From Pseudomonadota bacterium (GTDB lineage Bacteria; Pseudomonadota; Gammaproteobacteria; Steroidobacterales; Steroidobacteraceae), in the NCBI GenBank assembly GCA_031388915.1, contig JANMSB010000213.1:1-33609 (forward strand): a stretch of 33,609 nucleotides of DNA. The letters are read 5' to 3'. Both the position numbers and the translations under genes were made by a program. This document shows positions 1 through 33,609 of the stretch, piece by piece. The number at the start of each line of letters is the position of its first letter. The stretch's first letter is position 1. The notes below the pieces were generated by a model. The model was not told the origin of the DNA, ran no database searches, and worked only from the letters and a program-made list of their open reading frames with translations.

Positions 1-363
1 CGCCGTGGTGCCATTCCAGATCACTGCGTGTAGCTGACCATCGGCAGTGTATGAGGAGCCCACCACCTGCCCGGCGTTATTGATGCCGTAGGCTTGGCTG
101 CCAATATCATCGCCGAGCGTCCCGAGATCAGTCGCCGTGGCGCCATTCCAGATCGTTGCGTGCGCGTTACCACCGGCAGCAGATGACCAGCCCACCACCT
201 GTCCGGCGTTATTGATGCCGCTGGCAAAGCTGTAAGTACCACCCAGAGTACCTAGGTCGGCAATGGTGTATCCAGATGCCCAGGTAGGGCCGCTCAATGC
301 AAGACCTGCCAACAGAGTGGGCACGAGCGTATTCAATTTACGTGTTTGGTTTGCCGGCTTCAT
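1..363 (-). CDS. HAF-repeat extracellular protein, N-terminal part (3' end runs off the window)
   Basis: Absent from the ORF track because it has no in-window stop. Hand translation of the reverse strand from the ATG at 363-361 gives MKPANQTRKLNTLVPTLLAGLALSGPTWASGYTIADLGTLGGTYSFASGINNAGQVVGWSSAAGGNAHATIWNGATATDLGTLGDDIGSQAYGINNAGQVVGSSYTADGQLHAVIWNGTTA. This is a signal peptide followed by repeated GINNAGQVVG...A.IWNG units typical of the HAF extracellular repeat family. Confidence 0.75.
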   Translation of the reverse strand, partial: MKPANQTRKLNTLVPTLLAGLALSGPTWASGYTIADLGTLGGTYSFASGINNAGQVVGWSSAAGGNAHATIWNGATATDLGTLGDDIGSQAYGINNAGQVVGSSYTADGQLHAVIWNGTTA

Positions 364-911
364 TTATTGCTCCCTGAATTTAGATAGTTTTTGTTGATTC
401 TTCGCTCGAACGTTTCCGCGTGCGATTTCATTGTGATTGTTTCACCACCGCCGTCTTTAGGCAATGATGCGATTACATCAGACGCGTTGCGCTACCTAAA
501 CGACTAAACCTTCCTACAATCATGGGCGACTTTTTTACTTTTTTTAAAGTCGTAATTCAGTTTAAACATCGTACGCACCATTATTATGCAATGTCTTCAC
601 ATCCGAGGAGTTACGCAAATTATTTAGCAATTTTCACCCGCTGTACGCTCAATATCATGTGTGCTGGCATCAACAGCAACCCGATGGATCAACGCGTAGC
701 GGCACAATAAATCGACATACCTGCACCGTAATGGCAAAGGCCGTGAGTACACTTGCTTGCTCTAACAGGCAGAGCGTCTGCTATTGATAAAACTTCCTGC
801 ACTGATATTAGCGATAGCTTAAGGGCCGAACTCCGCGCTCCCAATGACCAGCGTGAAAAAATGGCCGCGCCTCTACAGCAACACCATTCCCACCCAACCA
901 AACAACGTCAG

Positions 912-2291
912 TCAAACACCCAGTGCTGAGTACTTGTCGCCGAACATCCAGCGCAGCAAGGTTGGACCTTGCATTCGCTTGATGAAGCGTGCGGCATTTT
1001 CGGGTCGAGCGTTGCGCTCAAACGATAGACAATCCGCAATCAATTTAGCAGCGCGTGGCGGTAGATTGGGAATGGGCGCATAGCTCAAGCACTTCTGGCG
1101 AGCAGCGTCCAGGCTGTGACGCTGGAAGGGATGCTTGCCGGTCAACAGTTCATACGCAATCACGCCGAGCGGATACAGATCATCGGCTGGATCGGCACTG
1201 CTGCGCGATGCGATAAGGTCGGCGCTGTAGGCCTCGTTGTAAGCACGCAAGGTCATCGTATCCAGCAACTCGATCGCCTCCAAGCTGGTGGGCAGCGCGT
1301 CAATCAGTTCAAAGCCCATGATCTTGGGCATGCCGGCATCAGTAACAAAAATCGAGCAGGGATTGAGGTTGGAATGCACCATGCCTTGCTTGTGCGCATA
1401 GGCAAGGCCGTTCGAGATGCCTTCGATGAGCGCCCACGCCGTGGCCAGCGGCAGCGGTGCTTTGCGCGCCTGTCGAATGATGTCCGCCAACCAGCGTCCG
1501 GACAGGTGCTCCATGGCCACGGACACTTGACCGTCGGCCTGCTCCACACCAAAAACTCTGGCAATGTTCGGATGCGCAAGGCCTTTGATGCGCGCCACCG
1601 CATCTTTCAATCTAGTCAACGATTCAGGCTGTTGGTGTAAATCAACCGCCACAACTTCGAGGATGATTCTGGAATCGGCCACGCCGGTGTTTTCAGCGGC
1701 CAGATCCGTGGCGATAAATACTTGCCCCATGCACCCATGGCCAAGCTTGCGCTCTAGTAGATAGCGATTATTAACCACCGACCCAAGGCTAGGCTGTCGC
1801 ATCGAGGCGGCAGTGCGCACAGAACCTGCCGGGCGCGGCTTGCAAGCAGCATCTGCAATACACTCAGAAACCTCTACGACGCCATTATCCAAGACGTCAA
1901 CAACGTCAATGCCCTGCTTGGTTTCTGTATTGCAAGTGACGACAGGTAACGCAGGAGCCTGTGTGCTCACCGGCGCTGCTTGCCGTGCGCCGCTGGGCGC
2001 CATCCACAGGGTTTTCTCCGAATCGAAAGCTTCTACGGCATCAAGCAACGCGCGGCCTACGGTCAACGGCAGGTGTTGTTGCTTGACGCGCGTTTCAATC
2101 ATCATGGGCCACAAACTGGTGCCCACCGGATTTTGGCGCACAGCTTCGGTAATGGCTGCGCAAACTTCGTTGACGTTGCCATGGTCAGGATTCAGTTTGT
2201 CGAGGAGATCATCGAGTAGTGAGCGCATGTTGTTTGTTCCAGACTCGCGACCGAAGCATGGATCCGCATATAGTTGGTATGGACACCCCAT
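912..2291 (-). CDS. Hanks-type Ser/Thr protein kinase homologue, predicted catalytically dead (pseudokinase), with an unrecognised ~170-aa N-terminal region
   Basis: 459-aa ORF. The kinase fold is recognisable from the G-loop LGHGCMGQVF, HPNIARVFG, and DDLYPLGVIAYELLTGKHPF (subdomain IX). The beta3 VAIK position reads IILEVV (K to E), HRDLKP reads HSNLNP, and DFG reads GFE. The start is uncertain: ATG at 2291, or MRSLL at 2228. Confidence 0.7.
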   Translation of the reverse strand: MGCPYQLYADPCFGRESGTNNMRSLLDDLLDKLNPDHGNVNEVCAAITEAVRQNPVGTSLWPMMIETRVKQQHLPLTVGRALLDAVEAFDSEKTLWMAPSGARQAAPVSTQAPALPVVTCNTETKQGIDVVDVLDNGVVEVSECIADAACKPRPAGSVRTAASMRQPSLGSVVNNRYLLERKLGHGCMGQVFIATDLAAENTGVADSRIILEVVAVDLHQQPESLTRLKDAVARIKGLAHPNIARVFGVEQADGQVSVAMEHLSGRWLADIIRQARKAPLPLATAWALIEGISNGLAYAHKQGMVHSNLNPCSIFVTDAGMPKIMGFELIDALPTSLEAIELLDTMTLRAYNEAYSADLIASRSSADPADDLYPLGVIAYELLTGKHPFQRHSLDAARQKCLSYAPIPNLPPRAAKLIADCLSFERNARPENAARFIKRMQGPTLLRWMFGDKYSALGV

Positions 2292-2502
2292 CCCCTGGAT
2301 GACGCACCGATTGTTCGTTGTTGCTATGGTAGTAGCGACGTTTGGCCAAGCCTAAATGCACCCCTCCTAAATAAGTGTGAAACACTTCACTAAGCAGCTC
2401 GACTATTGCGGGGTTCGTCCTACCCACGCACAACTGAAGATGATTGGTAGATCAGCGAAAGCTCATTGGGCTGCCCCAACCAACCACCATTGCGTCAAAT
2501 CA

Positions 2503-2904
2503 TTAACGATAATCGAGATGGCAGTCCGCACAGGTATCGCGCACGCGCTTCAGCATGGCGGCGTCGTACGCGCATGCGCCGGTGACCTGCGCTACCGGCG
2601 CAGCGGCGGTTCGTAACTGTTCTACATAACCGCGAAACGTAGCCTCTTGCTCAACCGCCAGCGGCAGCGCTAAAGCCAACTCGTCGGCGAGCCCTTGTAT
2701 GCGGCTTGCCGACACGCCTGCCGCAGCGCAATCGCCGCCCTCGACAGCCGTTTGCAAACCTTTTAAGTGAAACTGCGCCAGCCACATCACCGCCAGCGCG
2801 TGTTGGCGCTGGCGAATAGCTCGCTGCTGCAGCATTGCACCCAGGACGGCACCCAAGATCAGGCCCACCAAACCGATCACTAGAATTTTTTTCACTACCT
2901 GCAC
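2503..2904 (-). CDS. membrane-anchored class II c-type cytochrome (cytochrome c'/c-556-like four-helix-bundle type)
   Basis: 133-aa ORF with an N-terminal hydrophobic anchor (KKILVIGLVGLILGAVLGAML) and an Ala/Leu-rich helical body. A single CXXCH haem motif (CADCH) lies 5 residues from the C-terminus, the hallmark position for class II cytochromes c. The start is a GTG at 2904; an alternative GTG at 2895 follows an AGGTG. Confidence 0.55.
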   Translation of the reverse strand: MQVVKKILVIGLVGLILGAVLGAMLQQRAIRQRQHALAVMWLAQFHLKGLQTAVEGGDCAAAGVSASRIQGLADELALALPLAVEQEATFRGYVEQLRTAAAPVAQVTGACAYDAAMLKRVRDTCADCHLDYR

Positions 2905-3065
2905 CTAACTTTGTTGCGCCCCCGCCCACTCAAGGCAATACAGCCATTGTTGCAAATTCCTACTGAACAAGTGTTGGCATCTAACCTGCTCGCGTTCGCG
3001 CTCCTGGCCGGGCAAAATCACCGTTTGTCCATTTTCCGCCTTGTTCACTGGTTAATACTCGCCCC

Positions 3066-5954
3066 ATGTCGAATTCCAAGCCCGCTACTGAGCGCTCCGA
3101 ACCCATTCTGCTGACCTTTCTAAAGCGCCGTTGGCGCCTATTGAACGTACTGGGTGTGCTGCTATTGACCTATACCCTCTTGGGCACGTTGCTGGCGCCG
3201 CACCTGATCAACCAATACGCCACCGAATACGTGCACAACGAAATGCACCGCCAACTACACCTTGGCAAGGTGCAATTCAATCCATTCACGCTGTCCTTAC
3301 GAATCGGCCAAACAAACTTCTCCGAACAAAATGGCGCGCCCATCGTTCGATTCGATCACCTACTGGTGAATGCCGAACTCAGCTCGTTGTTCACCGGCAG
3401 CTACAACTTCAAACAGATTCAACTAAACGCGCCCAACTTGAACGTGGTGGTTGATACGCAGGGCAACCTCAACCTGGATTTCAGCGCCCCGAATATGCCA
3501 GAACCCGCACCCAGTGATGCGCCTCTGCCGGCCATACGCATTGGCGAATTGCAACTAAGCAATGGCCTGGTTCGTCTTGAGGATCACTCACGACCCCAGC
3601 CCTTCATCACTGAACTCAAGCCCATCGAGTTCATGGTGAAGGACTTTCGCACTGAACCTAACCACGGCAATGCGTTTCATTTCACGGGCGCCTCCAAAGC
3701 GGAAGAAACTTTCGATTGGCAAGGCGATTTCACGGTGCAGCCGCTGGGTTCGACAGGCAAGCTGCAGATTGCTGGCTTGAAGGCCAGCACCTTGCAAAGC
3801 TATTTGCAGGAGTCGTTGCCGATGCGTCTGTTGGCCGGCGAGGTGTCGATACAGGGCGACTATCAGCTAGCAGTGAATGAGCGTCTGGAGCTGAAACTCA
3901 ACCTGCCCAGCATTGATGTCAACGCGGTACAAGTTGCGCCCAAGCACGGCGATGACACGCCGTGGGTGTCGCTGTCCACCATGCAACTAATCGGCACGCA
4001 GGTATCGCTGCAACAGCGCAATGTCGCTATTCAAAAAGTTCGTATCGATGGATTGCAACTCAACGCCTGGCTCGACCAGGACTACAAGCTGAATCTATTG
4101 GAACTACTGGGACCGGATGAACCCAGCGAGAAACCTTGGAACAGTGCCGTGAAGGACATCGAGCTGGTGAATGCGCGCATGCAGATTGAAGACCGCAGCA
4201 TCGCGCCAACCGCGCAGTTCACCTTGTTTCCGGTGCTGTTACAGGTGCAGAACTTTAGCAGCGCACCGCACACCACCATCAACATAAACACCAAAATCCA
4301 TATCAACGAACGCGCCGATTTCGATGCCGCCGGCACGATTGATCTCGACACCTTGAGTTCACAACTGAAGCTCCGGCTAAGCAATTTCGCACTCAAGGAT
4401 GTGCAGAACTACGTCGCCACCAGCACCGATATGCTGGTTAGCGACGGCCGACTGACTACCGAAGGTGATCTTTATTACCAGGGCGATGCCGCCAACAAGC
4501 ATCCGCAACTCAAGTTCACCGGTAACGTTGAAGTCACCGACTTAAGCACGCAAGACACGCTGGAAAACAAAGACTTCATCAAGTGGCAATCGCTGCAACT
4601 CAAAAATCTGAGTTACAGCATGGCGCCCGATACATTGACGATAGAACAAATGATTGCGCGCCAACCCTATGGCCGCGTGATTATCGACAGCGACGGCAGC
4701 ACCAACATTCAGCACGTGCTGCGCATACAGCCCGAGCCTGCGACGAACGACAAGGCGAAACCAACCGCCAAAGTCCGCACAGCCGCGCCGACCATGCGCA
4801 CCCGCATCACCAAGGTGATCATTGCCGACGGCTCGGCCAACTTCACCGACAACAGCGTACAACCGACCTTTTCCACCGGCATGCAACGGTTGAACGGCGC
4901 CATCACCGGCCTGTCATCGGCCAATGATTCGCGCGCCAAGATCACACTGGACGGCAGTGTCGACAACCATGCGCCCGTGACGATCACCGGTGAGGCCAAC
5001 TTCCTGGCGGCGGACACCTACAGCGATGTCGCCATGAACTTCCGCAATATGGAGTTGACCACCTTCAACCCCTACTCCGGCAAGTTCGCCGGCTACAGCA
5101 TCGCCAAGGGCAAGCTCAGCACCGAACTGCGCTATCGAATTCAAGACCGCAAACTGGATGCGCAGCATCACATCGTGGTCGATCAACTGGAGTTCGGCGC
5201 TGCTACCGACAGCAAGGATGCCGTGCCCTTGCCGATCAAACTGGCGGTGTCATTGTTGAAAGATCGCAATGGCGTGATCGACCTAAACCTGCCGGTGAGC
5301 GGCAGTCTCGACGATCCGCAGTTCAAAGTTGGACCGGTAGTCTGGAAAGCCTTCCTCGGTCTACTCACCAAGATAGCCACAGCGCCGTTCTCGGCACTGG
5401 GCTCGTTGTTTGGTGGCGGACCCGAATTGGCCTATGTAGATTTTGTACCTGGCTCTACCAACTTGAGCGCGATAGAAGCCGACAAATTGAGCAAGCTCGC
5501 CAAAGCCATGGCGGAACGGCCACAGCTGAAGTTGAACATACCGCTGACCGTAGTCACCGATGCCGATGCTGCCGCTTTGAATGAAACGGCATTCAAACAA
5601 GCATTGAATGGCGTGCTGGCTAATGCCGCAACCGCAAATAACACTCAGCGTCTCACTGCGCTCACCACTTTGTACAAAGCTCGCGTCGGCAGTACGCCCA
5701 CCTTTCCGGCATCGAACGAGCCCGCAACTGAGGTCACCACAAGCCACATTGCTTACCTTGAAGCACAACTCAAGCCGCTATATGCGATTGGCGCCGCCGA
5801 TCGTGACGCACTCACTCGTGCGCGTGCCGATACCGTGCAAGCCGCGTTGCTTGTCAACAGCGAGTTAGCCGCCGAACGCATCTACCTTACTGCGCGCAGC
5901 AATGAAGTTGAATCACCCAATGGGGTAGTGCGCATGGAATTGAAGTTGGAGTAA
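3066..5954 (+). CDS. DUF748 domain-containing large envelope protein (AsmA-like clan)
   Basis: 962-aa ORF with one N-terminal TM helix (LNVLGVLLLTYTLLGTLLAPHLI) and a long beta-rich repetitive body. The C-proximal segment DLNLPVSGSLDDPQFKVGPVVWKAFLGLLTKIATAPFSALGSLFGG matches my memory of DUF748 proteins. Confidence 0.6.
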   Translation: MSNSKPATERSEPILLTFLKRRWRLLNVLGVLLLTYTLLGTLLAPHLINQYATEYVHNEMHRQLHLGKVQFNPFTLSLRIGQTNFSEQNGAPIVRFDHLLVNAELSSLFTGSYNFKQIQLNAPNLNVVVDTQGNLNLDFSAPNMPEPAPSDAPLPAIRIGELQLSNGLVRLEDHSRPQPFITELKPIEFMVKDFRTEPNHGNAFHFTGASKAEETFDWQGDFTVQPLGSTGKLQIAGLKASTLQSYLQESLPMRLLAGEVSIQGDYQLAVNERLELKLNLPSIDVNAVQVAPKHGDDTPWVSLSTMQLIGTQVSLQQRNVAIQKVRIDGLQLNAWLDQDYKLNLLELLGPDEPSEKPWNSAVKDIELVNARMQIEDRSIAPTAQFTLFPVLLQVQNFSSAPHTTININTKIHINERADFDAAGTIDLDTLSSQLKLRLSNFALKDVQNYVATSTDMLVSDGRLTTEGDLYYQGDAANKHPQLKFTGNVEVTDLSTQDTLENKDFIKWQSLQLKNLSYSMAPDTLTIEQMIARQPYGRVIIDSDGSTNIQHVLRIQPEPATNDKAKPTAKVRTAAPTMRTRITKVIIADGSANFTDNSVQPTFSTGMQRLNGAITGLSSANDSRAKITLDGSVDNHAPVTITGEANFLAADTYSDVAMNFRNMELTTFNPYSGKFAGYSIAKGKLSTELRYRIQDRKLDAQHHIVVDQLEFGAATDSKDAVPLPIKLAVSLLKDRNGVIDLNLPVSGSLDDPQFKVGPVVWKAFLGLLTKIATAPFSALGSLFGGGPELAYVDFVPGSTNLSAIEADKLSKLAKAMAERPQLKLNIPLTVVTDADAAALNETAFKQALNGVLANAATANNTQRLTALTTLYKARVGSTPTFPASNEPATEVTTSHIAYLEAQLKPLYAIGAADRDALTRARADTVQAALLVNSELAAERIYLTARSNEVESPNGVVRMELKLE

Positions 5955-5975
5955 CGCGATTAGGTAGGCTGTATA

Positions 5976-6025
5976 GGGGATTTCAATCCCCGCATCCGAA
6001 ACATAGGAGCTGGATTGAAATCCCC
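5976..6025. repeat. inverted repeat pair (REP-like), probable bidirectional terminator between convergent genes
   Basis: GGGGATTTCAATCC (5976-5989) is the perfect reverse complement of GGATTGAAATCCCC (6012-6025). Each arm is also internally palindromic (GGGGATT/AATCCCC). The pair sits in the 75-bp gap between the stops of the 3066..5954(+) and 6030..7052(-) genes. Confidence 0.6.
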
Positions 6026-6029
6026 ATCG

Positions 6030-7052
6030 TCAGTAGTTGGACGGAAATTCGTTGACTCCGGTGCCAACCAGTGTCAGACGCCTAAGCCCCGTACTACTAT
6101 TAACGCTGAACACACCAAAGACAGGTTCTTGTGTCAGATCCATGCGGTGAAAGTAGATGGTCGTGCCGTCCAGACTCCATGCTGGCTTGCTGTTTATTTG
6201 GGTGTCGTTAGGAATGAGTACTACGGGAGTAGAGAGCGTCATTGGGCTGGTGCTATTGACGCTGGCAAGTCGAATATTCCACGCACCCGCACCAGAATTT
6301 GCCGCCGGATCGGTGGTTGTCAGCCACGCAATACTTGATCCGCTGGGAGAAAAATAAGGGTCGTAGTCGGCGAGATCATCAAAGGTGAGCCGTGTTGGCG
6401 TGCCTAGCGGCGCAGTGGCACTCATGACGAATATTTCGTAGTTCGCTTCACTGGTGCAAGGCGCGGGCGTGCTCGGGCAGCCATTGAACAGGAGCTTGGT
6501 ACCATCGGGTGACCACGATACGTCGGTATTTATACCGGGTTGATTGGTGTATTGCACCGGCTGTCCGCCAGTCGAATTGGTGACAAAGATTTGCAAGGTG
6601 GCTCCGACGCTGCCGAACATGGCGATCTTGGTGCCATCAGGCGACCATTCGGCATGGCCTTGCTGCGACCAGCTGTAGGCACCTTGAGCAAGGAGCCGCG
6701 TAATGCCCGTGCCATCGGCATTCATCACCCACAAACTTGCCTGTGTGTAGTCATCCTGTTGAACTCCGGCGGGACGACGATAAAAAAGAATCTTTTTACG
6801 ATCAGGTGAAATGCGCGGCCACCAATGTTCATAGGCAGAGTCGTTGGTAAGTCGCGTGATAGCCGTGCCATCTTTCTTCATCACGTAGATTTCGCGATTG
6901 ACGCTGAGGCGCGTGGAGTCGAATACCAGTTGATCGGCTGCCAGCGCGACCACCGTAGGCGACGGTGAGAACGACTCGCCAGGCGTGTCGGAGCCACCAC
7001 CGCCGCAACTTGCGAGCGACGCGACCAGTGCAAGGATAATCAAGCTGCGCAT
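6030..7052 (-). CDS. TolB-like PD40 beta-propeller lipoprotein
   Basis: The ORF track gives 6030..7088 from a TTG. I prefer the ATG at 7052, which follows AGGGAG. That gives MRSLIILALVASLASCGGGG, a lipobox (LASC). The body has repeated PD40-like units (SPDGTKI, WSPDGTKLLF, FSPSGSSIAW, WSLDGTTIYF). Confidence 0.7.
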   Translation of the reverse strand: MRSLIILALVASLASCGGGGSDTPGESFSPSPTVVALAADQLVFDSTRLSVNREIYVMKKDGTAITRLTNDSAYEHWWPRISPDRKKILFYRRPAGVQQDDYTQASLWVMNADGTGITRLLAQGAYSWSQQGHAEWSPDGTKIAMFGSVGATLQIFVTNSTGGQPVQYTNQPGINTDVSWSPDGTKLLFNGCPSTPAPCTSEANYEIFVMSATAPLGTPTRLTFDDLADYDPYFSPSGSSIAWLTTTDPAANSGAGAWNIRLASVNSTSPMTLSTPVVLIPNDTQINSKPAWSLDGTTIYFHRMDLTQEPVFGVFSVNSSTGLRRLTLVGTGVNEFPSNY

Positions 7053-7302
7053 GAGGCTCCCTGATATACGGATTCGACTGCGTACCAACGCAACAGGCCG
7101 GAAGAATAAACGTCCAAGTGAGGAAAACCACCGTGTCGCCGGCAGGCGCCGATGCTGACGGCTCTCGTACCACCGGATTCACGACGCCCAATAAATAATG
7201 CAGGCGGTGCCGGCCAAAAGTGACCTAAGGCTCGTTGGCAGCGCTGGTTTTCCGTAGAATTGACGTCTATGCTTCCTGTTTGTTTTGTACCGGAGATTTT
7301 GC

Positions 7303-8151
7303 ATGTCGACTGCCGTGAAAACCCTTACCACCCGCCTTGCCCACGAACCATCCAAGCCGAGGATCGGCAGTCGCGTGCTGAATAGCAAGCAAGAGCTGTT
7401 GAGCGGCGAGCTTAGCAGCGAGATTCGTGAGCTGCTGGAACAGCGCGGCGTGCTGGTTTTTCCGGAAATCAATTTCACCAATGAAGAGCAGATCGCGTTC
7501 ACCAAGACGCTCGGCAAGTTCGCTCCCGAACGCAATAATATGGACGAGAGCGTCACCAAGATTTCGCTCGATCCCAAGGAAGCTGCCAGCGCCGAATACC
7601 TCAAGGGCTCGCTCTACTGGCATATCGACGGCACTATGAACCAAGTGCCGATCCTCGCCTCGCTGCTCACGAGCAAGAAGCTCCCCAGTTGGGGCGGCAA
7701 CACGGGTTTCTGTAACACCTATGCCGCTTGGGACGACCTGCCCGAGGAAAAGAAGGCGGAGCTTGAAGGGCTGCGCGTCATGCATTCGGTGTGGGCCTCG
7801 GTGTTTTACTACGAGCCCGAGCCGAGTTTGGCCAAGCTACAGGCCATGCAGTCGGTCGGCGAGCAGGAACTGCCGCTGGTATGGAAACACCGCTCGGGTC
7901 GCAAATCGCTGATCCTGGGCTGCACTGCGCATCACGTACTGGGCGTCAGCGCAGCGAAGAGCGCCGAGATTCTGATCGGTCTGCGCGAATGGGCGACCAG
8001 CGAGCAGTTCTCCTACAGTCACGAATGGAAAGTCGGCGACATGGTGATGTGGGACAACACCGGCACCATGCACCGCGCCGAGGCGTATGACCTTACCAGC
8101 GGTCGCATGCTCCATCGCACCAAGCTGGAAGGCGAAGAATCCTTCGTCTGA
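7303..8151 (+). CDS. TauD/TfdA-family Fe(II)/2-oxoglutarate-dependent dioxygenase
   Basis: HxD iron ligands are present in LYWHIDGT, and the distal His lies in WDNTGTMHRA. Size is about 282 aa. The start is placed at the ATG at 7303, preceded by GGAG, rather than at 7285. Confidence 0.7.
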   Translation: MSTAVKTLTTRLAHEPSKPRIGSRVLNSKQELLSGELSSEIRELLEQRGVLVFPEINFTNEEQIAFTKTLGKFAPERNNMDESVTKISLDPKEAASAEYLKGSLYWHIDGTMNQVPILASLLTSKKLPSWGGNTGFCNTYAAWDDLPEEKKAELEGLRVMHSVWASVFYYEPEPSLAKLQAMQSVGEQELPLVWKHRSGRKSLILGCTAHHVLGVSAAKSAEILIGLREWATSEQFSYSHEWKVGDMVMWDNTGTMHRAEAYDLTSGRMLHRTKLEGEESFV

Positions 8152-8177
8152 CAACACGCTGAAGCTAATGACTCAAG

Positions 8178-8214
8178 TGGCCTGGCCCTGTAACAGGGCC
8201 AGGCCATTTTTTTT
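8178..8214 (+). terminator. rho-independent terminator of the TauD-family gene
   Basis: Perfect 13-bp stem TGGCCTGGCCCTG / CAGGGCCAGGCCA with a 3-nt loop, followed by T8 (8207-8214). Confidence 0.85.
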
Positions 8215-8274
8215 GACAACTCGCCCATACGGCAATCGGCCACCACTTTGCAGCTCAAGGCCACATCGCGTTTG

Positions 8275-8305
8275 GAACGAGAAAGGCGGACCATATGGTC
8301 CGCCT
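8275..8305 (-). terminator. hairpin terminator downstream of the 8336..9211 gene
   Basis: Perfect palindrome AGGCGGACCATATGGTCCGCCT (8284-8305). On the minus strand it is followed by TTTCTCGTTCC. Confidence 0.5.
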
Positions 8306-8335
8306 TGAGTGCTAGTGCCCGAAAGGTGAAGAACG

Positions 8336-9211
8336 TTAACGCTTGGCTGAGGCGCCGGCCTCGACCGAGCTGGAGCCACTGGCTTTCACCTTGCCGTTCG
8401 ACTTCTTCACGTTGGCGCTGTTGTTGGTTGACGCATCAGACTCCATATCGAACGCGCCGGCTTCCTGCATCTTGGAGTTGGTCGCTGTACCTTGCTGTGC
8501 GCTGGCGCCGGAGCGGTTGGCGCTGACCGAACCTACCTGATTGGTTGTCTGCTGCATTGAAGCCGTCGGCGTGGCTACTGCACTGCTTGCAGCAGTCTCG
8601 CTGGCACCAGCAACCGATGCACGATTGTTGGCAGCCGCATTGGTCGCGGCAGAACTCGTGCCCGATGCGGTGTCCGTTGCACGAGCTTGAGCAGATTGCG
8701 CGGCGCCCTTTGCACTGGAGGTGACGTTGTGCGCAGCATCGACTGACGTCGCAGCGGCCACATCGGCAGTCGCCTTGGCTTGGGCAGTCGTGTCGAGGGC
8801 CTTGTCCTTGGCAACTACGGCGGTCGCTTCACCGGTGCTCTTTGCTTGCAGCGAAGTTGCTACCGCGGCGTTCTTCGCCGTCGCTGCGGCGGACTCAGTC
8901 GTGCTCTTGGTTGCATCCACTTTGGACTTGGCCGCATCAGCCGTGTGATCAACACGCGACTTGGTACGCGAACCTGCGCCATTCACGGTATCCATCGCGC
9001 CACGACCATCAACGCCGAGGTTGCCACCCACGCTGCCGCCCAGACTGCCGTTACCTGCGCCGCCAATCATGCCGCGGCTGCCGGAAAGACCGCCGCCGGC
9101 TGCGCCATTCAGCGCGCCATTGGCACCACCCACCAACTGTGCGTTAGCAATCGAGGTCAGGCTCATGGCCGCCACCAGAATCGAACCGGCAAATAAATGT
9201 TGAGTCTTCAT
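8336..9211 (-). CDS. secreted Gly- then Ala/Ser/Thr/Lys-rich low-complexity protein (hypothetical)
   Basis: 291-aa ORF with AGGAG 7 nt before the ATG and a signal peptide MKTQHLFAGSILVAAMSLTSIANA/QL. The mature part has no Trp, Tyr or Cys and a single Phe. A Gly-rich head (GGANGALNGAAGGGLSGSRGMIGGAGNGSLGG) is followed by AK/AT-rich segments such as AKSKVDATKSTTESAAATAKNAAVATSLQAKSTGEATAVVAKDKALDTTAQAKATADVAAA. Confidence 0.6.
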   Translation of the reverse strand: MKTQHLFAGSILVAAMSLTSIANAQLVGGANGALNGAAGGGLSGSRGMIGGAGNGSLGGSVGGNLGVDGRGAMDTVNGAGSRTKSRVDHTADAAKSKVDATKSTTESAAATAKNAAVATSLQAKSTGEATAVVAKDKALDTTAQAKATADVAAATSVDAAHNVTSSAKGAAQSAQARATDTASGTSSAATNAAANNRASVAGASETAASSAVATPTASMQQTTNQVGSVSANRSGASAQQGTATNSKMQEAGAFDMESDASTNNSANVKKSNGKVKASGSSSVEAGASAKR

Positions 9212-9260
9212 GTTGGTACTCCTGCAATTGGCTGCAGCCTTTCCGCAACCTTTGTAAGTA

Positions 9261-9287
9261 ATACGAACCGACTTGAAGATTTCTTCC
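9261..9287 (-). promoter_or_regulatory. ECF-type promoter-like motif upstream of the low-complexity protein gene
   Basis: The minus strand reads GGAAG-N17-CGTATTACTT. The -10-like 10-mer CGTATTACTT is identical to the one upstream of the S8 peptidase gene. It lies about 50 nt upstream of the ATG at 9211. Confidence 0.45.
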
Positions 9288-9353
9288 CTGCCGCCGAAAT
9301 TCTTTTTAGTAATTATGTCAACGGCCCGGCTGCCGGCTTACAGCCGCCATTTT

Positions 9354-10790
9354 TCAACGATGTGTGTTCGAACCTGTCTTATTGTCGGACACGACTGACA
9401 GCGATATGCGCAACGTTTCACCCACTACGCCATAGCCATACTGCTTATCAGGTCCTTTGGAACCGAGATCGCGAGCGCTATTGATCACCTCGACCCGCGC
9501 GGCAGTGGCGGCATCCGGTTGTGGCTGATTGATATGCATAGCCAACAAGCCTGCAACCAACGGCGCGGCGAATGAAGTACCGCGCACGTTAACGAATTCG
9601 CCCTGCAAGGTTGCCGCAGCCATATCAGCGCCGGGTGCGGCGAGCGTCACTTGCTTACCGCGCCCTGCTTCCACCAATACTCGATCACGCGCATCCACGG
9701 CGGTGACGCCAATCACGCGCGGATAGGACGCGGGATATAACGGCGGCGCAGCAGGACCATCATTACCCACGGCGGCAACGATCAAGTGACCGCGTGCAAT
9801 CAGGCTAGCCACCAGTTGTTTGAGCAAGGCATTGTCCGGCCCCACCAAGCTCACATTAATAACTGGCACCCGCTGCTGCGCCAGCCACGCCATGGCGCTG
9901 GCGATGCGTGTCGTCGCGCCGCCGACCGGCTGCCCGCAGTAGACATCGGCCGCATACAACTGCGCGCCCGGCGCTGCGCCGCTGAAGCGCTCGCTCTGAC
10001 CGACCAGCAACGATGCGACGGCCGTGCCATGCGCACTGGGAATGGTTTGTCTATCGCAGCCCCAACCAAGAATGCGGCTATTGCGAAACACCGGATGCGA
10101 TATATCGACGCCACCGTCGATTAACCCCACACGAGTTTTGGGATACCTTGCTGTGGTTGTGGCATTAACAGCCGCCGATGGCAGCGGCACAACATTGCTC
10201 GCAGCGCTTTGCGTATACACATGGTTGTAGTCATAGTCGCCGTTGCGATCCAGCGTGCGCAGACGCTGTAGTGCTCGGCGTGCAGTCATGCCTTGCGGCG
10301 CCAGCAAGGTCACCATACGAATGCCCAACTCCTCCATCGATTGGTCTTGTACAACGGTAAAGCCTATAGCGATGGCGGCCTGCAAACTCTGCGGCGTAGG
10401 CGACAACGACACCACCTGACTGCGCAGTACCGGCGCGCCATTGGCATCAGTTTCTAACGTATCGGGATTGGCGCGCAGTAAGGCGCGTATGCGCGCTGCC
10501 CGCAGCAGACGCTCGGACTGCGAATCCAGCTCGCTGGCGGCATCCACTACGATGGCGTCGAGTTGCCGCGTGATGGCGTTGGCGCCGGTATTGGTGGCGG
10601 TATTAGTGGCGGTATTAGTGGGCACTTGCGGCAACTGCACGTTGGGGGTGGTAGGCGCCGGCAAAGTGGGCAGCGCCAACTGCGCCTGCGCCCCCGGTGC
10701 CGACAGCAACGTCGCCAACCAACCGACACAGGCCCAGGACATCCGCCATGGGACACGTCTTTGCCGGTGAATGTCGGGTTGGTTGCTCAT
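9354..10790 (-). CDS. S8-family (subtilisin-like) serine peptidase, secreted
   Basis: 478-aa ORF with the catalytic triad in D-H-S order: GLIDGGVD, HGTAVASLLVG, GTSFAAPLVAG. The N-terminal signal has a basic n-region (HRQRRVPWR) and an AQA cleavage-like site. Confidence 0.85.
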   Translation of the reverse strand: MSNQPDIHRQRRVPWRMSWACVGWLATLLSAPGAQAQLALPTLPAPTTPNVQLPQVPTNTATNTATNTGANAITRQLDAIVVDAASELDSQSERLLRAARIRALLRANPDTLETDANGAPVLRSQVVSLSPTPQSLQAAIAIGFTVVQDQSMEELGIRMVTLLAPQGMTARRALQRLRTLDRNGDYDYNHVYTQSAASNVVPLPSAAVNATTTARYPKTRVGLIDGGVDISHPVFRNSRILGWGCDRQTIPSAHGTAVASLLVGQSERFSGAAPGAQLYAADVYCGQPVGGATTRIASAMAWLAQQRVPVINVSLVGPDNALLKQLVASLIARGHLIVAAVGNDGPAAPPLYPASYPRVIGVTAVDARDRVLVEAGRGKQVTLAAPGADMAAATLQGEFVNVRGTSFAAPLVAGLLAMHINQPQPDAATAARVEVINSARDLGSKGPDKQYGYGVVGETLRISLSVVSDNKTGSNTHR

Positions 10791-10797
10791 AAAAGTA

Positions 10798-10824
10798 ATA
10801 CGTTGCGCATGGCGGTTTTAATCC
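10798..10824 (-). promoter_or_regulatory. ECF-type promoter-like motif upstream of the S8 peptidase gene
   Basis: The minus strand reads CCAGGATTAAAACCGCCATGCGCAACGTATTACTT, that is GGATT-N17-CGTAT. The -10-like element ends 7 nt before the ATG at 10790. Confidence 0.45.
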
Positions 10825-10914
10825 TGGCTCAAATGCTAGCATTCGGACTCGTGGTGTCGGCACCGAAACACAATACGCTGCCGCCAACAAACAATAATTT
10901 ATTTGAAGCGGCCT

Positions 10915-10941
10915 GGAATAAACCGACCTGGCCCGTCGTAT
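10915..10941 (+). promoter_or_regulatory. ECF-type promoter-like motif upstream of the sigma factor gene (putative autoregulation)
   Basis: The plus strand reads CCTGGAATAAACCGACCTGGCCCGTCGTATAC, that is GGAAT-N17-CGTAT. It matches 20 of 32 positions in an ungapped alignment with the divergent S8 motif, with matches concentrated in the -35-like and -10-like blocks. Confidence 0.45.
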
Positions 10942-10955
10942 ACAGTTTAAGAGCC

Positions 10956-11453
10956 ATGAGCGAAGCATTCGAAAGCATTCGAGTTCAACTCATTGAGTTG
11001 CTGCCCCGGCTGCGGCGTTTTGCCCGCAATTTGGCTCGACAGCCTGATGACGCCGACGACATCGTGCAAATTGCATTGGAGCGCGCCCTGTCGCGCTGCG
11101 AACAATGGGATGCCAGCTCGCGTCTGGATAGCTGGATGTTCGGCATCATCCGCAATGCGTGGATCGATGAAGTGCGCAGCCGGCAGCGACGCGGCCCGCA
11201 TCTGGACGTGAACGAGATGAGTGAAACGATCGCCGATAGTCACGCTGCGATGGAGATTGAAATGATGTCCGTGCAAGCCGCCATGGCCCAGTTGCCCGAA
11301 GAACAGCGCACCGCTGTCAGCTTGGTGCTGGTGGAAGGGCTGTCTTACAAAGAAGCCGCGCAGGTGATGGAGATTCCCATCGGCACATTGACCAGTCGCT
11401 TGGCGCGCGGCCGAGAGGCGTTGCAGGCGTTGCTCGGAGGTAAGTCGTCATGA
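10956..11453 (+). CDS. ECF-family RNA polymerase sigma-70 factor
   Basis: The ORF track starts at 10563, but that extension is antisense to the S8 gene. The ATG at 10956 gives a 165-aa protein. It has region 2 (DDADDIVQIALERAL, WMFGIIRNAWIDEVR) and a region 4 HTH (EQRTAVSLVLVEGLSYKEAAQVMEIPIGTLTSRLARGREAL). Confidence 0.85.
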   Translation: MSEAFESIRVQLIELLPRLRRFARNLARQPDDADDIVQIALERALSRCEQWDASSRLDSWMFGIIRNAWIDEVRSRQRRGPHLDVNEMSETIADSHAAMEIEMMSVQAAMAQLPEEQRTAVSLVLVEGLSYKEAAQVMEIPIGTLTSRLARGREALQALLGGKSS

Positions 11454-12208
11454 GTACCGACATCAACATCACCGATGAAGTGCTGATGGCCTATGCAGAT
11501 GGCGAACTGGATGTCGCACAAGCAGCGCGTGTAGAACAAGCGATGCAGCAGGATGCCAGCGTTGCCGCGCGGGTTGCCCAGCACCGAGCCTTACGCGCGC
11601 AATTGCAAAACGGTTTATCCGGCTTGCTATCCGAGCCTGTCCCGACACGCTTGCTGAGCATGCTGCAAGCGCGCCCCGCTACAAACAGCGCCGCCGATAA
11701 AGTGGTGGATCTCGCTCAAGCGCGTCAGCAGAAGGCGGCGCCTGCGCGTCACTGGCATAGCCGCGAGTGGTTCGCGCTGGCGGCATCGTTAATCGCGGGC
11801 GTCGTGATCGGTATGTATGCGCTAAGTTTCAATTCAAGCGGATTGATCGCGACGCGCGATGGTTCGCTGCTGGCGCAGGGAGAGCTTGCCAATGCACTGA
11901 CCACACAATTAGCCAGCTCCACGGCGGCAGATTCGTCGGTACATATCGGCATCAGCTTTCGTGATCGCGAGGGTAACTATTGCCGCAGCTTTGCCATCCA
12001 AGGCAGCTCGCTAGCCGGCCTGGCCTGTCACGAGCACAACAACTGGCGCGTGCAGATGCTGACCGAGGCGAAAACTCAAGCGGGTGAATTCCGGCAAGCC
12101 GGCTCGGCGACGCCGCCTGCAGTACTGGCTCTCATCGAGCAACAGATTGACGGAGAACCGCTCGATACCGATATGGAAACGGCGGCATTACGCGAGGGAT
12201 GGCAGTAG
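11450..12208 (+). CDS. membrane-spanning anti-sigma factor
   Basis: The ATGA start/stop overlap with the sigma gene implies translational coupling. The N-terminus is anti-sigma-domain-like (ITDEVLMAYADGELD...), but I see no H-x3-C-x2-C zinc ligands. One TM helix (WFALAASLIAGVVIGMYAL) precedes a ~125-aa periplasmic domain with two Cys (NYCRSF, LACHEH). Confidence 0.75.
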   Translation: MSTDINITDEVLMAYADGELDVAQAARVEQAMQQDASVAARVAQHRALRAQLQNGLSGLLSEPVPTRLLSMLQARPATNSAADKVVDLAQARQQKAAPARHWHSREWFALAASLIAGVVIGMYALSFNSSGLIATRDGSLLAQGELANALTTQLASSTAADSSVHIGISFRDREGNYCRSFAIQGSSLAGLACHEHNNWRVQMLTEAKTQAGEFRQAGSATPPAVLALIEQQIDGEPLDTDMETAALREGWQ

Positions 12209-12226
12209 AGATAGCCACATACTTGG

Positions 12227-13591
12227 CTACTCAACCCGCAACTCCAACTGCGCACCTTTGTCGTCAATGGTGTGCATGATCACTGGCCGGCGCCAGACAC
12301 GATGGATGTATTGCAACACTTTCTTGCCGCGCTCGACATCCAAGCCACGACCATCGGTTTGATGGTCGTGCTTCAACTCCAACGTGCCGTCGACGCGAAT
12401 ATGCGAGGCCGCAATGGAGGGCGCGCCGAAGTTGTACTTGGGTGCGAGCAGCGCCTCGTGCAAGTCGCTTAACTTGGCGTCTTTGACCACCACGCGGCCA
12501 TTGGACTCGGCATTGAATTTGAATAAATTGAGTTCATCCGCCAGGTTTTCATCCAGATAGTTGCGCACAAAGCTGAAATCATCGTCTTGCTGCATGATGT
12601 TGCGCGCCGCTTCGATGCCGTCTTGCTCGATGATTTTTTCCCACATGGTAAATCCCAGGTGGTAGGGATTGATGGACAACGCAATGTGCTCATCGGATGC
12701 ATACGGGCGTACCACATCGGAATGGCACTTAATGGCATCCAAGTAAGCGGCTTGCGGCATGAAGTCCGCCTCACGTAACAAGCGGGCGTGCCAGTACGAC
12801 GCCCAGCCTTCATTCATGATTTGCGTAGCAAACACCGGATAGAAGTAGAACGACTCCTCGCGCACTGCCAGGAAAATATCTCGCTCCCAGCCTTCCAGCT
12901 CCGGTGCGTACTGCGCGATGAACCACAGCAAGTCTTTTTCCAGATGCGGTGGAATCGGCGCGCGCTGGCGCGGCACTGCCGCCGTTTGCGCTGCCAGTTC
13001 TGGGTCCAGTGCAGCGAAACGTTTGGCAAACTCACCATCGCGGTGCAGGGGCTTGGCGGACAGGTATTCCGGATATTTCTCGCGCCGCAGCCGATGATTG
13101 GTGTCGATGTGCTGCTCCAATGCCAGTGCGGCATCTAGCACGACTTCGACGCGCGCGGCGCCGTATTCTTCGATAGCGCGACCAATTTGCCGGGCATGGT
13201 TGGCAGCGTGTTCGACAATGTGTTCGCTGATCTGCGACTGGGCGCGATTGAACAACAAGTTATTGCGCGAGAAGTCGGCGTGACCCAACACATGGGCGGT
13301 CACCAACACGTTCTCGGCCAGACTATTGTTTTGCGCCAGGTAGGCGTGGCCGGGATTACCCGGGAACACCACCTCGAACAAACGCGAGTTGCCCATCTGG
13401 TGTTGGATCAGTTGATAAATATAACGCACGCCGAACGACCAATGCGGCATACGCACCGGCAAGCCATACACCGAAATCTCCATCATGAAGCTTTGCGGCA
13501 CGGCCTCGAAGTCGACTGGATTGAAACTCAGCCCCAGCGAGGTGGCCAGCTTTTCGACCTTCGGCAGATAATCACGCCATTCGCTACTCAT
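12227..13591 (-). CDS. ycgB: SpoVR/YcgB-family protein
   Basis: 454 aa. The N-terminus (LPKVEKLATSLGLSFNPVDFEAVPQSFMMEISVYGLPVRMPHWSFG) and the body (GNPGHAYLAQNN, HVLGHADF) are typical SpoVR. It is the third gene of the prkA-yeaH-spoVR triad. Confidence 0.85.
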   Translation of the reverse strand: MSSEWRDYLPKVEKLATSLGLSFNPVDFEAVPQSFMMEISVYGLPVRMPHWSFGVRYIYQLIQHQMGNSRLFEVVFPGNPGHAYLAQNNSLAENVLVTAHVLGHADFSRNNLLFNRAQSQISEHIVEHAANHARQIGRAIEEYGAARVEVVLDAALALEQHIDTNHRLRREKYPEYLSAKPLHRDGEFAKRFAALDPELAAQTAAVPRQRAPIPPHLEKDLLWFIAQYAPELEGWERDIFLAVREESFYFYPVFATQIMNEGWASYWHARLLREADFMPQAAYLDAIKCHSDVVRPYASDEHIALSINPYHLGFTMWEKIIEQDGIEAARNIMQQDDDFSFVRNYLDENLADELNLFKFNAESNGRVVVKDAKLSDLHEALLAPKYNFGAPSIAASHIRVDGTLELKHDHQTDGRGLDVERGKKVLQYIHRVWRRPVIMHTIDDKGAQLELRVE

Positions 13592-13615
13592 AGATCACTC
13601 GTATGTTGCAATCTC

Positions 13616-13683
13616 GTAGGGGCGGGTTTCAAACCCGCCTGCTTCGCCGCAAGACATAGGGTGGGTTTGAAGCCCACCCCTAC
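13616..13683. repeat. REP/BIME-like element: two inverted copies of a ~25-bp palindromic unit
   Basis: The left unit is GTAGGGGCGGGTTTCAAACCCGCC. The right unit, reverse-complemented, is GTAGGGGTGGGCTTCAAACCCACC. Differences between the copies fall in the stems (GCGGGTTT/AAACCCGC versus GTGGGCTT/AAACCCAC) and largely keep each hairpin intact. The element overlaps the yeaH stop codon. Confidence 0.7.
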
Positions 13684-14840
13684 GCCGCCTCCTGATGCTT
13701 GAAGAAATGCCGCACGGCATCCCAGATATTTTCCAACTGGGTGATGGCGAAGCTGCCCACTGCCTTGCCGCGCTCGGCATATTCGCGGAACAACAGACCC
13801 ACTTCGGTTTGCAGATTCTGCTGCGCATTCGAAGTGACTTCGAGATAGCCGCTGTAGTTGCATATCTCCGTCAACTCCTGCATGGCCACTTCGGCCGGCG
13901 CGCGATCCTCCGAGTAGTTGTCGCCGTCGGAGGCGTAAAACAAATAGATGTTGTAACGCGCGGGGCTGTAGCGTTCGGCAATAATCTCGCGCACCTTGTT
14001 GAGGCCGGTTGAAGTGACCGTGCCGCCGCTGCCGCTGACTTGGAAAAACTCTTCTTCGTTGAATTCCCAGGCTTCCGTGGTGTGCGCTACAAACACCGTA
14101 TCCAGGTGTCGGTACTGACGCTTCAAACCTTGCGTTGCCCAGAAGAAAAAGGTTTTTGCGAGCTTGCGATCGGCATCGCTCATGCTGCCCGACACATCCA
14201 TCAGGAAGAACACCACGGCCTGTATGGATGGTTGTTCGCGTTGATTCAATTGCCGGAAGCGCAGGTCATCGTCGGTAAAGTTTGGCCCATTGGTCTGAAT
14301 AGCGCGCCGCTTCACCGACTCGCGCAACGAACGCCGTCGATCCAGACGTGAGCGTGCGCCCTTACGATCCCAACCTTCCCGCTGCCAGTCGGTGGATTCG
14401 GACTTGCCGACACGCGCCTTGAGATTCGGCAATTCCATTTCATCCCACAGCCAGTCGACGATGTCATCGATCTTGAATTCCAGCGTGAATTCGATGCCGC
14501 CGCCATCATTGCCGCCCTGCCCCTTACCGGGTTGACCACCGCCCTGCGGCTGGCCTTGCGCCAACACATCACCCGGCTTGGCTTGTCCCTGGCCCACACC
14601 ATCACGTTGCTGTTGCTGATTCAACCGGAAGTGATAGTGCTCCAGCATCTTCACCGGCACTTTGACAGTGCGTGAACCACTGCCCATGACATCGGCGCCG
14701 GCAACTATCTCCGGCAGATGCTGACGCACCGCGTCGCGGACTTTTTCATTGTGTCGTAACCAATCCCTGGCGCCGCGCGAGAACAACTCGTACCAACCAT
14801 TAACATTGGATTTCGGAAGCAGGGAATCGTATTCGCTCAC
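13680..14840 (-). CDS. yeaH: YeaH/YhbH-family (DUF444) protein with vWA-like domain
   Basis: 386 aa. Contains WYELFSRGARDWLRHNEKVRDAVRQHLPEI, a Gly/Gln-rich linker, and a MIDAS-like FFLMDVSGSMS. It lies between prkA and spoVR. Confidence 0.85.
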   Translation of the reverse strand: MSEYDSLLPKSNVNGWYELFSRGARDWLRHNEKVRDAVRQHLPEIVAGADVMGSGSRTVKVPVKMLEHYHFRLNQQQQRDGVGQGQAKPGDVLAQGQPQGGGQPGKGQGGNDGGGIEFTLEFKIDDIVDWLWDEMELPNLKARVGKSESTDWQREGWDRKGARSRLDRRRSLRESVKRRAIQTNGPNFTDDDLRFRQLNQREQPSIQAVVFFLMDVSGSMSDADRKLAKTFFFWATQGLKRQYRHLDTVFVAHTTEAWEFNEEEFFQVSGSGGTVTSTGLNKVREIIAERYSPARYNIYLFYASDGDNYSEDRAPAEVAMQELTEICNYSGYLEVTSNAQQNLQTEVGLLFREYAERGKAVGSFAITQLENIWDAVRHFFKHQEAA

Positions 14841-14878
14841 CTCAACCTCCTGGCGCAGGACACCTTCGTCCTTAGGGT

Positions 14879-16834
14879 CTACTCCTGCGCCAACAACGTG
14901 GTTACATAGTTCAGCGCTTCCTTGGCGCTGTGCTCGTCATAGCCATACTCGTTCACCAAGCGCTGCTGCACGGCTGATACTTTCTTGCGCGCTTCGTCAT
15001 CGGGACGCGAGCTGGATGTCACCAGTCTCAATACATCGCGACGCTCTTCGAACAAATACTGCTCAATGGCTTCGTGCATGCGTGCATGACTGTTGAGCGT
15101 AAATTTATCGCCGGCCTTGAACGCCATCATGGCCTTGCGCACCACTTCCTGACGGAAGGAATGCTTGCCGGAATCGGATACTTTGATCTTTTCTTCCACT
15201 TGACGCAGGAAACGCTCGTCTGCCGGACGTGTTTCGTTGGTGATGGGATCAGTGACTTCGCGGTGATCCAACGAGGCCTCCACTTCGTCGAGATATTTCT
15301 CGAGCAGTTGCTGCGCCTCCTCTTCAAATGAGGCGAACAGCGCGCGATGAACATCCTCCTTGACCCAGCGGTTGTAGAAATCTTTACGCGCCAGCACCAA
15401 AAAATCAATCCATTGTTTTTTCTGCTTGGCGTCCATACGCGCATCGCTTTCCACCGAATCCTTCAGCGCCAGTAGCAATTCCATGCTGGTCAAGCTGGCG
15501 GCATCGGTGCGCGTGATAGCGTTCGATATAGCGTTGACGATGAAGCGTGGACTAACCCCACCCAAACCTTCATCGGGGGCCTCGGCACGCAGGCGCTGCG
15601 CTTCGTTCTCGCCAAAGCCTTCAACACTTTCGCCGGCGTAGATGCGCAGCTTCTTGGCTATATCCAATCCTTCCTTCTCTGGCTTTTGCAATCGAGTCAG
15701 GATGGAAAACACCGCTGCCAGCTTGAGCACATGCGGATCAAGATGCACATCGCGGAACGCCGGCGCACCCGATACCAGCTTCTGATAAATGCGCGCCTCG
15801 TCTTTATAGGAGAGCGCATACGGCACCTTGATGATGACCATGCGGTCGAGCAGCGCTTCGTTTTCCTTTTCCTGCAGAAACTTATGGAACTCCGCGAGAT
15901 TGGTATGCGCAACAATGGTTTCGTCGAGATAGATGAGCGGGAAGCGCGATACCTTGACGTTCTTTTCTTGCGTCAAGGTCAGCAGCAAGTACAGAAACTC
16001 GCGCTTCACCTTAAGTATCTCAATCATTTCCAGCATGCCGCGACTGGCGGCATACACCGCGCCCGACCAGGACCAGGCACGTGGATCGCCTTCGTCGCCG
16101 ACTTCGGCTACCTTCGATAGATCCACCGAACCCACCAAGTCGGCAATGTCTGCGGTGGTGGGATCGTGCGGCGCATACGTGCCCACGCCCATGCGCATGG
16201 CTTCCGACAGGAACACGCGCTCGACCGGTACGCGCAGATAATCGCCTTCGTACTCGCGTACTAACTTGTCGCGTGCCCAGGGACTCAACTCGCCAGTCAA
16301 TTCAACGCCGTAAGATTCGCGGAACTCGGCGCGCAAGCTGGTTGGAATCAAGTTCAGTGGCGACTCGTGCATCGGTGAACCCTTGATGGCATACACCGCG
16401 CCGTCGTCGGTACGACTGTATTCTTCCAGCCCGCGCTTGAGCAGGATGGCCATGGTGGATTTGCCGCCAGAGGGCGGCCCGAGCAACAACAGCAAGCGCC
16501 GACCGACATCCGAGCCCGCGGCTGCTGCTTTGAAATAGTCGATAACACGCGCCAGCGGCTCGTCGATGCCGTACAACTCGCGTTGAAAGAGTTCGCGGGA
16601 CTTTACGGTTTCATCCGTGCTGGCGGCAGATTTTCCGTACCAGCGCAACATGTCCCAGATGTATTGATGGCTGGTGCGCGCCAGCGCGCGCGATGCGTGC
16701 GGTAGCACGTCGTTGAGAAAGTCACCGAAGGTGCCTTCCCAGTGCTTGGCCTTGTGCTGTTTGCCAAAGGCACTCAAAGATTCAACAAACTTCGACTGAC
16801 GACCCGTCGAACCGTTGCCGATGTCGGACTGCAT
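14879..16834 (-). CDS. yeaG: PrkA/YeaG-family AAA+ serine protein kinase-like protein
   Basis: The ORF track starts at 16909. I prefer the ATG at 16834, which follows GGAGGAG. Walker A is LLLLGPPSGGKST. The ~651-aa length and the conserved triad context support the call. Confidence 0.85.
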   Translation of the reverse strand: MQSDIGNGSTGRQSKFVESLSAFGKQHKAKHWEGTFGDFLNDVLPHASRALARTSHQYIWDMLRWYGKSAASTDETVKSRELFQRELYGIDEPLARVIDYFKAAAAGSDVGRRLLLLLGPPSGGKSTMAILLKRGLEEYSRTDDGAVYAIKGSPMHESPLNLIPTSLRAEFRESYGVELTGELSPWARDKLVREYEGDYLRVPVERVFLSEAMRMGVGTYAPHDPTTADIADLVGSVDLSKVAEVGDEGDPRAWSWSGAVYAASRGMLEMIEILKVKREFLYLLLTLTQEKNVKVSRFPLIYLDETIVAHTNLAEFHKFLQEKENEALLDRMVIIKVPYALSYKDEARIYQKLVSGAPAFRDVHLDPHVLKLAAVFSILTRLQKPEKEGLDIAKKLRIYAGESVEGFGENEAQRLRAEAPDEGLGGVSPRFIVNAISNAITRTDAASLTSMELLLALKDSVESDARMDAKQKKQWIDFLVLARKDFYNRWVKEDVHRALFASFEEEAQQLLEKYLDEVEASLDHREVTDPITNETRPADERFLRQVEEKIKVSDSGKHSFRQEVVRKAMMAFKAGDKFTLNSHARMHEAIEQYLFEERRDVLRLVTSSSRPDDEARKKVSAVQQRLVNEYGYDEHSAKEALNYVTTLLAQE

Positions 16835-17002
16835 GGTCACTCCTCCGTTACAACGAAGCCGCACCCACCAAAACCGCCATCTTATTGCTTCGCCCTTCCT
16901 TGGAATCAAATCAACCTGCGTTCACCATCTTTATCGCGAGGTTATTAGTTAACTTAAGAATGAGACTACTCTTATTCAATTCCAGTTCCGTGAATCAGTA
17001 CA

Positions 17003-17018
17003 TGAAAACAACGTGCCA
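17003..17018 (-). promoter_or_regulatory. possible sigma-54 promoter upstream of prkA (imperfect -12)
   Basis: The minus strand reads TTGGCACGTTGTTTTCAT, that is TGGCAC-N5-TTTCA. The -24 element and the spacing are perfect, but the -12 reads TTTC instead of TTGC. It lies about 170 nt upstream of the prkA ATG. Confidence 0.25.
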
Positions 17019-17713
17019 AGGTTGCTGTCGAGTACAGCTCGAACACCTTCTTTCGAATAACCGCGTCTCTGCTGCAAACTTTATGATGCAACTTAGGCAT
17101 CTGGGCATGTGTAATTCAGCCAATCACTGATGTGGCTATTCACGTGCGCCATCGAACTGACCAACACCCCTGCGAAGTAACGAGCGATAAACAGCACCAC
17201 GCTGGCGCTATGACGCACTGCTTACGCATCATTTAGACGCATCAATTGGCCGCAATCAGTTGCAGCCGAGACAGTCACTTGAATCTAACCCGACCATCCT
17301 ATGCCCGATGCGGCAAACCACTCAGGCACCGAACGAATTATGAGTTTGCAGCAAGTGCTGACCGCCTACGAGGTGGTTTGGTGCTTGATGTCTGGCGGTG
17401 GCTCATCGTTGCTGAGCTTCAACCAGTCACCTGTGGCGCAACCATTGGCCAGATCAATTGTGGGCGATGAACCTACAAGCCGAGCGGCTACATCTCGATC
17501 CGTACCTCTACTAGACAACAACGATGCGTTCAGCCTGTTCGAACACCGGGATGCACCGATCGCCCGCGCAGGGGCCACACTGACGCAACGATAGCGGTAA
17601 CCACTGCCGTGGCAAGCACTACCGAGCTCGTTGTTTTAAGACGATGCTTTTTTAACGCCGCAATGCGCCTTTCAGCGCTTTCTAACACAGTCGAATTAGG
17701 CAAGCGGCGCTGG

Positions 17714-17902
17714 TCAGCGCAAGAGGGTCGCGACAATCAGCAACACAATGGTTGCTACTTGAGCAGCAACACGCGTCCACATCAATTTGGTGCAGAATTC
17801 TCGGTCGGTAGCGCCGCCGCCCGACATGGACAGCAAGCCCAACCCCATGGCGACGACGGTAGCAACTAACGCAAGGATGATGACGACCAGAAGCGGGTCC
17901 AT
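17714..17902 (-). CDS. twin-transmembrane-helix small protein (HIG1-domain-like)
   Basis: The ATG at 17902 follows AGGGGAA and gives a 62-aa product: MDPLLVVIILALVATVVAMGLGLLSMSGGGATDREFCTKLMWTRVAAQVATIVLLIVATLLR. It has two TM helices joined by a short polar loop, the architecture of the bacterial HIG1-like family. The track's 83-aa version carries an unlikely N-terminal extension. Confidence 0.6.
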   Translation of the reverse strand: MDPLLVVIILALVATVVAMGLGLLSMSGGGATDREFCTKLMWTRVAAQVATIVLLIVATLLR

Positions 17903-18173
17903 GGTGCATTCCCCTGTTCTTGAGATTTGTCGCGAATATATCACGTGTGGTTTTAAGCGCTCCACCGGTATGCCGCAATGCGCCCACCAAGCGAGTGTTC
18001 AACTCGTAGACAACCCTCGGCTTCGTCGACGCGAGTCCCGAGGCCTGCCACTTCCAAAGCCAAAATGTTTGTGACACACTCAGCTCGCATTCTATTTGGC
18101 GTACACGTCAAAATCGAATGCGATAAAGAGATCTTGCGCATCGGCAGCCGAATAACACGTATCGGGGGACGCC

Positions 18174-18740
18174 ATGAAATGCATGTATTATCTCGCGCCT
18201 AGCTTGACTAGCACTCATGATATTTCCGACGATTTGCATGAAGTTGGCGTCAAGGACTTCTACTTGCATGTGATTAGCAAGGACGAATCCGGGCTTAAGC
18301 AGCAACACATCCACTCTAGTAACTACCTTGAAACCTTGGACATCGTTCGCGATGGCTTCATTGGCGCGGCGCTGGGTTTTATCGTTGGCCTGATAGGCAT
18401 CGGTTTAATGATGTACCTGCAACCGTTCGGCCCCACGGTGCAAGTACCCACTTACGTCTATGTCATCTTAGTCGGCGTCGCAACGCTGTTTGGCGCCTGG
18501 GTGGGCGGCCTCACCGGCATTGATAGCGAGAACCATAAACTGAAGCGCTTTCACGACGATATTGCCGCCGGCAAATATCTGATCTTGGTATATGTGCGCA
18601 AGTATCAGGAACATGTGGTTCGACAAGTGATGACGGAACGGCATCCGGAAGCCAAGTTGGCGGCCATTGACACTCACTTTATCAATCCCTTCAGTAACGT
18701 TAGACCACCTTCAGAAGAAAGGCCGCTTCGCAGGGCATAA
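18174..18740 (+). CDS. hypothetical membrane protein with two glycine-zipper TM helices (DUF1269-like architecture)
   Basis: 188 aa. A soluble ~60-aa head is followed by GFIGAALGFIVGLIGIGLMMY and YVILVGVATLFGAWVGGLTGI, then a soluble tail. No catalytic motif was recognised. Confidence 0.5.
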   Translation: MKCMYYLAPSLTSTHDISDDLHEVGVKDFYLHVISKDESGLKQQHIHSSNYLETLDIVRDGFIGAALGFIVGLIGIGLMMYLQPFGPTVQVPTYVYVILVGVATLFGAWVGGLTGIDSENHKLKRFHDDIAAGKYLILVYVRKYQEHVVRQVMTERHPEAKLAAIDTHFINPFSNVRPPSEERPLRRA

Positions 18741-18864
18741 ACAATACGAACCCCCCGGCTTGGCCCACCCGCTATGTAGGTGTGTGCCGGGTTGAGTTCT
18801 CAGGTTGAGTTCAGTTCCAGAATCAATTCTAACTAGGGTTTGACTCGCACCAGAGGGCTGGCAA

Positions 18865-20217
18865 ATGACGATGGCATTTGCGCTGATCTTATTGGTTGTT
18901 GGCACGGTCCTGTTCCACTTCCTTAGTCCGTGGTGGTTCACTCCTATTGCGTCCAATTGGCAAACCATGGACACCACGGTAGATCTCACTTTCTGGATCA
19001 CCGGCATCGTGTTTGTCGCGATCAACTTATTCATGGCGTATGTGGTGTATCGCTATCGTCATCGTCAGGGGCTGCGCGCTCACTACGAACCCGAGAGCAA
19101 GAAACTGGAATGGTGGTTGACCGGCATCACCTCGGTGGGTATCGCCGCGATGCTGGCGCCGGGCTTGGCGGTATGGGCCAAATTCGTGACGGTGCCGAGC
19201 GATGCTGCGGTGGTCGAGGTGCTGGCCCAGCAATGGAATTGGAGTTATCGATTTCCGGGAAATGACGGCGTACTAGGCACCACCGGCGCACACCAAATCA
19301 GCGCCAACAATCCCTTCGGCATGAATCCGGACGACCCCAAGGGCTACGACGACATTCTGGTGTCCAGCGCGGAGCTACACCTGCCCATCGACAAACCAGT
19401 CAAGTTGCTGCTGCGTTCCAAGGACGTCAATCATCAATTCGTCGTGCCGCAATTCCGAGTCAAGATGGACATGGTGCCGGGCATGGTCACGTATGTCTGG
19501 CTCACCCCCACCATGACGGGCAATTTCGACGCGATCTGCGAACAGCTCTGCGGCATGCCGCACTTCACCATGCGCGGTCGCGTGGTGGTAGATAGCGAAA
19601 CAGACTTTCACACTTGGCTGTCGAAACAGCCCACCTATGCACAACTACGCGCTGACGTGGCAGGCGATGCTACCACCGGACAAGCGCTGTATGCCGTGTG
19701 TGCCGCGTGTCATGGCGCGGCAGGAGAAGGCAATCGCGAACTCAACGCGCCCAAACTCAGCGGACAATCGCATTGGTATCTGGCCAAGCAATTGCACGCC
19801 TTCAAACAAGGTTTGCGCGGCACGAATGAGCGGGAAGTGTACGCACAGCAAATGACGCCGTTTGCCGCAACCTTGGTCGACGAAGCCGCCGTCAAGAATG
19901 TCGTTGCCTACATCGCCACGCTGCCGGATAAACGCCCACTCGCCACCGTGGTGGGTAATCCCGAGCGCGGCAAGCGTCTCTATGTCACGTGTGCCTCCTG
20001 TCACGGCGCCGCAGCAGAGGGCGTGTGGGCGACCAATGCACCGCGCCTGTCAAGCATGAGCGATTGGTATTTGAAGCGGCAACTTCAGAACTTCCGTGAT
20101 GGAGTGCGTGGCGTGCATCCGCAAGATTTCAACGGCGCACAAATGGCGTCGATGGCCAAGGCATTGTCGGACGATCAGGCGATCAATGATTTGTTGGACT
20201 ATATGCGTCAACTATGA
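18865..20217 (+). CDS. coxB: cytochrome c oxidase subunit II fused to a dihaem cytochrome c domain
   Basis: Has N-terminal TM helices and a cupredoxin CuA site (CEQLCGMPHFTM, with the upstream HQF). Two C-terminal CXXCH motifs (CAACHG, CASCHG) sit in repeated cytochrome c modules (LSGQSHWYLAKQLHAFKQGLRG and LSSMSDWYLKRQLQNFRDGVRG). Confidence 0.85.
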   Translation: MTMAFALILLVVGTVLFHFLSPWWFTPIASNWQTMDTTVDLTFWITGIVFVAINLFMAYVVYRYRHRQGLRAHYEPESKKLEWWLTGITSVGIAAMLAPGLAVWAKFVTVPSDAAVVEVLAQQWNWSYRFPGNDGVLGTTGAHQISANNPFGMNPDDPKGYDDILVSSAELHLPIDKPVKLLLRSKDVNHQFVVPQFRVKMDMVPGMVTYVWLTPTMTGNFDAICEQLCGMPHFTMRGRVVVDSETDFHTWLSKQPTYAQLRADVAGDATTGQALYAVCAACHGAAGEGNRELNAPKLSGQSHWYLAKQLHAFKQGLRGTNEREVYAQQMTPFAATLVDEAAVKNVVAYIATLPDKRPLATVVGNPERGKRLYVTCASCHGAAAEGVWATNAPRLSSMSDWYLKRQLQNFRDGVRGVHPQDFNGAQMASMAKALSDDQAINDLLDYMRQL

Positions 20218-20253
20218 CGCTCTGATTTAGAACGGCGTGGAGAGGAGTTTCCG

Positions 20254-22035
20254 ATGGCGTACGTTGCAATTGCCGACCGCGATGATCCGCATGCGATGCA
20301 TGAACCGCAGTCCTTCCTAACCGCCTATATCTGGAGTCAGGACCACAAAGTCATTGCCATTCAGTACACCATCACGGCTATGGCCATCGGCGTGGTGGCG
20401 CTGGTGCTGTCGGTACTGATGCGCTTGCAGTTGGGGTTTCCTCATTCGTTCTCCTTCATCGCGCCGGAGAACTACTATCAGTTCATCACCATGCACGGAA
20501 TGATCATGGTGATCTACCTGCTCACCGCATTGTTCTTGGGCGGTTTTGGCAACTACCTCATTCCCTTGATGTGCGGCGCGCGCGATATGGCGTTTCCGTA
20601 CCTGAACATGCTCAGCTACTGGCTGTACTTGCTAGCCGTTTTGGTATTAGTGGCCGGCTTCTTCGTACCCGGCGGTCCCACCGGCGCGGGCTGGACCCTG
20701 TATCCGCCACAAGCCATTCTGCCCGGCACACCGGGAGCGACCTGGGGCATTTTATCCATGCTGGCATCGCTGGGCATTTTCATCATCGCATTCACCATGG
20801 GTGGCTTGAACTATGTCACCACGGTGTTGCAATCGCGCTGTCGCGGCATGACTCTGATGCGGCTGCCATTGTCAGTGTGGGGCATCTTCATGGCCACGGT
20901 ACTGGGCTTGCTGGCCTTTCCCGCCTTGTTTGTATCGGCCATCATGATGACGCTGGATAGCGTGCTCGGCACCAGCTTCTTCATGCCTGCGTTGGTGTCC
21001 ATGGGGCAACCAGCCACATACAGTGGCGGCAGCCCGTTACTGTTCCAACATTTGTTCTGGTTCTTCGGCCATCCTGAGGTGTACATCGTAGCGTTGCCGG
21101 CCTTCGGCATCGTCTCGGATTTGCTTAGCACGCACGCACGCCGACACATCTTCGGCTACCGGATGATGGTGTGGGCCATTCTCGCCATCGGCTGTCTGAG
21201 CTTTGTAGTGTGGGCACACCACATGTACATCAGCGGCATGAATCCGTATTTCGGCTTTTTCTTCGCCACCACGACGTTAATCATTGCGGTACCCACGGCG
21301 ATCAAGGTTTACAACTGGGTACTCACGCTGTGGCGCGGCGACATTCATCTCACCGTGCCGATGCTGTTTTCCATCGGCTTTATTTTTACCTTCATCAACG
21401 GCGGCCTGACCGGTTTGTTCCTGGGCAATGTCACTGTGGATGTGCCGCTGTCCGCCACTTACTTCGTGGTCGCACACTTTCATCTGGTGATGGGTGTATC
21501 GCCGATATTGGTGGTGTTCGGCGCTCTTTATCACTGGTACCCGAAAGCCACTGGCCGCATGTTGAACGATACGCTGGGCAAGATTCATTTCTGGATGACC
21601 TTCATCGGCACCTATGCCATCTACCTGCCCATGTACTACTTGGGAATTTTGGGCGTACCGCGCCGCTACTATGCCTACAGCAGCGCTATCGAATTTATTC
21701 CGCCCTCGGTAGAAACCATGAATCGCTGGATCACTATCTCGGCGATAGTGGTGGCCCTGGTGCAGTTGGTGTTCTTGTTCAACCTGGTTTGGTCGCTATT
21801 CAAAGGTAAGCCCGCCGGCGGCAATCCTTGGGGCGCCACGTCGCTGGAATGGCAAACTCCCGATACGCCACCGAAGCACGGCAACTGGGGTCCGAAGCTA
21901 CCGGTGGTATATCGCTGGGCTTACGACTACAGCGTGCCGGGCGCGTCACAAGATTTCATTCCGCAAAATGTATCTCCCGATGAACCGATGGCTGCAGGTA
22001 TAACTCTTGGCCGCGATCACGGAGCACACTCTTGA
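20254..22035 (+). CDS. ctaD: cytochrome c oxidase subunit I (A-type haem-copper oxidase)
   Basis: 593 aa with WFFGHPEVYI, GARDMAFPYLN (D-channel Asp), VWAHHMY and VVAHFHLV, which are the canonical haem a/a3-CuB ligand motifs. Confidence 0.92.
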   Translation: MAYVAIADRDDPHAMHEPQSFLTAYIWSQDHKVIAIQYTITAMAIGVVALVLSVLMRLQLGFPHSFSFIAPENYYQFITMHGMIMVIYLLTALFLGGFGNYLIPLMCGARDMAFPYLNMLSYWLYLLAVLVLVAGFFVPGGPTGAGWTLYPPQAILPGTPGATWGILSMLASLGIFIIAFTMGGLNYVTTVLQSRCRGMTLMRLPLSVWGIFMATVLGLLAFPALFVSAIMMTLDSVLGTSFFMPALVSMGQPATYSGGSPLLFQHLFWFFGHPEVYIVALPAFGIVSDLLSTHARRHIFGYRMMVWAILAIGCLSFVVWAHHMYISGMNPYFGFFFATTTLIIAVPTAIKVYNWVLTLWRGDIHLTVPMLFSIGFIFTFINGGLTGLFLGNVTVDVPLSATYFVVAHFHLVMGVSPILVVFGALYHWYPKATGRMLNDTLGKIHFWMTFIGTYAIYLPMYYLGILGVPRRYYAYSSAIEFIPPSVETMNRWITISAIVVALVQLVFLFNLVWSLFKGKPAGGNPWGATSLEWQTPDTPPKHGNWGPKLPVVYRWAYDYSVPGASQDFIPQNVSPDEPMAAGITLGRDHGAHS

Positions 22036-22037
22036 AC

Positions 22038-22745
22038 ATGACTGTTGCCTTTGCTGCGTTGTGCGCCGGCATCGTCGTCTGGTGGCTGCTGGTGCGACGC
22101 CTCACTGTCAAACCCTGGGAACGCACCCTGGCCACCGATGCGTTGGTATCTGGGCCGGTAAACAATGTGCCGTCAACGCCGACAGCCAAGGTTGGTCTGT
22201 GGGTGTTTCTCACCGTGATCACCGCGTTGTTCGGGCTGTTTATTTCCGCCTACTTCATACGCATGGGTTACGGGCATGGCCATGGCGCGAAACAAGCCAT
22301 TCAGATGAACGATTGGCGCGCGGTCGCCGAGCCGCCTATTTTGTGGCTTAACACGGTGCTGCTAATTATCAGCAGCATCTTGATGCAAGCCGCGCGACAT
22401 GCGGCTGCCGCTCAGCAACCGGAACGCGCCAGACATCATCTGATTGCCGGCGGCGTACTCACCATACTGTTCCTCGCGGGGCAACTCACCGCCTGGCAAC
22501 AACTGAGCAACTCCGGATACGTGTTGGGCAGCAATCCCGCTGCTGCGTTCTTTTATCTGCTCACCGCGATACATGGCCTGCATTTATTGGGCGGCTTGTT
22601 CGTGTGGGCAAAAACCTTGGTGCGTTGGTGGACACGTGACGCCGAGTTGATTGATATGAATTTGAGCGTGGAGCTGAGCAGCGTTTATTGGCACTACCTG
22701 CTGCTCGTCTGGCTGGTGCTGTTTGCATTGCTGCTATACACCTAA
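22038..22745 (+). CDS. haem-copper oxidase subunit III-like protein (divergent paralogue)
   Basis: The track starts at a TTG at 22032 that overlaps the ctaD stop; an ATG at 22038 follows GGAG. The multi-TM protein has subunit-III-like helices (FFYLLTAIHGLHLLGGLFVW, SVYWHYLLLVWLVLFALLLY). Confidence 0.65.
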   Translation: MTVAFAALCAGIVVWWLLVRRLTVKPWERTLATDALVSGPVNNVPSTPTAKVGLWVFLTVITALFGLFISAYFIRMGYGHGHGAKQAIQMNDWRAVAEPPILWLNTVLLIISSILMQAARHAAAAQQPERARHHLIAGGVLTILFLAGQLTAWQQLSNSGYVLGSNPAAAFFYLLTAIHGLHLLGGLFVWAKTLVRWWTRDAELIDMNLSVELSSVYWHYLLLVWLVLFALLLYT

Positions 22746-22756
22746 GGACTACCGGT

Positions 22757-23455
22757 ATGTCAGAACAAGTACTCACCACGGGCCAAGAAACCACCGCAAG
22801 CACGGCTGAGGGCTTGCCAGGCGTTACGGCCGACTGGTCCGCCGACAAACAAGTGTTTCCAGTGCCCTGGGGCAAGGCCATGATGTGGATCTTCCTGCTC
22901 AGCGACACGTTCATCTTCAGCTGCTTCCTCACCTCGTACATGAATGTGCGCATGTCGACCACCGATAAGTGGCCGAATTCCAGCGAAGTGTTTTCATTGA
23001 CTGTCGGCGGCGAAACGGTGCCACTGCTGCTGATCGCCATCATGACCATGGTGCTGATCACCAGCAGCGGCACCATGGCGATGGCGGTGAACTACGGTTA
23101 TCGACGCAACCGCAAGTACACCAGCTTGCTGATGCTGGCGACCGCTTTGCTGGGCGCCGCCTTTGTCGGCATGCAGGCCTTCGAGTGGACCAAGCTGATT
23201 GTCGAAGAAGGCATACGTCCCTGGAGCAATCCCTTGGGCGCGGCGCAATTCGGCTCAACGTTTTTTATGATCACCGGCTTCCACGGCCTGCACGTGTCGG
23301 CCGGGGTGATTTATCTACTGGTGGTCGCCAACCGAGTGCGCAATGGCTTCTACGATCGCAAAGGCAGCTATGAAACCGTTGAAGTGACCGGGTTGTATTG
23401 GCACTTCGTCGATCTGGTATGGGTATTTATCTTCGCGTTCTTTTATCTCTGGTAG
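22757..23455 (+). CDS. ctaE: cytochrome c oxidase subunit III
   Basis: The ATG at 22757 gives 232 aa, with FFMITGFHGLHVSAGVIYLLV and LYWHFVDLVWVFIFAFFYLW, both canonical subunit III motifs. The track's upstream extension (from 22688) overlaps the preceding gene. Confidence 0.85.
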   Translation: MSEQVLTTGQETTASTAEGLPGVTADWSADKQVFPVPWGKAMMWIFLLSDTFIFSCFLTSYMNVRMSTTDKWPNSSEVFSLTVGGETVPLLLIAIMTMVLITSSGTMAMAVNYGYRRNRKYTSLLMLATALLGAAFVGMQAFEWTKLIVEEGIRPWSNPLGAAQFGSTFFMITGFHGLHVSAGVIYLLVVANRVRNGFYDRKGSYETVEVTGLYWHFVDLVWVFIFAFFYLW

Positions 23456-23463
23456 GAGACGAC

Positions 23464-23811
23464 ATGCAACACGCTGCAAGCTCCGAACATGCCCCTGAAA
23501 ATGTTGAGGGACAACAACATCCCATCGGAATCTATCTGAAGATATGGGCGCTGCTGTTTATCCTCAGCACGTTTTCCTACATGGTGGACTACTTCCAAGT
23601 GCAAGGTTTGTTGCGCTGGACACTGATCATCGTTTTCATGCTGGTCAAGGCGGGCATCATCGTCGCCGTCTTTATGCACATGACGTGGGAACGACTGGCG
23701 TTGAAACTCGCGATTCTGGTGCCGCCGCTATGCTTGTTAATTTTGATCGGGCTGATGGCGATCGAGGGGAACCACACATTCTTGACGCGCGGCGCAGCTT
23801 TCGTTCAATGA
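23464..23811 (+). CDS. ctaF: prokaryotic cytochrome c oxidase subunit IV-family protein
   Basis: The ATG at 23464 follows AGGAGA and gives 115 aa with three TM helices (YLKIWALLFILSTFSYMV, LIIVFMLVKAGIIVAVFMHM, LAILVPPLCLLILIGLMAI). The call rests on position after subunit III plus the typical KA..V...FMH motif. Confidence 0.7.
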   Translation: MQHAASSEHAPENVEGQQHPIGIYLKIWALLFILSTFSYMVDYFQVQGLLRWTLIIVFMLVKAGIIVAVFMHMTWERLALKLAILVPPLCLLILIGLMAIEGNHTFLTRGAAFVQ

Positions 23812-23842
23812 TTTCGCCAGCCACACCGCAGCAGCGTCACCC

Positions 23843-24118
23843 ATGACCGAACTTGCCCACTGCGGCGAGGGTACGCTGATCGTACTGTGGGTGAGCACGG
23901 CAATCATCGCTGCGGTATTCGGATTGATGGTTTATTCCATCATCCGCTTTAGCAAGTCACCCCCGCCCAGCTCGGTGCAGTTCGTACATCGCACCGCGGC
24001 CGAAGTCGTATGGGCAATTATTCCGATTCTGATATTGGTCATCACCGCCGCACCGGCGGTAAAAACGCTGGTCGGAGCGAATAACGGGTGCGTCGCCAAG
24101 TCCGCGGACTTTCGCTGA
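23843..24118 (+). CDS. orphan cytochrome oxidase subunit II transmembrane-domain-only protein
   Basis: 91 aa. TLIVLWVSTAIIAAVFGLMVYSIIRF ... FVHRTAAEVVWAIIPILILVITAAPAVKTL reproduces the TM1-loop-TM2 signature of subunit II (..E.VWT.IP..IL..IA.P..KTL). There is no cupredoxin domain. Confidence 0.55.
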   Translation: MTELAHCGEGTLIVLWVSTAIIAAVFGLMVYSIIRFSKSPPPSSVQFVHRTAAEVVWAIIPILILVITAAPAVKTLVGANNGCVAKSADFR

Positions 24119-24133
24119 GGCTATAACCAAGAA

Positions 24134-24210
24134 TGGTGCGACCGGAGAGATTCGAACTCCCGACCTCCTGGTTCGTAGCCAGGCGCTCTATCCAACTGAG
24201 CTACGGTCGC
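24134..24210 (-). tRNA. argV: tRNA-Arg (anticodon ACG)
   Basis: The reverse complement is GCGACCGTAGCTCAGTTGGATAGAGCGCCTGGCTACGAACCAGGAGGTCGGGAGTTCGAATCTCTCCGGTCGCACCA. It folds as a cloverleaf with anticodon loop CT-ACG-AA, an encoded CCA end, and close similarity to E. coli tRNA-Arg(ACG). Confidence 0.95.
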
Positions 24211-24224
24211 ATTGCTAAATTAAT

Positions 24225-24315
24225 TGGCGGAGAGAGAGGGATTCGAACCCTCGATGGGCTTTTGACCCATACGCCCTTAGCAGGGGCGCGCCTTCGACCA
24301 CTCGGCCATCTCTCC
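24225..24315 (-). tRNA. serV: tRNA-Ser (anticodon GCU), long variable arm
   Basis: The reverse complement is GGAGAGATGGCCGAGTGGTCGAAGGCGCGCCCCTGCTAAGGGCGTATGGGTCAAAAGCCCATCGAGGGTTCGAATCCCTCTCTCTCCGCCA. It has anticodon loop CT-GCT-AA, a class II variable arm, and close similarity to E. coli serV. Confidence 0.95.
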
Positions 24316-24570
24316 GGCGCACGATCCACCTACCACTGTTCGCTCACATCTTGAGTTAATTGCCCAGCTAGCGCCGCACAATCAATCGATATGAGGATCA
24401 GCAACTCACGCCGTGACTTTCCGCTAGTGCCTGCAACAACAGACTGAAAGCCACCACAACCCGCCTACAGCCACAACCCTGTCAGGGGGCTGCCCGCAAG
24501 AGGCCGGCAAGAATACTTGCCGACACGGCATCCGTAAAGGCCTGAATCAATGAAATTTTAGCTCGAATCC

Positions 24571-24610
24571 GGAAAATCGCCGCATTCACCACGAGCGGAT
24601 AAATGCGGCG
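24571..24610 (-). terminator. probable csrA terminator
   Basis: The minus strand reads CGCCGCATT-(15 nt)-AATGCGGCG followed by ATTTTCC, about 25 nt downstream of the csrA stop. The large loop makes it non-canonical. Confidence 0.4.
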
Positions 24611-24635
24611 GGCGGTCGACCTAACAAGCGAGCTA

Positions 24636-24851
24636 TTAAGAACCCGTTTCCGAGGAAGCGGCGCGACGGGGAGGAGCGCCAGATTGTTCTTCTCGTTTGA
24701 TGCGCTCGTAAATTTCTTCCCGATGCACCGAAGTTTCTTTGGGGGCATTCACACCAACCCGCACCTGGTTGCCCTTTACACCAAGCACAGTCACGGCGAC
24801 GTCATCGCCGATCATGATCGTTTCACCAACACGTCTAGTTAAAATTAACAT
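24636..24851 (-). CDS. csrA: carbon storage regulator CsrA
   Basis: The ATG at 24851 follows AAGGAG. The product starts [54 protein letters not shown], near-identical to E. coli CsrA over the first ~54 aa. It is 71 aa in total, with a Pro/Ser/Ala-rich tail. Confidence 0.95.
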
Positions 24852-25089
24852 CTCTGCTCCTTGCCAAAAGGTGGGCGTGATTGTAGATGTCACTCGCTCC
24901 TTACGCTACGTATTTGCTCGTCGCATAAGCGCCACGCGACGCCAGATTAAGAAATACCCACTAACGAGTAGATCGGCAAATCCCTGATTCATCTTTCAGT
25001 CAGGTGGCTCTCATCACATAAAGTGTCGCAAGATGAACAAAAGGAACTCACCTTCAAGCTAGACACGCAAACAGGCGCACGGTTCAAAC

Positions 25090-27738
25090 TCAAACCAGTC
25101 GCGCTTGCAGCCACTCGTTCACAGAGCGCAAGGCCTCCGGTAGTTTTGCTGCATCGGTACCACCCGCCTGCGCCATGTCGGGCCTGCCGCCACCGCGCCC
25201 ACCCAACTGTTGCGCCACAAAGTTAGCGAGATCGCCAGCCTTGATGCGCGCGATCTGATCCTGAGTAACGCCGGCGATTAAGGCCACCTTACCGTCCGCA
25301 GCCACCGAAGCCAGCACAATCACCGCTGATTTGAGTTTGCTCTTTAGTTGATCAACTGCCTCGCGCAGCGCCGGTACATCCGCGCCCGGTACTTCGCTGG
25401 CAACGAGCTTGATTCCCGCAACATCCACGGCCGTCGCAGACAAATCCGCACCCTGCCCGCTTGCCATTTTGGATTTAAGTTGCGCCAGTTCTTTTTCCAA
25501 CTTGCGGCTACGTTCGACCAGTTGCCGCACTTTGTCTTCAACATCGTCGCGGCCAGCTTTAACCATGGCTGAGACGCCGCGTAGCAATTCATCTGAGGCT
25601 TTGACCCAGTCCAACGCCCCCTGTCCAGTCACCGCTTCAATACGCCGAACACCCGCCGCAACTCCCGATTCGCTAACGATTTTGAACAAACCGATATCGC
25701 CGGAACGGCCGACGTGAGTGCCACCACATAGCTCCATGGAAAACTCGCCGATGCGTAGCACCCGTACTTCGTCGTCGTATTTTTCGCCGAATAACGCCAT
25801 TGCACCCGCTGCGACGGCGGCTTCTTGATTCATCAACTGGGTTTCGGCGGCAGCATTGGCACGCACATGCACGTTCACCAATTGCTCAATTTTCTGCAAT
25901 TCTTCGGCAGCCACGGCCGAGTAATGCGAAAAGTCGAAACGCAGGCGATCCGCCGTTACCAATGAGCCTTTCTGCGTGACATGCGTACCTAACACTGAGC
26001 GTAGCGCCGCGTGCAACAAGTGCGTAGCAGAATGATTCAGACGAATGGCATTGCGACGGAGATGATCCACCTGCGCGGACAAGGTATCGCCCAATTTGAT
26101 TTCGCCGCCGAGCACTTTGCCGATATGTACGTGGGACGCACCCAGCTTTTGCGCATCAATCACTTCAAACCGTGCTGTGCCACTGCTCAGCAAACCGGCA
26201 TCACCAACTTGACCGCCGCTCTCGGCATAAAACGGCGTGCGATCCAACACCACTTGACCCACTTCACCCGCACGCAGGCAATCCACTTGTTGCGCATCGC
26301 GAATCAAGGCGACAACTTTGCCTTGATCCTGCTCTAGGTCGTAACCACTGAATTGAGTCTTACCGTCCAACTTGATGACAGCACGCAAGTCGACGCCGAA
26401 TTTACTGGCAGCACGTGCACGCTCGCGCTGGGCTTCCATCGCTGTTTCAAAACCGGGTTCATCGATACTTAACCCACGTTCGCGCGCGATATCGTTGGTG
26501 AGATCTACCGGGAAGCCGTACGTGTCATAGAGCTTGAACACGGCATCGCCAGGAATCACCTTGCCCGCCAACGATGTAATGGTGTTTTCCAACAGGCCCA
26601 TACCTTGACTTAAGGTTTCGGCGAAGCGTTCTTCTTCTTGGCGAAGCACACGCTCCACATGAGCACGTTGTTGCGTGAGCTCCGGATACGCCACACTCAT
26701 TTCTTTTTCGAGCGCGGCCACCAGTGTGTGGAAAAATGGCTGATTACAGCCCAATTTATAACCATGCCGAATGGCGCGACGAATGATTCGGCGCAACACA
26801 TAACCACGGCCTTCATTCGATGGCAGGACGCCATCGGCAATCAAAAATGAACACGCGCGAATGTGGTCGGAAATGACGCGCAATGACTTCGAATTGAGAT
26901 CGCTGGAACTCGTCGCTTGTGCAGCCGCCTTAATCAACCCCTGGAAGGTGTCGATCTCATAATTGGAATGCACGCCCTGCATGACGGCGGCGACGCGCTC
27001 CAAACCCATGCCGGTATCCACTGATGGTTTCGGCAACGGCGTGAGTTTGCCATCCGCGCCGCGCTCGTACTGCATGAACACCACATTCCATATTTCGATC
27101 CAGCGATCGCCGTCTTCGTCAGGCGATCCGGGCGGCCCACCGGGAATATGGGCGCCGTGGTCATAGAAAATTTCGGTGCAGGGCCCGCAAGGTCCGGTGT
27201 CACCCATCTGCCAGAAGTTATCTGAGCCGCCACCCTTTTTGTCACCGATGCGCACGATACGCTCAGCGGGCACGCCGACCTGTTTCCAGATCTCGAAGGC
27301 TTCATCATCGGTGTGATACACCGTGACCATCAGCCGCTGCGGATCGATACCCAGCCAGTCCTTGCCGGTGACGAATTCCCACGCGAACTTAATAGCGTCT
27401 TGCTTGAAGTAATCACCGAAACTGAAGTTACCCAGCATCTCGAAAAACGTATGGTGGCGCGCGGTATAGCCGACGTTTTCCAGATCGTTGTGCTTGCCGC
27501 CAGCGCGCACGCAACGCTGAGCGCTCGCGGCACGCACATAGGAACGCTTCTCCTTGCCCAGAAAGCAATCTTTGAACTGCACCATGCCGGCATTGGTGAA
27601 TAGCAAGGTCGGATCGTTGCCCGGCACCAAGGAACTGCTGGGCACCACGGTGTGGCCGTGCTGACGGAAGAATTCGAGGTAGAGCGCGCGTAGTTCGGCG
27701 CTCGACAAAAATTTAGGTCGAGATGCGTTGCTGGACAT
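25090..27738 (-). CDS. alaS: alanine--tRNA ligase
   Basis: The track ORF (to 28104) runs through recX. The ATG at 27738 gives 882 aa starting [39 protein letters not shown]. It carries class II motifs ([23 protein letters not shown]), the editing-domain HSATHLLH and CGGTHV, and a C-terminal DHHA1-like [12 protein letters not shown]. Confidence 0.95.
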
Positions 27739-27748
27739 GATTTGACGA

Positions 27749-28330
27749 TTAATTTTCCGAATCGAGGTCTGGCGGCAACTCTGGGTTTGCGTCGTCGCCT
27801 GCCTCAAGCAGGTCGTCTTCACAGTTACCGCCCAACGCGGCACGGATTTGCGCCGCCGTAAAGCCGCGATATTGCAGGAAGCGCACCTGCTTTGCACGTT
27901 CGCCCAGGTTGCTGGCGGGTTGTTTGCCGAATTTGCGCAGACGAACCGATCGGGCCAACTCAGCCCAATCGACTTGGGTTGCTGCCAGATGCCGGTCGAT
28001 GTGTTCCAGGGGGATTTGCAAGTGACGCAGCTCGGCCCGTAGCCGTACCGGGCCTTGGCCCCGCGCCGCGCGCGAGCGGATGAACATTTCCGCAAAGCGC
28101 TCATCGGACAACAGTCGCTGCCGGGTCAGGTCGTCGACGACTTCTAGCGTCAGTTCGCTGCCATAGCCTCGGTCACGAAGCTTGCGTTTGATTTCAGCCT
28201 GGGCGTGCTCGCGGCGCGCGAGTAGGCCAATGGCCGTGTTGCGAGCAGCACTGCGCGCCTTGGCAGGGTCCGGCGGATCGGTGTCTTCCGTTCCGCCGGC
28301 AGGTCGACCGCGCCGCCCGCGTCTGAACAT
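27749..28330 (-). CDS. recX: recombination regulator RecX
   Basis: 193 aa, immediately downstream of recA with an 18-bp gap. It shows RecX-type helical repeats ([56 protein letters not shown]). Confidence 0.85.
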
Positions 28331-28348
28331 GGGTTAGTCAGACTGAGG

Positions 28349-29380
28349 TTAGGCTTCCACTGCCTCAGGCTTGGCCACTTCACCGCGCTTGGCAGGAATC
28401 AGCTTTTCGCGCAGCTTGGCTTCAATGTCCTTGGCCACCTCTGGGTGGGTTTGCAAATACAGCTTGGCGTTTTCCTTGCCCTGGCCGATGCGCTCGCCGT
28501 TGTAGGCGTACCAGGAACCGGATTTTTCGATGAAGTTATGAGCCACGCCCATATCGACGATTTCACCATTTCGCGAAATACCGGCGCCGTACATGATTTC
28601 GAATTCGGCCTCGCGAAACGGCGGCGCCACCTTGTTCTTCACCACTTTGACGCGGGTCTGGTTACCGACCACCTCTTCGCCATTCTTAATCGCGCCGATG
28701 CGGCGGATATCTAGACGTACCGAGGCATAGAACTTCAGCGCATTACCGCCGGTGGTGGTTTCCGGATTGCCGAACATCACGCCGATCTTCATGCGAATCT
28801 GGTTAATGAAAATGACGATGGTGTTGGAACGTTTGATATTGCCAGTGAGTTTGCGCAGCGCCTGCGACATCAGGCGAGCCTGCAAGCCCATGTGCGAATC
28901 ACCCATTTCGCCTTCGATTTCAGCCTTAGGCGTCAATGCCGCCACCGAATCCACCACCACCACATCGACCGCGCCGGAGCGCACCAACATGTCGGTGATT
29001 TCCAGCGCCTGCTCGCCGGTATCGGGCTGCGACACCAACAAATCGGTGACATTCACGCCCAGTTTTTCGGCATAGCCCGGGTCGAGCGCATGTTCGGCAT
29101 CGACGAACGCTGCGGTGCCGCCCAGACGCTGTGCTTCGGCGATCACTTGCAAGGTCAACGTGGTCTTACCGGACGACTCCGGGCCGTAGATTTCGACGAC
29201 GCGGCCACGCGGCAACCCGCCTATGCCTAAGGCAATATCCAACCCCAGCGACCCGGTGGAAATGGCGTCTACTTCATAGCTGGCGCTGGCATCGCCCAGG
29301 CGCATCACCGAGCCCTTACCGAATTGCTTTTCGATCTGACCCAGCGCTGCCAGCAGCGCTTTTTTGCGATTTTCTTCCAT
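28349..29380 (-). CDS. recA: recombinase RecA
   Basis: The ATG at 29380 gives [30 protein letters not shown]. Walker A is [10 protein letters not shown], and the rest is canonical RecA. Confidence 0.97.
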
Positions 29381-29494
29381 AGTCGTGTGCCTCAATAAAA
29401 GCCTGAAAAGTAGCCCGCGCCATACCTGGAGCGGGCATTAAATTGTGGACTAACTAATGACGGGTCGAGTGCAATCAAAGCCGCGGCCTGACCA

Positions 29495-29510
29495 CTGTAT
29501 TATTATACAG
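29495..29510 (-). promoter_or_regulatory. LexA (SOS) box overlapping a TATAAT -10 element, recA promoter
   Basis: The minus strand reads ACTGTATAATAATACAGT, that is CTGT-N8-ACAG, the E. coli-type gammaproteobacterial LexA consensus. TATAAT lies inside the box, 115 nt upstream of the recA ATG. Confidence 0.8.
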
Positions 29511-29561
29511 TCCTAACGAATGCGCCAGCCCGATTTACGTCACTGCCCGGAGCCTAGGAGC

Positions 29562-30056
29562 CTACAACTCCAGCAAACCACTCAGCGCCATCGCCACACT
29601 GCGGCGCCGTACTTCCTCGCGATCACCACTAATCAACTTGAGCCGCGCATTGCTGTGAATCGCCTGACCATGGCGCCAGGCCCAGGCAAACCACACCGTG
29701 CCCACCGGCTTGCCCGGCAACGCGCCGTTGGGACCGGCAATGCCGCTCACTGCTACGGCAACCTGGCCACCCAATTGTTCTAACGCCCCGCTGGCCATTT
29801 CGCGCGCCGTGGCGTCGCTCACTGCGCCGTGTACGGCAAGTGTTTCCCCGCTGACCTGCAATAGGCGCTGCTTAAGCTCGTTGCTATAAGCCACCACGCC
29901 CCCTAGGTACCAGCCCGAACTACCCGGAATATCCGTCAGCACCTTACCCAGCCAACCACCGGTACAGGACTCGGCCGTGACCAATTGCCGCCGGGAGTTA
30001 CTCAGGTGGTGCCCCACCTGTACAGCAAGCTTGAACAAATCATCGTCGCTAGTCAT
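29562..30056 (-). CDS. pncC: CinA C-terminal-domain protein / nicotinamide-nucleotide amidohydrolase PncC
   Basis: The ATG at 30056 gives 164 aa, with LVTAESCTGGWL, AYSNELKQRLLQV and VAVSGIAGPNG, the typical CinA_C/PncC motifs. It holds the conserved position between mutS and recA. Confidence 0.85.
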   Translation of the reverse strand: MTSDDDLFKLAVQVGHHLSNSRRQLVTAESCTGGWLGKVLTDIPGSSGWYLGGVVAYSNELKQRLLQVSGETLAVHGAVSDATAREMASGALEQLGGQVAVAVSGIAGPNGALPGKPVGTVWFAWAWRHGQAIHSNARLKLISGDREEVRRRSVAMALSGLLEL

Positions 30057-30231
30057 GGATACACAGGGAAAATTGCAACAGGCCGCTAGCCTTGACCTGC
30101 AGCCTGCGCGCGTCAAGTCGTAAACCATGAATTGGTCAGCCGCGACCGTGGATTAATTTGACGACAGGCCCTAGCATCGCGGGCTTTCGTGCCAACACCC
30201 CGCCCACACACCAACACACCAAATCAGCAAC

Positions 30232-32817
30232 GTGGACCACCAGGATTTTTCCGGCCATACCCCGGTCATGCAGCAATACCTGCGCATCAAAGCGCAGCAT
30301 CCGGATGCGCTGCTGTTTTATCGCATGGGCGATTTCTACGAGTTGTTCTTCGACGATGCCAAGCGCGCGGCGCGCCTGCTGGGCATTACGCTGACCGCAC
30401 GCGGACAGTCGGGCGGACAACCCATTCCCATGGCAGGCGTGCCGTTTCATAGCATGGAGCCCTACTTGGCGCGGCTGGTGCGCGCCGGCGAATCGGTGGC
30501 GCTGTGTGAACAAGTCGGTGACCCAGCAAAAGCCAAAGGCCCCGTCGAGCGCAAAGTCGTACGCATTGTTACGCCTGGCACCCTCACCGACGAAGCCTTG
30601 TTGGAAGAACGTCGCTCCAGCTTACTGGCCGCGCTGTATCAATCAAATCAACCTCAACACGAGCAACAATTCGGCTTGGCATGGCTGGAGCTATCCAGTG
30701 GCCGCTTTCAGGTCATGGAGGCTGAGGGCGAAGAAGCGCTACTCAGTGAACTGGAACGCCTGCGCCCGGCGGAATTGCTGGTTAGCGATAGCGCAGGAGA
30801 ATCGTTGCGCTCACTCAATATCCATACTCGCGAGCGACCGATCTGGCATTTCGATGTCGATGCGGCAACACGCACGCTGTGCGAACAATTCGGCACGCGC
30901 GACCTGGCCGGCTTTGGTTGCGAGACGTTATCTCTGGCGATTCGTGCCGCAGGTTGCCTGCTGCACTACGTGCGCGACACGCAAAAAGCGGCGCTGCCAC
31001 ATATTCGCGGGCTGCAAACTGAGACACGCGGCGAGGCGGTATTGCTCGACGCCGCAACCCGCCGCAACCTGGAATTGGACCACAGCCTCGCTGATCGTCC
31101 CGAATGCACACTGACTGGCGTACTGGATCGCACCGCCACCGCCATGGGTGGGCGCGAGTTACGTCGTTGGATTCATCGTCCTTTACGCACACGCACGGTG
31201 CTTGAACAACGTTTGCACGCCATTGCCACGTTAATCAATTCGCGTCGTGATGAACCCATTGCCGAGTTGCTCAAACATGTTGGCGATATCGAACGTGGAC
31301 TGGCGCGCGTCGCATTGAAATCGGCACGGCCACGCGATCTGGCGCAACTGCGCGATGCGCTGGGCCGTTTGCCTGAGTTGCATACCCTGCTCAGCGATCA
31401 GGATTCGCCGCTGCTGCAAAGTCTGCTGCAACAAGCCGGCACGCATCCCGATGCTCATGGCTTGCTCAGCCGCGCAATCATTGAAGCGCCACCGGCGATC
31501 TTGCGTGAAGGCGGCGTGATCGCACCCGGCTTCGATAGCGAACTGGATGAACTACGTCAGATCAGTGAACACAGCGATCAATACTTGCTTGACCTGGAAA
31601 ATCGCGAACGCGAACGCACCGGTATCAGCACGCTGAAGCTCGGCTACAACCGCGTGCAGGGTTACTTCATCGAAATCAGTAACACCCACGCCGCCAAAGT
31701 ACCGGTGGATTACGTGCGGCGTCAAACCGTACGCAATGCCGAGCGTTACATCACACCCGAACTGAAATCGTTTGAGGACAAGGTGCTGGGCGCGCGTGAT
31801 AAATCCTTGGCGCGCGAGAAGCAACTGTATGACGACTTGCTGGAACAACTCATTACCCAGTTGGCGTCACTACAAAACACCGCCGCTGCGCTTGCCGCCA
31901 TTGATGTGCTGTGCAATCTCGCCGAACGCGCCGTGACGCTAAGCTATGCACAGCCTGAACTCAGCGATGATGCCGTGATTGAAATTCACGCGGGTCGTCA
32001 TCCAGTGGTGGAGCGCTTTATCGACGGTATGTTCGTCCCCAACGATCTCAACTTCAATGATGCACGCCGCATGCTCATCATCACCGGCCCAAACATGGGC
32101 GGTAAATCCACCTTCATGCGTCAGACCGCGTTGATTGTGCTAATGGCACGTATCGGCAGCTTCGTGCCGGCAAACTTTGCTCGCATCGGTCCAATCGACC
32201 GCATCTTCACGCGCATTGGTGCATCGGATGATCTAGCCGGCGGTCGCTCCACGTTCATGCTGGAAATGACCGAAGCCGCGAATATTTTGAATAACGCCAC
32301 AGCGCATAGCTTGGTGCTGATGGATGAAATCGGCCGTGGCACCAGCACCTATGATGGCCTGTCACTGGCCTGGGCCTGCGCCACGCACATTGCCAAACAA
32401 GTGCGTGCCTTCACCCTGTTCGCCACGCACTACTTCGAGCTGACTTCGCTAGCCAATGATCTCGACGCCTGTGTCAACGTACATCTGGATGCCACCGAGC
32501 ATGGCGAGCAATTGATTTTCCTGCACACCGTTAAAGAAGGCCCGGCGAATCAAAGTTACGGCCTGCAAGTAGCAGCGCTCGCCGGCGTGCCGCCCAAAGT
32601 CATCACTGCGGCCCGCAAGTATCTACAAGAACTGGAACGTCACTCGGCGCAAGCACATGCGCCGCGCATGCAGCAGGAGCTGCAACTGGAAGTACCACCG
32701 GTCGTCGTGATTGAAGATCACCCAGCACTGATCGAGCTGAAACAGCTCGATCCCGACCAGATGACGCCGCGCGAAGCGTTGGATGCGCTTTATTGGCTAA
32801 AAGGCATCACTCAATAA
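30232..32817 (+). CDS. mutS: DNA mismatch repair protein MutS
   Basis: 861 aa. It carries the N-terminal mismatch-binding motif [34 protein letters not shown], Walker A ([11 protein letters not shown]), and [18 protein letters not shown]. Confidence 0.97.
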
Positions 32818-33609
32818 CTGATCTTCTCGCCCACCAATGCCGGCGTAGTGGGCGGACTCACGCGCGCATGCGTCGCCTGTTCGAATGCATACGCCAATGC
32901 CAGCAAACGTGGTTCGCTGTAACTCAAGCCCATGAACGACAACGTCACCGGCAATTTCTGCGGCGTCACCCCTGCCGGCACAATCACATCCGGAAAGCCG
33001 GTGATGTTGGCAATGCTGGTCGGCGTCGCCGGCCTGGGTGCGTCATAGTCAAGATCAAGACGCTGCGCCGGCACGGGGTTGGTGGGATACACAAAGGCAT
33101 CAAGCTGGTACTTGTACAGCAGGCCTTCGAGATGACCGGCAATCAACGCCGGGCCATGTGCTTTGGCGGACAGATACACGGGATCATCCAGATCATTGCC
33201 GGCTTGCTCGATCTTGAACTGCGCCCAGCGACTGGGATTAGTCAACTGACCAGGCTTGGGTTTGAAGTTGTCTGCCAGCGTGATCATCTCAGCCAATGTT
33301 TTCGGATAGCCAGGTTTCAGTGTGGAGAGATACTGCCCAACCTGTACCTTGAACTCACCGGGACGCATGACATCGTGAATGGATTGTCGTTGCAGGATGA
33401 ACTCCGGCAGCTTCACTTCCACCAACGTTGCGCCCATGGATTCAAGCTTGGCGCGCGTGGCAGCGAACAGTTGTTTCACGCCTTCATCAACACCGGTGTA
33501 ATCCACTAGTACGCCGAGCCGCGCACCCTGGAGTGCGCTCTTGTCCAGAAATTTGGTGTAGTCACGATGATAACGACCCGCGGATGAAGCCGTTTCGCTG
33601 TCGGCCGCA
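32811..33609 (-). CDS. amidase-signature-family amidase, C-terminal part (5' end beyond the window)
   Basis: The reading frame stays open from 33506 to the window edge in my hand translation (...[40 protein letters not shown]...). The C-terminal [13 protein letters not shown]...[28 protein letters not shown] is typical of amidase C-termini. Its stop overlaps the mutS 3' end by 7 bp. Confidence 0.65.

Follow-up and report, generated by a model that had tools for sequence, protein, structure and literature searches.

A putative ECF26 sigma/anti-sigma pair with a divergent pro-subtilisin gene and a secreted Gly/Ala-rich protein in a Steroidobacteraceae genome

Described relatives of the locus

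Members of ECF group 26 (Staron 2009; Casas-Pastor et al. 2021) have a one-helix anti-sigma factor at +1 and a promoter of the form GGAATAAA-Xn-GTT, while the gene at −1 varies by subgroup, being a catalase, a chitin-binding protein, a subtilase or others, with subtilases at −1 of ECF26s4, s10, s14 and s27 (Casas-Pastor et al. 2021, supplement). Such variation among subgroups is what one would expect if the −1 genes are cargo or targets. S. meliloti RpoE6 is classified in ECF26s14 (Casas-Pastor et al. 2021, supplement), and its gene and SMa0142, which encodes a serine protease, are transcribed divergently, an arrangement termed 'widely conserved' in ECF26 (Lang et al. 2018, PMC6180224). When RpoE6 was overexpressed, SMa0142, which has a mapped ECF26 promoter, rose by log2 4.7, and the authors inferred RpoE6 autoregulation because ecfR6 was also up; the rpoE6-ecfR6 deletion strain showed no phenotype, and what induces the system is not known (Lang et al. 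2018, PMC6180224). This weighs against reading the protease as an output, the supposed output having no known purpose. RpoE6 also acts locally on SMa0146, SMa0148 and a VOC/glyoxalase-family gene, to which a VOC-family and a DUF6065 gene correspond in a syntenic Sinorhizobium locus (L086) that contains the mapped SMa0142 promoter verbatim.

The locus described here shares with RpoE6-EcfR6-SMa0142 its gene order (protease gene on one side, sigma then anti-sigma gene running away from it), an overlapping sigma stop and anti-sigma start, and the GGAATA...CGT promoter type; in S. meliloti the protease gene is a target of the sigma factor. The sigma factor, anti-sigma factor and protease are homologous, with identities of 46%, 31% (full length) and 36%, respectively. 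The S. meliloti locus differs in being megaplasmid-borne, in having no Gly/Ala-rich protein gene 3' of the protease gene, and in the spacing of the protease promoter (N13 versus N14 here). ECF26s4, s10, s14 and s27 are likewise proteobacterial and share the single-helix anti-sigma factor encoded at +1, the −1 subtilase and an autoregulatory GGAATAAA-Xn-GTT promoter; however, the ECF26 description has a 'zinc finger' anti-sigma factor, whereas the family here is without His/Cys ligands, and the group description is silent on a conserved low-complexity protein gene under a separate promoter (Casas-Pastor et al. 2021, supplement). The earlier note on this DNA had taken the module to be undescribed. 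That claim falls, since the classification of ECF26 already includes the pairing of sigma factor and subtilase (Casas-Pastor et al. 2021), which has been partly studied in S. meliloti (Lang et al. 2018).

More distant parallels are the E. coli sigma-E/RseA (DegS, RseP) and P. aeruginosa AlgU/MucA (AlgW, MucD) pathways. In these, an ECF sigma factor that regulates its own gene is paired with a membrane anti-sigma factor of class I type (putatively class-I-like here), and a serine protease in the periplasm has a genetic or functional link to the pathway. Their proteases are S1 (HtrA-type) enzymes with PDZ domains, in contrast to the S8 enzyme here, nor does the gene for DegS, the trigger protease of E. 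coli, form a divergent pair with rpoE.

Gene content and conservation of the four-gene unit

We analyzed the window, a stretch of 33,609 nucleotides, for the genes present, their homologues and conservation, and for promoter motifs and protein fold. A four-gene unit at 8336-12208 encodes an ECF sigma factor, a membrane anti-sigma factor, a secreted pro-subtilisin (hereafter S8) and a secreted Gly/Ala-rich low-complexity protein (LC), with the LC and S8 genes on the (−) strand and the sigma/anti-sigma operon divergent from them on the (+) strand:

8175..8209, no strand: strong 16-bp hairpin separating the LC gene from a convergent TauD-family gene
8336..9211, (−): LC gene, secreted low-complexity protein of 291 aa (open reading frame)
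9354..10790, (−): pro-subtilisin gene, S8A (Pfam S8, AF2/Foldseek)
10956..11453, (+): ECF sigma factor gene, 165 aa, sigma2 and sigma4 only (Pfam r2, r4_2)
11450..12208, (+): single-pass anti-sigma factor gene, 252 aa (homology and predicted structure)

All four reading frames lay where the earlier note had placed them, including the ATGA-overlapping sigma/anti-sigma pair, the divergent S8 gene with its signal peptide, and the secreted low-complexity protein that follows. The hairpin probably marks the end of the module transcripts.

Chance does not account for this arrangement: the S8 gene adjoined the sigma gene in divergent orientation in 82 of 85 related loci (80 species representatives), and two of the three loci without it were contig ends; the S8 neighbor was also present in 10 of 11 plasmid loci. 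The association persisted down to approximately 26% anti-sigma identity, and a reciprocal search from the S8 side returned the same sigma/anti-sigma link. The earlier note had named lack of this neighborhood among orthologous pairs as one of two findings that would overturn its proposal, and the opposite was observed, near-obligate co-occurrence spanning alpha-, beta- and gammaproteobacteria. No swapping of S8 between loci was seen, the distance matrices being correlated (r 0.64-0.84). That a commonplace gene for a secreted protease lies by coincidence beside an ECF pair with which it has nothing to do, a view for which one could cite how common S8 genes are, is refuted by the divergent arrangement in these distinct-species and plasmid loci and by the promoter motifs that the genes share, and we give it practically no weight. 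Of 85 informative loci, at least 71 had a gene for an LC-type protein directly 3' of the S8 gene, while the Rhizobiaceae and Aminobacter modules retained S8 and had no LC.

The sigma factor has the architecture of a group-4 sigma, with matches to Sigma70_r2 (2.6e-15, residues 18-82) and Sigma70_r4_2 (1.1e-15, residues 107-159) in a scanned translation of 168 aa, three N-terminal residues longer than the 165-aa protein; no Pfam match to region 3 was found in that translation. A long open reading frame beginning with TTG at 10563 was rejected as the sigma start in favor of the ATG at 10956. The best NCBIfam match, PRK12511, fell under its cut-off. Using as a proxy the 46% identity to S. meliloti 1021 RpoE6 over 161-165 aa, we assign the protein putatively to ECF group 26, in the lineage with a subtilase at −1. 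Its gene overlaps that of the anti-sigma factor by four bases (ATGA, 11450-11453) at the junction ...TCATGAGT..., where a GGAGG stands approximately 10 nt 5' of the anti-sigma start.

The anti-sigma factor, 31% identical to EcfR6 over its full length, comprises a putative, zinc-free class-I-like domain (residues ~9-73), one predicted membrane helix (104-128) and a periplasmic alpha/beta domain (~130-252). The N-terminal domain was modeled by AF2 as four helices at 9-73 (pLDDT ~96), matched NepR, ChrR and MucA weakly (E 0.03; Foldseek probability 0.57-0.66), and gave a weak zf-HC2 match (19.3 bits versus the Pfam cut-off of 22.2). As the earlier note had observed of its missing HxxxCxxC motif, conserved His/Cys zinc ligands (H-x3-C-x2-C) were absent from residues 1-100 across 30 homologues. 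A PDB fold search with the anti-sigma factor returned no match at E below 0.001, nor was a recognizable fold relative of the periplasmic domain found. The latter is compact in the AF2 model (pLDDT mostly above 90), and C178 and C193, invariant in the 30 homologues, would probably form a cross-strand disulfide.

With a Pfam Peptidase_S8 match of 1.1e-32 and a match to subtilisin BPN' of 1e-22, S8 is, as modeled (pLDDT 82, pTM 0.78), a canonical secreted zymogen by its intact triad and pro-subtilisin fold. A signal-like N-terminal helix is followed by a disordered Pro/Thr/Asn linker, a long helix, a propeptide (~112-194) and the catalytic domain (~218-457), which contains two invariant Cys. The triad D225/H254/S406 was kept in 81 of 83 homologues and the oxyanion Asn, N320, in 75 of 83. 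The propeptide did not match the Pfam I9 model; its beta-alpha-beta-beta-alpha-beta elements at 112-194 were nonetheless predicted with pLDDT above 93, and the best Foldseek matches were unautoprocessed pro-Tk-subtilisin, fervidolysin and pro-subtilisin E, over ~380-430 columns. The likely autoprocessing junction, between NHVY and TQS, resembles that of BPN', between AHAY and AQS. In propeptide, catalytic fold, D-H-S triad and oxyanion Asn, S8 is like bacterial pro-subtilisins (subtilisin E/BPN', Tk-subtilisin, fervidolysin), but it differs from them in the extra disordered linker and long helix between signal peptide and propeptide, and in having a gene devoted to an ECF sigma factor. Neither the AF2 model nor Foldseek revealed a membrane anchor or docking domain.

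LC begins with a signal-peptide-like segment ending ...ANAQ, followed by a Gly-rich GGxxGxLGG segment and an Ala/Ser/Thr/Asn-rich body (~70% A/G/S/T/N/Q overall), and matched no Pfam or NCBIfam family.

Predicted promoters

Three near-identical predicted ECF26-type sites, GGAWKAAA-N14-CGTAT, lie within 1.7 kb, just 5' of the sigma, S8 and LC genes, and the pattern is absent elsewhere in the window:

9261..9287, (−): predicted LC promoter, GGAAGAAA-N14-CGTAT, exact pattern, PWM 25.2 (window maximum)
10798..10824, (−): predicted S8 promoter, GGATTAAA-N14-CGTAT, exact pattern, PWM 19.6
10915..10941, (+): predicted autoregulatory sigma/anti-sigma promoter, GGAATAAA-N14-CGTAT, exact pattern, PWM 24.7

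No exact sites were expected from 100 shuffles, a comparison in which the pattern had been written from the same three sites. A less circular search, using the site of the sigma gene itself with up to two mismatches, recovered the S8 and LC sites at one mismatch each and one further two-mismatch match at 21675-21701, against an expectation of 0.38 matches. Moreover, a PWM built from the sigma promoters of 80 other species scored the three sites at 19.6-25.2, against 4.5 for the next best in the window. No sigma70-like promoter was found in 8000-12500.

The predicted sigma promoter matches the published ECF26 consensus (GGAATAAA-Xn-GTT / CGTTTT); it stands 15 nt 5' of the sigma ATG, leaving a leader of only ~8 nt, and 82 of 85 loci had the motif approximately 40 nt 5' of the sigma start. 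The LC promoter lies approximately 47 nt 5' of its ATG, with an equivalent site (PWM of at least 5) in 67 of 71 loci. The S8-directed site exceeded the 99.99th background percentile in 56 of 85 loci, a clear one being missing in the other 29, which weighs against the protease as output. Control of the S8 gene by the sigma factor, as the earlier note had proposed, is plausible on these motifs. The S8 start itself is ambiguous between the ATG at 10790 (478 aa) and Met17 at 10742 (462 aa), the latter being the start of the public gene call. Because the −10 box ends 8 nt before the ATG at 10790, either the mRNA is leaderless or translation begins at Met17. A leaderless S8 transcript, as predicted, is unusual and runs counter to treating the protease as output.

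Role of the protease

We favor, with a probability of roughly 0.6, an autoregulated ECF26 module whose local regulon and dedicated output are the pro-subtilisin and its probable substrate, LC. At rest, the membrane anti-sigma factor would hold the sigma factor through its zinc-free N-terminal domain. An envelope signal, sensed by the periplasmic two-Cys alpha/beta domain, would free the sigma factor to act at three promoters, those of its own operon, of the pro-subtilisin gene and of the gene for the disordered Gly/Ala-rich LC, the first providing both positive autoregulation and re-synthesis of the anti-sigma factor. The pro-subtilisin would be exported as a zymogen, mature by propeptide removal and act in the periplasm or extracellularly, most plausibly on co-induced LC or else on other envelope or extracellular proteins. 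In this scheme we infer the signal, the release mechanism, the localization and the substrate. Sigma-dependent induction of the protease gene would carry over from the homologue's experiments, and the RpoE6-driven induction of SMa0142 is among the direct support for an output role, one of two that the earlier note had considered (Lang et al. 2018, PMC6180224).

The other role was that of a trigger, with mature S8 as the site-1 protease that clips the two-Cys periplasmic domain and an intramembrane protease completing release, so that a sigma-controlled S8 would make the switch self-reinforcing. In line with the earlier note, a literature search found no paper that demonstrates such a role for a subtilase. 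There is precedent for a protease of an ECF cascade belonging to the regulon in rseP/ecfE of E. coli, and the sigma-type promoter on S8 and the near-obligate, reciprocal co-occurrence across three proteobacterial classes fit this view, as does the Burkholderia YI23 locus, which matches the cytoplasmic anti-sigma domain only and is without S8. In addition, the periplasmic and S8 catalytic domains co-varied beyond sigma phylogeny (partial correlation 0.50 with sigma controlled, reached in 0 of 500 permutations), a mirror-tree signal confounded by shared compartment and alignment length. That value is on par with the 0.53 between the two domains of S8 itself, which runs counter to the output reading. 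However, S8 looks like an ordinary secreted pro-subtilisin without anchor or docking domain, its presumed target is compact and confidently folded with a probable disulfide, and an unchecked positive loop would require an extra gate. The S. meliloti study reported no S8 dependence, although its design did not address it (Lang et al. 2018, PMC6180224). On balance, we consider a triggering protease unlikely.

Lower still do we place a negative-feedback role, in which a secreted protein that misfolds or builds up (LC, possibly) would be the signal, and induced S8 would remove it and so shut off the response. DegP and MucD shut off the sigma-E and AlgU responses in this manner. LC, being disordered, would be a natural protease substrate, it shares a promoter type with S8 and is predicted to be co-induced, and the tight linkage of protease and sensor fits a signal and its remover. 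Against this, the Rhizobiaceae and Aminobacter modules have S8 and no LC, and the periplasmic domain, with no recognizable fold relative, gave no sign of peptide binding.

One further point counts against the autoregulated output module: most regulator-cargo pairs are looser and younger than this one, so the protease might still have a regulatory part. With three promoters predicted to be sigma-driven and the export and maturation of S8, the protease and LC would together form the module's dedicated output.

Genes and predicted proteins of the module

All four genes of the region that the earlier note had singled out proved to be real, and lie along the window as follows.

Genes of the module (window coordinates)
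8336-9211, minus strand: LC, a secreted low-complexity protein (291 aa); N-terminus resembling a signal peptide, no family assigned by Pfam or NCBIfam
9354-10790, minus strand: S8 peptidase, 478 aa (Pfam Peptidase_S8, 1.1e-32)
ATG at 10956, plus strand: ECF sigma factor, 165 aa (Sigma70_r2 and Sigma70_r4_2)
11450-12208, plus strand: anti-sigma factor, with an ATGA overlap with the sigma stop codon and a GGAGG Shine-Dalgarno sequence about 10 nt upstream

The anti-sigma factor had a weak, sub-threshold match to zf-HC2 in Pfam. In its AF2 model (mean pLDDT 85), a single long helix (residues 104-128) was placed between an N-terminal helical domain and a C-terminal alpha/beta domain. The N-terminal domain had no conserved His or Cys among 30 homologues, and the observation that zinc ligands are absent from it is therefore correct. 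C178 and C193 were invariant in the 30 homologues and were modelled on two neighbouring strands, 177-183 and 188-195, predicted to form a hairpin; from their register we infer a C178-C193 disulfide. Searches to an E-value of 5 returned no credible Pfam family for the periplasmic domain, and Foldseek returned no PDB relative of the anti-sigma model at E < 0.001. A PepSY-like or propeptide-like fold was considered for the periplasmic domain and rejected, its beta-beta-alpha-4beta-alpha-alpha order differing from that of I9 and no such match appearing in Foldseek.

Judged by its AF2 model, the S8 protein is a classical pro-subtilisin, comprising a signal helix, a disordered Pro/Thr/Asn linker, a long helix, a propeptide-type domain and a catalytic domain. 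Residues 112-194 formed a beta-alpha-beta-beta-alpha-beta domain (pLDDT > 93), the catalytic domain was compact and BPN'-like, and the top Foldseek matches, whose alignments spanned both domains, were unprocessed pro-Tk-subtilisin, fervidolysin and pro-subtilisin E. The catalytic triad was kept in 81 of 83 homologues. Two cysteines of the catalytic domain, C245 and C285, were invariant in 36 homologues, a pattern that would fit a structural disulfide and an oxidising environment, either periplasmic or extracellular. Nothing credible was found in Pfam for the N-terminal region (E up to 5). The disordered linker of the precursor was the least conserved portion of the protein, and the sole result of the tandem-repeat search, three copies of a 12-bp unit at 10586-10621 (95% match), codes for the TNTATNTATNTG stretch within it.

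Members of the LC family ranged from 182 to 483 aa and shared a signal peptide, a Gly-rich segment of the form (Q)(L/V)LGGG-x2-G-x-LGG, a variable body rich in Ala, Ser and Thr, and a C-terminus rich in Asn and Ala; again, Pfam gave no credible family for LC (E up to 5). LC and the dioxygenase gene of the TauD family that converges on it (7285-8151) are separated by a perfect 16-bp hairpin with a T-run after it (8175-8209), probably a bidirectional terminator. On the other side, 18 bp from the anti-sigma stop codon, is a convergent SpoVR/DUF444 (YeaH)/PrkA operon (12227-16909, minus strand). This synteny was common to the two closest relatives (loci L001 and L005) and absent from other clades, and so the operon is probably lineage synteny and not part of the module. 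Farther along, genes for tRNA-Arg(ACG) and tRNA-Ser(GCT) lie side by side (24134-24315, minus strand), and an Rfam search of positions 7500-13000 gave no match.

Conservation of the gene order and kinship with ECF26

A database search with the anti-sigma factor recovered 979 homologues. The first four neighbourhoods inspected, from a Steroidobacteraceae genome, Luteimonas suaedae, Massilia horti and a 97%-identical contig, all had the same layout, in which the S8 gene, followed by a gene for a protein without a Pfam family, is divergent from the sigma and anti-sigma genes. Scanning genome contigs with the single anti-sigma protein gave no matches and an alignment (profile) query was needed; with one genome per species, this profile exposed 80 further loci, in Steroidobacteraceae, Massilia, Duganella, Pseudoduganella, Janthinobacterium, Novilysobacter, Stakelama, Sphingomonas and Hyphomonadaceae.

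Across the 85 related loci of the main survey, tblastn placed an S8 gene divergently beside the sigma gene in 82. Of the remaining three, two were at contig ends and one was an orphan anti-sigma paralogue in Massilia horti. This paralogue (L043, 6001-6759, on a second contig) is 44% identical over its full length and has both Cys. The 6 kb ahead of it contain neither a sigma nor an S8 gene, and a LON-N-domain-like ORF is upstream in their place; the same genome also carries a complete module (L003). Plasmid loci of Sphingomonas, Novosphingobium, Aminobacter, Sinorhizobium, Rhizobium and Agrobacterium encoded the same triad at 26-36% anti-sigma identity to the window. A Burkholderia locus that matched the cytoplasmic anti-sigma domain only had no S8. 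Searches that began from S8 were in agreement. All listed plasmid matches that reached the S8 N-terminal domain fell in the plasmid genera already matched by the anti-sigma factor, at most about 2 kb from the anti-sigma match where both coordinates were listed, with the exception of Microvirga ossetica (about 6.5 kb). A Paracoccus S8 without an anti-sigma match still adjoined a sigma gene and a 226-aa unnamed protein, and two chromosomal S8 look-ups both had the four-gene layout. The condition under which the earlier note would have been refuted, namely that S8 is no conserved neighbour of such sigma/anti-sigma pairs, thus did not hold, and the association is real.

LC was directly downstream of S8 in at least 71 of the 85 loci and was lacking from the Rhizobiaceae and Aminobacter modules. 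In Rhizobiaceae and Aminobacter the subtilase-linked lineage has a unit of three genes; in beta- and gammaproteobacteria, and in some alphaproteobacteria (sphingomonads and a Hyphomonadaceae genome), the unit is tight and has four. On the Rhizobiaceae plasmids of Sinorhizobium, Rhizobium and Agrobacterium (L086, L093 and L094), a DUF6065 gene is found near the anti-sigma gene in place of LC; located just past the anti-sigma gene, it is the syntenic counterpart of SMa0148 of S. meliloti.

The earlier note had put the arrangement forward as a candidate undescribed module, which did not stand: ECF26 with a subtilase at position -1 relative to the sigma gene is already present in the literature (Casas-Pastor et al. 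2021 supplement; Lang et al. 2018, PMC6180224), and we class the module as a new member of this known kind. ECF26 is a proteobacterial group with a one-helix anti-sigma factor at +1 and a -1 gene that varies by subgroup, with subtilases in ECF26s10, ECF26s4, ECF26s27 and ECF26s14 (Casas-Pastor et al. 2021 supplement). Divergence of rpoE6 from the serine protease gene SMa0142 is an arrangement widely conserved in ECF26 (Lang et al. 2018, PMC6180224). Relative to the window proteins, those of S. meliloti 1021 had identities of 46% for RpoE6 (165 aligned columns, query 1-161), 31% for EcfR6 (residues 3-249) and 36% for SMa0142 (residues 125-456). Assignment to ECF33 was rejected because the subtilase of that group is at +2 and S8 is at -1, and because among characterised sigma factors the nearest one belongs to ECF26s14.

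Predicted promoters and transcript starts

The pattern GGAWKAAA-N14-CGTAT occurred exactly three times in the 33.6-kb window, each time ahead of a module gene; the expectation from 100 sequence shuffles was none.

Predicted promoters (window coordinates)
9261-9287, minus strand: upstream of LC, PWM score 25.2
10798-10824, minus strand: upstream of S8, PWM score 19.6
10915-10941, plus strand: upstream of sigma, PWM score 24.7

Since this pattern was composed after the sites had been seen, two less circular checks were run. Using the sigma gene's site as the query (up to two mismatches, 0.38 matches expected), we recovered the LC and S8 sites with one mismatch each, alongside one additional two-mismatch match at 21675-21701. 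With a PWM built from the sigma promoters of 80 other species, the next-best score in the window after the three module sites was 4.5. No sigma70-like promoter was found within 8000-12500. The published ECF26 promoter is GGAATAAA-Xn-GTT (Casas-Pastor et al. 2021 supplement), and the syntenic Sinorhizobium locus L086 contains the published SMa0142 promoter sequence verbatim.

Among the surveyed loci, the motif preceded the sigma gene in 82 of 85, S8 in 56 of 85 (threshold, the 99.99th background percentile) and LC in 67 of 71. In Oxalobacteraceae (L003, L007, L008, L015, L019 and others, at about 5460-5490), the divergent -35 boxes overlap as a palindrome, GGAAGAAAATCCC / GGGATTTTCTTCC, and in sphingomonads (L075, L080 and L087) the sigma- and S8-directed promoters overlap face to face, GGATGAAACG...CGTTTCATCC. 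DNA common to both promoters may make the two directions compete or be coordinated.

To predict the transcription starts (window 10791-10802 and 10941-10958), we took the distance between -10 box and start that had been mapped in S. meliloti. This would give the sigma mRNA a leader of about 8 nt, and the short distance from promoter to ATG (about 40 nt from the -35 box) was kept across loci. For S8, the predicted start at about 10791 would leave 0-1 nt ahead of the ATG at 10790, that is, a leaderless mRNA. The public gene call begins at Met17 (10742), which would lack a charged signal-peptide n-region, and we therefore favour the ATG at 10790 and a leaderless message.

Output, trigger or brake

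We consider the module best explained, with a probability of roughly 0.6, as an autoregulated ECF26 switch with the pro-subtilisin and LC as its local regulon, the two being either an enzyme and its likely substrate or a pair of secreted effectors. This reading draws on the three predicted promoters, S8 being built like an ordinary zymogen, the variation of the -1 gene among ECF26 subgroups, as expected of cargo, and the RpoE6 experiment, in which overexpression raised SMa0142 (log2 4.7, from a mapped promoter) and also induced ecfR6 (Lang et al. 2018, PMC6180224). The most strongly induced gene there was SMa0148 (log2 6.5), and no function or signal was found for the RpoE6 system (Lang et al. 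2018, PMC6180224); we found no paper testing the function of SMa0142.

That S8 is instead the site-1 protease of the anti-sigma factor appears improbable, although the sigma/anti-sigma-S8 linkage is unusually strict and reciprocal and, in mirror-tree comparisons, all components co-evolved together (r 0.64-0.84). With sigma controlled for, a partial correlation of 0.50 remained between the periplasmic domain and the catalytic domain of S8. The corresponding value was similar for the two S8 domains (0.53) and lower for the anti-sigma halves (0.28), yet both segment length and shared compartment confound this signal, which is accordingly a lead only. A literature search for a subtilase acting on an ECF anti-sigma factor, or as a site-1 protease, found nothing relevant. 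In its fullest form, which we likewise doubt, S8 would be a dedicated periplasmic protease that cleaves, or is checked by, the two-Cys sensor domain, with the co-induced, disordered LC as a competing substrate or signal, together making up a self-contained feedback switch that is gated by the protease and conserved in alpha-, beta- and gammaproteobacteria. Less probable still is a brake in which S8, like DegP/MucD, removes an inducing protein.

If S8 did cleave, or were checked by, the anti-sigma factor, ECF pathways would gain their first site-1 protease from the S8 family, and if it acted as the trigger, the protease families that take part in anti-sigma proteolysis would grow by one. Within ECF26, a large group in proteobacteria, the module offers a sharply defined, three-promoter local regulon with a conserved secreted protein, LC, as an obvious candidate substrate. 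The window is one further example, from an uncultured gammaproteobacterium related to Steroidobacteraceae, and contributes modest new detail: LC as a conserved fourth gene with its own predicted promoter, an anti-sigma domain without zinc ligands, divergent promoters that overlap in some lineages, and predicted near-leaderless sigma and S8 transcripts.

Follow-up and report, generated by a model that had tools for sequence, protein, structure and literature searches.

Predicted ECF26-type promoters in an RpoE6-like sigma factor/protease locus of a Steroidobacteraceae genome

The RpoE6 Module and Group ECF26

The closest described system is the RpoE6/EcfR6/SMa0142 module of Sinorhizobium meliloti, in which an ECF sigma factor of group ECF26 and its anti-sigma factor are encoded divergently from an S8 peptidase, an arrangement of sigma and serine protease genes that is said to be "widely conserved among group ECF26" (Lang et al. 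2018, PMC6180224). Overexpression of RpoE6 induces SMa0142, ecfR6 and neighbouring genes, with start sites mapped, and the main targets are the protease gene and neighbouring genes of unknown function; the consensus for the group has GGAATA at -35 and GT at -10 (PMC6180224). The rpoE6 gene itself is preceded by a promoter of the sigma-70/RpoH type, not of the ECF type, and thus autoregulation is not universal in the RpoE6-like subgroup (PMC6180224). RpoE6 targets overlap by 67% with the regulon of the ECF15 sigma factor RpoE2, and no role has so far been assigned to RpoE6-type systems (PMC6180224). A heterologous ECF26 promoter is activated by each of three paralogues of the group, RpoE1, RpoE4 and RpoE6 (PMC10880074).

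More generally, ECF26 systems pair an ECF sigma factor with a membrane anti-sigma factor of the class-I type encoded downstream, and the cross-species promoter consensus is GGAATA(AA) at -35 and (C)GT(C) at -10. Other members of the group occur in other contexts (lipoprotein, catalase/cytochrome b561, sulfite oxidase), with other inducing signals, and RpoE1 and RpoE4, which serve the sulfite response in S. meliloti, autoregulate. A literature search combining ECF sigma factors with subtilisin-like proteases returned nothing relevant, and the main text of Casas-Pastor et al. 2021 does not mention peptidases.

A Module of This Kind in Steroidobacteraceae

The locus described here lies in a 33.6-kb stretch of DNA from a Steroidobacteraceae genome, referred to below, at its full length, as the window. 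Its features, in order along the sequence, are the following.

8336..9211, minus strand: gene for a secreted low-complexity protein of 291 aa (from its translation)
9230..9250, minus strand: conserved stem-loop in the leader of the low-complexity gene, 2-3 nt past the predicted mRNA 5' end
9261..9287, minus strand: predicted ECF26-type promoter of the low-complexity gene, -35 GGAAGAAA at 9287-9280, -10 TTCGTAT at 9267-9261
9354..10790, minus strand: gene for a secreted S8 (subtilase) peptidase of 478 aa (Pfam Peptidase_S8, 1.1e-32; NCBIfam matches)
10798..10824, minus strand: weaker candidate ECF-type promoter of the S8 gene, -35 GGATTAAAA at 10824-10816, -10 CGTAT at 10802-10798
10832..10843, no strand assigned: palindrome AATGCTAGCATT, lying between the divergent sigma and S8 promoter sites
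10915..10941, plus strand: predicted ECF26-type promoter of the sigma/anti-sigma operon, -35 GGAATAAA at 10915-10922, -10 TCGTAT at 10936-10941
10956..11453, plus strand: ECF sigma gene, 165 aa, a putative RpoE6-like member of ECF26 (Pfam, NCBIfam, identity to RpoE6)
11450..12208, plus strand: anti-sigma factor gene, 252 aa, a membrane protein, its first 4 nt overlapping the end of the sigma gene, stop codon included

The identities that the first-pass annotation had supposed for these four genes (ECF sigma, anti-sigma, divergent S8 peptidase, secreted low-complexity protein) hold up in the translations and in Pfam and NCBIfam searches. The sigma factor consists of sigma2 and sigma4 domains only (Pfam Sigma70_r2 at residues 15-79, Sigma70_r4_2 at 104-156), has neither region 1 nor region 3 and is of the size usual in the ECF family (about 160-200 aa); it scores 87.2 bits against TIGR02937 sigma70-ECF (cut-off 42.9), and its sigma2 domain is also matched by Pfam PhyR_sigma2. 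The anti-sigma protein, whose gene adjoins the sigma gene in loci L001-L014, shows one hydrophobic segment in translation, a weak zf-HC2 match and matches to NCBIfam PRK13920 and NF052375 that are far below the curated cut-offs. The peptidase, encoded 165 bp from the sigma start in a divergent arrangement kept in 12 loci, carries a mycosin/QhpE-like catalytic domain behind a signal peptide that ends AQA|QL. The low-complexity protein begins with a signal peptide, continues with a GGxxGG-rich stretch and ends in an Ala/Ser/Thr-rich tail. Pfam and NCBIfam searches gave no match for it, and a database search, its candidate list swamped by low-complexity words, returned a single homologue; in L001-L010 the gene downstream of S8 encodes a protein built in the same way.

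Judged by sequence comparison, the module matches that of RpoE6. The sigma factor is 46-47% identical to RpoE6 over residues 1-161 (134 bits), the peptidase 36% identical to SMa0142 and the anti-sigma factor 30% identical to EcfR6; the gene order is the same, the best NCBIfam models are common to the two modules (for both sigma factors PRK12511, below its cut-off in each case), and the anti-sigma factor fits the description of its ECF26 counterparts (PMC6180224). The divergent sigma/protease arrangement is also annotated on an S. meliloti plasmid, and the published S. meliloti promoter sequences were located on pSymA beside the homologue of the window sigma. As in protease-linked, RpoE6-like ECF26 modules, we find an anti-sigma gene, here encoding a membrane protein downstream of the sigma gene, a divergent serine protease gene and the promoter motif of the group; by sequence the sigma factor is a putative member of ECF26, the comparison covering RpoE6 and the best PDB ECF sigma. 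Among solved structures the top match, modest at 80.7 bits, is to an ECF sigma of Bartonella (5uxx), to which the window sigma is thus less close than to RpoE6; we take 5uxx to be EcfG-type. EcfG (ECF15) promoters, GGAAC-N16/17-CGTT, share the two-block motif and spacing of the window sites. The window differs from EcfG systems, however, in that its anti-sigma factor is a membrane protein, no NepR/PhyR partner-switch genes are nearby, and an A-tract lengthens the -35 block (GGAAGAAA), in which position 5 is G or T in place of C.

The two RpoE6-like modules are not identical. The promoters of the S. meliloti module combine a GGAATA -35 with a CGT -10 at a distance of 16-17 nt, and the window sites are alike, but the -10 reads CGTT in the former and CGTA in the latter. 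In S. meliloti an internal RpoE6-dependent promoter drives ecfR6, whereas in the window a strong ECF-type site stands before the sigma gene, so that a model with autoregulation, as in RpoE1 and RpoE4, is suggested. SMa0142 has a long leader, while the ATG of the window S8 gene is at the predicted start site. The remaining targets also differ, being VOC/glyoxalase, DUF6065 and a small hypothetical protein in S. meliloti, and in the window, by prediction, the secreted Gly/Ala/Ser/Thr-rich protein, whose mRNA leader is structured.

Three Sites, Two Strong and One Weak

The first-pass annotation had named three copies of one motif, before the sigma, S8 and low-complexity genes, and all three are present, on the strands and at the coordinates given there, each consisting of GGA(A/T)(T/G), exactly 17 nt and CGTAT, with CGTATTACTT common to the two minus-strand copies, as had been noted. 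Written out, the sites are GGAATAAA-N14-TCGTAT (sigma), GGAAGAAA-N14-TCGTAT (low-complexity gene) and GGATTAAA-N14-ACGTAT (S8), every one of them oriented towards its adjacent gene. Exact matches to GGAWK-N17-CGTAT number 4 in the window against 0.14 expected, a statistic that is circular because the pattern was written after the sites had been seen. The fourth match (15435-15461, minus strand) is a chance occurrence, within the prkA coding sequence, scoring -16.8 in the matrix described next and having no counterpart in the homologous stretch of L002.

An independent weight matrix was built from 16 sites in orthologous loci of other genomes, with no window site included, and was run over both strands of the window (33.6 kb of genome, about 67,000 positions). 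The three sites rank 1-3, at 28.5 (sigma), 26.9-27.3 (low-complexity gene) and 16.9-17.1 (S8), the next best score being 8.7, and the maxima over 20 shuffles are 6.4-15.8; no further gene of the window is preceded by a copy, as the first-pass annotation had said. With the conserved columns only, the low-complexity site still scores 26.7, while the S8 site, at 10.3, falls to rank 4, inside the shuffle range (7.5-14.8). The window therefore holds two strong copies and a weak one. A scan of positions 8100-12400 for the sigma-70 consensus found no promoter, against 1.9 expected.

Conservation at orthologous loci, which the first-pass annotation had named as a check on its own claim, bears the motif out. 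The gene order is retained in twelve loci, from Steroidobacteraceae and their relatives and from sphingomonads. GGAA(G/T)AAA-N13/14-TCGT recurs in them, and in 9 of the 12 (L001-L006, L008-L010) it stands before the sigma gene at the same place and with the same spacing. Before the low-complexity gene it is found in all ten Steroidobacteraceae-type loci (L001-L010), including L007-L009, which were outside the training set of the matrix. The 16 orthologous sites have the consensus GGAAGAAA-N13-nTCGTA; their spacing is exactly equal and their GGAAGAAA and TCGTA blocks are conserved, while the spacers vary. The same pattern is seen at close range, in the alignment of the window with L001 and L002, where GGAATAAA and TCGTATA before the sigma gene are invariant and the spacer between them is not, and footprints in the three closest loci are limited to the -35/-10 blocks, the palindrome and the start regions.

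On this evidence the three sites are probably promoters at which RNA polymerase initiates with the local sigma factor, the putative RpoE6-like member of ECF26. The sigma ATG lies 19 nt past the C of CGT (C = 10937), for a predicted leader of just 6-7 nt or so, and for the low-complexity gene (C = 9265) we infer a start near 9253-9252. That the repeats might be operator sites for a DNA-binding regulator, or similar by chance, is very improbable, for although the original pattern statistic was post hoc, the two blocks with a non-conserved spacer of fixed length, the strand-specific orientation to each gene, distances to the start codons that fit mapped ECF26 start sites and the independent ranking all argue for promoters.

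The S8 Site

A more serious alternative, unlikely but deserving weight, is that only the sigma and low-complexity sites are sigma-dependent, the S8 copy being degenerate or fortuitous and the S8 gene being transcribed from another promoter, for example one formed by the TGnTAGCAT palindrome. Against the family consensus, the S8 site has GGATT, and A in place of T before CGT, and its core-only score lies within the shuffle maxima, as noted above, its counterpart in L001 reaching 8.2 by the same measure. A copy at the same spot is common to the two closest loci only, L001 and L002, a motif before S8 is missing from seven orthologous loci (L003-L006, L008-L010), and a strictly conserved palindrome is just upstream. 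Yet the site is intergenic, correctly oriented and exactly spaced; its -35 block (plus strand GGTTTT[A/T]ATCC) is aligned and conserved in the window, L001 and L002 while the spacer drifts, and by eye the same is true of the -10 ATACG, displaced by one base in that alignment. The L002 version scores 21.1, other S8-facing motifs are seen in L007 and in two sphingomonad loci (L011 and L013), and SMa0142 has been shown by experiment to be an RpoE6 target (PMC6180224). We retain the S8 site as a candidate promoter of the local sigma factor, though a weaker one.

The A of the S8 ATG (10790) is the 13th base counting from the C of CGT (C = 10802), that is, the ATG sits at the predicted start site, and the mRNA is probably leaderless. 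A sigma-70 -10 element considered for the S8 genes of distant loci (CTAnnGT-N6-ATG) was set aside, having been picked by eye only and having no supporting -35 or TG extension.

The Palindrome and the Leader Hairpin

Two further elements were detected by alignment and folding; an inverted-repeat finder applied to the two intergenic regions reported nothing at its thresholds. The 12-bp palindrome AATGCTAGCATT is invariant in the window, L001 and L002, and ATGCTAGCAT occurs once each in these three and in L007, always in the sigma-S8 intergenic region and nowhere else in the 433 kb of loci searched. It could act as an extended -10 (TGnTAGCAT) in either direction, or be bound by a regulator.

The other element is the stem-loop in the leader of the low-complexity gene, which is followed by a GGAG Shine-Dalgarno and then the ATG at 9211. 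Its 8 pairs are those of the minimum free energy structure, the whole 49-nt leader folding at -12.8 kcal/mol. The pairing covaries across 11 loci, with 92% of cells paired against 31-49% with slid partners, and compensatory changes are found in 5 of the 8 pairs. Nothing significant was returned by Rfam for positions 8000-12500, where the two best matches had E-values of 0.35 and 0.68 and fell far short of the gathering scores, so the hairpin is not a described RNA family. Between the S8 and low-complexity genes we find no convincing minus-strand terminator, and transcription may read through from the one into the other.

Which Sigma Factor Reads the Sites

The first-pass annotation had drawn from the three sites a small local regulon of the sigma factor. 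The conservation of the motif and the RpoE6 precedent uphold this, with two qualifications: the S8 copy is weak, and, as ECF26 paralogues cross-activate promoters, the regulon may not belong to this sigma exclusively, since a different sigma factor of the same genome could read the sites. In its strongest form, in which genuine sites are read mainly by another ECF sigma factor (a paralogous ECF26 member or one of the general stress type) and the local sigma is a target and not the master, we consider the idea improbable. It would fit the cross-activation by RpoE1, RpoE4 and RpoE6 (PMC10880074), the overlap of RpoE6 targets with the RpoE2 regulon (PMC6180224), the resemblance of the motif to EcfG-type promoters, and the best, though modest, PDB match, to the Bartonella sigma taken to be EcfG-type. 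On the other hand, the motif travels with the sigma/anti-sigma/S8 locus across Steroidobacteraceae and sphingomonads and stands before no other gene in the window. Gammaproteobacteria, moreover, are not known to have the PhyR/NepR/EcfG system.

If the local sigma factor does read its own sites, the module would work as follows. At rest, the membrane anti-sigma factor, co-translated with the sigma factor, would keep it inactive, and an envelope or periplasmic signal would set it free. The freed sigma would then transcribe its own operon from GGAATAAA-N14-TCGTAT, in positive autoregulation, and, from an equally strong site, the gene for the secreted Gly/Ala/Ser/Thr-rich disordered protein, whose mRNA would carry the conserved 5' stem-loop, probably stabilising. 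The divergent gene for the secreted S8 peptidase would be transcribed more weakly, probably as a leaderless mRNA. As a doubtful extension of this model, the protease-linked ECF26 module might be an envelope circuit in which the S8 peptidase cleaves either the co-induced disordered protein or, as feedback, the periplasmic domain of the anti-sigma factor, tuned by the leaderless protease mRNA and the stabilising 5' hairpin.

Implications

The sites are real and conserved, yet they are an ordinary example of the known ECF26 architecture, and the understanding of ECF signalling is unchanged by them. What they provide is a well-supported promoter model, GGAA(G/T)AAA-N13/14-TCGT(A/C/T) at constant spacing, for the subgroup of protease-linked ECF26 systems in Steroidobacteraceae; they also single out, as its most conserved predicted target, a family of disordered secreted proteins without annotation. 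The model enables prediction of the regulon in the genomes of soil and sediment Steroidobacteraceae, which are mostly metagenome-derived, and the locus offers a second system, beside S. meliloti RpoE6, in which the conserved pairing of sigma factor and protease can be studied.

Three promoter-like sites and the genes behind them

The first-pass annotation proposed that three copies of GGAWK-N17-CGTAT are ECF-type promoters and that they define a small local regulon of a sigma/anti-sigma pair, a protease and a low-complexity protein. On direct reading of the region, the three quoted strings and their coordinates are correct, as is the 10-mer CGTATTACTT common to both minus-strand copies.

Promoter-like sites, read from the sequence
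10915-10919 (GGAAT), 17 nt, 10937-10941 (CGTAT), plus strand: sigma-gene site, ATG at 10956
10824-10820 (GGATT), 17 nt, 10802-10798 (CGTAT), minus strand: S8-gene site, ATG at 10790
9287-9283 (GGAAG), 17 nt, 9265-9261 (CGTAT), minus strand: low-complexity-gene site, ATG at 9211

Genes of the module
10956-11453, plus strand: ECF sigma factor, 165 aa; Sigma70_r2 and Sigma70_r4_2, TIGR02937 above cut-off
11450-12208, plus strand: anti-sigma factor, 252 aa; weak zf-HC2 match, NCBIfam anti-sigma matches far below cut-off, one hydrophobic segment
9354-10790, minus strand: S8 subtilase with signal peptide, 478 aa; Pfam 1.1e-32
8336-9211, minus strand: secreted low-complexity protein, 291 aa; Gly-rich stretch, then Ala/Ser/Thr-rich tail, no Pfam or NCBIfam family match

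The start of the anti-sigma gene overlaps the sigma gene by 4 nt. Beyond it, and convergent to it, lies a trio of spoVR, a DUF444 (yeaH-like) gene and prkA (12227-16909, minus strand), and the ECF motif is absent before each of these three genes in the window.

Conservation of the motif

The exact pattern GGAWK-N17-CGTAT matches four times in the window (0.14 expected), a statistic that we treat as circular, since the sites were already known when the pattern was drawn up; with one mismatch allowed, 10 matches stand against 5.2 expected, which is no longer unusual. An independent test was therefore sought in related genomes. The sigma protein was scanned against one genome per species, yielding 37 loci, of which the closest belong to Steroidobacteraceae and unclassified gammaproteobacterial metagenome-assembled genomes (59-78% identity); sphingomonads come next (53-55%). 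In tblastn, orthologous loci L001-L011 and L013 show an S8 gene divergent from the sigma and anti-sigma genes, L001 and L002 being the closest to the window. The motif is kept at these orthologous loci, in agreement with the first reading: GGAA(G/T)AAA, 13-14 unconserved bases and TCGT(A/C/T) precede the sigma gene in 9 loci, and the same motif precedes the gene after S8 in 7. Its spacing is fixed, since all 16 sites align without gaps.

A weight matrix was built from these 16 sites, with no window sequence included, and run over the window in both orientations. Ranks 1, 2 and 3 are the three reported sites (scores 28.5, 26.9 and 16.9); the next-best score is 8.7, and 20 shuffles reach maxima of 6.4-15.8. 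The fourth exact match, inside prkA (15435-15461, minus strand), scores -16.8, is not conserved and is due to chance. With the matrix, the motif is also detected upstream of the low-complexity gene in L007, L008 and L009, none of which gave such training sites, and so is an S8-facing motif in L002, L007 and L013. When the three closest loci are aligned, the conserved intergenic bases fall only in the -35 and -10 blocks, in the start regions and in a 12-bp palindrome, the pattern that promoters would be expected to leave. A consensus scan of 8100-12400 found no sigma-70 promoter.

Some variation among the loci was also recorded. L005 has one further copy of the motif, GGAAGAAA-N14-ACGTA, immediately behind its anti-sigma gene (4006-4035, plus strand; score 16.2), suggesting a possible extra downstream target in that genome. 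In L007 (about 5960-5995, plus strand) the sigma gene is preceded by an EcfG-like GGAAC-N17-CGTT, not by GGAAGAAA...TCGTA, and a GGAAGAAAA...CGTT copy on the opposite strand faces S8.

Relation to the RpoE6 module of S. meliloti

In S. meliloti, RpoE1, E3, E4 and E6 have been assigned to group ECF26, with a consensus of GGAATA at -35 and GT at -10, and overexpression of RpoE6 induces SMa0142, ecfR6, SMa0139, SMa0146 and SMa0148, whose start sites have been mapped (Lang et al., 2018, PMC6180224). A later study, using the 2021 classification, came to the same ECF26 assignment and showed cross-activation of an ECF26 promoter by paralogues of the group (PMC10880074). In a tblastn search of a plasmid collection, replicons of the pSymA type match the window sigma factor at residues 1-161 (46-47% identity). 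This match, on an annotated S. meliloti plasmid, is flanked by a divergent "S8 family serine peptidase," an "anti-sigma factor," a hypothetical protein, a DUF6065 protein and a VOC protein, which is the SMa0139-SMa0148 neighbourhood, and the published promoter strings of SMa0142, ecfR6, SMa0148, SMa0139 and rpoE6 are located around the sigma match on pSymA of strain 1021. The window S8 peptidase is 36% identical to the serine protease SMa0142 and the anti-sigma factor 30% to EcfR6; the same NCBIfam model is best for the window sigma factor and for RpoE6, and the two S8 peptidases likewise have one best model in common. We file the locus as a putative RpoE6-like member of ECF26 by homology, synteny, anti-sigma type and promoter motif. 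The interpretation of the three sites as ECF promoters is thus supported by the conserved motif, the independent matrix and the homology to the RpoE6 module.

Unequal strength of the three sites

The sites before the sigma and low-complexity genes are strong, and we hold them very probably to be real sigma-dependent promoters. The S8 site, whose presence is confirmed, is the weak copy: when only conserved columns are counted it scores 10.3, rank 4 in the window and within the shuffle range (7.5-14.8), its counterparts scoring 8.2 in L001 and 14.5 in L002. This low core score, together with the absence of a detected motif before S8 in L003-L006 and L008-L010, indicates that the S8 copy is weaker, and either younger in evolution or more labile; that it is a real sigma-dependent promoter still seems fairly likely.

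In six of the loci with no ECF motif before S8 (L004, L005, L006, L008, L009 and L010), CTAnnGT and 6 nt precede the S8 ATG, as in CTAATGTGACCGCATG. By eye, this element resembles a -10 whose position would suit a leaderless transcript; neither a -35 nor a TG extension was noticed beside it in these loci.

The region between the S8 and sigma genes also holds the palindrome AATGCTAGCATT (ATGCTAGCAT in L007), once per locus (window 10832-10843, L001 2098-2109, L002 5869-5880, L007 5903-5912), always between these genes; the rest of the 433 kb of retrieved locus DNA lacks it. As it reads TGnTAGCAT on either strand, resembling an extended -10, it may act as a housekeeping promoter in both directions, giving basal expression, or else as a binding site for a regulator. 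The sphingomonad loci L011 (5936-5971) and L013 (5900-5934) possess an S8-sigma intergenic inverted repeat, GGAT(G/T)AAACG...CGTTT(C/A)ATCC. In L011 it is GGGGATGAAACGT-N10-ACGTTTCATCCCC, giving GGATGAAA-N-CGTTT on both strands, and because the same -35/-10 arrangement occurs on both strands, one palindrome appears to serve two divergent ECF-type promoters, of S8 and of sigma.

Predicted transcripts and proposed mechanism

Most mapped 5' ends in S. meliloti fall on the 13th or 14th base from the C of CGT, that of SMa0148 on about the 16th (PMC6180224), and from these distances we estimated the start sites in the window. The predicted leader of the sigma gene is only about 6-7 nt (AAGAGCC); in orthologues the distance from CGT to ATG is similarly short (17-24 nt). 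The A of the S8 ATG (10790) is the 13th base from the C of CGT (window 10788-10802, minus strand), as in L002 (5799), and the 14th in L001 (about 2056). Since the S8 ATG thus lies at the S. meliloti start-site distance, and no plausible alternative start codon was found for S8 in L002, an S8 mRNA made by this sigma would have no leader. A transcription start 1-3 nt farther downstream would force translation to initiate at the ATG at 10742 instead.

The low-complexity mRNA carries a stem-loop (9230-9250, minus strand) 2-3 nt past its predicted 5' end, with GAAGG before it and a GGAG Shine-Dalgarno sequence after it, and equivalent leaders occur in L001-L010. Covariation in 11 loci supports this hairpin, with 92% paired cells (31-49% in slid controls) and compensatory changes in 5 of 8 pairs; no Rfam match was found. 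Stem-loops so near the 5' end classically protect mRNA from 5'-end-dependent decay. The proteins encoded downstream of S8 in the window and in L001-L010 form an unannotated family (134-291 aa) of common architecture, with a signal peptide, an (L)GGxxGG-rich stretch and an Ala/Ser/Thr-rich tail that is probably disordered. The L004 gene appears frameshifted in its assembly, and a search of 5.8 billion proteins with the window protein returned one homologue only.

Given the observed parts of the module, its distinct and conserved motif and its homology to an experimentally characterised module, we propose that the anti-sigma factor would sequester sigma until a periplasmic or envelope signal frees it, and that the freed sigma would transcribe the sigma/anti-sigma operon and the low-complexity gene and, to a lesser degree, the S8 gene. 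The module is probably of the protease-linked, RpoE6-like ECF26 type that has already been described, and as such it is unsurprising to a specialist; its modest value is that it provides a clean promoter model for the Steroidobacteraceae and a conserved, probably disordered protein as a predicted target.
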